NCBI GenBank assembly: GCA_029056365.1
Contig: JAIDBM010000064.1
Location: 1 to 42,871, forward strand
Origin: Muribaculaceae bacterium
GTDB lineage: Bacteria; Bacteroidota; Bacteroidia; Bacteroidales; Muribaculaceae
Reading direction: 5' to 3'
DNA length: 42,871 nt
The notes under the pieces were generated by a model. It worked only from the letters and a program-made list of their open reading frames with translations. It did no database searches and was not told the DNA's origin. This document shows positions 1 through 42,871 of the stretch, one piece after another (position 1 is the stretch's first letter; each line of letters starts with the position of its first letter). A program made the translations under genes and the position numbers.

Positions 1-9
1 ATAGCATGC

Positions 10-78
10 CTATCTGATGCCATACAGGTGCTTCACTGCCGCACCCGTAGCGCTGCTTATTATTGAGTCTACTGTCAT
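10..78 (-). other. Short ORF (MTVDSIISSATGAAVKHLYGIR*), possibly the 5' end of a truncated gene (ArgS N-terminus-like)
   Basis: ATG at 78 follows an A-rich leader and a TAACTTTG promoter element (~105-112, minus strand). The ORF stops at 10-12. The ArgS resemblance is from memory only. Confidence 0.25.
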
Positions 79-176
79 TTTTTTAATTAGTCTGTTATCA
101 AACTGCAAAGTTACTACATTTTTTGCAATCGGCCAACCTGGCCACGGGCACGCCCATGCCGTGTCAGCCTGAAAAC

Positions 177-1277
177 CTAAAGGTAAGTGTCGCCGAACTT
201 GAGCTTTGCATCCGAAACCATGTTGCGAATATCCTGCTCCTCCGACTTCGGACATATCAGCAGCACATCGCCGGCATCGGCCACTATGTAATCGTTCAGA
301 CCCTGCACCACCACGAGCTTGTCGTCGCGCACAGCGAATATGTTTCCCGACGAGTCATAGCTCATCACCTTGCAGTTCTGTGTTACGTTGCCATCGGAAT
401 TCCGCGGCGAGTTGTCGTAAAGCGAACTCCAGGTGCCGAGATCCGACCATCCGAAATCAACCGTCTCGACATATACGTTCGAGGCTTTTTCCATTACAGC
501 GAAATCGATGCTTATGCTCATGCAGCCGGGAAACTCCATTTCTATGAAATCGCGCTCCGATGCGGTGCCGAAATGCCCGGCGCCCCGATCGAACACCTGG
601 GCTATCTCCGGTGCATGTTCGTGAAGCGCCCTTATGATTGAATCGGCTTTCCACAGAAATATGCCTGAATTCCAGAAAAACTCGCCGGTATCGATAAACA
701 CTTTGGCCAGCTCCACATTGGGTTTTTCGGTAAATGTCTTTACCTTGTTGATGCCAGGCTCCACTTCATCGCCTATCTGGATGTATCCGTAGCCGGTTTC
801 AGGCCGGGTAGGCTGTATTCCGAGGGTAAGCAGCGCGTCGCGGCTCTCCACAAACTCAAACCCGCGCACTATGCTGTCGCGGAAACTTTCCTCGCGGGTA
901 ATCAGATGGTCGCTCGGCGTAACCACGATTGACGCATGCGCATCACGTGCCTTGATATGATATGCGGCCCATGCAATGCAGGGAGCGGTGTTGCGCCTCG
1001 CCGGCTCAAGCAAAATTGAATTGTCGCCGAGATCAGGCAGCTGGCGTCTTACCAGTTCGGCATATGCCTCGTTCGTGACCACCAGGATGTTTTCAGCCGG
1101 AACCACCGACCGTATACGGTCGTAGCTCATCTGAAGCAGCGACCGGCCTGTTCCCAGAAAATCGATGAACTGTTTGGGCAGTCCGGTACGGCTGTACGGC
1201 CAGAACCGGCTTCCTATGCCGCCGCACATTATCACGCAGTAGCGGTGTGAACGTATTTCTTTTTCGGTATTCATCAT
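177..1277 (-). CDS. manC: Mannose-1-phosphate guanylyltransferase
   Basis: Motifs GGIGSRFWPYSR..PKQF, LEPARRNTAPCI, ETGYGYI, FTEKP, WNSGIF, SIDFAVMEK and WSDLGTW. Confidence 0.93.
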   Translation of the reverse strand: MMNTEKEIRSHRYCVIMCGGIGSRFWPYSRTGLPKQFIDFLGTGRSLLQMSYDRIRSVVPAENILVVTNEAYAELVRRQLPDLGDNSILLEPARRNTAPCIAWAAYHIKARDAHASIVVTPSDHLITREESFRDSIVRGFEFVESRDALLTLGIQPTRPETGYGYIQIGDEVEPGINKVKTFTEKPNVELAKVFIDTGEFFWNSGIFLWKADSIIRALHEHAPEIAQVFDRGAGHFGTASERDFIEMEFPGCMSISIDFAVMEKASNVYVETVDFGWSDLGTWSSLYDNSPRNSDGNVTQNCKVMSYDSSGNIFAVRDDKLVVVQGLNDYIVADAGDVLLICPKSEEQDIRNMVSDAKLKFGDTYL

Positions 1278-1308
1278 GTGTTGTATGTCGGAAAGAGAGA
1301 GTTGGGAA

Positions 1309-2769
1309 TTAATCTGTTATATTTTCGTCTGCAATTATCGTGCCGCTCTTGGCCATCGAGCGTCTGTAGCTGTAGAACAGACCGCCGAACAGGGCCGCCA
1401 CGGCCACTCCGGCACCTGTGGCTATGCCACGCGGCAGGCCGAATCCTTCGGGCGATGGAGCGAACAGCAGATATGTAACACTCACCACTGTCATGAACAG
1501 GGCCGGAACAATTGCAATAACATAGTTCTTGCCGTTACGCAGCATCCACACCGATACCGCCCAGAGCGTAAACACCGCCAGGGTCTGGTTGCACCAGGCG
1601 AAATAGCGCCACAGCACCTGGAAATCAATCTGTATCAGCAAAAATGTAACGGCAAACAGCGGAAGCGACACCAGTATGCGGCGCAGGGTGTTCTTCTGGC
1701 TTATTTTCAGAAAATCAGCTACTATAAGACGGGCCGAGCGCAATGCCGTATCGCCGGTAGTGACAGGTGCGGCAACTACGCCAAGCAGTGCCAGTATTCC
1801 GCCGAAGGCGCCAAGCCAGCCCACCGATATGTCGTTCACCAGTGTCGCGGCCGAATGGCCTTCCCGGGCCATATAGCTTTCAAGCGACCCGTATCCGCCT
1901 GTAAACGCTATGGCGGCGGCAGCCCATATCAGCGCCACGATTCCTTCGGCCACCATGGCGCCATAGAACACCGGCCGCCCGAGTTTCTCGTTTTTCATGC
2001 ACCGCGCCATCATCGGCGACTGTGTGGCATGAAATCCCGAAATCGCTCCGCAGGCTATCGACACGAACATCATCGGAAATATCGGATAACCATCGCTACG
2101 CCGACTATGCAAGCCTTCGGAAATGCCCTCGGGAATTTCCATTCCGCCAAACAGCAGGCAACACAGCAGACCCGCCGCCATGAACAGAAGCGCAAAGCCG
2201 AATACCGGATACAACGAGCCTATCAGCTTGTCGATCGGCAGCACCGTGGCGCATACATAATAGGCGAATATGACAAACACCCACAGCTCGGCAGTCATCC
2301 AGTCGGGAGTTATCCCGGCGAGTATTCCGGCCGGCGAGGTCACAAACACGGCTCCCACCATCAGCAAAAGCAACACGGAGAACACGCCCATTACGTTGCG
2401 CACTCCGCGCCCGAGCTGGCTGCCCACTATCTCGGGAAGCGACAACCCGCCCATACGCACCGAAATCATGCCCGACAGAAAATCGTGCACCGCTCCGGCG
2501 AATATAGTGCCGAGCACTATCCAAATGAACGATGCCGGACCGAACATCACACCCATTATGGCGCCGAAAATCGGACCGATACCCGCTATGTTGAGAAACT
2601 GAATCAGAAAGACCTTCCACGTCGGCATAGGCATATAATCCACTCCGTCGCAACGCGTGTAGGCGGGGGTAGGGCGCCCGGAGTCGCTGCCGAAAGCCTT
2701 CTCCACTATGGCACCATAAATGAAATAGCCGGCTATAAGCACAGCCAATGATATTAGAAATGCGGTCAC
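1309..2769 (-). CDS. cstA: Carbon starvation protein A family peptide/pyruvate transporter
   Basis: Polytopic membrane protein with QFLNIAGIGPIFG, GAVHDF, ACGAISGFHATQSP and TTGDTALRSARL. GTG start. Confidence 0.9.
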   Translation of the reverse strand: MTAFLISLAVLIAGYFIYGAIVEKAFGSDSGRPTPAYTRCDGVDYMPMPTWKVFLIQFLNIAGIGPIFGAIMGVMFGPASFIWIVLGTIFAGAVHDFLSGMISVRMGGLSLPEIVGSQLGRGVRNVMGVFSVLLLLMVGAVFVTSPAGILAGITPDWMTAELWVFVIFAYYVCATVLPIDKLIGSLYPVFGFALLFMAAGLLCCLLFGGMEIPEGISEGLHSRRSDGYPIFPMMFVSIACGAISGFHATQSPMMARCMKNEKLGRPVFYGAMVAEGIVALIWAAAAIAFTGGYGSLESYMAREGHSAATLVNDISVGWLGAFGGILALLGVVAAPVTTGDTALRSARLIVADFLKISQKNTLRRILVSLPLFAVTFLLIQIDFQVLWRYFAWCNQTLAVFTLWAVSVWMLRNGKNYVIAIVPALFMTVVSVTYLLFAPSPEGFGLPRGIATGAGVAVAALFGGLFYSYRRSMAKSGTIIADENITD

Positions 2770-2839
2770 CTGAATAAATCTGTTTGTTATTTATAGCCTG
2801 CATGCCGCCCGCAGCGACATGTACGGAAAGGCCTGATAG

Positions 2840-2870
2840 CAAAGTTAGCAATTCCGGTGGATACCACAAA
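2840..2870 (-). promoter_or_regulatory. Bacteroidetes sigma-70-type promoter for cstA-manC
   Basis: Minus strand TTTG (2867-2870), 19 nt spacer, TAACTTTG (2840-2847). Confidence 0.6.
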
Positions 2871-2905
2871 ATCAAAGTTTCATTTTAATTATTTTTAGTG
2901 CATTT

Positions 2906-2937
2906 TTTGGCCATTGTAACTATTTTGCATAACTTTG
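2906..2937 (+). promoter_or_regulatory. Bacteroidetes -33/-7 promoter for the pyrH operon
   Basis: TTTG (2906-2909), 20 nt spacer, TAACTTTG (2930-2937). Confidence 0.7.
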
Positions 2938-2955
2938 CACAAAAGCAAAGAAACT

Positions 2956-3672
2956 ATGGAAACTAAATACCGACGCATACTTCTGAAACTTAGCGGCGAA
3001 TCTCTCGCGGCCGGACAAGGTCACGGAATTGACACCGACCGCCTCGAATCATACGCCCGGCAGATAAAAGCCGCCGTCGACAGCGGAATACAGGTGGCCA
3101 TCGTGATTGGCGGAGGAAACATATTCCGCGGACTCTCCGGAGCCTCAAGAGGATTCGACCGCGTGAAAGGCGACCAGATGGGAATGCTCGCCACTGTGAT
3201 AAACTCGCTGGCGCTGAGTTCGGCGCTTTGCGCCATAGGACAGCCGGCTCAGGTTTTCACCGCCATAAACATGTTCCCCATCGGAGAACATTACAGCAAA
3301 TGGAGAGCAATCAATGCCTTGGAGAACGGGCAGATTGCCATAATTTCCGGCGGCACAGGAAATCCATTCTTCACAACCGATACCGGCTCGGCACTCAGGG
3401 CCATCGAAATCGAAGCCGATGTGATGCTGAAGGGCACAAGAGTCGACGGTGTATATACTGCCGACCCGGAAAAAGACCCCTCGGCCACAAAGTTCGCAAG
3501 CATAACCTACGACGAGGTATACAACCGTGGCCTTAAGGTTATGGACCTCACCGCCACAGCGCTGTGCAAGGAAAACAGAATGCCTATAATTGTGTTCGAC
3601 ATGGACACCCCCGGCAATCTTGCCAAAGTTCTGGCAGGAGAAGAAACCGGCACTCTTGTTTATCAGGAATAA
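2956..3672 (+). CDS. pyrH: UMP kinase
   Basis: RILLKLSGE, GGGNIFRG, DQMGMLATVIN, GTGNPFFTTD. ATG 2956 preferred over TTG 2935, which lies inside the promoter. Confidence 0.97.
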   Translation: METKYRRILLKLSGESLAAGQGHGIDTDRLESYARQIKAAVDSGIQVAIVIGGGNIFRGLSGASRGFDRVKGDQMGMLATVINSLALSSALCAIGQPAQVFTAINMFPIGEHYSKWRAINALENGQIAIISGGTGNPFFTTDTGSALRAIEIEADVMLKGTRVDGVYTADPEKDPSATKFASITYDEVYNRGLKVMDLTATALCKENRMPIIVFDMDTPGNLAKVLAGEETGTLVYQE

Positions 3673-3694
3673 TTCAAAAACATCATAAAGATAT

Positions 3695-4255
3695 ATGACT
3701 GACCCGAAAACCTACCTCGGCCCGGCTGAAGAGAAAATGGAACTCGCCGTGGCCTATCTCGACGAATCGCTGGCCCATATCCGCGCCGGAAAGGCCAACC
3801 CCAAGATTCTCGACGGAATAAGAGTGGACTATTACGGCAGCGCCGCTCCCATCAGCAACGTTGCCAACGTGAGTGTGCCCGATGCCAGAACCATTACCAT
3901 TACTCCCTGGGAGAAAAGCATGTTCAAGGAAATCGAAAAGGCCATCATCAATTCCGAACTCGGCATCACTCCTGAAAACAACGGAGAGGTTATTCGCCTG
4001 TCGATTCCGCCGCTCACCGAAGAACGCCGAAAAGCCCTCGTAAAACAGTCGAAAGCCGAGGCCGAACAGGCTAAGGTTTCGGTGCGTAACGCCCGGCGCG
4101 ATGCTATCGACGGACTGAAAAAGGCCATAAAACAGGGCATGCCCGAAGACGTGGAAAAAGACGCCGAGGCAAGCGCCCAGAAACTCCACGACAAATTCCT
4201 TAAGAAAATCGACGATCTTTTCGCCGCCAAAGAAAAAGAAATCCTCACCGTATAA
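3695..4255 (+). CDS. frr: Ribosome recycling factor
   Basis: [23 protein letters not shown]; canonical pyrH-frr synteny. Confidence 0.97.
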
Positions 4256-4875
4256 TGATTAGAAATCTGCTTTTCGATCTCGGAGGTGTGATTATGGATA
4301 TCGAACGCCGCAACTGTGTTGCGGCGTTCGAAGCGCTCGGCCTGCCAGATGCCGAATCGTTCTTCGGAGAATACTCGCAAAAAGGTGCCTTCATGCAGCT
4401 TGAGGAAGGCTCTATAAGTGTTGATGATTTCCACCGCCTCCTGCGGAATGAATTCCCTCACGACGTAACGGATTCTCAGATCGACAACGCTTTCCTGCAA
4501 TTCCTCACCGGTATACCGGAACAACGCCTGAAAGCTCTGAGGCAATTACGAAAACGCTTTGGAATTTATCTGCTGAGCAATACCAACGAAATTATGTGGA
4601 ACAGCAAAATCGCCGATGAATTCACAAAAGAAGGACTTACACGCGAAGACTACTTCGATGGCATCGTAACTTCGTTCGAAGCAAAGGCCCTAAAACCCGA
4701 TGCCCGGATATTCCGCTTTGCCGAACAGAAACTCGGCCTTATTCCATCGGAAACACTTTTCATCGACGACTCCACACGCAACCTTGAAGCCGCATCCGAA
4801 CTCGGATTCAACACCCTGCTGGTGAAACCCGGCGAAGAATTCGCCGAAAACCTGGCTCGTTACCTCAGTGTATAA
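4255..4875 (+). CDS. HAD-family phosphatase (YihX-like)
   Basis: FDLGGV motif I, LSNTN, KPD, FIDD..N; TAATG coupling with frr. Confidence 0.88.
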   Translation: MIRNLLFDLGGVIMDIERRNCVAAFEALGLPDAESFFGEYSQKGAFMQLEEGSISVDDFHRLLRNEFPHDVTDSQIDNAFLQFLTGIPEQRLKALRQLRKRFGIYLLSNTNEIMWNSKIADEFTKEGLTREDYFDGIVTSFEAKALKPDARIFRFAEQKLGLIPSETLFIDDSTRNLEAASELGFNTLLVKPGEEFAENLARYLSV

Positions 4876-5758
4876 ATTCGCTGCCATAGGAATGTTCGAC
4901 GGCGTACATCTGGGCCACAGACACCTGTGGAAACAGATTGGCCTTATGTGCGCCGACAGCGGCGCATCGTCATTAGCCGTAACGTTCCGCAACCATCCGC
5001 TGGAACTCATAGCGCCGCAAAAAGCGCCGCTGTCGCTCGGGCCGGTCGACCAACGGGCCGCACTCCTGCGGCAGGCCGGGGCCGACAATGTTCTCATTCT
5101 CGATTTCACACCGGAACTGCGAATGCTCTCCGCCGCCGAATTCGTCAACCTCCTCGCCGACAAATATGCTGTAACCCACATGGTTGTCGGCTTCAACAAC
5201 AGTATCGGCAGCGACCGAGTGTCAACCCCGGAAGCATACGCCCTACTGGCCCAACAGACCCATGTGCACATCTATCCGGCAGAGGAATTACGCATCGAAG
5301 GGATGGAGCGCATAAGCAGCTCCGCCATAAGAAAAGCTCTCGCGACAGGCCACATCGACACCGCCAACAGCATGCTCGGACGCAACTACAGCATAAGCGG
5401 TGTTGTTTCACACGGCCAACAGCTCGGACGCACAATCGGCTTCCCTACTGCCAATATCGTGCCCGACGACTCCCGCCAGGCCTTACCTGCCCCCGGAGTA
5501 TACGCCCTCGATGCCATTCTGCCCGACGGAACTTCCCGACGGGCCATGGCCAATATCGGTAAACGACCTACCGTCGAATCCAGCACCGACGCCCCCATCA
5601 CATTCGAAGTGAACATCTTCGACTTCGAAGGCGACCTATATGGCAAAAACCTTAACGTACATTTTCTGAAACGACTGCGCGATGAACAGCGTTTCGACTC
5701 CCTCGAAGCCCTGCGTAATCGTCTTGAAGAAGACCGACATCAGGCCATAAGCCTGTAA
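4868..5758 (+). CDS. ribF: Bifunctional riboflavin kinase/FAD synthetase
   Basis: GMFDGVHLGH, ISSSAIR, GRTIGFPTAN, NIGKRPT, RLRDEQRF. Confidence 0.95.
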   Translation: MYKFAAIGMFDGVHLGHRHLWKQIGLMCADSGASSLAVTFRNHPLELIAPQKAPLSLGPVDQRAALLRQAGADNVLILDFTPELRMLSAAEFVNLLADKYAVTHMVVGFNNSIGSDRVSTPEAYALLAQQTHVHIYPAEELRIEGMERISSSAIRKALATGHIDTANSMLGRNYSISGVVSHGQQLGRTIGFPTANIVPDDSRQALPAPGVYALDAILPDGTSRRAMANIGKRPTVESSTDAPITFEVNIFDFEGDLYGKNLNVHFLKRLRDEQRFDSLEALRNRLEEDRHQAISL

Positions 5759-5826
5759 TGCCGGCGCTTATAGTATTTCGAAAAAAAACATTATATTTGC
5801 AACTTGAACCGGAAAAGCATGTAGAA

Positions 5827-7392
5827 ATGGAAATGCCCAACTACCCCATCGGAAAACAATCATTTGCGGACATCCGACAAAACGGCTACTTATACATTGA
5901 TAAGACAGCATTTATACCGCTGCTGCTTAAAAATGGATCCTTCAAATTTCTGAGTCGTCCCCGGCGCTTCGGAAAAAGCCTGCTCATTTCTACGCTCGAA
6001 GCCTATTTCACCAACAAACGTGACCTTTTCAAAGGCCTCGCCATCGATCGAATGCAACCTGAGCCTTGGCAGGAATATACAGTATTGCATTTCGATTTCT
6101 CCGGACACAATTACAACCAAGCCAAAATTCTAAATCATTCCCTGAAAAGTAAATTGTCGGAGTATGAGCACAGCCTCGGAATAAATCCAGACGAAGATGA
6201 CGATATATCGCTTCGTTTTCATCGTATCGTTCGTACTTCGTACGAACGCACCGGACGCGGCGTTGTGATTCTGATTGATGAATATGATAATCCAATTACC
6301 TCGGCGATTGACAACCCGGAACTTCAGGACGAGTTGCGCAAAATTCTCTACGGCTTCTACTCTTCGTTCAAGTCGCTCGACCAATACATACATTTCTGTA
6401 TACTGACGGGCGTGACCAAATACGGCAAGATGTCGGTATTCAGCGGTCTTAACAATCTGAAAGACATTTCATTCCTCGATAAATTCGCCGGTATATGCGG
6501 AATTACAGAGGCAGAGCTTCTCGAAAATCTCAATCCTGGAGTAGAAGAACTTGCCAAAAAACTCAATGTTACGACCAACGAGGCTTACAATAGACTGAAA
6601 GTCCATTACGATGGTTACCATTTTTCGGAAGGTTTGATTGATATATACAATCCTTTCAGCATTATCAATGCTTTGTCTGATTCCAAAATTTTGAACTATT
6701 GGGCCGCGACCGGAACTCCTACAATGCTAATAAAGCTACTGAAGGCCCACGACTTTGACATCAGCAAGCTAAATGGCGCAGAAGCGTCTTTGGATGAGTT
6801 AGGCAACATCTACGGGCCGCAAATCAATCCCAAAGCACTCTTCTATCAGACAGGCTATCTGACAATAAAAAGCTACGACCCTGAATATCAATCGTACTTT
6901 CTCAGCTTCCCTAACCTTGAAGTTGAAAGAACTTTTATGGATAATCTCCTCGAAATCTACACTGAGGAGAATACCAACCCTATTGCGAAAGAGATTCCGC
7001 GAGCTCTACGACGTGGGGATGTCAAAAGCGTTATTGCTCTCCTGAAGTCCTTCCTTTCTGGCATTCCGTTTGATCTTCGCAAGCGGGTTGCCAAGTATGA
7101 AAATTATTATCACACAATACTATATGCCATTTTCTCCCTAATTGGCACCGAGGTTGCTGCCGAATATCATACCGCCCGTGGCAGCATCGACATGATAATA
7201 CGCACGAATGATTACATCTATATCCTCGAACTGAAAGTCAACGGCACCGCCGAAGAAGCCATCGCGCAGATTCGTGAGAAGGGCTACGCCGAACCTTTCG
7301 CCACAGACCCCCGCAAAACTATCCTCATTGGCCTCGGTTTCAGCAAAGACTCCAATACAATTACATCCGACAAGGTTGAGCCGGAGATTTGA
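5827..7392 (+). CDS. AAA-ATPase-like protein with C-terminal PD-(D/E)XK nuclease domain
   Basis: PIGKQSF..YIDKT, Walker A RPRRFGKS, Walker B ILIDEYD, C-terminal IDM..ILELK. Start likely 5827 or 5833, after TATATTTG (5792-5799). Confidence 0.88.
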   Translation: MEMPNYPIGKQSFADIRQNGYLYIDKTAFIPLLLKNGSFKFLSRPRRFGKSLLISTLEAYFTNKRDLFKGLAIDRMQPEPWQEYTVLHFDFSGHNYNQAKILNHSLKSKLSEYEHSLGINPDEDDDISLRFHRIVRTSYERTGRGVVILIDEYDNPITSAIDNPELQDELRKILYGFYSSFKSLDQYIHFCILTGVTKYGKMSVFSGLNNLKDISFLDKFAGICGITEAELLENLNPGVEELAKKLNVTTNEAYNRLKVHYDGYHFSEGLIDIYNPFSIINALSDSKILNYWAATGTPTMLIKLLKAHDFDISKLNGAEASLDELGNIYGPQINPKALFYQTGYLTIKSYDPEYQSYFLSFPNLEVERTFMDNLLEIYTEENTNPIAKEIPRALRRGDVKSVIALLKSFLSGIPFDLRKRVAKYENYYHTILYAIFSLIGTEVAAEYHTARGSIDMIIRTNDYIYILELKVNGTAEEAIAQIREKGYAEPFATDPRKTILIGLGFSKDSNTITSDKVEPEI

Positions 7393-7546
7393 CACCATGG
7401 TTTTCAGTAGATGAAAAAACTACCATATTACGATACCACCATAGCCTTGTCGGTAATGCTCCTCATGGTATATCCATGAATATGCAGGTTGACAATATGC
7501 GCATTAAAACGCCGGATGTCTGCCGAATTATTTGTAACTTTGTTGC

Positions 7547-9280
7547 ATGAAACGCATAGTTGGCATATTGATATTGATTGTTGTTCTGCTTTCCGCCTGC
7601 GGTGGAGGAGATGTGAGCCGCAGGATGGATTTGGCAGACTCCCTGATGGAAGAATGGCCTGATTCAGCACTATGCATACTTCAATCAATTGACTCAGCGA
7701 AAATTGACGGTAAATCACAATATGCCCGATATGCCCTGCTTACCACTCAGGCTCGCGTAAAAAACGACATCCTCAACCTCTCCGACACCTCTGCCCTGCC
7801 ACATCTGGACTACTACCGCGACAACGGATCCGACTTCGACCGCATGCGGGCAGCGTTCTATAAGGCGCAGATTTATGGCTTGACCAATAATAATTCTGAA
7901 AGAATTCTCAATCTTCTGTCCGCGGAAGATTTCGCTAAGGAAGTCAACGACCAATACTGGCTCGCAAAAGTGTATGAGCAGAAAGCAAGATTATATAACA
8001 GTACGGGGTATCTGCAAGAATCTGTAAACGATGCTTATAAAGCAATTGCGCTTTATCACCTGCACTCAAAAAAACTCAATGAAGCATTTCTTTACTGCGA
8101 TATTGCTACAATCTACTATAATTTTTCTAAATACAAAGAATCGGAAGTTATGCTTGACAGCATACAACTCCTCTTTGACAAAGAACTTGGAGAGTCGGAA
8201 TATCTCCGGGCTTACTTTTGGGATATAACCATTTCCAACCTGATTGCCAAAGGTAATTATAAAAAGGCAGATTCCGTTAATAAGCATTTGGAAGCTTTAA
8301 ACATAATAAAAGATTCCCATATGCTCAAAAACGACCTCTTTTTAAAAATCAATGGCGATACAACCGGAATCAGCACTGATCTGAAAGAATTTAAAAAGCT
8401 TTGTACAACAGAGCCTCTATTAACTGCCTATTATCAGATTTCTTATAACTACGAATTCCTTCGCGGAAACATACAGGGCGCTAAAGCATTTGTAGACAGC
8501 GCAATATATTTTCATGATATTGCTGTTCGAGAAGCCTTAAGACAATCTGTCATCGCCACACAGCTGGATGCACAGATTCAGAAAAGCTATCAGCTCAAAC
8601 AAAAAAATCAATGGTTGCTATATATCTCATTGTCATTGATTATTGCCATACTGATTTCTTTTATATATTATCGTTTGAACATCATACGAATTCAGAATAA
8701 AAAAGATTCAACAGTAAACGAGATTTCTGCCCAACTCGCAAAGCAGCATCTGATTACAGACGGTTACAAAAAAGAAATAGCGTCACTGAATCAGGATTTA
8801 GGAATTTCAAAAGTAAAAATAAAAGACCTTGAAGATTCGAACGCAAGATTTAGCACAGAGTATAATCGATTAGCTATACCGGATATTCTTGTATCTCAAT
8901 CCAACACTCTGGCAACAGCCTGTCTGAAATATATCGACAGCATCGACAAAAATGAAAAAAATGCCACTTATGATGAGATACAGTCTATTCTTCGGAGTCT
9001 GATCTCAGAAAATTCATTGTTGTTACAAGAAAAACAAATCAATGAAACATACAATGACATTCTAATCAATTTCAAAAATGACTTCCCTAAAATCTATAGG
9101 GATAATCGCGAACTGATAGTATTCATGTTCACAAAAACCAAACCGAGACTGATTTCCGTTATATTGCAAAAACCGGAACAGACTATCTATACCAAACGTA
9201 AGAGAATTATAGAAGAAATTCGCAAATCAGATTTTTCAAAAAAAGATATATACCTGAAAGCATTTGGACACAATCATTAG
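7547..9280 (+). CDS. Membrane-anchored TPR sensor / C-terminal HTH (LuxR-like) one-component regulator
   Basis: Lipobox LSAC, then a TPR-like helical region, a TM helix (WLLYISLSLIIAILISFIYY), a coiled coil and C-terminal ISVILQKPEQTIYTKRKRI. Confidence 0.72.
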   Translation: MKRIVGILILIVVLLSACGGGDVSRRMDLADSLMEEWPDSALCILQSIDSAKIDGKSQYARYALLTTQARVKNDILNLSDTSALPHLDYYRDNGSDFDRMRAAFYKAQIYGLTNNNSERILNLLSAEDFAKEVNDQYWLAKVYEQKARLYNSTGYLQESVNDAYKAIALYHLHSKKLNEAFLYCDIATIYYNFSKYKESEVMLDSIQLLFDKELGESEYLRAYFWDITISNLIAKGNYKKADSVNKHLEALNIIKDSHMLKNDLFLKINGDTTGISTDLKEFKKLCTTEPLLTAYYQISYNYEFLRGNIQGAKAFVDSAIYFHDIAVREALRQSVIATQLDAQIQKSYQLKQKNQWLLYISLSLIIAILISFIYYRLNIIRIQNKKDSTVNEISAQLAKQHLITDGYKKEIASLNQDLGISKVKIKDLEDSNARFSTEYNRLAIPDILVSQSNTLATACLKYIDSIDKNEKNATYDEIQSILRSLISENSLLLQEKQINETYNDILINFKNDFPKIYRDNRELIVFMFTKTKPRLISVILQKPEQTIYTKRKRIIEEIRKSDFSKKDIYLKAFGHNH

Positions 9281-9373
9281 ATTTATTCGTGATACACCTG
9301 ATGATTAACAATATTTAACCTATATTCATTATTCAAAAGCACTTTAAAGGCCCTGATAATATGCCACTTGCGT

Positions 9374-9391
9374 TTTGAATAATTATTCAAA
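9374..9391. promoter_or_regulatory. Perfect 18-bp palindrome, candidate operator
   Basis: TTTGAATAATTATTCAAA; a degenerate second copy TTTGAATAATTGTT lies at 9427-9440. Confidence 0.45.
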
Positions 9392-9454
9392 TTCATGCCT
9401 ACTGATTTACAGATAGTTACAGGAGATTTGAATAATTGTTTTTTGAGCAAAACA

Positions 9455-9486
9455 TTTGGAAAAGTATTTTGCTGCCACTAAATTTG
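9455..9486 (+). promoter_or_regulatory. -33/-7 promoter of the DUF3244-like/RiPP operon
   Basis: TTTG (9455-9458), 20 nt spacer, TAAATTTG (9479-9486). Confidence 0.65.
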
Positions 9487-9505
9487 CGGCAAAACACAAA
9501 GAAAT

Positions 9506-9892
9506 ATGAAACACAAGAAACTAATCTTCGGCCTTTTGTTTTTGCAATCATCCTTTCTGGCTGTGAACGCCGACACCCCAAGTGGCCCCACTGGAAGCGT
9601 GGGAGCGGGATCAATACCGATATGGCCAAAAGAGGGTCCAACAAAGGGGCGTCCCAAGACACCCTCCGCCCAGCGGGTGGAAGCCTTCTACGAAGACGGC
9701 TACCTGTATCTGAACTTCAAATACAGCGAAGGCCCGGCGGTATTGTATGTATATGATTCCGCCCAGACATCACTACGTAGCCAGACTGTATTCCACACCG
9801 ACTCCGAAGCTGCCTTATACATCGGCAACCTATACGATGCATACATCCTAATCATGACCTCCAATGGTCATGAGTATGAGGGATGGATATAA
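9506..9892 (+). CDS. Secreted DUF3244-like small beta-sandwich protein
   Basis: Signal peptide, Pro/Gly-rich linker ending RPKTP, C-terminal YILIMTSNGHEYEGWI; lies downstream of a TPR regulator, as is usual for this family. Confidence 0.6.
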   Translation: MKHKKLIFGLLFLQSSFLAVNADTPSGPTGSVGAGSIPIWPKEGPTKGRPKTPSAQRVEAFYEDGYLYLNFKYSEGPAVLYVYDSAQTSLRSQTVFHTDSEAALYIGNLYDAYILIMTSNGHEYEGWI

Positions 9893-9949
9893 ATAATCAA
9901 CGCTGTCTAATCAATGGACAGTAATTTGTTAACCCTTAAAAATTTTCCT

Positions 9950-10207
9950 ATGGAGAAATTTTTCCTTAAGGTTCTTCATGAAGAACCGGTAACAGATTTA
10001 TCTCTGCAAGAACTTGTTGGTGGGGGCTGCTGGATAAATGTATGCATTAAGTACAACGCAGATTGTACTTGCTACAATGACAGTAGTTATATCATATGCG
10101 CTGATTTCTGTTCATTGGACTCAGTGGAAAGATGCCCTGGTGATTGTGATGGTCTGAGACCTCTATGCCCTCCTGTCACAACAATCGGAGATGGAGAAAT
10201 TCATTAA
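9950..10207 (+). CDS. Cys-rich RiPP precursor peptide with double-glycine leader
   Basis: Leader MEKFFLKVLHEEPVTDLSLQELVGG, then a 60-aa core with 9 Cys. Adjacent to a radical SAM enzyme and near a C39 transporter. Alternative start at 9914. Confidence 0.85.
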   Translation: MEKFFLKVLHEEPVTDLSLQELVGGGCWINVCIKYNADCTCYNDSSYIICADFCSLDSVERCPGDCDGLRPLCPPVTTIGDGEIH

Positions 10208-10213
10208 TCCAAT

Positions 10214-10259
10214 AAAAGTTACATTATGGCATCGAAACCGATGCCATAATGTAACTTTT
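10214..10259 (+). terminator. Perfect 21-bp stem-loop between precursor and maturase (attenuator/mRNA stabiliser)
   Basis: AAAAGTTACATTATGGCATCG-AAAC-CGATGCCATAATGTAACTTTT. Confidence 0.75.
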
Positions 10260-10272
10260 CAACAAAATCTAT

Positions 10273-11565
10273 ATGGAACTCTCAATATATAGCATTACAT
10301 TTGTAGAAAACGGAAAATTCTATTTGTATAACTCTCAGACCAATTTCTTTTCTGAAATATCTGAGGAGTTATATAAGTCGCTTAAAAACCGTACATGGCA
10401 GGAGCTTCCTGAGTCAGTAATAGAGCAACTTATATCAAAGAAGATTATAGTGAATAGCGCCTCAAAATACGACTACTATAACCTTAAGCGATTGCAATTT
10501 AATGCCCAAAAGTACAACACCGGTTGCTTGGGTCTCGTTATAGTGCCTACTACAGCATGCAATTTCGCCTGTCCTTATTGTTTTGAGCCCAAAAAGGACC
10601 CTAAAACCATAACTGCTCCAATAATAGACGACCTACAAAAATTTATCAAATCGTTTGTCGGTGCACATAATATTGATTTGACATGGTATGGCGGTGAACC
10701 CCTTTTAGCTTTTAATCAAATAAAAGACATCTATAGAATGCTGACCGAAGACGGAATGCCCGAAATAAAGGCTCATTCTATTGTTACAAACGGATATCTG
10801 TTCACTGAAGAAGTCATTGACTTCTTTAAAGGAAAAAAACTGGGCAATATACAGATTACTATTGATGGCAGTAAGGAACATCATAATACAACACGCTGTC
10901 TTAAGGCTGGTCAAAAACCTACATTTGATGTAATTATCAACAATATCGAGTTGATTTTACAGCATATGCCCGAGACGATTCTTGCCATAAGGGTAAATGT
11001 CAAGAAATCAAATCTTATAGAATATCTGCATCTGTTAGAATATTTCAACAAGAAATATCCTGACAACAAAAAGCTTAACATATATCCAGGTCTCATAAGA
11101 GAAGAAACTCCGGATAAGAAATCACTCACGTGCGACTGTTTTTCATCAGAAGACGTATCAGACCTTAACCAGTTGATAAAGGAAGCCGGCTATAGCGCAA
11201 ATATATTTCCTAAACGACAACATCGTGGATGCATGGCTCAATCCTTGAATTCATATATAATAGGCCCGGAAGGAGAACTATACAAATGCTGGAATGATGT
11301 GTCAAACCCAAATATGGTTATCGGCAACATTTCTTCCATGGATACGAGCGGAAGTACTCGATTACTGAACTTTATGACCGAATCGACACCATTCGATGCA
11401 AAATGTAAAATATGCCATGCCTTCCCTATATGTGACGGTGGATGTGCATATTACCGTCTGCGGAACCTGAAGGAAAATGCATGCTTTCCAGTCTGCTCGT
11501 CTTTCAAGGATATTGAGAAGCTCAAACGAGCACTATTCAATGGTGTAAAACCCGAACTGATATAA
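10273..11565 (+). CDS. Radical SAM/SPASM peptide maturase
   Basis: CNFACPYC (CX3CX2C), WYGGEPLL, TNG, QITIDG. SPASM GCMA..YKCW..CKICHAFPICDGGC..C..C. The ~85-aa N-terminal extension could be an RRE. Confidence 0.92.
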   Translation: MELSIYSITFVENGKFYLYNSQTNFFSEISEELYKSLKNRTWQELPESVIEQLISKKIIVNSASKYDYYNLKRLQFNAQKYNTGCLGLVIVPTTACNFACPYCFEPKKDPKTITAPIIDDLQKFIKSFVGAHNIDLTWYGGEPLLAFNQIKDIYRMLTEDGMPEIKAHSIVTNGYLFTEEVIDFFKGKKLGNIQITIDGSKEHHNTTRCLKAGQKPTFDVIINNIELILQHMPETILAIRVNVKKSNLIEYLHLLEYFNKKYPDNKKLNIYPGLIREETPDKKSLTCDCFSSEDVSDLNQLIKEAGYSANIFPKRQHRGCMAQSLNSYIIGPEGELYKCWNDVSNPNMVIGNISSMDTSGSTRLLNFMTESTPFDAKCKICHAFPICDGGCAYYRLRNLKENACFPVCSSFKDIEKLKRALFNGVKPELI

Positions 11566-11633
11566 AATCACAATTATCTCATTAGTTCCTTTGATGTTTT
11601 ATATATTTGCAATAATTTTAAAACAGAAATAAG

Positions 11634-13973
11634 ATGAAAAGTTGGAAAGACATAGTGCTAAGATTTATAGTGTTGTTGGTTCTATTCAATGGCATGCTTT
11701 GTGTTTCGGCATATGACATAAAGGTACGAATACAAATAAAAGAAACTAACGAACCTCTGTCCGAGTTTGTGCCGATTTTTTGTACGAAAGACGGCCACGA
11801 AAATTATGGCAAGGGAGTACTGCAGGCCGACAGCACCTTTTTAATTAAATACATGCCGGACAGAGGAAACTATACTATAGTATACACGATAGGAGATACG
11901 CATTACGGAAATCCTATAACGTTGCCGCGTGATACAGTGGTAAATATTTTTGTTCCTGAGAGGTTATTGCCAGAGTCCACAGAAGCCGAAGAACTCGGAG
12001 AACTTAAAGTTGAAGGCCATAGCCGTTATATCAATGGCAACCAGATTACGTTCATACCAACCAAAGATGAAAAAAAAATATCTCGCGGAGGTATCGAACT
12101 GATACGAACAATGGCGCTCGCCGACCTGTATGTCGATCCCATGTCGAAAACTGTCACTACAGCCTCGGGTAACGGCGTAGCGTTTTTTATTGATATGCAA
12201 CCGGCTACGCAGGTAGAGGTTGATATGTTGCGTGCCATGGACATACAGACTGTTGAATATTTCGAGTCGCCATCCGACCCTCGTTTTCATGGAGCACGGT
12301 ATGCTATAAATTACGTTCTTGTGAAATATGATTATGGCGGATATACAATCTTTAGTGGCCAGCAGAATTTCATACAGAATTATGGAGACTATCGCATGTA
12401 CTCACGTTATACAAAGGGGAAGATGCTCTATGATTTAGGCGGTGGATTCAACTATGCGAGCGATTCACACATCGGAAGCGACAAGCTGAGCGTTTACAAC
12501 TTTCCCGACTTCCCGCTGGAAAAACACTCAATCAGCGATGGTGCATCAGCAAGCAAACGAACAGGCTATGGAACGCTGAGGGCTACATATCAAAGCCAAA
12601 AAGTCAATATTGCAAATACGTTGAGTCTTTCAGGTGCAAACACGCCTCATAGCCTCTCACACAGTCTTGTAAATTACAATCCGGCCTTATTCCCGGAGGA
12701 AGAAAGCCGAAGATATTCCCACAACAGCAACCTTAGCGCTGTATGGAGCGGCAACTATTTTTTTGAGCTTCCCGCCGATTTCTCACTTACGGTCACTCCC
12801 ACTGCCTCGTATTCCAAATTCAGAAATGCATACTCCTTCTCCGAAGGCAGTACATTCCATAATGATTCGCGCGACAAATCATGGAAATATAATCTTCTGG
12901 CAGAGTTATATAAGAAATTTGGCAATATGAGTATTGGTGCCAGATTATCTACAGAAGGAAGTGGCAACTCAGTAACTTATACAGGTACCGAATCATCCAA
13001 GTCACACGGGCATACTCAGGGAGGTCTTGCCAATCTTTCGGCCAATTTTGAATTTGGCAAGTTATGGGGTGCTATAAACGCTGGCGTAAAATTCTCTTCG
13101 CAGACTGTTTCTGGTTTAAATTATAAATCGGTATCGCCGTCTTATTTCTTTCAGACAGGATATAACTTCAGCCGTCAAAGCAGCATTAACATGTTTTCCA
13201 ACTATACGCCATATACAGTGCCGATGAGCCAGAAGACCGACAATTTTGTTCTCCGCGATAAATTGGATGGAGTACGTGGCAATCCATCACTAAAGAACGG
13301 ACAGTTCTTCAATATTGGATTACAGTACAGATATATGCCTAACCGGATTATAAGTCTGTCAGCCTTCTGGACCTTCACCCGCACGAGTAATATGATCATA
13401 GACAGATATACTACAGAAATTTACCAAGGCTATCCGATAATGGTACGTAGCTGGCTTAACCACGGCTTCATGAACCATCACAACTACGGGTTAAACCTTT
13501 CGGTAAAATGTCTGAATTCCAAACTGCGACTTAACGGCGGTATACGCGGAAATAGTGTTGCACGCCATTCGATGCAGAACTACAGCGCCACACATCTTGA
13601 TTTCTTTGGCCAGGCTTTGTATATGTTCGGTCAGTTCTATGCCTCGGCATCATATAATTACCACCGTACAAATATCGGCAATTCATCGATAAGCAAGTCT
13701 CCATCTTATTATAGTATGGTTGTTGGCTGGGGCAACGGTAACTGGAACATATCGGCTACAGCATTCAATCCTTCTGTAGGTAATTACAAATCGAGATATT
13801 CGCTGATTGATACACCTGAGTTCAGCTCTCGTACTCAGAGCTATTCATCGTCATACCATCGGCTGTTTGTGTTGAATGTGTCGTATTCATTCTCCTATGG
13901 AAAAAAGGTAAATCAAACCAATCAGGTCGGTCAGCTTCAGGGCGGAGCCTCCGGCATACTTGATTACGAGTAA
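11634..13973 (+). CDS. Outer-membrane beta-barrel protein, TonB-dependent-receptor-like
   Basis: Signal peptide, N-terminal beta domain, plug-like segment (FFIDMQP..VEY..P..RF..AINYV), Ser/Tyr/Asn/Gly-rich amphipathic strands, LNVSYSF near the C-terminus. Confidence 0.75.
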   Translation: MKSWKDIVLRFIVLLVLFNGMLCVSAYDIKVRIQIKETNEPLSEFVPIFCTKDGHENYGKGVLQADSTFLIKYMPDRGNYTIVYTIGDTHYGNPITLPRDTVVNIFVPERLLPESTEAEELGELKVEGHSRYINGNQITFIPTKDEKKISRGGIELIRTMALADLYVDPMSKTVTTASGNGVAFFIDMQPATQVEVDMLRAMDIQTVEYFESPSDPRFHGARYAINYVLVKYDYGGYTIFSGQQNFIQNYGDYRMYSRYTKGKMLYDLGGGFNYASDSHIGSDKLSVYNFPDFPLEKHSISDGASASKRTGYGTLRATYQSQKVNIANTLSLSGANTPHSLSHSLVNYNPALFPEEESRRYSHNSNLSAVWSGNYFFELPADFSLTVTPTASYSKFRNAYSFSEGSTFHNDSRDKSWKYNLLAELYKKFGNMSIGARLSTEGSGNSVTYTGTESSKSHGHTQGGLANLSANFEFGKLWGAINAGVKFSSQTVSGLNYKSVSPSYFFQTGYNFSRQSSINMFSNYTPYTVPMSQKTDNFVLRDKLDGVRGNPSLKNGQFFNIGLQYRYMPNRIISLSAFWTFTRTSNMIIDRYTTEIYQGYPIMVRSWLNHGFMNHHNYGLNLSVKCLNSKLRLNGGIRGNSVARHSMQNYSATHLDFFGQALYMFGQFYASASYNYHRTNIGNSSISKSPSYYSMVVGWGNGNWNISATAFNPSVGNYKSRYSLIDTPEFSSRTQSYSSSYHRLFVLNVSYSFSYGKKVNQTNQVGQLQGGASGILDYE

Positions 13974-16162
13974 TGAAATTCAAGCTGATACGCCAGCTGG
14001 AAACAATGCAGTGTGGCGCTGCGTGTCTGGCAATGATATGTACGGCCCTCGGTATGCCCGTTTCCTTACGGAGGGCCGACAGATTGTGCGGTGCTTCCAA
14101 GCAGGGTGTATCAATGCTTGCAATTTCAAAGTCGGCATCGTCATTAGGCCTTGAAAATGCTACGGTTAAACTTACTGTCGAGAGGCTGTGCCAAATGCCG
14201 TTGCCTTGTGTTTTGCATTGGGATCAAAACCACTTTGTGGTGCTGCATAAAGTTTCGGACAATGGTCGCAAATTCCATATAGCTGACCCCGGTAAAGGAA
14301 AGACCACATACTCCAGAGCTGAACTCGAAGAGCATTGGATTAGTTCATCTACAGGCGATGACGAAAAGGGCATTGCCATGTTTTTCAATCCCACGGAATC
14401 GTTCTTCAGGATGCCCAAGGAGGAGCAATCGAGCGGCATAAATGTTGCCGAATTGTGGGGTTTTATAACCAGGCACAAGAAGTATTTTCTTCAGATACTT
14501 CTCGGCCTTCTGGTGGCTTGCCTGATGCAACTGATAATGCCGTTTCTCACACAAGCCATAGTGGACGCGGGCATAAAAAACTCATCGATTAAACTCATAT
14601 GGCTGATTCTGCTCGGTGAACTTATAATCATCATAGGACGTACCCTCACAGAATTCACCCGGAGCTGGTTGCTGCTCCATCTGTCGATGCGCCTGAACTT
14701 GTCGCTGCTCAACAGTTTCTTTCTTAAGTTGATGAAGCTTCCGATGAGTTTCTTCGACATTCGGAAATCAGGCGATATCATCCAGCGCATGTCTGACCAT
14801 GGACGTATTCGAAGCTTCCTCACTTCTCAGTTGCTGGGAGTAATATTCACTGTCGTCAGCCTGCTGGTATTCAGCGTAACTCTTCTGATTTACAGCCGAC
14901 TCATATTTGTGGTGTTCTTAGGCATGAGCATAATCTATATTCTGTGGGTGGTGCTGTTCCTGAACAGGCGGCGTATTATCGATTATGAAAGTTTCTCTGC
15001 TTCAGCCAAAAGTCAGGATATGACTTTTCAGTTTGTCAACTCCATGCAGGAAATCAAGCTGCAGAGCTGTCAGGAACGGCGTCGCAGCGAATGGGAAGAC
15101 ATGCAAATAGAGCTGTTTGAGGTTCAGATGAAATCGTTGAAACTTCAGCAAACTCAGGAAGCCGGAGCCTTGTTTATCAACGAACTGAAAAACATTCTTA
15201 TAACCGTTTTGGCGGCATCCGCAGTCATAAGCGGGCAATTTACTCTCGGCGCCATGCTGGCTGTACAGTATATTATCGGCCAGCTGAACTCCCCTCTAAG
15301 CCAGCTGATCGGATTCATATACTCCATGCAGGACGTAAAAATCTCACTGGAGCGAATCAACGAAATACACAGCTATGATAACGAGAACCGGAACAAGGTG
15401 AATGTTGCCCCGGTTATTACCAATCCTGAAATAGAATTTCGCAATGTGAGTTTCAGATACGACAAGTATTCGCCGAAGCTTACAATCGATGATGTCAGTT
15501 TCTCCATTCCTGCCGGAAAGGTAACCGCTATTGTCGGAGCCTCGGGCAGCGGCAAAACCACTCTGCTGAAACTGATGCTGGGTTACTATTGCCCTGAAAG
15601 CGGGAGTATATTAGTGTCAGGCCATGACCTGAATAATTATAATCGCGAGTCCTGGCGGTCGAACTGCGGAGTCGTGATGCAGGATGGAGTTATTTTTTCG
15701 GATACGATAGCCCGTAATATCGCGGCCACTGACGGACCGGTTGACCTTGATCGTCTGAAATATGCCGCCACCCTGGCTAACGTGCATGAATACGTAATGG
15801 CCATGCCCTTGAAATACAACACTCAAATCGGTAAAGACGGCATGGGTTTAAGTCAAGGTCAGAAGCAGCGCATTCTTATTGCCCGGGCAATCTACCGTAA
15901 TCCCAAGTTTATTTTTCTTGACGAGGCTACAAACGCTCTGGATGCCTGTAATGAAAAAGAAATAATTGAGAAGCTGGATGATTTCTTTCGAGGGCGTACG
16001 GTAGTGGTCATCGCCCACCGTCTTTCAACCGTAAGAAATGCCGACCAGATATTGGTAATCGACAATGGTAAAATATCAGAGTGTGGAACTCACACAGAGT
16101 TGATTCACTCAAAAGGTATATATTACAATCTGATAAAAAATCAATTGGAATTAGGAACATGA
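13973..16162 (+). CDS. Peptidase C39-containing ABC transporter (PCAT, SunT/LanT-like)
   Basis: C39 residues QCGAACLAM, HWDQNHFVV and IADP; TMD; Walker A GASGSGKTT, signature LSQGQKQR, IFLDE, AHRLST. Confidence 0.95.
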   Translation: MKFKLIRQLETMQCGAACLAMICTALGMPVSLRRADRLCGASKQGVSMLAISKSASSLGLENATVKLTVERLCQMPLPCVLHWDQNHFVVLHKVSDNGRKFHIADPGKGKTTYSRAELEEHWISSSTGDDEKGIAMFFNPTESFFRMPKEEQSSGINVAELWGFITRHKKYFLQILLGLLVACLMQLIMPFLTQAIVDAGIKNSSIKLIWLILLGELIIIIGRTLTEFTRSWLLLHLSMRLNLSLLNSFFLKLMKLPMSFFDIRKSGDIIQRMSDHGRIRSFLTSQLLGVIFTVVSLLVFSVTLLIYSRLIFVVFLGMSIIYILWVVLFLNRRRIIDYESFSASAKSQDMTFQFVNSMQEIKLQSCQERRRSEWEDMQIELFEVQMKSLKLQQTQEAGALFINELKNILITVLAASAVISGQFTLGAMLAVQYIIGQLNSPLSQLIGFIYSMQDVKISLERINEIHSYDNENRNKVNVAPVITNPEIEFRNVSFRYDKYSPKLTIDDVSFSIPAGKVTAIVGASGSGKTTLLKLMLGYYCPESGSILVSGHDLNNYNRESWRSNCGVVMQDGVIFSDTIARNIAATDGPVDLDRLKYAATLANVHEYVMAMPLKYNTQIGKDGMGLSQGQKQRILIARAIYRNPKFIFLDEATNALDACNEKEIIEKLDDFFRGRTVVVIAHRLSTVRNADQILVIDNGKISECGTHTELIHSKGIYYNLIKNQLELGT

Positions 16163-16317
16163 AAAAAGATTCTGACCATGAAATATTTCTCATTCCCCAA
16201 AAGCCGTTGCGCCGGCTCAAGGATATTCCCCGAAAGATTTATATCGGAGGTTATTTATCCATATTCCTGGCGCTGGCCGCTTTAATTATTGTATATATCT
16301 TCTTGTCTACTTTTTGA
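16159..16317 (+). CDS. 52-aa single-TM protein resembling the N-terminus of a HlyD-family adaptor (stub or truncated)
   Basis: ATGA overlap with the PCAT stop; IPRKIYIGG followed by a hydrophobic helix; no periplasmic domain. Confidence 0.5.
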   Translation: MKKDSDHEIFLIPQKPLRRLKDIPRKIYIGGYLSIFLALAALIIVYIFLSTF

Positions 16318-16349
16318 GGCTGGTACAAATTATTGTATATATCTTCTTG
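16284..16349. repeat. 22-bp direct repeat pair
   Basis: AATTATTGTATATATCTTCTTG at 16284-16305 and 16328-16349. Confidence 0.9.
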
Positions 16350-16364
16350 GAGCAAACCGGCTCT

Positions 16365-16449
16365 AATTTGGCTGTGAGGGAATAATTCATCGGATTAAAT
16401 TTGGCTGTGAGGGAATAATCCATAAGATTAAATTTGGCTGTGAGGGAAT
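16365..16449. repeat. 33-bp tandem repeat (2 full units + 1 partial)
   Basis: AATTTGGCTGTGAGGGAAT starts at 16365, 16398 and 16431; intervening sequences are AATTCATCGGATTA and AATCCATAAGATTA. Confidence 0.92.
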
Positions 16450-16565
16450 TTTGTTGTATATTGCACTATACATCAGAACTTTACAATTATAACAGAATCC
16501 AAATTCATATTTAAGTGCAAAATTTACGATAAGACCAAACCAGCTCTAAGGGAATAATTCAGGGT

Positions 16566-17273
16566 TCAGAACCTGGAAATACGCTCTCTGACATATGGAG
16601 TGGGTCTCACGCTGTATGCCCGCCCGAGATATTCAACAGCCTTGTCGGCACAGCCTGTGTCGGCGTAATAATTGCCCAAATAAAGCAATGCCGTATAATC
16701 GCAGGCATCTATATCAAGCACAGCAAGCCATTGTTTCACAGCCATGTCGAAATCACCGCACAACATATATCCCCGGCCAAGCGCCACAAGGTAGCCGGTG
16801 TCCTGCGGAAGTCCACGGTGCATCCGTCCGGCATACTCCACTATCATCGGCCCGTCGTTGCGGAAAAGATAATATTCGAGTAAAGCGGCATCGACCGGAC
16901 GGCTCAGCCAGGGCATCTCGCGGGCAGCCAGTCGGAGAAAGCTTCCATACACCGGCGCATGACCTATGGCGAACGAGATGTCGCGCACCCGTTCAAACAG
17001 CGGATATATCCCCACACGATGCTCCGACGAGCGCTCAAGCAAATCGGTCATCCGCAATGTGTCAGCCATCATGGCCGAGGCCACAATGGCATGAGCATAG
17101 CTGTCAAGCGAATCGGGTCTCTCGGCGAGCATAAGCTCATACAGGGCCTGGGCGCTGGCCCACTCGCCCTCGCCGAAATACTTCCCGGCCTTTCGGGCCA
17201 CATCATGATAATCGGCTGCATTAAGCAATACCGCCACAGCCGACATCAGGTACAGCAACAGCGCTCTTTTCAT
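16566..17273 (-). CDS. Secreted TPR protein
   Basis: Signal peptide; TPR-like helices (LVALGRGYMLCGDFDMAV, LLYLGNYYADTG). Confidence 0.75.
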   Translation of the reverse strand: MKRALLLYLMSAVAVLLNAADYHDVARKAGKYFGEGEWASAQALYELMLAERPDSLDSYAHAIVASAMMADTLRMTDLLERSSEHRVGIYPLFERVRDISFAIGHAPVYGSFLRLAAREMPWLSRPVDAALLEYYLFRNDGPMIVEYAGRMHRGLPQDTGYLVALGRGYMLCGDFDMAVKQWLAVLDIDACDYTALLYLGNYYADTGCADKAVEYLGRAYSVRPTPYVRERISRF

Positions 17274-17276
17274 TTT

Positions 17277-18944
17277 TCAATATTTGAACGATGAGCCTCC
17301 GAGAAATTCGCGCAACAGACTTGTAGGCGGTATCTTCTCCGCCCCAATCGGCAGGAAATGGCTCAGGAACTTACGCAGGCGGTACGCCTCGCCATATTCA
17401 GGCACATCGCCCGGCACTCCCTTGAGAATCTCCTCGCCATACTCCTTCATTACACCAAGCTCGAACAGCAGCGACGAATTGAACGTGGCATCGGCATTTT
17501 CCTGATACGGAAATATCCAGCGCTCCTCGCCTCTCCGCACACTTGGCCAGCGGCGGATAGTCTCCTCGGCCGAAGTTCCTCTGTACTTATAGTCGCGGAT
17601 TATTCGCCGGAGCAGACGGTTGTCGGTGGTCGGAACCCAGTTGTGGTCGTCGACCGACAATGTGGTGAGCGCCGACACATACACTCGGAATTTCATTTCC
17701 TCGGCGATATGGGCCGTAAGCTCCGGATTGAGTCCATGTATGCCTTCGATGAGCAGCACACCTCCCTCACCGAGTTTTATCCTGTGGCCGCGATACTGAC
17801 GGCATCCGAGTTCAAAATTGTAACTCGGCAGTTCTACCTCCTCACCGGCGAGTATGCGGTTCAGATCGGCGTTGAACTGCGCCAAGTCGAGCGAATACAA
17901 CGATTCATAGTCGTAATCGCCATCGGCGTCACGTGGCGTCTGGTCGCGGTTCACGAAATAATCATCAAGCGAAATCATCTGCGGCTTCAGCAGATTTGTC
18001 ATCAGCTGTATGGCCAGACGCTTTGTAGTAGTGGTCTTGCCCGAGGACGACGGCCCGGCCACAAGCACAACCCTGGCGCCGCCACGGCGATAACGCGCTG
18101 CGATTTCATCGCTGATACGCGATATTTTTTTGTCGTGGAGGGCCTCGGCCACATTTATTAGGTCGGATGTGCGGTTCGCAAGCACCTCGCGGTTGAGTTC
18201 TCCCACATTGCTCACTCCGACTATGGCGTTGAAATGCAGATAGTCGGTAAATGCCTCATACATTTTTTCCTGGGTCAGCGGCTGCGGGGGAACCGATTCG
18301 TCTGCCGGGTCGAACCCGAGCAGCAGCATTCCCTCCTTGTAGGGCAACAGGTCAAAAACATCAAGCTGACCGGTGGAGTAGGCGAGGGCGCCATAATAGC
18401 TGTCGGAGATTTCTCCGAGTCTGTAATAGGCTGTATATAAACTGCGCTCCGTTTCCAGCAGGAGCACCTTGTCGTCAAGTCCCTGGGCACGGAATTCGGC
18501 TATGACATCCTGAGTGAGGCGTTCTCTCCGCTCAAACTTCAGATCCGATTCCACAATGCGGCGCATTTCGGCCTTTAGAGACGCTATGACTGATGCGTCG
18601 GCGTCAACTCCACGCAACAGACAATAATATCCCTGCGATATGGAATGCTCTATCTTAAGCCCGGCCGACGGATACAGGCGGTGCAGCGCCAGATACAGAA
18701 CCATGCACAGCGACCGTGTATAGCACCGGCGCCCGCTCGCCGAGTTGCGGGGCAGGAACTCAACCACCTTCGGCTGGTAAACGGCATAATTCAAATCCTC
18801 GTTCTTGAAATTAACCAGGGCGCACAGAGGCTCAAAACCGATACGGTCCTGAATGCCCTTGTATATATCCACAAGCTTTTTTCCGCCGTCTATATCCACA
18901 TAATCGCAGATGTTCCGGCAATATACTTTAAGTCGGTCACTCAT
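17277..18944 (-). CDS. Nucleoside (uridine) kinase with ThrRS-like N-terminal domain
   Basis: Walker A AGPSSSGKTT, ISLDDYF, IEGIHGLNP, RLLRRIIRD, C-terminal LREFLGGSSF. Confidence 0.88.
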   Translation of the reverse strand: MSDRLKVYCRNICDYVDIDGGKKLVDIYKGIQDRIGFEPLCALVNFKNEDLNYAVYQPKVVEFLPRNSASGRRCYTRSLCMVLYLALHRLYPSAGLKIEHSISQGYYCLLRGVDADASVIASLKAEMRRIVESDLKFERRERLTQDVIAEFRAQGLDDKVLLLETERSLYTAYYRLGEISDSYYGALAYSTGQLDVFDLLPYKEGMLLLGFDPADESVPPQPLTQEKMYEAFTDYLHFNAIVGVSNVGELNREVLANRTSDLINVAEALHDKKISRISDEIAARYRRGGARVVLVAGPSSSGKTTTTKRLAIQLMTNLLKPQMISLDDYFVNRDQTPRDADGDYDYESLYSLDLAQFNADLNRILAGEEVELPSYNFELGCRQYRGHRIKLGEGGVLLIEGIHGLNPELTAHIAEEMKFRVYVSALTTLSVDDHNWVPTTDNRLLRRIIRDYKYRGTSAEETIRRWPSVRRGEERWIFPYQENADATFNSSLLFELGVMKEYGEEILKGVPGDVPEYGEAYRLRKFLSHFLPIGAEKIPPTSLLREFLGGSSFKY

Positions 18945-19086
18945 AATCTTGAAATTTCAGCTACATTATCAATGCAATGTCTCTGACCATTATATTGTTC
19001 AATGCAAACTTAATAAATTTATTCGACATCGGCAAATCTGGCATACGCAATCTGAACATATTGCCCAAGGCAGGCGTTTCAAACAT

Positions 19087-20010
19087 ATGATACGCTTTTA
19101 TGCCTGCGAAGAAAACGGCCTTACGGAAAAAACCGACTGGGAACCGCATTACTGGATTAATGTGGAACAGGCCGTTGCGGCAGATACCGATTACCTGTGC
19201 TCACAGTGGGGGGTGCCGGAATCGTTCGTGGAAAATCTGGCCGATGTCGACGAGCGTCCGCGTTTTGAACGCGAAGACGGATGGTTGCTGACAATCGTGC
19301 GTATTCCGGTACGCAAAAAAGACGACCCGCTGCAATACCATACCGTGCCGTTGGGAATCATGACAAAAGAATCATATATCATAACCTTGTGTTATGCCGA
19401 AACCGAAATGATTCCCGACTTCATCGACCACTGCAACAAAAGGCACATCTCGGTAGGGAACCAGCCCGACTTTGTTCTGCGCATAATTTTTTCATCCACC
19501 TTCTGGTTTCTATGCTATCTGAAACAGATAAACGACACCGTGGAGCTATATACCCGCCAGCTTGAACGCAGCGTACGCAACGAGGCTCTGCTGTCGATGA
19601 TGAAACTCCAGAAAGCCCTGGTGTATTTCAACACCTCGCTGCAAGGCAACCAGCTCCTTGCCGACCGCATCGACAAAGTATTCGCCGACAACTGCGACGC
19701 CGACCTGCTGGAAGATGTGTCGATTGAACTCTCACAGGCAACCAACACGGTGAATGTGTACATGGAAATCCTTTCCAACTCAATGGATACATTCGCATCG
19801 GTTATATCCAACAATGTGAACGATGTTATGAAAACCATGACCTCTATCTCGGTAATTCTGATGATTCCCACTCTGATAGCCAGCTTCTACGGCATGAACG
19901 TCGATGTATGGTTCGCCTCGGCCCCGGCCGCTTTCGGCAGCATAATACTCATATCGTTCGTGCTTGCGGCCATCGTGTGGTATTTCATAAGGCGAGCGCG
20001 ATGGATATAG
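19087..20010 (+). CDS. corA: CorA-family Mg2+/Co2+ transporter
   Basis: Two C-terminal TM helices flanking FYGMNV; SNNVNDVMK. ATG 19087 chosen as start. Confidence 0.9.
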   Translation: MIRFYACEENGLTEKTDWEPHYWINVEQAVAADTDYLCSQWGVPESFVENLADVDERPRFEREDGWLLTIVRIPVRKKDDPLQYHTVPLGIMTKESYIITLCYAETEMIPDFIDHCNKRHISVGNQPDFVLRIIFSSTFWFLCYLKQINDTVELYTRQLERSVRNEALLSMMKLQKALVYFNTSLQGNQLLADRIDKVFADNCDADLLEDVSIELSQATNTVNVYMEILSNSMDTFASVISNNVNDVMKTMTSISVILMIPTLIASFYGMNVDVWFASAPAAFGSIILISFVLAAIVWYFIRRARWI

Positions 20011-20124
20011 AACACACCGTTAACACTTTTTTTATAAAATATAATGCCCGTTTCTGACATTTGGCGTAACTTTGCATTTGATTTCACTTGAATTATAAAT
20101 CGACTTTAATTCCCAATAACTGAC

Positions 20125-21453
20125 ATGGACAAAATAGAATTACACATCGAAAACGCCGTATCTGGCCTCAAGCCCGGCGCATTCGATTCGCTCGCTCCTG
20201 TTGCCCAGGATGCATTCAACACTCTTGTATCAGGAAACGGAGCCGGAAACGACTTCCTCGGATGGGTGAAACTCCCCACCGAAACTCCTCACGAACTTAT
20301 CGCCGACATTAACGCCACCGCCAAAAGCCTGCGCGAGAAATGCCAGACTGTAGTGGCTGTGGGAATAGGCGGAAGCTACCTCGGTGCAAAAGCCGTTATC
20401 GAAGCTCTCAGCGACAGCTTTGCCGCATACCGTCACGAAGGTTGCGAAGTGCTCTTCGCCGGCCAGAACATCGGCGAAGATTATCTGTATGAACTGTCCG
20501 ACTATCTGAAAAACCGTCAGTTCGGTATTGTTGTCATTTCTAAATCAGGCACCACCACCGAACCCGCCATAGCATTCCGTCTGCTCAAGGAACAGCTCGA
20601 AAAACAGGTGGGACGCCAGGAAGCCGCACAACGCATTGTTGCCATCACCGATGAAAAGAAAGGCGCACTGCGCAGCCTCGCCAACGAAGAAGGCTACAAA
20701 ACATATATCATCCCCGACAACGTGGGCGGCCGCTTCTCCGTGCTCACTCCGGTAGGACTTCTGCCCATAGCCGTGGCCGGCTTCGACATCGAGGCTCTCG
20801 TATGCGGCGCGGCACGCATGCAGCACGCCACTCTGAACAACCAAGGCGGAATCGCCCTCACATATGCCCAGACTCGAAACGCTCTGTATCAGGCCGGCAA
20901 GAAAATCGAGATTCTGGTGAACTACAACCCGAAACTCCACTTCTTCGGCGAATGGTGGAAACAGCTTTACGGTGAAAGCGAAGGAAAAGACCACAAGGGT
21001 ATTTATCCTGCAGCCGTCGACTTCTCAACCGACCTCCACAGCATGGGCCAGTGGATACAGGAAGGCGAACGCACCATATTCGAAACCGTTATCTCTGTTC
21101 TCGGACAGCAACACAGCGTGGTTATCCCTACCGACGACTCCAACCTCGACGGCCTGAACTATATAGCCGGAAAGCGCGTTGACGAAGTGAACAAAATGGC
21201 CGAACTCGGCACCCGCATAGCCCACGTCGACGGCGGTGTTCCCAACATCCGTATCACAGTGCCGGCCCTGCGCGAAGACTATCTCGGCGAACTTATATAT
21301 TTCTTCGAGGCCGCATGCGGCATCTCGGGCTACATACTCGGCGTGAATCCGTTCAACCAGCCCGGCGTGGAATTCTACAAACGCAACATGTTCGCCCTGC
21401 TTGAAAAACCCGGTTACGAAGCAGAAACCGCTGCCATCAAGGCCAAACTCTGA
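20125..21453 (+). CDS. pgi: Glucose-6-phosphate isomerase
   Basis: [41 protein letters not shown]. Confidence 0.97.
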
Positions 21454-21475
21454 TTTCACCGTCAATCCTACACCA

Positions 21476-21511
21476 CAAAGAAGTCTGCGGCATTTGCCAC
21501 AGGCTTCTTTG
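21476..21511 (+). terminator. Probable intrinsic terminator after pgi
   Basis: CAAAGAAGTCTGCGGC-ATTT-GCCACAGGCTTCTTTG imperfect stem. Confidence 0.65.
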
Positions 21512-21578
21512 CGTTAATAAATAGTTAAATTTTAAGCTTTATTCATTTATATAAAGGCGAATTGCTAATTTTGTGCCT

Positions 21579-22319
21579 ATGTTCGCATATCTGACCATCG
21601 ACCAAGGCAATTCAAGCACTAAAGCGGCGCTGTGGCAACATGGCGGTATCTCCGACAGATTCTGCGTTCGCGACGGCGATTTCCAGGCAATAAAAAACCT
21701 CATCGCCGGTTGCCGCATGCCCGTCAAAGCCGCGCTATGCAGTGTTGCCGAGTCGCAGAACAACATGCTGATGTCGCTGAAACGACTCGGCATCGACACT
21801 CTGGACATTAACTGCCGCACTCCCATGCCGCTGAAAATCAGATACAGCACTCCGGAAACTCTCGGAGCCGACCGAATAGCCGCAGCCATGGGAGCCTTCG
21901 AGCTGCATGGCGGCAGCAACATTCTCGTGGCCGACATCGGCTCAGCCGCCACTTACGACCTCGTTACAGCCGACGGACAATATCTCGGCGGAAACATATC
22001 TCCGGGACTTGGAATGAGACTCCGGGCCCTCAACAGCTTCACTGCACGCCTGCCATTGGTCGACGCATACGACGGTCCGGCCAAGATGTTCGGTTCCGAC
22101 ACCCGCGAGGCCCTTCGCTCGGGAGCTGTATACGGAGTTGTGGCCGAACTCGAATTCTACGCCCGGCAGGCTGGGCCGGATGCAAAAATAATGGTTACCG
22201 GCGGTTGGGCCGACATGATTTCCAGATACACTTCTGTGGAATGCATCGTCAACCACGACCTGGTATTAATTGGATTAAACAGCATACTCGCATATAATGA
22301 AGCTAAAATTTCTTGCTAA
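21579..22319 (+). CDS. coaX: Type III pantothenate kinase
   Basis: IDQGNSSTK, LGADR, DIGSAATYD, GGNISPG, TGG. Confidence 0.93.
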   Translation: MFAYLTIDQGNSSTKAALWQHGGISDRFCVRDGDFQAIKNLIAGCRMPVKAALCSVAESQNNMLMSLKRLGIDTLDINCRTPMPLKIRYSTPETLGADRIAAAMGAFELHGGSNILVADIGSAATYDLVTADGQYLGGNISPGLGMRLRALNSFTARLPLVDAYDGPAKMFGSDTREALRSGAVYGVVAELEFYARQAGPDAKIMVTGGWADMISRYTSVECIVNHDLVLIGLNSILAYNEAKISC

Positions 22320-23550
22320 GACTCTGGCCACCGCTCTTATCGTATGCGGAAGCGCCATCGCACTGAACGCCCAGAACGGCACCCTGACTCCATACTCGCG
22401 CTACGGCTACGGAATACTCCGCGACAACGCTACATCGGCCCAGCGCTCGATGGGTGGCATCGGATACGCCATGAACTCCGGGCGACAGATTAATGTGATG
22501 AACCCCGCGTCGTATGCCAGAATCGACTCTCTTACTTTTCTGTTCGACATGGGGCTCGACCTCACCAACGTGTGGATGGAGGAGAACGGAGCAAAAGAAA
22601 GCCACATAGGCGGCGGACTCGACTACATCAACATGCAGTTCCCGCTCGGACGATACATGGGTGCAAGCGTGGGTGTGCTGCCTTACGCCTCCACAGGCTA
22701 TTCTTTCGGAAACAAAATCGACAATGGCTCGGACGCCCGCGAAGGCGGTGGCAGCATCAACATGCTGTATCTCGGCATCGCCGGACGACCGTTCAAAGGC
22801 TTCTCGATCGGTGCCAACATCAGCTATCTGTTCGGAACCGTATACAACGACACCTACGCCTACACCGTAACCGGCTCGACTTCGCTGCTCGAACGCCAGA
22901 TTGAAGTGCGCGACTACCACCTTGAATTCGGAGCGCAGTACAACTTCAGCATAGCCAGAAACACTTTCACCCTCGGCCTTACATACGCACCCGGCAAAAA
23001 ACTGCTCGGCAACTATCGCGAGTTTTTCTATGACCCCTCGGTCGACTCCGCTCCCGAAGAAGAGTCGACTTCCCTTTCACACCGCTACTCCCTGGCCGAA
23101 AGCTGGGGCGCCGGCATAAACTGGCGCTGGAACAACCAGCTGATGCTTGAAGCCGACTTCACATACCAGCCGTGGAGCAAAGCCAGATTCCCGGGTTACG
23201 ATTTATCGGACACCAACATCGAACATGCCCTGGCCGACAGATACAAAATAGCATTCGGCGGTGAATTCATTCCGGCCCCGCGAGGCAGCTATTTCAAACG
23301 CGTACACTACCGTGCCGGTGCGTTCTGGAACCGCGACTATCTGAAAGGCAAGAACAACAACCTGCGCGAATACGGCGCGTCGATAGGCTTCGGTCTGCCT
23401 GTGCCCGGATTCAAGACTATGGTGAACCTCGGTCTGGAATGGTCGCACCGTCAGGCATATCCCAACCCGCTTATAAAAGAAAACTACATATTCGTTACAT
23501 TAGGCATAAACTTCAACGAAATGTGGTTCCGACAGAATAAGCTCTATTGA
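22297..23550 (+). CDS. Outer-membrane beta-barrel protein (FadL/OMPP1-like)
   Basis: Signal peptide, TPYSRYGYG, SMGG..NPAS, C-terminal TLGINFNEMWF; conserved position after coaX in Bacteroidetes. Confidence 0.75.
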   Translation: MKLKFLAKTLATALIVCGSAIALNAQNGTLTPYSRYGYGILRDNATSAQRSMGGIGYAMNSGRQINVMNPASYARIDSLTFLFDMGLDLTNVWMEENGAKESHIGGGLDYINMQFPLGRYMGASVGVLPYASTGYSFGNKIDNGSDAREGGGSINMLYLGIAGRPFKGFSIGANISYLFGTVYNDTYAYTVTGSTSLLERQIEVRDYHLEFGAQYNFSIARNTFTLGLTYAPGKKLLGNYREFFYDPSVDSAPEEESTSLSHRYSLAESWGAGINWRWNNQLMLEADFTYQPWSKARFPGYDLSDTNIEHALADRYKIAFGGEFIPAPRGSYFKRVHYRAGAFWNRDYLKGKNNNLREYGASIGFGLPVPGFKTMVNLGLEWSHRQAYPNPLIKENYIFVTLGINFNEMWFRQNKLY

Positions 23551-24182
23551 TGCGACATCTGACGCTGATATTATTGCTTCCGGCCGTACTGCAGCTGATT
23601 ATGGCCTGTTCGGAGGAAAAACACGAATACGTAGCCAACGCAAGCGGACTCACGCCCACTATGCGCACTGCCGATGTCTCGACATTCGTCAGCGACTCAG
23701 GATACACCCGATACAAAATCACAACACCGCTATGGCTCATGTTCGAGGATGCCGACGAACCGTTCTGGAGTTTCCCCGACGGACTGCATCTGCAGCAGTT
23801 CGATAAAAACATGCGCCCCGAGGCAACCATGGACTGCGACTCCGCCAAATTCTTCAGCGCCAAAGGCCTGTGGGAACTCGACGGACATGTAGTGGCCGTA
23901 AACACCATGCGCGACAGCTTTCTCACCAACCAGCTGTTCTGGAACCGAAACACCAGGCGAGTTTACTCCGATTCCTTCGTTCATATAGTACGCGCCGACC
24001 ACATTCTTGAAGGATACGGCTTTGAAAGCGATGAACAGATGAGCGCATACAGCCTCAAGAACCCCACCGGCATAATTCCGGTGAAACGCAACGGATTCGG
24101 ACAGGCGGCAGCTGAAAACGACAGCAAGGCCGACTCGGCCGCCCCTGTCATGCCACGCGCAAGACGCAAGGCGCCAATGTGA
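23547..24182 (+). CDS. lptC: LPS export periplasmic protein LptC
   Basis: Lipobox MAC, SDSG..RY, FPDGL, TNQLFWN, SDSFV, GYGFES. Confidence 0.8.
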   Translation: MMRHLTLILLLPAVLQLIMACSEEKHEYVANASGLTPTMRTADVSTFVSDSGYTRYKITTPLWLMFEDADEPFWSFPDGLHLQQFDKNMRPEATMDCDSAKFFSAKGLWELDGHVVAVNTMRDSFLTNQLFWNRNTRRVYSDSFVHIVRADHILEGYGFESDEQMSAYSLKNPTGIIPVKRNGFGQAAAENDSKADSAAPVMPRARRKAPM

Positions 24183-24224
24183 TTACGCCCGATATGCCAA
24201 CCCCAAACAAAACCGAACTGAAAA

Positions 24225-25484
24225 ATGACCACCTGGCTTATCATAGCTCTCATTTCCTTACTGCTGTCGGGCCTGTTCTCCGGCACTGAAATGGCTTTTG
24301 TAACATCCGACAGAGTGCGGATGGAAATCGACGTCAAACGCGGAGGCATTCTTTCGCGCATGATCAACCGATTCTATGCCAACAGCGAATTCTTCATCAG
24401 CACAATACTCGTTGGCAACAACATCATGCTTGTTATCTACGGCATGGGGGCAGCCGCGCTTATCGAACCCTGGCTTGAACGCCTGGGACTCGGACAAACG
24501 CTGGTTCTGATCGGACAAACGTTGATTTCGACTGCAGTGATACTCATCACCGGAGAGTTCATGCCAAAGACTATTTTCGGTATTAATCCGAACAAGTCGC
24601 TCAAAATAGTGGCCTTGCCGATATATATTTTCTATATTGTCCTTTATCCGGTTTCTCTGCTCGCCACGTGGCTGTCGCGTCTGCTCATGAGAGTTCTGGG
24701 TGTGAAAGACTCAAAACCACGGCTCAGAATTCTCTCGATAGGCGACCTGAACGATTACCTCGACTCTACAATCGACGAACTCGAAGAAAAATCAACCGAG
24801 GTAGAACATGAAGTGAAAATTTTCCGCAACGCGCTCGACTTCTCAAACACCCGCCTGCGCGACTGCATGACTCCACGTAACGAACTTGTGGCCGTGAACA
24901 TCGACAACACCGACCGCGACCAGCTCGTAAAACTTTTCACCGACAGCGGCAGAAGCAAGATTATTGTATACCGCGACAACATCGACAATATCACCGGGTA
25001 TATACACGTCCGCGAACTCTTCGACCCGGAAAGCGACTGGCAAAAACACATACGTCCGGTGTTATACGCTCCCGAAAACCTGCTGGCTAACAAAATGATG
25101 CGACGGATGCTGCAGCAGAAAAAATCGGTGGCCGCAATCGTGGACGAATTCGGCGGAACAGCCGGACTCGTAACTCTCGAAGACCTGGTGGAGGAGATTT
25201 TCGGCGACATCGAGGACGAACACGACCGTACCGGCCTTACCGCACGGCAGATTTCCGACGGAATATGGGAATTCTCGGGCCGATGCGAAATCGCCGACAT
25301 CAACGAACAGTTCCACATCGACCTTCCCGAAGACGATGCCTACCAGACCATTGCCGGACTCATTCTGCATGCCACCGGAACCATACCCGAAGAAGGCTCG
25401 CAAGTGAACCTGCCCCCATATCGCTTCGATATAATGCGCAAATCGGCCACCCGGCTTGAACTGATACGCGTAAGCACCATGTAG
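24225..25484 (+). CDS. Hemolysin/CNNM family protein (DUF21-CBS-CorC)
   Basis: FSGTEMAF, LVGNN, GEFMPK, MTPR, VDEFGGTAGLVTLEDLVEEIFG. Confidence 0.9.
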   Translation: MTTWLIIALISLLLSGLFSGTEMAFVTSDRVRMEIDVKRGGILSRMINRFYANSEFFISTILVGNNIMLVIYGMGAAALIEPWLERLGLGQTLVLIGQTLISTAVILITGEFMPKTIFGINPNKSLKIVALPIYIFYIVLYPVSLLATWLSRLLMRVLGVKDSKPRLRILSIGDLNDYLDSTIDELEEKSTEVEHEVKIFRNALDFSNTRLRDCMTPRNELVAVNIDNTDRDQLVKLFTDSGRSKIIVYRDNIDNITGYIHVRELFDPESDWQKHIRPVLYAPENLLANKMMRRMLQQKKSVAAIVDEFGGTAGLVTLEDLVEEIFGDIEDEHDRTGLTARQISDGIWEFSGRCEIADINEQFHIDLPEDDAYQTIAGLILHATGTIPEEGSQVNLPPYRFDIMRKSATRLELIRVSTM

Positions 25485-25486
25485 CC

Positions 25487-26881
25487 ATGCGATCGCTGGG
25501 CCGCAACTACGCGCTTAATGTTGTAAACACCGTAGGGGGTGTGATATTCTATCTTATCACATTTCCGTATTCGGCCCGTGTGCTCGGCCCCGAATGTATC
25601 GGACAGGTTAATTTCTTTCAGTCGATTATAACCTACATCTCGCTTGTAAGCTGTCTTGGAATTCCTTTGTACGGCGTACGCGAAATCGCCCGGATCACCA
25701 ACGACCGCTCTGTACGCTCGCACACAGCCATCGAGATTATGCTTCTGCATCTGCTTCTCACCGTGGCCGGAGCCTTGATTGTGGCGGTGCTGTGTGTTTC
25801 AGTACCGCGCATACATTCCGACATTCCTCTATTCATCATACTCTCATCCTCTTTGCTTTTTGTGGCGGCAGGCTGCGAATGGTTCTTCAGCGGCACCGAA
25901 GATTTCGCCTATATAACATCCCGCGGCCTGTGCGTAAGGGTTCTGTATGCCATAATACTGTTCACCTGTGTGAAAGGTCCGGACGACCTCCTGCTTTACG
26001 CCGCTCTGACTGTATTCGGCACCTACGGCAGCCACGTGGTGAATCTCGCCCGGTTCAGACGACTTACAGGAGACGGCGTAATGCTGTCGCGACTGCGTCC
26101 ATGGCGGCACATACGCCCTGTGATACGCCTGTTCGGAATGACCGTCGCCTCGGCCATATATATCAATCTAAACGTGGTGATTCTCGGCTTTGCAAGCGGC
26201 GACACTGCCGTGGGCTATTTCATGGGAGCCATGAAAATAATCACGGTTCCGCTGGGTTTGCTTACAGCGCTTCAGACAACCCTGCTGCCACGGACATCGG
26301 CACTTCTGGCCTCAGACCGTCCCGACGAATACCGTATGCTGCTGCGCAGGTCAATGCGTTTCGTATGGGGCATAGGACTGCCGATGGGCATCGGACTCGC
26401 ACTTCTTGCCGAACCTGTGGTTTCATTATTCTGCGGCGACGCATACGCACCGGCGGTAGCGGTGCTGCGCATCCTCGGCCCTTCATTAGTGCTCATAGCA
26501 TTCGTATGCGTGCTCAACGCCGCCGTGTTCATTCCGCTCGGATACGAACGCTACGCCACTCTGGCGTGCGCCGCCGGAGCGCTGGCAAGCCTTGCGGTGA
26601 ACCTGCTGCTTGTGCCGGACATGGCACAATGCGGTGCCGCATGGGCATCGTTTGCCGCCGAAGGAACCGTGGCCGCCGTAATGGCCTGGTATATGCGCCG
26701 ACGGCTCAAAATAGGAATCGTCGACAGAACCACCCCGGCGTTCTTTATGGCTACCGCTGTGATGGCGCTGGCTGTAATATGGCTCGGCGGACTCCACAGT
26801 GGCTACCTGTGGCAGCTTGCCGGACTCCCGCTGTGCGGTGCCGCAGTCTACGGCGCCACCTTGGCTGCGAGCAGGCGGTGA
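25487..26881 (+). CDS. wzx: Wzx-type polysaccharide flippase
   Basis: About 12-14 TM segments; ITFPYSARVLGP, LGIPLYGVREIA, EWFFSGTEDF, LLPR. Confidence 0.85.
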   Translation: MRSLGRNYALNVVNTVGGVIFYLITFPYSARVLGPECIGQVNFFQSIITYISLVSCLGIPLYGVREIARITNDRSVRSHTAIEIMLLHLLLTVAGALIVAVLCVSVPRIHSDIPLFIILSSSLLFVAAGCEWFFSGTEDFAYITSRGLCVRVLYAIILFTCVKGPDDLLLYAALTVFGTYGSHVVNLARFRRLTGDGVMLSRLRPWRHIRPVIRLFGMTVASAIYINLNVVILGFASGDTAVGYFMGAMKIITVPLGLLTALQTTLLPRTSALLASDRPDEYRMLLRRSMRFVWGIGLPMGIGLALLAEPVVSLFCGDAYAPAVAVLRILGPSLVLIAFVCVLNAAVFIPLGYERYATLACAAGALASLAVNLLLVPDMAQCGAAWASFAAEGTVAAVMAWYMRRRLKIGIVDRTTPAFFMATAVMALAVIWLGGLHSGYLWQLAGLPLCGAAVYGATLAASRR

Positions 26882-28134
26882 CCTATGCGGCAGTAAAGAC
26901 ATTTTCGGCTGTCGCAATAACAAGTGCGCAACTGTATCAATGCCTGCGATGTATAGGCATCGCCGCAGTTTATTCCAATGCGGTCGAACATACGTGTATA
27001 TACATTATTCTCGGCCTTGATGCTCTGAAGCATCTCCACGGCACGTTCACGGCGCCGGTCATCATCGCGTGCCACGCCATATGCATGCAGCAGCGGAACA
27101 GCCACGTTTATCACAAGCGAATCAATCATGCTCTCGCTCATGGCATGTACATCGGGGGCTTTCTCGCTCTCGAAATTATATCTGCGCGACCAATAGCCTG
27201 TGAGATCTTTCCGGAACAGCGAGCGGGCCTCCTCTATAGTCTCCACATTCACTGCCTTCGACCCGGCGCTGAAACCGTCGAACATCATGGCGGCAAGGTA
27301 GGCAAGACGGCGATGCGGAAAATTCTGAGGACGCATCCGGGCCATCTTCCAGCCCATATTCCCCGGCGCCGTCATGCCGAACTTCGCGCTCATGAACCGG
27401 TATTCCTCTATCATGCGCCGGACATAATGGTCGGGGTTCGAAGTCTGTCCGTCGAGAAAGCCGGCCATACCGAAAAGCATTCCCTCCACAGTCACAGGCG
27501 AATCGCGGTGCTTGAGCATACGGCGCAACGGAAGAGCACGGGCCAGACGCTCGAACGGCTCGCTGTTGGTTTTGAAACCCAATGCCCGTGCGAGTGTGAT
27601 ATAGGCGGCATTGCGCCAGTCGCCCCCGCTATCCTCTACATAACTGAGCACCCGGTCGGATTTCACATACAGGCGCTCATGGGCAAGGGCGTTTATCCAG
27701 TCGCTTATATAAACCGACGGCAGCGAGGGCAATTCGCGGGCGCATGGCAATTCGCCATAAACGTTGTTGACCATCGAGTCGTAGCGACGGCGGAAATCAG
27801 GCGAACACGGCATAACAATCTGCGGAATAGGCTCTCCGTCGGTGTGCCTGCGAACCACACAATCGTCGTCGCCCACCACATGGAGCACAACCGAACCATA
27901 GGCCGGATCGGAGTCATGACCATGACGGTGCCAGTCGCTGGCCCGCACATGTATTTCCACATCGCCTGCCCACATATGGCCGTCGATGTTTATCTTGGCA
28001 TTGAAAAAATCAGGGCCCGACCCGGTATTAAGCAGCCCGGGATCAACCACCGACACACGCCTGCCGTCGGTAGTACGCATTCGTCCGGACACCCACAAAC
28101 GGTGCTGCCACACATACTGCATCAGTTTCTCCAT
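26848..28134 (-). CDS. DUF2851 family protein
   Basis: MEKLMQYVWQH, GPDFFNA, GDVEIH..SDW..HGH, RPQNFPHRRL, C-terminal CDSRKCLYCRIG. Confidence 0.85.
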   Translation of the reverse strand: MEKLMQYVWQHRLWVSGRMRTTDGRRVSVVDPGLLNTGSGPDFFNAKINIDGHMWAGDVEIHVRASDWHRHGHDSDPAYGSVVLHVVGDDDCVVRRHTDGEPIPQIVMPCSPDFRRRYDSMVNNVYGELPCARELPSLPSVYISDWINALAHERLYVKSDRVLSYVEDSGGDWRNAAYITLARALGFKTNSEPFERLARALPLRRMLKHRDSPVTVEGMLFGMAGFLDGQTSNPDHYVRRMIEEYRFMSAKFGMTAPGNMGWKMARMRPQNFPHRRLAYLAAMMFDGFSAGSKAVNVETIEEARSLFRKDLTGYWSRRYNFESEKAPDVHAMSESMIDSLVINVAVPLLHAYGVARDDDRRRERAVEMLQSIKAENNVYTRMFDRIGINCGDAYTSQALIQLRTCYCDSRKCLYCRIGHRLLAAKVAP

Positions 28135-28155
28135 GGCCGGACTCTATAAGTGCAT

Positions 28156-29226
28156 TCAGAGTCTGTTAAAGCGCGAACCGCTTATTTTCTCACCGTCGGA
28201 ATTATACAGGTCGAAACGTCCGTCGCCACCGCCTATAAGAAAATCGCCTGAATAATACGGACTCACCCCTTTTAAACTCATCACTTTTTCCTCGCGTATA
28301 GTGAACAGTTTCTCACCATCGGTGTCAAGCAGCTCCCAGCGTTCATCGTCGCGCTTCACTATAAAGCGGTCGTTGCCATAAAACTGCACATAGTCGTATT
28401 TTACAGGTATCACCACGGTGCCTTCGGTATCAACCACGCCCCATTCACCCGATTCATCGTCATATACCAGCGCATAGCGTCCGTTAAAGCCTTCGACGAC
28501 CAGGCCCGACTTCAGGCGTGTAAACTCGCCGTCGCGCTTCCAGAAACCCCAGTAATCGTTCTTCTTTACCGGAATACGGCCATCGACCATGCTTCCGAAC
28601 ACAGCTTCAACACCTTTCATATCGGCCAGTTTCTCGCCGTTGCGGTCAATGAGAATCCACTTTTCCCCTATGTTTGCCGGAGCACATCCTTCTCTGAAAT
28701 CATGAATAGCGCTGTATTTTATTTTCACGGCAATCTCGCCTTTGGTATTCACGGCTCCCCACTTCGATTCGTATGTATCCGTGTCGGATTTCCGCAATAT
28801 CAGCATTCCGTCCATGAAGTATTCGTTGCTGTAAACATCACGTCCGAGCGAAAAACGCACCTCTCCGTCCGTGTCGGCTACTTCAAGTTTTCCATCATCC
28901 TTGCGCCGGAACGGAATCAGACCCTCGTTCACGGTGCCTGCCCAGTAGAGACTCTCAAGTCCGTCGATAAGTTCCGCTTTTTTCTTGCCGAAGCGATACA
29001 CATCATAGCCACGCTTGCCATTGACGGTAAAACAGCCGTTGACTACAGGCGACACATAGCCTTTGAAATCGTAGTCGACAGTTGAGCCATCGGGCGACAT
29101 GAGAGTCATACGCTGGTCGGAATCGAGATAAACAGGCATATATTCGACTTCCATCCGGCTTTCCGAACACGCCACAGACACAAGGCCGAGCAATATCATC
29201 AATGGAAATAACAGCTTTGAACGCAT
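28156..29226 (-). CDS. WG-repeat lipoprotein
   Basis: Lipobox VAC; repeats KWGAVNTKGE, YWGFWKRDGE, EWGVVDTEGT. Confidence 0.8.
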   Translation of the reverse strand: MRSKLLFPLMILLGLVSVACSESRMEVEYMPVYLDSDQRMTLMSPDGSTVDYDFKGYVSPVVNGCFTVNGKRGYDVYRFGKKKAELIDGLESLYWAGTVNEGLIPFRRKDDGKLEVADTDGEVRFSLGRDVYSNEYFMDGMLILRKSDTDTYESKWGAVNTKGEIAVKIKYSAIHDFREGCAPANIGEKWILIDRNGEKLADMKGVEAVFGSMVDGRIPVKKNDYWGFWKRDGEFTRLKSGLVVEGFNGRYALVYDDESGEWGVVDTEGTVVIPVKYDYVQFYGNDRFIVKRDDERWELLDTDGEKLFTIREEKVMSLKGVSPYYSGDFLIGGGDGRFDLYNSDGEKISGSRFNRL

Positions 29227-29335
29227 ATCAGTGTGTTTATTATGGTTAATTTCTCAAAGTTACATATTTTTTTCTGATTCTGCCAAACAAATGCTAAAAT
29301 TTGTTTCATTCTGAATTTGCGGAGGCTGACATACT

Positions 29336-30478
29336 CTATGTCTTCCGATATTTTTTTCGATACTCCGATGGCGTAAGACCTTTGTGTTTTCTGAAAATCC
29401 GTGAGATATTGCCATAGCCATTGAAACCAACCATATGGGCGGCATCTGCCAGAACAATATCGGACTCTGTGAGCAGACTGGCAAGCCGGTCGCAGCGATA
29501 GCCAAGTATATACTGATATATGGATACACCCATGGTCTGCCTGAATTTTGTTTCAAGATTGCGGCGTGACATCGGCACAAGCTGCAGCAGCTTTCCGGTG
29601 TCGAGTTCGCTCATGTAGTTCTCATTGATATACCTTACCACCTTCAGAACGTTTTCATCGAGAATGTTGTATCGGTCGGTTGAACACCGCTCGATAATTT
29701 TGCTGGGCAACACCTTAAGATTGAACGATGTTATGTTGGACTGAAGAATCTGCTGCTCGATAAGTTTCGCCATGGCGTAGCCGCCTTCCTCCACCAGAAG
29801 GGGTATTGAAGAAATAGGAGGGTCGGATATCGAGCACATCAGCTCATCGTTGTCGATACCCAGCAGCGATATTTCTTCCGGTATGGAAATATTCGACATC
29901 TTGCAGGTTTCGGATACAAACAGTGCCCGCTCATCGTCGCAGCAGAACAGCGCAACAGGCTTAGGAAGCTGCCGCAGCCACTGTGCAAGCTCGTGTCGCA
30001 TCTCATCGTTTACCGTCGGAGTCATGAAACTGCGGAAATTACCGCCGCAACGTCTTACCTCACGTTCAAATCCTTCCAGGCGTTCTTCCGACCATACCAC
30101 ATCCTTAAAACCGAAATAAGCGAATTCGTTGTACAGCTTTTCCTTGAAAAATTCAGCTGCTATACGCCCCTCGTTATGGTAGTCGCCGGTGAGATTGGAG
30201 TAGCGTGTGCTTCGCCAGTGGAAATTCAACAGCACCACCGGCACATTGAGTTCCTTCTGAAAATCAATCGTATTGCTCTCAAGCTTGCCTATGATGGCAT
30301 CGGGCCGCCACTTACGCGTCCATTCAAGCACGCCCTCGATTCCATGCATCTCTATAAAATAAAATGGCAAGCGATAGAACATCCATGGCCCATGTTCCTG
30401 AGAGTATCTCACCAGGCCGCGAAGCAGACGGCGGTCGTAGTCGCTTGAATAGTCGATCAGAAGGAGTATCTTAATCAT
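29336..30478 (-). CDS. XylR-type regulator (periplasmic-binding-fold sensor + AraC HTH)
   Basis: WSEERLEGF, LPKPVALFCCDD, IPEEISLLGIDND, SRRNLETKF, GLTPSEYRK. ATG at 30478 chosen as start. Confidence 0.88.
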   Translation of the reverse strand: MIKILLLIDYSSDYDRRLLRGLVRYSQEHGPWMFYRLPFYFIEMHGIEGVLEWTRKWRPDAIIGKLESNTIDFQKELNVPVVLLNFHWRSTRYSNLTGDYHNEGRIAAEFFKEKLYNEFAYFGFKDVVWSEERLEGFEREVRRCGGNFRSFMTPTVNDEMRHELAQWLRQLPKPVALFCCDDERALFVSETCKMSNISIPEEISLLGIDNDELMCSISDPPISSIPLLVEEGGYAMAKLIEQQILQSNITSFNLKVLPSKIIERCSTDRYNILDENVLKVVRYINENYMSELDTGKLLQLVPMSRRNLETKFRQTMGVSIYQYILGYRCDRLASLLTESDIVLADAAHMVGFNGYGNISRIFRKHKGLTPSEYRKKYRKT

Positions 30479-30484
30479 TTCAAA

Positions 30485-30605
30485 CGCAAATTGAGGATTG
30501 ACTTGCGCAAATGTATGAAATAACATCTGTTTTTACAAATATTCAACTCGCTTTTTGATGATAAATGCAATAATTTGCGCAAATCGAAGATAAATAAACG
30601 CAAAT
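30485..30605. promoter_or_regulatory. Candidate operator repeats in the divergent regulator/ROK intergenic region
   Basis: CGCAAAT at 30485, 30506, 30578 and 30599 (two pairs, each 21 bp apart); TAATTTTG -7 element at 30633-30640. Confidence 0.55.
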
Positions 30606-30658
30606 CATTGATTTTCGTGCAATTTGTTGAGCTAATTTTGCAAAAAAAGTTAAGAGCC

Positions 30659-31498
30659 ATGAAAATCGGAGTTGATTTAGGAGGCACCAACATTCGGGTC
30701 GGCCTTATCGAAGGAGATTCTGTCCTTGCAAAAAAAATATCGCCATGTCCGGCCGATCGTCCGGCCGATGAAATACTTGACTGCATCGGAAATATGATTT
30801 CCGATACCTTACATGATGATGTCAGGGGAATCGGCATAGGAGTTCCATCGGCTGTAGATGTAGACAATGGCATAGTATATGATGTATGCAATATACCATC
30901 GTGGAAAGAAGTTCGCCTTAAGGAATATCTTGAAGGACGCTTCGGCCGACCGGCATTCGTCAACAACGATGCCAACTGCTTTGCACTCGGAGAAACAATC
31001 TACGGCTGCTGCAGCGATTTCCGCAACGTTGTAGGAATAACTCTCGGCACTGGCGTCGGCATGGGTATTATAATAAACGGCCAGCTTTACAACGGGGTGA
31101 ACGCAGGCGCCGGCGAATTGAGTTCCATTCCCTATCTCGACTCCGACTACGAACATTACTGCAGCAGTTCATTCTTCACGCGCTGCCACGGTATCACAGG
31201 AAAAGAAGCCGCATCACTCGCATCACAGGGCAATGAGCGGGCCTTGGCCATATGGGAGGAATTCGGCACTCACCTGGGCAAGCTGCTGACTGCCGTACTT
31301 TATGCATATGCGCCTGAGGCGATTGCATTCGGAGGCAGCATATCCCAGGCTTTCTCCCATTTTGAAAAGAGTATGCGCCGCGAACTCTGCAATTATCCAT
31401 TCAAGGCCACACTTCGCCGACTAAGGATATGCACATCGAACGGTGGCGACACAGCACTCCTCGGAGCCTCGGCCCTTGTAGACCGAAATGCCCGATAA
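30659..31498 (+). CDS. ROK-family sugar kinase
   Basis: GVDLGGTN, GIGVP, NNDANCFALGE, TLGTGVG, AGE. Confidence 0.92.
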   Translation: MKIGVDLGGTNIRVGLIEGDSVLAKKISPCPADRPADEILDCIGNMISDTLHDDVRGIGIGVPSAVDVDNGIVYDVCNIPSWKEVRLKEYLEGRFGRPAFVNNDANCFALGETIYGCCSDFRNVVGITLGTGVGMGIIINGQLYNGVNAGAGELSSIPYLDSDYEHYCSSSFFTRCHGITGKEAASLASQGNERALAIWEEFGTHLGKLLTAVLYAYAPEAIAFGGSISQAFSHFEKSMRRELCNYPFKATLRRLRICTSNGGDTALLGASALVDRNAR

Positions 31499-31527
31499 CC
31501 ATACAAAACATCCCATTCATCACAACC

Positions 31528-34077
31528 ATGAATAAATTATCACATTATTGTAAAGCTGGCTCTTTTTCTCTCATTCTGTTGGCGGCTTCCTGTTCAAACG
31601 GTTTCTCTCCATCGAAAACCGTTCTCTCCGATGGCTGGACTCTAAGCTCGGACGAGATGCGATATGAGGCTACGGTGCCATCCACTGTTATGGGTGTGCT
31701 CTACGAAAACGGACTCTATGACAACGCTCTCGAAGGCGACAACTACAAGAACATCGACAAAAAGATATTCGACAGCCCCTGGCGCTACAGCCGCACGATA
31801 GAAGTGCCGGCCGTGCCACGCGACGGACACGCGGCAATAAACTTCGAAGGTCTTGGCTGGGGAGCCGACGTATGGATCGACGGTAAAAAAATCGCTTCCC
31901 GCGACACTCTGTACGGACCATTCCGACAGTTCGAACTCGACATCACTCCTTATGCCGGCAAGACAAGCAAACTCGACATTGACGTATACCGCGCACAACC
32001 CGGCGATCCCAATATAGGTTTTGCCGACTGGAACCCGCGTCCGGCCGATGAGAGCATGGGGTTATTCCGTCCGGTTGTAATATCCACTACCGGAGCGGTC
32101 GACATCCGCCATCCGGCTGTGAGATCGAAAGTCAATACCGAAACTCTTGCCGAAGCATGGCTGACTGTAGACGCCACTCTGGAGAATAAATCGCAGAAGC
32201 CTGTAGACGGTGTACTCAAGGGTTCGTTCGACAACAGAACCTTCAGCGTGCCCGTAAGCCTCGGCCCCGGGGAAAGCCGCAGGGTGGTTCTGACCTCCGA
32301 CGATGAAGCACAGCTGCACATCGACAATCCCCGCCTGTGGTGGGTGCGCAATCTCGGAAGTCCGGAGATGTACAACATGAGTCTGGAATTTATCGTCGAC
32401 AATCAGGTGTCCGACAAAGAAAGTATCGATTTCGGCATCCGTCAGATTGAAGATTACTTCACAGCCGAAGGTTATCGCGGTTTCAAGGTGAACGGAAAGA
32501 AAGTGCTCATACGCGGCGCCGGATGGACCGATGATATATTCCTGCGCAACACTCCTGAGAGCAACGAAACAGAGATTCAATATATCTGCGACATGAATCT
32601 CAACACAGTACGGTTCGAAAATTTCTGGGGCACATCGCAGAACATCTACGACCTGTGCGACCGCTACGGCCTGCTTGCCCTGACCGGATGGAGCTGCTTC
32701 TGGGAGTGGGAGACATACATGGGATGCCCCGGCGACGACTACGGCTGTATAAGCTCCGAACGCAACATGGACCTTACCGTAAAATCTCTGCGCGACCAGA
32801 TTCTATGGCTAAGGAATCATCCGTCGATTATCGCTTGGTTTGCCGGCAGCGACATGTTGCCGCGCCCCGAACTCGAAAAGCGCTATCTTGAATTCCTTCC
32901 GGAAATCGATGACCGTCCTTATCTCGGAGCCGCAAAAGAGCTTACAAGCGAACTCACCGGTCCGACAGGAATGAAAATGGCCGGTCCGTACGACTATGTG
33001 GCTCCCAACTACTGGTTCGACAAAAACGCCCCCGGCGGTGCCTTCGGTTTCAACACCGAAACCGGTATAGGTGCACAGCTGCCGGTAGAGGAATCGATCC
33101 GCCGCATGATACCTGCCGACAGCCTATGGCCGGTCGGCAATGCCTGGGACTATCATTGCACTACTGCCGGCGAAGCCATGCATTCGCTCGACGTTCTCAA
33201 GGATGTGATTGAGAAACGATACGGACGGCCAGAAAATCTCAGCGATTTCCTTCGAAAGGCCGACCTGGTAAACTACGACGGCACCCGTGCCATGTTCGAA
33301 GCATTCAGAGTAAACATTCCCAAATCAACCGGAGTCATACAATGGATGCTCAATTCGGCCTGGCCATCGCTCTACTGGCAGCTATACGACTACTATCAGC
33401 AGCCTACAGCCGCATATTACTCCGTGAAAAACGCCAACAAGCCGGTGCAGCTCGTCTACAACTACGGCGACCATGCAATATACGCTGTAAACGAGAGTTC
33501 CGATGTTGTCTCGACCGTCGCATCAATGTCGCTCTACGATGTAAGCGGCAACAATAAATCCGAAAAGAAATCTGTAAGCGTCAGTCCTTATTCTGTAGTG
33601 AAGGTATTCGACCGACCGGATTTCAGCGGCACCGGATTCCTCTTCCTCAATCTCGCGGATACCGGCGGCAACATCATCGCACGCAACACATATTGCATTT
33701 CATCGGTCGATGATGTCAACGACTGGAAAAACTCCAGCTGGATCAGAACACCGGTTGCACGTCACGGCGATTTCAGCGGTCTGGCAAACCTGCCCGAAGC
33801 AAGCTGTGCGATCAGTACGGCAAAGGTGAACGAAAACACACTTGATGTGACTCTGGAGAACCAGTCCGACAATGTGGCTTTCTTTATCCGTATGGTCCTT
33901 AAAAATGAAAAAGGCGAACTCGCCGTGCCGGTTCTGTGGGCCGACAACTATATTTCGCTGGAACCTGGCGAGACACGGAAGATTTCCGTCGACCTAAGCA
34001 GGGCAAGAAACTTCACAGGCAGCGGAAGTATTGAAATTTCGGGATGGAACGTACCAAAAAAGAACACAACAATCTAA
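31528..34077 (+). CDS. GH2 glycoside hydrolase, exo-beta-D-glucosaminidase (CsxA)-like lipoprotein
   Basis: Lipobox ASC, PRLWW, FGIR, GWSCFWEWE, LRNHPSIIAWFAGSD, GPYDYV.P, FNTETG, WMLNSAWPS. Confidence 0.82.
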   Translation: MNKLSHYCKAGSFSLILLAASCSNGFSPSKTVLSDGWTLSSDEMRYEATVPSTVMGVLYENGLYDNALEGDNYKNIDKKIFDSPWRYSRTIEVPAVPRDGHAAINFEGLGWGADVWIDGKKIASRDTLYGPFRQFELDITPYAGKTSKLDIDVYRAQPGDPNIGFADWNPRPADESMGLFRPVVISTTGAVDIRHPAVRSKVNTETLAEAWLTVDATLENKSQKPVDGVLKGSFDNRTFSVPVSLGPGESRRVVLTSDDEAQLHIDNPRLWWVRNLGSPEMYNMSLEFIVDNQVSDKESIDFGIRQIEDYFTAEGYRGFKVNGKKVLIRGAGWTDDIFLRNTPESNETEIQYICDMNLNTVRFENFWGTSQNIYDLCDRYGLLALTGWSCFWEWETYMGCPGDDYGCISSERNMDLTVKSLRDQILWLRNHPSIIAWFAGSDMLPRPELEKRYLEFLPEIDDRPYLGAAKELTSELTGPTGMKMAGPYDYVAPNYWFDKNAPGGAFGFNTETGIGAQLPVEESIRRMIPADSLWPVGNAWDYHCTTAGEAMHSLDVLKDVIEKRYGRPENLSDFLRKADLVNYDGTRAMFEAFRVNIPKSTGVIQWMLNSAWPSLYWQLYDYYQQPTAAYYSVKNANKPVQLVYNYGDHAIYAVNESSDVVSTVASMSLYDVSGNNKSEKKSVSVSPYSVVKVFDRPDFSGTGFLFLNLADTGGNIIARNTYCISSVDDVNDWKNSSWIRTPVARHGDFSGLANLPEASCAISTAKVNENTLDVTLENQSDNVAFFIRMVLKNEKGELAVPVLWADNYISLEPGETRKISVDLSRARNFTGSGSIEISGWNVPKKNTTI

Positions 34078-34089
34078 TATATTTTTACC

Positions 34090-37000
34090 ATGAAGAAATG
34101 TTTAATTTTGCTTGTATGCGCGTTATGCTGCTCAATGCAGCTTATCGCACAACAGCTTACAGTAAGCGGCACGGTTGTCGACCAGTCCGATGAACCGATA
34201 ACCGGTGCCATGGTAAGCCTGCAGTCCGACCCTCAGAAAGCTACCATGACCGACATCGATGGCAATTTCACGATTTCGGTATCGGCAGGAAACTCCATTA
34301 CAGTGAGCTTTGTAGGCTATGAGACAGCCATAAGGAAAATAAATCCCGGCGAGACATCTGTACACATAGTACTGAAAGAGGATGTAGTGACTCTTGAAGA
34401 AGTAGTGGCCATAGGCTACGGCACACAGAAGAAGAAACTCATCACCGGCTCGACCGTACAGGTAAAAGGCGATGAGATTGCCCGAACATCAAATGTAAGT
34501 GCGTTCACTGCCCTTCAGAGCCTTACCCCCGGTGTTCAGATCAAGAGCAATTCCGGTAAACCCGGCGATGGCTTCGCCGTAACCATACGTGGTATGGGAA
34601 CAACAGGCGACGCCGCTCCACTATATATAATCGACGGACTTGTAGGCGGCGATCTCAATGCAATAAATCCCAACGACATAGAGTCAATCGATATTCTCAA
34701 GGACGCTGCATCCACCGCCATCTATGGCGCCCGGGCCGCCAATGGTGTGATTATAGTCACAACCCGCCACGGACAGCAGGGCCGTCCGACCGTGAATTTC
34801 GACTTCTACTACGGATGGCAGAACATGGCAAAAAAACCGCAGACTCTCACAGCCCGCGAATACATGGCCGTAATGGACGAGGCCGCTGTAAACGATGGTC
34901 TTGACATGTACAACTGGACCAGCTACATGAGCCAGGAAAAATACAACGCCTACATGTCGGGGGCCGACAACGGAACCGACTGGATCAACGCCATCACCGG
35001 CAAGAACGCTCCCGTACAGAACTACACTCTCGGAATCAGCGGAGGAAGCAACAACTCGGTATACTCGATGTCGCTCGGCTACACCTCGCAGGAATCGCTT
35101 GTAGGCAGCCAGTATTTCACCTCGAAATACGAGCGCTTCAACGCACGCATGAACTCGGAATATACAATTTTGCGAATAAAGGACTTCGATGCTGTGAAAA
35201 TAGGTGAAAACTTCACCATGTCGTTTATCAAGGACCAGGGTCTCGGACTCGGACAGGACGGTCCTTACTGGAACCACCTCCGCAACGCCATGGAGGCTTA
35301 TCCTATCATGGAGCTGATGAACGAAGACGGCACCGACTTTAATCCGGGCATTCTGTCGTGGTCGAACATGAGGGTGAATCCGGTGATGATGCTGATTCTG
35401 CAGGGCCGCGACCAGGACAACAAGAACTATTCGGCCCGAGGCAACTTCTATATCAACATACAGCCCATAAAAAACCTCATATTCCGTTCGCAGTTCGGCA
35501 TCGGATACAGCAGCTACACAAGCCGTTCGTTCCGCACGGCCTACAACTACGGACCACTCGCCCAGAACGCCAACGACATAACCACACAGTCAGCCGGTTC
35601 CGACTATTCGTGGAGCTGGGACAACACGCTCACATATTCCTTCTCGATAAAGAACCTCCACAATATCAGCGCCATGATAGGCATGACAGCCGAACGCTGG
35701 GGCTACGGCGAAGGTACCGGCGGCTCTAACATCAATTCGGCGTTCTCCGACTTCATGCACGCATGGCTGAGCAACAACCCCACAATCTACCCCACCAATA
35801 CCACCCTATGGGGCGCTCCATCGGGCAAGGGTGCGCTTGTAAGCTACTTCGGACGTGCCAACTATGACTTCGACGGACGTTACCTGGCCACATTCACTCT
35901 ACGCGCCGACGGAAGCTCCAACTTCGCGCCGGGACACCGCTGGGGTTACTTCCCCTCGGCAAGCGTAGGCTGGAACCTCGCAAGCGAGAAGTTCATGGCT
36001 TCGCAGCGCACCTGGCTCGACCAGTTCAAGCTTCGCGCTTCGTGGGGTCGGAACGGTAACTGCAATATCTCGAATTTCCAATATCTTACAACCATAGGAA
36101 TTGGCGGCGCAAACTATTTCTTCGGCAGCAACCACCTCGACAAGGTTACAGGTTCGTATCCCGAAAAACTCGCTAATCCCGACATCACATGGGAAAAATC
36201 GGAACAGTTCGACATCGGCTTCGACTCGCGGTTCCTTCACAACCGGCTGGGTGTTATCTTCGACTACTATAACAAAACCACAAAAGACTGGCTTGTAGTA
36301 GCTCCTATCCTTGCCTCTTATGGCACCGGCGCTCCGATGATAAACGGCGGCGATGTACGCAACAGAGGTGTCGAACTCGCTCTGTCGTGGAACGACCGTG
36401 CCGGCGATTTCATCTACGGTGCTACTGTAAATCTCGGCTACAACAAGAACGAGGTCACACGTCTTGCCAACGATGAGGGAATCATCAACGGCTCAACCGA
36501 AATACTTTCAAGCCGTACCGACTATATCTCGCGCGTACAGGTAGGACACCCGATCGGTTTCTTCTACGGATACAAAACCGATGGTGTGTTCCAGAACGAG
36601 GCCGAAGTAAACGCCTACCGCAATTCCAAGGGCGAACTCATCTGTCCGACATCAAAACCAGGCGACCTGCGATTCGTCGACACTGACGGCGACGGAAGCA
36701 TCACCGATGCCGACCGTGTGGAAATCGGAAACCCGCATCCCGATTTCAATCTCGGTGTAAACATCAACCTGGGATATAAAGGTTTCGACTTTTCGGTATC
36801 GGGAGTAGGTGCTTTCGGCCAGCAGATCGCCAAATCATACCGCGACTTCTCCGACAAGGGCAAAGACTCCTATACAATGGATGTGGTCAAGAACCGCTGG
36901 CACGGCGAAGGATCTTCGAACCGATACCCGCGTCTGTCGATTACCCCGTCGGAAAACAACTGGAACCGCATATCCGACATCTATGTTGAAGACGGCGACT

Positions 37001-37233
37001 ATTTCCGCATATCCAACATCACACTTGGCTACGATTTCAAGAATATATGGAAAGCCTGTCCGTTCCAGCGCCTACGCGCATATGCCACAATCCAGAATCT
37101 CTGCACTTTCACAAAATATTCGGGCACAGACCCCGAGGTAGGTTTCGGCGGCGACAGCTGGGCCACCGGCATCGACACCGGACGATATCCTGTGAGCCGC
37201 ACTTTCCTGCTGGGTGCAAACATAACATTCTAA
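34090..37233 (+). CDS. susC: SusC/RagA TonB-dependent transporter
   Basis: LEEVVAIGYG, ILKDAASTAIYGARAANGVI, RADGSSNF, YFPSASVGW, C-terminal Phe. Confidence 0.96.
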   Translation: MKKCLILLVCALCCSMQLIAQQLTVSGTVVDQSDEPITGAMVSLQSDPQKATMTDIDGNFTISVSAGNSITVSFVGYETAIRKINPGETSVHIVLKEDVVTLEEVVAIGYGTQKKKLITGSTVQVKGDEIARTSNVSAFTALQSLTPGVQIKSNSGKPGDGFAVTIRGMGTTGDAAPLYIIDGLVGGDLNAINPNDIESIDILKDAASTAIYGARAANGVIIVTTRHGQQGRPTVNFDFYYGWQNMAKKPQTLTAREYMAVMDEAAVNDGLDMYNWTSYMSQEKYNAYMSGADNGTDWINAITGKNAPVQNYTLGISGGSNNSVYSMSLGYTSQESLVGSQYFTSKYERFNARMNSEYTILRIKDFDAVKIGENFTMSFIKDQGLGLGQDGPYWNHLRNAMEAYPIMELMNEDGTDFNPGILSWSNMRVNPVMMLILQGRDQDNKNYSARGNFYINIQPIKNLIFRSQFGIGYSSYTSRSFRTAYNYGPLAQNANDITTQSAGSDYSWSWDNTLTYSFSIKNLHNISAMIGMTAERWGYGEGTGGSNINSAFSDFMHAWLSNNPTIYPTNTTLWGAPSGKGALVSYFGRANYDFDGRYLATFTLRADGSSNFAPGHRWGYFPSASVGWNLASEKFMASQRTWLDQFKLRASWGRNGNCNISNFQYLTTIGIGGANYFFGSNHLDKVTGSYPEKLANPDITWEKSEQFDIGFDSRFLHNRLGVIFDYYNKTTKDWLVVAPILASYGTGAPMINGGDVRNRGVELALSWNDRAGDFIYGATVNLGYNKNEVTRLANDEGIINGSTEILSSRTDYISRVQVGHPIGFFYGYKTDGVFQNEAEVNAYRNSKGELICPTSKPGDLRFVDTDGDGSITDADRVEIGNPHPDFNLGVNINLGYKGFDFSVSGVGAFGQQIAKSYRDFSDKGKDSYTMDVVKNRWHGEGSSNRYPRLSITPSENNWNRISDIYVEDGDYFRISNITLGYDFKNIWKACPFQRLRAYATIQNLCTFTKYSGTDPEVGFGGDSWATGIDTGRYPVSRTFLLGANITF

Positions 37234-37252
37234 CCACATTAAACATATTGTC

Positions 37253-38980
37253 ATGAAATCAATATATAAACTGGTTTTACTGCCGGCACTCGCTCTTGCG
37301 GCATGCGCATGCTCAGAGAGTTTTCTGAATACCGACAATCTTACCGGAAAGGACAACACCAATTTCCCGCTTACTTATGGCGAAGCACAGGAAGTGCTCA
37401 CCTCCTGCTACGAACCCCTTATGGGCCAATGGGACGAACCTGCCGGCAACACCGACTTCGTTGCCACCGTAATGTCGGACGACTGCTTCCCTGGCGGCGG
37501 TTCCGACGACAGAATATTCCATGCCATAGGCTCGTACAAGCGTATCGATGTAAACATGTACGCCACTTTCTGGCGCCGCCGCTACGAAGGTATATACCGC
37601 TGCAACTTCCTGCTGTCGGTGGCCGACCAGATCGACATGACCGGAGAACAGCGCAACCAGTTTCTGGGCGAATGCCATTTCCTGCGTGCAATGTATTATT
37701 TCGACCTGGCACGCGCATTTGAAAACGTACCGTTGGTACTGTCGCCCGAACCTGCCAACAATCCTCAGGCTGCGCCCGATGACCTCTATGCACAGATTGG
37801 ATTCGACTTCCTGCAGGCATGCGAACTGTTGCCTGACCGCAAGTTCGACCCGGCATGGAATGCCACTAACCTCGGCCGTGCCACCCGCTGGGCCGCCCAG
37901 GGCATGCTTGCACGCGCATGGCTTTTCTACACCGGCTTCTATAACAAGGACAGTCTGCCTGTAGCTTCGGCCGACGGTACTACAGATGCCGTTACCAAAA
38001 ACGACATCATAAAATATGTCGACGACTGCATTGCAAATTCAGGTCACGACCTGGTGAACGATTTCCGTAATCTCTGGGCATATTCATATGCCGAAGGTTA
38101 TGAATACCGCGACCAGAACAACCTCAAATGGGTGACCGACGACGGAAGCAATCCCGAAGCCGTGTTCATATGCCATCATGGGGTATGGAACAATCCCGAT
38201 TGGGGAAACTACGGCCACAATCTTTCAGTTCTCGACTACGGTTTGCGCTACCAGGATGAAGGAGCCGGTTACGGCGACGAGGGTGTATGGCCGTTCGGCG
38301 CCGGATGGGGTGCCGGTACGGTAACGGAAAGTCTGTACAATTCCTTCGCCTCCAACGACATCCGTCGTCAGGGTTCGATTATAAATGTCGACGACCCCAG
38401 CGAAGGCCTTACTTACACCGACAACGCCTCGGGTCAATGCTACGACACTCATCTGTTCATCAAGAAGTATACACCTATAAATGTGCACAGCGATAATGAA
38501 ACGCTTACAGGTGGAACAGGATATTGTGCCATGGCTCTCGTTCTCTATCCCGGCTATACCGAAACCGACTTCCAGGTCAACAACCTTGTCGATTTCATGA
38601 TGCTGCGCTTTGCCGACATCCTTCTGATGGGTGCGGAACTTGGCGGCCCAAATGCCCAGAGACATATGGACAGGGTGCGCGAACGTGTCGGACTCAGTCC
38701 GGTTCCGGCCACACTTGAAAACATCAAGAAAGAACGCCGCTGGGAGCTTGCCTTCGAAGGTGTACGCTACTACGATGTACTCCGCTGGCACGATGAGGCG
38801 CAACTCACTGCAAACCGCTCGAACTGCAAGGTGCTGAATTCCGGCGTCGAGACTGTAATATCTATCCCATTCCGCCCCGAGACACGCGGTTTCCTGCCTA
38901 TTCCTCAGCAGGAAATAGAAAAATCGGGCAATATTCTCAAGCAAAACGCAGGCTGGACCGATGCTTCCTGCACTTTCTGA
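37253..38980 (+). CDS. susD: SusD/RagB glycan-binding lipoprotein
   Basis: Lipobox, GECHFLRAMYYFDL, LRFADILLM, ERRWELAFEG.RYYD, PIP..EI...QN.GW. Confidence 0.95.
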   Translation: MKSIYKLVLLPALALAACACSESFLNTDNLTGKDNTNFPLTYGEAQEVLTSCYEPLMGQWDEPAGNTDFVATVMSDDCFPGGGSDDRIFHAIGSYKRIDVNMYATFWRRRYEGIYRCNFLLSVADQIDMTGEQRNQFLGECHFLRAMYYFDLARAFENVPLVLSPEPANNPQAAPDDLYAQIGFDFLQACELLPDRKFDPAWNATNLGRATRWAAQGMLARAWLFYTGFYNKDSLPVASADGTTDAVTKNDIIKYVDDCIANSGHDLVNDFRNLWAYSYAEGYEYRDQNNLKWVTDDGSNPEAVFICHHGVWNNPDWGNYGHNLSVLDYGLRYQDEGAGYGDEGVWPFGAGWGAGTVTESLYNSFASNDIRRQGSIINVDDPSEGLTYTDNASGQCYDTHLFIKKYTPINVHSDNETLTGGTGYCAMALVLYPGYTETDFQVNNLVDFMMLRFADILLMGAELGGPNAQRHMDRVRERVGLSPVPATLENIKKERRWELAFEGVRYYDVLRWHDEAQLTANRSNCKVLNSGVETVISIPFRPETRGFLPIPQQEIEKSGNILKQNAGWTDASCTF

Positions 38981-39003
38981 CAACCTGACAATAATCTGAA
39001 ATC

Positions 39004-39891
39004 ATGAAAAAGATTCTATTATATTCGGCTACTGCCCTGACCATGATGCTTACATCATGTCTTCAGGCCCATGTATCCGACGACTCCATGGGCGAAATCC
39101 TCGCCCCCGAGCAGATCGACATAGAGGTAACTACCGACAAACCGGGTTCAAACATGGTTATCATGCGTTGCAACACTCCAGGCGTGATTCCTTACTGGAC
39201 CACGCCTACGGGTAAGTCGACTCGTGTATGCGATACAATAATAGCGCCATTTACCGGCGAGTTCAAGGTACAGTTTGTAGGCCTGTGCGGCGGCGGTGCC
39301 TCGCAGGCTGTGGAAAAGACAGTAAACATCGAACGATTCGATTACGAAATCGACCCGATGTATGTGCTTTTTGCCGGTGAAAACGGCTCCAAAAAATGGG
39401 TCTGGGACCCCAATCCCGGACGTGGCGGCAGCGGCTGCTATGGAGCCGGCGGATACGGCTGGTCGCCCGATGTGCCAAACTGGGGCGGTGTGAATGTTGG
39501 CGATGATGGCGTTTATGCCGATGAATATCTGGTGTTCGACCTCAATGGCGGCGCCAATGTTACGCTTCACCGTCATGACGGTACCGAGCAGAAAGGCACA
39601 TTCGCGTTTAATAAGAACGTGTCGTCCGACCGTGCCGCCCTCACTCCCTGCTTCCGCAACGGCGAACCCACCGGACAGGGCTGGCTGGGAACTGTGACTC
39701 TTTCGGGAACTACTGTTCCCTGCGGAGAACTCCAATGGGGCATGGGTCCGGCTCGCGATGAGTTCGAGATTGCTGTTCTCTCACCCGATGAAATGGTGCT
39801 TATTCAATGGATGGGCAGCTCGATTCTGTGCGACCCTGACTGGGCCACAGGCTCAACCCACTGGTGCTTCGTGCGCGATGGTGTCCAATAG
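39004..39891 (+). CDS. PUL surface lipoprotein (putative glycan-binding protein)
   Basis: Lipobox LTSC; immediately follows susD; Trp/Gly-rich C-terminal domain. Confidence 0.65.
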   Translation: MKKILLYSATALTMMLTSCLQAHVSDDSMGEILAPEQIDIEVTTDKPGSNMVIMRCNTPGVIPYWTTPTGKSTRVCDTIIAPFTGEFKVQFVGLCGGGASQAVEKTVNIERFDYEIDPMYVLFAGENGSKKWVWDPNPGRGGSGCYGAGGYGWSPDVPNWGGVNVGDDGVYADEYLVFDLNGGANVTLHRHDGTEQKGTFAFNKNVSSDRAALTPCFRNGEPTGQGWLGTVTLSGTTVPCGELQWGMGPARDEFEIAVLSPDEMVLIQWMGSSILCDPDWATGSTHWCFVRDGVQ

Positions 39892-39914
39892 TCATACATA
39901 ATTATCTACTTTCC

Positions 39915-39943
39915 GAGGAGACTGTGTATGACACAGTCTCCTC
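39915..39943 (+). terminator. Intra-PUL stem-loop
   Basis: GAGGAGACTGTGT-ATG-ACACAGTCTCCTC, perfect 13-bp stem. Confidence 0.65.
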
Positions 39944-39974
39944 TCTCTAAAAAACATATACAAACATTATACTT

Positions 39975-41654
39975 ATGAAATTTATACATCTGCTTGCCGC
40001 TGCTATGGCCATATCGGCAGTATCATGCAGCGAAAGAGTGAAAGTGACCGCCGACTATCAGGTGGTTCCCCTACCGCAAACAATCACTGAAACAGCCGGT
40101 GAACAGGCTTTTGTACTTAATCCGGATACCCGCATCGTGGCAACCGACAGCTCCATGACTTCGAATGCCGAACTGCTCGCCGGTTACATTGCCCGCATGA
40201 ACGGTTTCACTCCCGAAATCACATCCGACACTCCCGGCGACAACTACATTATACTCAACGCCAACCTTGACAACGTGAACAAAGAAGCTTATGAGATTAA
40301 TGTCAGTTCCAGTCACATTGCCATAAACGGTGCCTCGCCGGCCGGCACTTTCTACGGCATCCAGACAATACGCAAGTCGATTCCAGGCAACTCAGGTAAC
40401 TGCGATGTTGTATTCAGTCCCGCTACAATTTCCGATGCCCCGCGTTTCAGCTACCGGGGAGCACACTTCGACTCATCACGCCATTTCTTTGACGCAGATT
40501 CCATAAAGATATTCATCGACATGCTGGCGCTCCACAACATCAACCACATGCACTGGCATCTGACCGACGACCAGGGTTGGCGCGTTGAAATCAACCGCCG
40601 GCCCGAACTTACAAGAACCGGCTCGATGCGTGCCGGTACTATCATAGGCCACGGAGGCCCCGATAACAACAGCTTCGACAGCATTCCTTACGGCGGATAC
40701 TACACACAGGAACAAATACGCGACATTGTGGATTACGCTTCACGCCGCCACATTACAATCGTACCCGAAATTGATCTTCCCGGCCACATGCAGGCGGCCC
40801 TTGCAAGCTATCCCGAGCTTGGCTGTACAGGCGGACCATACGAAGTATGGCAACGGTGGGGCATTTCCGATGATGTTCTTTGCGCCGGCAACGACAGCAT
40901 ATATGCTTTTATCGATGATGTGCTGGATGAAATAACTGAATTGTTCCCGTCGGAATACATCCACATCGGAGGCGACGAATGTCCGAAAGTCCGCTGGGAG
41001 AAGTGTCCCAAATGTCAGGCCCGCATACGCCAGCTTGGTCTGCGCGACAATGAACACGGCACCGCCGAACAGCAGCTCCAGAGCCATGTAATGCGTCATG
41101 CCACGGAATTCCTCACTCAACGTGGCCGCAAAGTCATAGGCTGGGACGAGATTCTTGAAGGGGGTATCACTCCTGATGCCATAGTAATGTCGTGGCGGGG
41201 CACCGAGGGAGGCAAGGCTGCCGCCGAAGCCGGTCACGATGCCATCATGACTCCTTCGCAGTATCTCTACTTCGACTTCGTACAGAGCGACGACAGAGAG
41301 TCGGAACCTCTTGGTGCAAGCTGGGGCGATCCCGTTACTGTTGAGCTTGTATACTCCTACGAACCTGTTCCTGAAAACCTAACTCCCGAACAAGCCGCAC
41401 ATATAATCGGTGTGCAGGCAAATCTCTGGACCGAATATGTGCCCACAATGCGCCACGCCCAGTATATGGAGCTTCCGCGATTAGGCGCCCTTGCCGAAGT
41501 TCAGTGGAGCAATGCCGCAAAAGATTATCCGGCATTCCTGCAGCGACTCAAGCGTCTTGCCTCAATATACGATGCCGAGGGATACAATTATGCCCGACAC
41601 GCATTCGAAACAAAGAATGAAGATTGCGCGAACGAAACCCAGACGGCTCAATAG
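39975..41654 (+). CDS. GH20 beta-N-acetylhexosaminidase lipoprotein
   Basis: DAPRFSYRG, DSSRHF, HWHLTDDQGWR, PEIDLPGH, catalytic HIGGDE, GVQANLWTEY. Confidence 0.95.
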   Translation: MKFIHLLAAAMAISAVSCSERVKVTADYQVVPLPQTITETAGEQAFVLNPDTRIVATDSSMTSNAELLAGYIARMNGFTPEITSDTPGDNYIILNANLDNVNKEAYEINVSSSHIAINGASPAGTFYGIQTIRKSIPGNSGNCDVVFSPATISDAPRFSYRGAHFDSSRHFFDADSIKIFIDMLALHNINHMHWHLTDDQGWRVEINRRPELTRTGSMRAGTIIGHGGPDNNSFDSIPYGGYYTQEQIRDIVDYASRRHITIVPEIDLPGHMQAALASYPELGCTGGPYEVWQRWGISDDVLCAGNDSIYAFIDDVLDEITELFPSEYIHIGGDECPKVRWEKCPKCQARIRQLGLRDNEHGTAEQQLQSHVMRHATEFLTQRGRKVIGWDEILEGGITPDAIVMSWRGTEGGKAAAEAGHDAIMTPSQYLYFDFVQSDDRESEPLGASWGDPVTVELVYSYEPVPENLTPEQAAHIIGVQANLWTEYVPTMRHAQYMELPRLGALAEVQWSNAAKDYPAFLQRLKRLASIYDAEGYNYARHAFETKNEDCANETQTAQ

Positions 41655-41670
41655 CCGATGACAAAACCAG

Positions 41671-41714
41671 TCAGGCTGTGTTCACCTCTGCTTCGCATTG
41701 TGAACACAGCCTGA
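41671..41714. terminator. Probable bidirectional terminator between convergent genes
   Basis: TCAGGCTGTGTTCAC (41671-41685) pairs with GTGAACACAGCCTGA (41700-41714). Confidence 0.7.
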
Positions 41715-41722
41715 TTGTTTAT

Positions 41723-42722
41723 CTATTCAGCTATTTTCGACATTCCCCATCTGTATACTTTATCTATAGCAAGGGTTTTGACATTGTATTTTAATGCCAG
41801 TTCCTTGATGAACCGTAGTCCGAAAGGAAAATCTTCTGTAAAATACCGGCTTCCGAAATCAGGAATCCATCCACCCGATACAGCCTTCATGGGTGACAGA
41901 ATGCCTTTAAAAGCATTTATCGATTTAATCTTTTTTGTAAGAGACGAAGCATCACTCGACTCATAATAATCTAATAGAGAGGGTATTACCCCCCCCCATT
42001 TTCATTTCATTCAATAATCCCATAAACTCTGTGTCCATGGCTATTAAAGTCTCGGAGGCATCATCAGTCCAGTCAGAGTAGAAATATCCTCGTTCCGGAT
42101 ATACCTCTCCTTGATAGTCTTTCCACATTGAATAGAGTCGACCGGTATGAAGTATCGGATTACTGTTGGTAAGAGATGCCTCATAGAAATTATCAAGAAG
42201 CTTTATCGGAGTGAGAAACAGTTTCTCAAGAGTCTGTCGAAGATATTCCGGATTGCTTGAATTCTCAATAGCTACATTCAGCGATTCCTTGTAACCCAAT
42301 AAATCTCCTGTTGTTCCGTATTCTCTCACTCTTGATATAAACGGCACCCTTTGGAATCCGAATAAAGCATATTGGCTTCCAAGTATTTCATGTGCAATGA
42401 AAAAGAAGCCTGTGCTTGATACTATGGAACCGATCACAGCATCGTCTCTCAGATATGGTTTGATATCCTCAAGTGTCTTCTCTATCAGATAGCCAGGAAC
42501 ACAAAGAAGTATAAGATCGCAACCTGGAATTACATCAGCAGCGCAATTGCTTACCAACGACAATTCTCCCGAATACTCCTTACCTACGCAATCATATACG
42601 GAAATTGTTTTTTTCCATTTATCAGGATGTCCGCTAAGAATATTGACGGTATGCTGCTGTGATGCAAATACTCCTGCACATACAATTCCAAGGCTTCCGC
42701 CGCCGCAAATACAAATTTTCAT
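41723..42722 (-). pseudogene. NAD/NADP octopine/nopaline dehydrogenase family gene, frameshifted at a G9 tract
   Basis: Rossmann ICICGGGSLG and NSNPILHTGRLY. The C-terminus VIPSLLDYYES..SRYFTEDFPFGL..IAE* continues in another frame after G9 (41989-41997). Confidence 0.8.
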
Positions 42723-42851
42723 TCTGTATATGACACAAGTTTTTTATCATTATCCATTACCCCATATGGGGTCGGCAACAAAGGTAATCAATTATTGGCT
42801 CAAGCCGAAATACCGGTGCATGAATTTTCCGAAAAGTGTTAAATTTGCAGT

Positions 42852-42871
42852 ATGAAAACCGCAGATGCAAT
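42852..42871 (+). CDS. Probable 5' end of a gene running off the window (MKTADA...)
   Basis: ATG 4 nt after TAAATTTG (42840-42847). Confidence 0.3.

Follow-up and report, generated by a model that had tools for sequence, protein, structure and literature searches.

What does the gene cluster at 7547..16317 of a gut Muribaculaceae bacterium genome (GCA_029056365.1, JAIDBM010000064.1:1-42871; this whole stretch of 42,871 nucleotides is the window referred to below) make, which bonds does its maturase form, and how does the product leave the cell? The cluster is real and complete, and consists of seven co-oriented ORFs on the + strand. An initial annotation, made from the sequence alone, had named six of them, and all six are present on that strand and in the places it gave; a 52-aa ORF (16159-16317), a 21-bp hairpin (10214-10259) and a palindrome (9374-9391) had been overlooked. 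The cluster is not unique, as 20 of 300 further genomes from this bacterial family contain relatives, and the rule followed by residues three positions downstream of core cysteines (Cys+3) and the anatomy of the export genes are more interesting than the cluster as such. The best explanation of the whole, which we hold with slightly better than even confidence, is that a double-glycine (GG) peptide would receive i→i+3 thioethers from a SPASM enzyme, and would then be moved by the PCAT to the periplasm and by a barrel across the outer membrane.

Maturase and precursor

The radical SAM/SPASM maturase (10273..11565, + strand) has the CX3CX2C motif at C96/C100/C103 (PF04055, 62 bits), seven SPASM cysteines (320, 339, 378, 381, 387, 391 and 408) and an N-terminal extension. 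All of these cysteines are invariant in 83/83 unique relatives; an eighth, C404, is variable. The SPASM model TIGR04085, suggested earlier as a check, is matched at 52.7 bits against a cut-off of 27. The seven-cysteine arrangement is that of CrpC, with a predicted open site at auxiliary cluster I (AuxI) typical of thiol-binding enzymes. The extension, of ~85 aa, is a putative RRE; the TIGR04463 and Clo7bot models cover the protein from residue 8-12, and CteB is aligned from profile position 51.

The precursor (9950..10207, + strand) has 85 aa, with a 25-aa double-glycine leader (GG at residues 24-25) and a 60-aa core with nine cysteines, unmodified monoisotopic mass 6531.8 and net charge -6. 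Its ORF spans 9914-10207 (97 aa), but the start is likely at 9950, in agreement with that of L001, the nearest relative; the GG and nine Cys of the initial annotation hold. Compared with L001, identity is 88% over the leader and 56% over the core, and the leader has pN 0.07 and pS 0.74, which places it under strong purifying selection. A Cys-rich precursor with a conserved leader, encoded beside its maturase, is what is asked of a ranthipeptide system, and is what is found here. The combination of a conserved leader with hypervariable cores may point to a strain-specific signal or a narrow-spectrum antagonist, one of the least certain steps of the scheme.

Between precursor and maturase lies a perfect 21-bp stem-loop (10214..10259, + strand; -31.3 kcal/mol, z -10.6), and 32 of 50 relatives also have a strong hairpin (z < -3) after the stop codon of the precursor. 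The stem-loop likely raises precursor mRNA over that of the downstream genes.

The pairing of maturase and precursor exceeds chance, because a rule-called, Cys-rich ORF with a GG leader adjoins 59 of the 83 unique maturase relatives. 

Family assignment is less direct. The best models for the maturase are Clo7bot (208.6 bits), TIGR04463, the CrpC family (204.7) and CefB (198.3), and weak scores are obtained with the DynA and cyclophane models too; all these scores are far below the respective cut-offs. Membership in TIGR04463 was rejected at a cut-off of 525, the substrate here being an 85-aa GG peptide, and membership in the Clo7bot maturase family, TIGR04334, at a cut-off of 600, with no Clo7bot-family match for the precursor. 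The GG-Bacteroidales pair to which the initial annotation had pointed does not apply either: the maturase scores 43.7 bits with TIGR04148 (cut-off 300), the window precursor has no match to TIGR04149 (cut-off 25), and 7 of 34 relatives match the latter at a sub-cut-off 13-20 bits. Our sequence comparisons place the cluster in a Bacteroidales RiPP family that is widespread but has no model of its own, separate from TIGR04148/TIGR04149.

The closest solved structure is the ranthisynthase CteB (profile E 9e-37), ahead of anSME (9e-20) and the sactisynthase SkfB (5e-12). That the maturase is an anaerobic-sulfatase-maturase-like or orphan radical SAM protein, with an incidental small ORF beside it, is barely credible: anSME is the second-best structural match, but the score with TIGR03942 is 85.5 bits where 349 would be needed, a precursor-like ORF adjoins most relatives, the leader is strongly constrained, and a PCAT is co-encoded. 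Clustering with such maturases in the absence of co-conserved peptides had been named as grounds for giving up the RiPP reading; the peptides are co-conserved.

Residues at Cys+3

Relatives provided 45 hypervariable cores that are non-redundant (<45% identical); in these, the Cys+3 residue is N, D, F, Y, H or W in 148 of 268 cases, against 27.2% after shuffling (z 11.2; 0/1000 shuffles), the residue set having been picked after the first table was seen. A set-free G-test gives 170.8 vs 15.6 at +3, and 56.6 at the next offset. C-x-x-C is found twice in these cores, with 29.6 expected. In the window core, the Cys+3 partners are N5, Y10, Y17, D19, F28, D32, D40, L44 and V51 (core numbering), seven of nine in the set vs 2.8 expected (p 0.003), yet three of the seven are Asp, which shows no enrichment family-wide (0.83x). 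Pooling 57 cores, aromatic residues are enriched 2.65x and Asn 1.92x, beta-branched residues stand at 0.43x and S/A/P/E at 0.39x, preferences that fit a beta-methylene adjoining a pi system. Against this, Gly is hardly depleted (0.87x) despite its lack of a Cβ. The signal is present in several separate maturase clades, some clades prefer Lys or Arg at this position, and cores of related clades are partly dependent on one another.

Replication in 12 held-out cores is modest (z 2.7-2.9), with 20 of 58 residues in the set vs 20.6% (z 2.7); here offsets -1 and -2 reach a similar z once Asp is included, and the depletion of C-x-x-C is not replicated (4 vs 5.6). A control radical SAM family with a different active-site profile shows no bias at Cys+3 (9/57, z -0.2).

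Probable nature of the crosslinks

The locus had been read earlier as a radical SAM/SPASM RiPP system whose precursor has a GG leader, whose transporter is a PCAT and whose product, of ~60 aa, carries multiple thioether crosslinks. This reading is supported, the thioether chemistry being our deduction from sequence; so is the statement that the product corresponds to no characterised compound. The type of ring had been left open. In the proposed mechanism, the N-terminal domain of the maturase would bind the leader, the 5'-deoxyadenosyl radical would abstract a hydrogen, the open site on AuxI would hold the substrate thiol, each crosslink would cost 2 Da, and the C39 domain would cleave after Gly25, all by analogy with what is known of these families. 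Most core cysteines would join the residue three positions downstream; the predicted point of attachment is the beta-carbon, of Asn, Asp, Tyr or Phe, with up to seven of the nine cysteines of the window peptide used, including putative C7-Y10, C14-Y17 and C25-F28 links. The i→i+3 register is highly probable; placement of the bond at Cβ and not at Cα is favoured with less confidence, though still clearly. The likely product is a peptide of ~60 residues that carries several thioethers in the i→i+3 register; these are probably of the S–Cβ type, and some of them lead to aromatic residues.

The six-residue active-site profile, read from alignments, is F104-Y139-V171-T196-W340-N341, against F-F-T-S-H-Q in CteB; it settles neither Cα nor Cβ, because just one of six positions is identical. 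The same rings might carry S–Cα bonds (sactionines) made by an enzyme whose pocket prefers flat side chains, which we consider rather unlikely. Gly is not depleted at +3, and subtilosin provides a precedent for Cα thioethers to Phe. The non-hairpin sactisynthases QmpB and GggB, moreover, make sactionines despite ranthisynthase-like sequence and active-site profile (PMC10288494). Depletion of beta-branched residues, Ser and Ala, along with enrichment of Asn and aromatics, is nevertheless more simply explained by reactivity at Cβ; CrpC, the nearest assayed family, appears to form ranthionines, and Asn (NxxcA) and Asp (freyrasin) are known Cβ acceptors (PMC8326336).

A different chemistry altogether, i.e., sulfur joined to the aromatic ring, C–C links at aromatic residues or Asn with the cysteines serving as disulfides or metal ligands, or only one or two leader-near modifications, seems quite unlikely; in each of these cases, the Cys+3 bias would be a folding motif. 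It would agree with aromatics being the most enriched class at Cys+3, with the common C-x-C pairs in the cores, with the weak scores of the DynA and cyclophane models, and with six-Cys SCIFF peptides, which may carry a single thioether (PMC8326336). Against it, 32 of 59 cores have an odd number of cysteines, which is hard to reconcile with peptides held by disulfides throughout; the seven-cysteine SPASM domain with its open site is typical of enzymes that bind thiols; and, inside single cores, the Cys+3 position is taken by Asn after some cysteines and by aromatics after others.

Export genes

Downstream of the maturase lies a TonB-dependent-transporter-like outer-membrane protein (11634..13973, + strand), for which there is no family or Pfam match. 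Its predicted model (pLDDT 84.6) comprises a signal peptide, an N-terminal beta domain, a plug and a 22-strand barrel, the strands being counted from the secondary structure of the model, so that the plug and 22-strand barrel that mark TonB-dependent transporters are both seen there; Foldseek matches it to TbpA, FrpB, BtuB and FepA at E 1e-17. The annotated outer-membrane barrel is thereby supported by the predicted structure and not by family models. Residues ~118-127 bear what we take to be a likeness to a TonB box. The PCAT (13973..16162, + strand) has C39, ABC_membrane and ABC_tran ATPase domains, i.e., the peptidase, membrane and ATPase parts that define such a transporter; its catalytic C14, H87 and D105, noted earlier as Cys/His/Asp, are invariant in 16/16 aligned PCATs.

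The last gene (16159..16317, + strand), whose start overlaps the PCAT stop (ATGA), encodes a 52-aa single-pass membrane protein, likely the cytoplasmic N-terminus and membrane anchor of an HlyD-type adaptor. The initial annotation had missed this truncated gene. The window stub is divergent (E 2.6 to the mini-protein HMM) and is linked through its 42% identical L001 orthologue, which scores E 4e-5. Its substitution rates (pN 0.42 vs pS 0.84 between window and L001; dN/dS 0.18 between L119 and L120) indicate purifying selection. Among relatives, 28 adaptors have <=85 aa, 20 have 144-255 aa and two are full; in those of 229 and 255 aa the HlyD_3 domain is retained ~175 residues earlier, and therefore the intervening hairpin region is missing. 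At 67 PCAT loci, a barrel is present in 65, as detected with HMMs built from members of the same locus set, and TolC in one (L033), as detected with a single-sequence probe in loci that extend at most ~12 kb downstream. L033 has a full 439-aa HlyD and TolC, without a barrel; L044 has a full adaptor and barrels at one locus. A type I secretion set was considered for the cluster and rejected, with the stub in place of a full adaptor and TolC absent from the cluster.

An unusual export route is likely, because the usual adaptor is reduced to a 52-residue stub. The PCAT would cut the leader and deliver the peptide only to the periplasm, and passage across the outer membrane would fall to the TonB-dependent-type barrel of the cluster. 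We give even chances to this two-step export through the periplasm with the stub kept as an accessory subunit of the PCAT, as judged from gene content and sequence. Somewhat short of that, but a serious contender, is export of the ordinary kind or by another machine, with an adaptor and TolC encoded elsewhere or a type IX system, and with the barrel as an importer or receptor by which the peptide, mature or metal-loaded, would come back to the periplasmic TPR sensor. The barrel fold matches importers, as are most of its solved relatives; several loci hold two barrels; and DUF3244 is related to T9SS sorting domains. Elsewhere in the genome there are two TolC-like genes, several weak MFP-like genes and a T9SS translocon (SprA), although tblastn of the genome found no adaptor of the L033/L044 type. 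ColV relies on TolC encoded elsewhere (PMC10352776). What speaks against this is that the region that would connect to TolC is lost at 48 of 50 length-classed adaptor loci with the membrane stub kept under selection, and that 89 of 111 loci have the barrel directly 3' of the maturase, a higher frequency than that of the regulator (31/89).

Likely regulator and DUF3244-like protein

The first gene (7547..9280, + strand; 577 aa) likely encodes a membrane-anchored one-component regulator, with a lipoprotein-like signal, a TPR superhelix (~21-345), a TM helix (~357-375) and a C-terminal HTH-like domain; the superhelix is likely periplasmic and the HTH-like domain cytoplasmic. The window protein has no Pfam match above cut-off, so that its annotation as a regulator stands on TPR matches in 8/8 syntenic relatives scanned (above cut-off in six), the predicted model and the Atlas. 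Its best solved-structure matches are the peptide-binding TPRs of NprR and Rap, weak (E ~5e-5) and level with generic TPRs.

The next gene (9506..9892, + strand) encodes a secreted small beta-sandwich protein that may fairly be called DUF3244-like. The window protein has no Pfam match of its own, PF11589 included, and the name comes from aligned syntenic proteins, three of nine of which match PF11589 (two above cut-off), and from Atlas neighbours and look-alikes that carry it. Among loci with >=3 kb upstream, regulator and DUF occur together in 22 of 89, and DUF without the regulator in none.

Upstream of this gene is a perfect 18-bp palindrome (9374..9391), a candidate operator, identical in L001 although the surrounding spacer has diverged; a search of 219 loci gave only one match beyond these two, with two mismatches. 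The TPR regulator would sense a peptide in the periplasm and activate the operon at the palindrome, the least certain step of the scheme.

Comparison with known systems

Taken furthest, the sequence evidence could describe a RiPP class that is large and as yet without a name, with hypervariable peptides that SPASM enzymes of the CWN type would staple by one Cys(i)→Cβ(i+3) thioether after another, some of them benzylic, and a TolC-independent two-step secretion in Bacteroidales, by a PCAT with a vestigial HlyD anchor and then a barrel exporter; in this full form it is speculative and on balance doubtful. If true, it would mean that Tyr, Phe, His and Trp take part in benzylic S–Cβ bonds, of which we found no description for natural radical SAM thioether peptides in the literature searched, and a TonB-dependent-type barrel that works as an exporter in Bacteroidales. 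The same literature yielded no assay of any member of this maturase family.

CrpC/CrpA of Methanococcus voltae (TIGR04463), second in model score, is similar in its RRE-rSAM-SPASM architecture, the RRE being putative in the window protein, seven SPASM cysteines with nearly the same spacing, and short Cys-first motifs with multiple thioethers read as ranthionines. The open AuxI site of CrpC is proposed to bind substrate Cys, the repeats that it crosslinks carry C-X-X-Q/D, and the data suggest ranthionines (PMC13692751). Its substrate, however, is a 29-kDa protein and not a GG-leader peptide, the modified motifs reported have no aromatic acceptor, and no PCAT or barrel is described.

Clo7bot of Clostridia (TIGR04334, CtpM) gives the best model score, 34% identity to the maturase and five of six active-site profile residues, and the six paralogous peptides of this Firmicute system have 27 of 38 Cys+3 residues in the same set, with a Y/N/D/F bias. 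It differs in its Gram-positive host and in its precursors, which are encoded in arrays, have 41-50 aa and lack a GG leader; no assay was found under these names in the literature searched.

Ranthipeptide systems (CteB/thermocellin, PapB/freyrasin, NxxcB/NxxcA, QhpD) share the SPASM radical SAM enzyme, CteB being the best solved structure, and lack the set of GG leader, PCAT and barrel; PapB uses Cys-X3-Asp, and in NxxcA the acceptor precedes the cysteine (Asn20/Cys23) in one ring. Cβ thioethers are established to Asp in freyrasin and to Asn in the four-residue ring of NxxcA, and the acceptors named in the review passages are Asn, Asp and Thr, aromatic residues not being among them (PMC8326336).

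The GG-Bacteroidales system (TIGR04148/TIGR04149) and the BGCs of PMC10352776 share the GG leader, Cys core, rSAM/SPASM enzyme, PCAT, OMP and TPR genes, and BGC1/BGC2 may overlap with the present family; that paper also points to Bacteroidales clusters in which PCAT and OMP occur without an MFP, and does not decide how their products are exported. The cluster described here has no pseudo-rSAM, YcaO or LanC. Type I/colicin V export likewise has an HlyD-type gene after the PCAT and in translational coupling with it, and the relative L033 retains it intact, but here that gene is a 52-aa stub without a periplasmic part, TolC is absent from the cluster and a TBDT-like barrel is present. Relative to all these systems, the kind of cluster is itself known, and what is new is the Cys+3 rule, with the chemistry predicted from it, and the export anatomy with a truncated adaptor.

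Cluster content and precursor

All six ORFs that the initial annotation had assembled into one co-oriented cluster (7547..16317, forward strand) were found, all on the same strand, and its proposed double-glycine, Cys-rich precursor (9950-10207, with the start most likely at 9950) was borne out: a 25-aa leader that ends in GG precedes a core of 60 aa, nine of them Cys, with an unmodified mass of 6531.8 Da. One more ORF, the seventh (16159-16317), overlaps the stop codon of the peptidase-containing ABC transporter (PCAT). In family scans, precursor, regulator, DUF3244-like protein, barrel and this 52-aa stub each matched no curated family above cut-off. A perfect 21-bp hairpin lies 3' of the precursor stop, and a strong hairpin follows the precursor in 32 of 50 relatives. 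The product is almost certainly a RiPP with radical-SAM (rSAM) modification. A GG-leader, Cys-rich ORF adjoins the maturase gene in 59 of 83 relatives; the rule used to call precursors asked for a GG/AG/GA-type leader and three or more Cys, and it passes over cores poorer in Cys as well as 24 of the 83 loci. Leaders covary with the maturase, and cores are only 22-38% identical past the nearest relative. The acidity of the core (net charge -6 unmodified) speaks against a simple bacteriocin of the cationic, membrane-active kind.

Gene content varies among related loci. In the closest relative, L001, the place of the DUF3244-like gene, between regulator and precursor, is taken by a second barrel gene and a PCAT-like fragment of 53 aa (3728-6358), which points to local duplication and rearrangement. 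Loci L035/L117, L029/L112, L071, L111, L113 and L075 have extra genes beside the PCAT or the precursor, which by eye look glycosyltransferase-, LanC- or nucleotidyltransferase-like and hint at glycosylated variants.

Maturase

The maturase (10273-11565) has a CX3CX2C motif and a SPASM domain. Among 83 unique relatives, a set that includes the second, more distant maturase of the host genome (locus L121), no exchange is seen at the three core Cys or at seven SPASM Cys; the eighth Cys is variable, and W340 is conserved in 81. The best curated models, Clo7bot (208.6 bits against a cut-off of 600), TIGR04463 (204.7/525) and CefB (198.3/600), match all 18 aligned members; the maturase reaches the cut-off of no curated family, and the cluster belongs to none. 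TIGR04148, which the initial annotation had put forward for checking, gave 43.7 bits against a cut-off of 300. Nor does the enzyme reach the cut-off for the anaerobic sulfatase maturases, the other placement raised there (anSME model, 85.5/349). A match to the FlmE/OhkG model (136 bits against 500) was dropped; the main text of PMC12703449 is silent on FlmE, OhkG and SPASM.

In profile comparison, the ranthisynthase CteB is the nearest of the solved structures. At six positions of catalytic proximity defined on CteB, where that enzyme has F-F-T-S-H-Q (PMC10288494), the maturase reads F-Y-V-T-W-N. For CrpC, a member of TIGR04463, a 2026 study demonstrated that it binds three clusters via a seven-Cys SPASM domain and puts thioethers, read as ranthionines, into short Cys-first motifs (PMC13692751). 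Judged by its sequences, the cluster would work like a ranthipeptide pathway.

A residue preference three places after cysteine

In 45 non-redundant cores (less than 45% identical, L121 excluded), the residue three places after a core Cys (Cys+3) is N, D, F, Y, H or W in 148 of 268 cases, against 27.2% in shuffled cores, and C-x-x-C is seen 2 times against 29.6 expected. This residue set was picked after the data were seen, and three checks were therefore run. A set-free G-test gave 170.8 against 15.6 at +3, the next-highest offset reaching 56.6. Held-out cores came from a second collection and two further genomes; 43 of 55 were removed as at least 45% identical to a training core or to one another, and the remaining 12 gave a weaker signal, with N/F/Y/H/W at Cys+3 in 20 of 58 cases against 20.6% (z 2.7) and no repeat of the C-x-x-C depletion. 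The control family of the L121 maturase showed nothing at Cys+3 (9 of 57; nine cores). On the maturase tree the signal recurs in several separate clades; it is also seen at a Paraclostridium Clo7bot locus with active-site profile Y-Y-V-T-W-N, where Cys+3 falls within the set in 27 of 38 cases (six paralogous peptides). In the window, 7 of the nine core Cys fit (p 0.003), and the predicted acceptors are N5, Y10, Y17, D19, F28, D32 and D40 in core numbering.

The core Cys probably form thioethers. Favoured Cys+3 residues have a β-CH2 adjoining an amide or a ring, β-branched residues and S/A/P/E are disfavoured, and Asn and Asp are already known as Cβ acceptors (PMC8326336). The core would thus carry repeated i→i+3 thioethers, with Cβ a likelier site of attachment than Cα; we lean slightly towards i→i+3 linkage at Cβ, a reading that explains only incompletely the near-neutral behaviour of Asp and Gly at Cys+3 across the family. 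A few clades (L049, L067, L108, L016, L017, L042) favour Lys/Arg at Cys+3 and possibly differ in acceptor preference.

Some cores are very regular and would be cleaner for tests of chemistry: L005 (1081-1266), L110, L114, L118 and L011 (6712-6915), with patterns such as four C-x-x-F (L005), nine C-x-x-N (L110) or alternating C-x-x-N and C-x-x-H. Locus L220 (109-1363) is a Clo7bot array of at least 6 precursors; the small CDS annotated as its seventh (1251-1376) lacks Cys, and this annotation is probably in the wrong frame, since an overlapping frame (1217-1363) yields a Cys-rich, Clo7bot-like peptide.

Export

The PCAT (13973-16162) is intact and would unload the peptide into the periplasm. 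The barrel (11634-13973) folds as a TonB-dependent transporter in the predicted model; of the 111 loci that offer enough sequence, 89 have it directly after the maturase. Behind the PCAT there is usually a gene for a shortened HlyD-type adaptor: 28 are of at most 85 aa (L111, 68 aa, not counted), 20 of 144-255 aa, 2 are full-length and 2 are cut by a contig or locus end. The profile of the short adaptors hits full adaptors at their N-terminus (E 1e-9 and 2e-5), and that of the 144-255 aa forms aligns to this N-terminus alone. Pfam finds HlyD_3 in 2 of 8 adaptors of 144-255 aa and nothing relevant in the other 6; the 229- and 255-aa adaptors retain HlyD_3 and lack some 175 residues ahead of it. 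Of the full adaptors, one resembles HlyD (TIGR01843, E 1e-39, under the cut-off) and is followed by a TolC gene. Stub reading frames are kept open despite saturated synonymous change. The window's stub is divergent, and its tie to the adaptor family runs via L001. In L003/L105 the gene after the PCAT keeps the N-terminal motif of the stub and then continues in a frame that is not hydrophobic (80 aa); this looks like a frameshift and indicates that the stub can be lost.

Among 67 PCAT loci, a single-sequence probe over limited flanks found TolC in 1, and a barrel is present in 65. Two-step export, through the PCAT and then the barrel, is a tentative reading, held at close to even confidence. 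The barrel may instead re-import the peptide, since the host genome also has TolC-like, MFP-like (adaptor) and SprA genes.

Regulation

In the model of the 577-aa regulator, a TPR superhelix is followed by a long helix that crosses the membrane and by a small, helical domain at the C-terminus. The C-terminal part resembles HTH/GerE-type clusters, with a GerE match in one relative. Of solved structures, the peptide receptors NprR and Rap match the regulator best, on a par with generic TPR proteins. An 18-bp palindrome upstream of the DUF3244-like gene is identical in L001. Autoinduction of the cluster would be plausible. Regulator and DUF3244-like gene lie upstream in 14 of 20 nearest-clade loci and in 22 of 89 overall, so the module is optional. 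Paralogues of the regulator occur in the host genome at C261:11286-13085 and C58:1231-2949, neither with an adjacent RiPP cluster as far as in view.

Genomic setting and spread

The window is contig C330 of the host genome (2.55 Mb, 95.8% complete); an RNA look-up listed no entry for it. The cluster lies among housekeeping genes, with ribF and an AAA/PD-(D/E)XK gene on its left and a TPR gene and a uridine-kinase-like gene on its right; its genes have 38-50% GC each, against 51.8% genome-wide. The maturase occurs in 21 of 301 genomes of the family, the host included, in none of 17 other genomes of the genus, in 10 of 401 genomes of the order and in 3 of 401 of the class, all three from Bacteroidales; the nearest loci carry the label Muribaculaceae. 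On two grounds, the lower GC and the patchy presence, the cluster is probably a laterally moved accessory cassette. When 25 genomes of the genus were searched for an empty site, with the flanking ribF and TPR gene as markers, none showed a matching arrangement.

Immediately 5' of the cluster, the gene for an AAA-ATPase plus PD-(D/E)XK nuclease (5758-7392; PF09820/PF08011; GC 0.44) may have co-arrived with it. An exact 22-bp direct repeat (spacing 44, 16284-16349) runs across the end of the stub gene; just past it come three 33-bp units in tandem (16358-16456). Neither has copies elsewhere in the genome. They are possibly scars at the right edge of the cassette, or a binding-site array. CRISPR was rejected for the 33-bp units, which number just three and have neither real spacers nor a nearby cas gene. 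Further along, and not related to the cluster, is a polysaccharide-utilisation locus (29336-41654) with a LacI/AraC-type regulator, a ROK protein, GH2, a SusC/SusD pair and GH20.

L121 (C279:317-12219) is a second RiPP cluster of the host genome. It has a DUF3244-like gene 62% identical to that of the window, a GG precursor of 89 aa with 8 Cys, an rSAM enzyme 27% identical (profile I-F-T-T-D-N), three barrel-like genes, a PCAT and a 48-aa adaptor stub. Residue bias in this family is at Cys-1 (N/F/Y/H/W in 26 of 62, z 5.3), not Cys+3, which suggests a chemistry different from that of the window family. At C178:5386-9821 a lone PCAT stands with a large secreted-protein gene; no adjoining precursor, rSAM or adaptor was found.

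Comparison with known systems

Radical-SAM peptide clusters are reported as the commonest RiPP signal in Bacteroidales genomes (PMC10352776). In the full-text literature outside most subscription journals, we found no assay or characterisation of the present maturase family and no description of aromatic β-thioethers made by an rSAM RiPP enzyme; the same, mostly non-subscription, literature gave no account of the Cys+3 rule or of truncated HlyD in such clusters. With many others of its kind and no known activity, the cluster has its value in family-level rules rather than in the present copy. The Cys+3 rule takes it from 'unknown chemistry' to a residue-level prediction, and, should aromatic β-thioethers be formed, the enzyme would offer a tolerant means of building many small rings into a peptide. 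Bacteroidales clusters with a PCAT and an outer-membrane protein and without an MFP have been noted in PMC10352776, which leaves their route of export open; the series of HlyD adaptor reduction in the loci of the present family offers a lead on that question.

Follow-up and report, generated by a model that had tools for sequence, protein, structure and literature searches.

The window, that is the whole stretch of 42,871 nucleotides analysed here, carries on its forward strand a gene cassette in which a short Cys-rich precursor is followed by a radical SAM maturase, an outer-membrane protein and a peptidase-containing transporter:

7547..9280, + strand: TPR-like protein, 577 aa, with a predicted membrane segment (weak Pfam TPR-type match, E 0.003, below the cut-off)
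9506..9892, + strand: signal-peptide protein of no known family, 128 aa, upstream of the precursor
9950..10207, + strand: precursor ORF, 85 aa (25-aa leader and 60-aa core)
9950..10024, + strand: double-Gly leader, 25 aa
10025..10207, + strand: core, 60 aa and stop codon, nine Cys
10028, 10043, 10064, 10070 and 10097, + strand: starts of the Cys motifs CWIN, CIKY, CTCY, CYND and CADF
10109, 10133, 10145 and 10166, + strand: starts of the Cys motifs CSLD, CPGD, CDGL and CPPV
10214..10259, + strand: perfect 21-bp hairpin between precursor and maturase
10273..11565, + strand: radical SAM maturase, 430 aa, with an N-terminal RRE-type fold, CxxxCxxC and seven SPASM Cys
11634..13973, + strand: outer-membrane protein, 779 aa, with a predicted TonB-dependent-transporter fold (N-terminal beta domain, plug and large barrel)
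13973..16162, + strand: C39 peptidase-containing ABC transporter (PCAT; PF03412, PF00664 and PF00005 above cut-off)
16159..16317, + strand: 52-aa ORF with a hydrophobic tail, overlapping the PCAT stop

The precursor gene lies within a low-GC block. Its sequence is no assembly error, since one contig from another sample taken in that study (run X2) spans 9533-11700 and has the same gene with one synonymous change. The leader has every residue of the GG consensus named in the original prediction (V-12, T-11, L-7, L-4, G-2 and G-1), with the GG placed at residues 24-25 of the precursor by close homologues that have just two Gly. The nine-Cys core likewise contains all the motifs singled out there (CWIN, NADC, CYND, CSLD and CPGD). 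In five homologues the leader is near-identical while the cores diverge. Leader identity is correlated with maturase identity (Spearman 0.51, n=103, kin not being independent), and the correlation is weaker for the core (0.21, with the same dependence among kin). The query gave no match to the GG-Bacteroidales precursor model TIGR04149 (cut-off 25 bits), for which the best of 15 precursors reached 16.5 bits, and none to NF038108 (CefA; precursor cut-off 30). The thresholds of the precursor family models were reached by none of the 15 precursors tested.

Could the Cys of the core simply be paired or hold a metal? The odd Cys count on which the original prediction dwelt is real in the query and common in the family, where 156 cores divide into 78 odd and 78 even. 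This parity ruled out an all-disulfide peptide, and the deduction that not all Cys are in disulfides is probably right. The alternative was an acidic, Cys-rich metal-binding peptide. The query core has a net charge of -6, while the family median is -1 and just 7 of 109 cores are at -5 or below, which rules out acidity as a family trait.

Of the remaining genes, the 577-aa TPR-like protein has relatives by tblastn in 17 of 204 loci, the flanks being short, and is likely a regulator of the cassette. The 128-aa signal-peptide protein gave no Pfam or NCBIfam match and has matches in 5 of 204 loci. The hairpin between precursor and maturase (-31.3 kcal/mol, z -10.6, equalled in 0 of 200 shuffles) likely sets the precursor-to-enzyme mRNA ratio; a hairpin of -15 kcal/mol or lower lies within 70 nt of 62 of 106 family precursors, a raw count taken without a shuffled control. 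The model of the 779-aa protein (pLDDT 82.6) has as its top Foldseek matches only TonB-dependent transporters (E about 1e-17); PF14905 is matched by 3 of 16 aligned relatives, and relatives occur in 41 of 204 loci. In L001, the locus with the closest maturase, two outer-membrane paralogues (728-3067 and 5380-7725, 50% and 76% identical to the 779-aa protein) flank the precursor-maturase pair on both sides. The PCAT is predicted to cut after the GG and to export the core. The 52-aa ORF, without a tblastn match in the 204 loci, is possibly the remnant of a membrane-fusion protein, at the place where one is expected, and export across the outer membrane may rely on genes elsewhere. At the end of the low-GC block, at 16364-16449, a short direct repeat occurs three times at intervals of about 37 bases. 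A promoter and terminator scan gave a result near chance.

With an RRE-bearing radical SAM/SPASM maturase beside a Cys-rich precursor, the locus has the anatomy of the ranthipeptide class. The predicted model of the maturase (pLDDT 89.6) has three strands followed by helices at its N-terminus, as in an RRE-type fold, and among solved structures the thioether synthase CteB (5WHY/5WGG) is the closest. CxxxCxxC and the seven SPASM Cys are invariant among 124 non-redundant maturase relatives, and a precursor adjoins 100 of the 124. The best NCBIfam matches are TIGR04334 (208.6 bits, cut-off 600), TIGR04463 (204.7, cut-off 525) and NF038107 (198.3, cut-off 600), cut-offs reached by none of the 15 relatives tested; the PapB-type model NF047865 gives 112.8 bits, below its cut-off of 340. 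No threshold of a named family was reached among those tested (TIGR04463, TIGR04334, CefA/CefB, PapB, NxxC and TIGR04149). A fourth NCBIfam match, FlmE/OhkG, was discarded, as it belongs to arginase clusters and the consulted part of PMC12703449 is silent on radical SAM enzymes. The CefB cut-off was exceeded in none of 401 genomes of the phylum, and 30 loci from that search were left out of the statistics, few recognisable precursors being present in their short flanks. Among genomes sampled from the host family, 26 of 400 contain a relative of the maturase (E 1e-60 or better), and among those from the order 12 of 400 do (E 1e-55 or better); the best named close relatives are Muribaculaceae.

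The residues in catalytic proximity, mapped through CteB, are F104, Y139, V171, T196, W340 and N341 (FYVTWN). Four of the six, compared by eye, are identical to those of CrpC (FFVTWE), and one of the six is identical to that of CteB (FFTSHQ); the relatives L106 and L110 have FFVTWE. Trp occupies the position equivalent to 340 in 120 of 124 relatives and Asn that equivalent to 341 in 108 of 124. We infer that these two positions are equivalent to H377 and R378 of PapB, which are modelled to grip Asp (PMC10739248); Trp and Asn there would fit a loss of carboxylate specificity.

The original prediction read the core as a recurring CxxD/N pattern. To what extent does it exceed chance? When the Cys positions were held and the remaining residues shuffled, 421 of 5000 shuffles matched the Asp at +3 of three of the nine Cys, a count that rose to 2865 (p=0.57) when any offset from -6 to +6 was allowed; for Asp or Asn (four of nine) the counts were 313 and 2109. 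The narrow pattern is thus not above chance in the query. For the wider class Asn, Asp, His, Phe, Tyr or Trp, found at +3 of seven of the nine Cys, they were 13 and 45 of 5000. CIKY, CTCY and CADF, overlooked in the earlier reading, also fit this register.

Nor is Asp at +3 conserved among homologous precursors. In L001, whose maturase is 81% identical to that of the query, CSLD and CPGD retain their Asp (as CTID and CLRD), CYND has Gly at +3, and CWIN lacks its Cys. Family-wide, Asp follows at Cys+3 in 43 of 572 cases (41.8 expected), and in 17 of 257 (17.6 expected) in a held-out set collected by leader only. It is enriched only near the query, in five same-leader homologues (7 of 47, 2.4 expected) and in the near clade (15 of 140, 8.4 expected). 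The registers of the two thioether systems invoked earlier fail as well, with Asn at -3, as in NxxC, in 38 of 394 cases (40.5 expected) and Asp at +4, as in the freyrasin/PapB-type CX3D, in 16 of 376 (25.6 expected). CxxD, NxxC and CX3D were therefore all dropped as family motifs. Of the supposed CX2D ring the register survives and the Asp-specific acceptor does not: the family rule is the broader spacing C-x-x-[N/Y/H/F/W/D].

For the family-wide analysis, precursors were collected as small ORFs beside maturase relatives with a leader HMM, whose seeds needed three Cys and could have any neighbours. Of 104 HMM hits, 14 that lacked a GG or had under two Cys were removed; with five further proteins added, this gave a discovery set of 95 precursors, or 73 cores at less than 60% core identity, a few of them from outside Bacteroidota; the precursors of L014 and L026 were missed. 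A metagenome scan with the precursor alignment gave 596 pattern matches, none of them confirmed, and was then repeated with the maturase. The class N/D/H/F/Y/W was picked after inspection of the data and then tested on held-out sets. In the 73 discovery cores it follows at +3 in 243 of 418 cases against 120.5 expected (z 14.9, 0 of 1000 shuffles), made up of aromatics (118, 48.5 expected), Asn (93, 42.7 expected) and Asp (32, 29.1 expected). No other offset comes near; the next best, -2 (z 4.6), likely echoes the Cys-every-fifth spacing seen in some members.

The first held-out set came from 92 new loci, where 21 of 99 hits were dropped and 26 cores were less than 50% identical to earlier ones. 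It gave a positive but weak result (48 of 107, 34.3 expected, z 3.3, 1 of 1000), and offset -1 was nearly as strong (z 2.6; aromatics at -1, z 3.4). The second was retrieved with a profile of the leaders plus three columns, searched over 1.84 billion proteins; it comprised 67 hits, six of them dropped, with 47 new cores taken without genomic context and a few apparently frameshifted ORFs kept. Here the class follows in 143 of 257 cases (76.4 expected, z 10.3), with aromatics at 53 (26.7 expected) and Asn at 73 (31.9 expected). When each maturase cluster was represented by a single peptide, 43 exceeded expectation and 7 fell short of it at less than 50% identity; at less than 45% the numbers were 27 and 7. 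Controls had no such bias (995 non-precursor ORFs, 803 against 762.6 expected; 1567 genome ORFs, 2804 against 2864).

Within the register, the position of a Cys matters. In CxC pairs of the second held-out set the first Cys fits in 62 of 65 cases and the second in 4 of 65; isolated Cys have the signal too (77 of 125, 37.2 expected). The class is depleted at +2, and +1 has no consistent signal beyond the CxC echo. Among 663 donor-type Cys, His (3.2-fold), Tyr (2.9-fold), Asn (2.6-fold), Phe (2.0-fold) and Trp (1.7-fold) are enriched at +3, with Asn the commonest (179 of 663), whereas Gly (0.40), Ala (0.46), Thr (0.26), Ser (0.19), Ile (0.20), Pro (0.12) and also Val are depleted. Mutational drift would not explain such a set, for a single transition turns Asn into Ser, which is depleted, whereas Tyr and His, reached by transversions, are enriched. 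Asx and aromatic acceptors are mixed within one core in 58 of 156 cores, which implies a single mechanism. The class is absent at +3 of 228 of the 663 Cys, about a third, and pairing among the leftover, predicted free Cys was abandoned as unsupported (61 odd against 48 even or none).

Some subclades stand outside the rule. L049, L067, L092 and L017 have Lys, Arg or Gln at +3, which suggests that the register was retained and the acceptor type changed; L104 and L195 have Gly. In L030, L045, L051, L053 and L076, Tannerella records included, the core upstream of the maturase has a single Cys and then a His-His motif, and the maturases have Thr at the third proximity position (YYTTWN), so that to judge by these sequences the chemistry may be different. 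L073 is an Oscillospiraceae maturase that reaches 577 bits against TIGR04334 (cut-off 600); four Clo7bot-like precursors lie in tandem downstream of it.

What would the enzyme do with such a spacing? The gene anatomy, enzyme domains, metal-binding Cys and spacing statistics observed here are interpreted by analogy with CrpC, NxxcB and PapB, from which the chemistry is taken. On this basis we favour, at a probability of roughly 55%, a pathway in which the sulfur of Cys i would be joined to the beta-carbon of residue i+3, aromatic residues included, before export by the PCAT. By analogy, the leader would be bound by the RRE of the maturase, the substrate thiol would be held on the open iron of auxiliary cluster I, and the 5'-deoxyadenosyl radical would abstract a beta-hydrogen of residue i+3, to whose beta-carbon the cluster-bound thiol would couple. 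The products would be four-residue, 13-membered ranthionine rings, about six of them in the query (on Asn, Tyr, Tyr, Phe, Asp and Asp), and the second Cys of a CxC would stay within the ring, free for a disulfide or a metal. The PCAT is then predicted to remove the leader and export the stapled core. In core numbering the predicted assignments, all on the + strand, are:

C2-N5, C7-Y10, C14-Y17, C25-F28, C29-D32 and C37-D40: predicted donor-acceptor pairs
C16 (second Cys of the CxC): predicted free
C41 and C48: uncertain

There are six pairs and not seven because CYND is on the second Cys of a CxC, where its fit to the register is probably incidental. In each of the favoured +3 residues the beta-CH2 adjoins an sp2 carbon, be it of an amide, a carboxylate or a ring, which would stabilise a beta radical. 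Precedent exists in dynobactin for beta-carbon radicals on Asn and Tyr (PMC11002830) and in NxxcB for a beta-thioether from Cys to Asn (PMC9389541). Against this reading, the motifs of CrpC have Met, Asp, Asp and Val at +3, none of them aromatic (PMC13692751), and PapB fails to crosslink His at the acceptor site (PMC10739248).

Alternatively, with the same pairing of i and i+3, the sulfur could be joined to the alpha-carbon, giving an unnested type-2 sactipeptide like streptosactin with its four-residue rings. Such sactionine rings are known (PMC9389541), alpha attack tolerates varied side chains, and Lys, Arg and Leu do occur at +3. Proximity profiling places the alpha-thioether enzymes GggB and QmpB among the ranthisynthases (PMC10288494), so the proximity profile cannot fix alpha or beta. 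Gly, Ala, Ser and Thr are common sactionine acceptors. Yet these four are depleted at +3 (0.19-0.46x), and the depletion of Gly, Ala, Thr, Ser, Ile and Pro fits beta-attack better. The links made by CrpC, moreover, fragmented unlike sactionines (PMC13692751). We regard attack on the alpha-carbon as unlikely. It is about as improbable that the +3 residue is a determinant of recognition or stacking, for instance against W340, with the chemistry at +1, at +2 or on the Cys itself, or that the ring is attacked directly to give an aryl thioether. This would agree with the near-invariance of W340 and with CrpC, whose links were located no more closely than to a stretch of four residues and whose motifs are modified with Val or Met at +3 (PMC13692751); it sits badly with the depletion of the class at +2 and the lack of a consistent signal at +1 apart from the CxC echo, and ring attack leaves out Asn, the commonest residue at +3.

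The two remaining explanations are less probable still. That the peptide is left unmodified, as a disulfide or metal-binding peptide in which the +3 bias has a structural cause, namely Asn-Gly turns in CxCN motifs, and which, once loaded with metal, is re-imported by the TonB-dependent-fold protein, would suit the CxC-N-G common in the near clade, the fold predicted for the neighbour, the acidic query core and the upregulation of Crp proteins on pyrite (PMC13692751). We consider it a poor candidate, because isolated Cys have an equal signal, aromatics are as enriched as Asn, neither Cys parity nor acidity in the family agrees with it and most maturases have a precursor next to them. Metal binding by thiols left after stapling is possible. 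A PapB-like enzyme making Cys-Asp beta-thioethers specifically at CX2D (CYND, CSLD and CPGD) is very improbable. The Asp of CSLD and CPGD is retained in L001, Asp is enriched in the same-leader homologues, CrpC modifies CAVD and PCAGD (PMC13692751) and PapB takes CX2D in vitro (PMC9413430); but Asp lacks enrichment family-wide, CYND falls at the latter Cys of a CxC pair and lacks conservation, no CxxD occurs in close relatives (L005 has Phe at +3 of all four Cys and is Asp-free) and Trp/Asn appear to have taken the place of the His/Arg carboxylate clamp.

Returning to i to i+3 beta-thioethers, the closest known system is that of CrpA/CrpC. CrpC (TIGR04463, from Methanococcus voltae) installs ranthionine-type links in CAGM, CAVD, PCAGD and CPLV, with acceptors narrowed to the four-residue motifs only (PMC13692751, 2026). 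Both enzymes are RRE-radical SAM-SPASM proteins with seven SPASM Cys, TIGR04463 is the second-best NCBIfam match of the maturase, motifs are shared along with the four proximity residues counted by eye, and Cys stands before the acceptor in a four-residue motif (C-X-X-Q/D in PMC13692751). The query maturase nevertheless scores 204.7 bits where TIGR04463 demands 525, and CrpA is a 298-aa protein whereas here an 85-aa GG-leader peptide is accompanied by a PCAT and an outer-membrane partner, unlike the large protein substrate with repeated Cys motifs that characterises TIGR04463. The +3 residue is mainly Asn or aromatic here and Asp or Gln there. No Bacteroidales names were found in the consulted portion of the CrpA homologue table (PMC13692751 supplement). 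The system would work like a CrpC-type ranthipeptide system, yet is below the thresholds of every named family tested.

Freyrasin (PapA/PapB) also has Cys N-terminal to the acceptor, multiple beta-thioethers and a radical SAM/SPASM enzyme, but its register is CX3D, carboxylate-dependent and closed to His, and Asp at +4 is depleted here. NxxcA/NxxcB forms four-residue beta-thioethers on Asn and tolerates other acceptors, but there Asn precedes Cys, an offset (-3) not enriched here. Clo7bot (TIGR04334) and CefA/CefB (NF038107/8) supply the best and third-best models for the maturase and have small Cys-rich precursors, but 0 of 15 relatives reach the cut-offs and no precursor model is matched; no chemical characterisation of either family was found in the open-access literature. 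Uncharacterised radical SAM-PCAT clusters of gut Bacteroidales (PMC9389541, PMC10352776) share the GG precursor, the radical SAM enzyme, the TonB-dependent or outer-membrane protein and the PCAT, but the leaders of the BGC1 and BGC2 precursors differ from that of the query; the consulted parts of these two papers propose no acceptor register or chemistry, and that of PMC9062424 has no passage on this precursor/maturase family.

In the original prediction CX2D rings would be a different ring register. Such a ring has precedents, for CrpC modifies two CxxD motifs (PMC13692751) and PapB accepts spacers of 0-6 residues in vitro (PMC9413430). No description of a C-x-x-[Asn/aromatic] rule or of Cys-to-aromatic beta-thioethers was found in the open-access literature, together with the few subscription papers covered. 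The thioether acceptors named in the consulted parts of PMC13692751, PMC11002830 and PMC9389541 are Asp, Glu, Thr and Asn. Tentatively, and with less confidence than in the pathway itself, the family may represent a radiation of CrpC-like radical SAM enzymes, widespread in Bacteroidales and so far without a name, that install tandem four-residue beta-thioethers on the benzylic carbon of Tyr, Phe, His or Trp, on Asn and on Asp, with a Trp/Asn pocket in place of the carboxylate clamp of PapB. If the aromatic beta-thioethers are true, they would be a new type of ranthipeptide linkage (Cys-S-C-beta of aromatic residues), made by a naturally promiscuous stapling enzyme, and the peptides would form a large, cryptic gut-microbiome family served by TonB-dependent-fold receptors of its own. 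By predicting links on Tyr, Phe, His and Trp, the rule makes this orphan enzyme group testable, with named pairs and with the natural Asp-free substrates of L005 and L110, the latter having only Asn, His, Phe or Tyr as acceptor residues. A stapler acting from i to i+3 across diverse side chains would, if real, be a useful tool for peptide macrocyclisation.

What the peptides are for is a matter of balance. The hypervariable cores with a conserved leader, the regulator-like gene and the divergent TonB-dependent-fold protein favour a strain-specific signal or antagonism peptide, a role to which we give about even odds; it is somewhat likelier than a metal carrier, which we hold to be rather unlikely. 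Given how often maturase relatives recur in the sampled genomes of the host family and of the order, the products may be widespread among gut Bacteroidales as signals or antimicrobials; class I bacteriocins of these bacteria were called elusive in 2023 (PMC10352776).

The same genome carries a second cassette of the same layout (locus L081; G000 contig C279, about 317-12076). Its precursor has 89 aa, a GG and eight Cys and does not follow the Asn/aromatic +3 rule. It is preceded by a small secreted protein, a paralogue 62% identical to the 128-aa signal-peptide protein. The cassette also holds a divergent radical SAM enzyme (27-30% identical), a PCAT and three large proteins with signal peptides.
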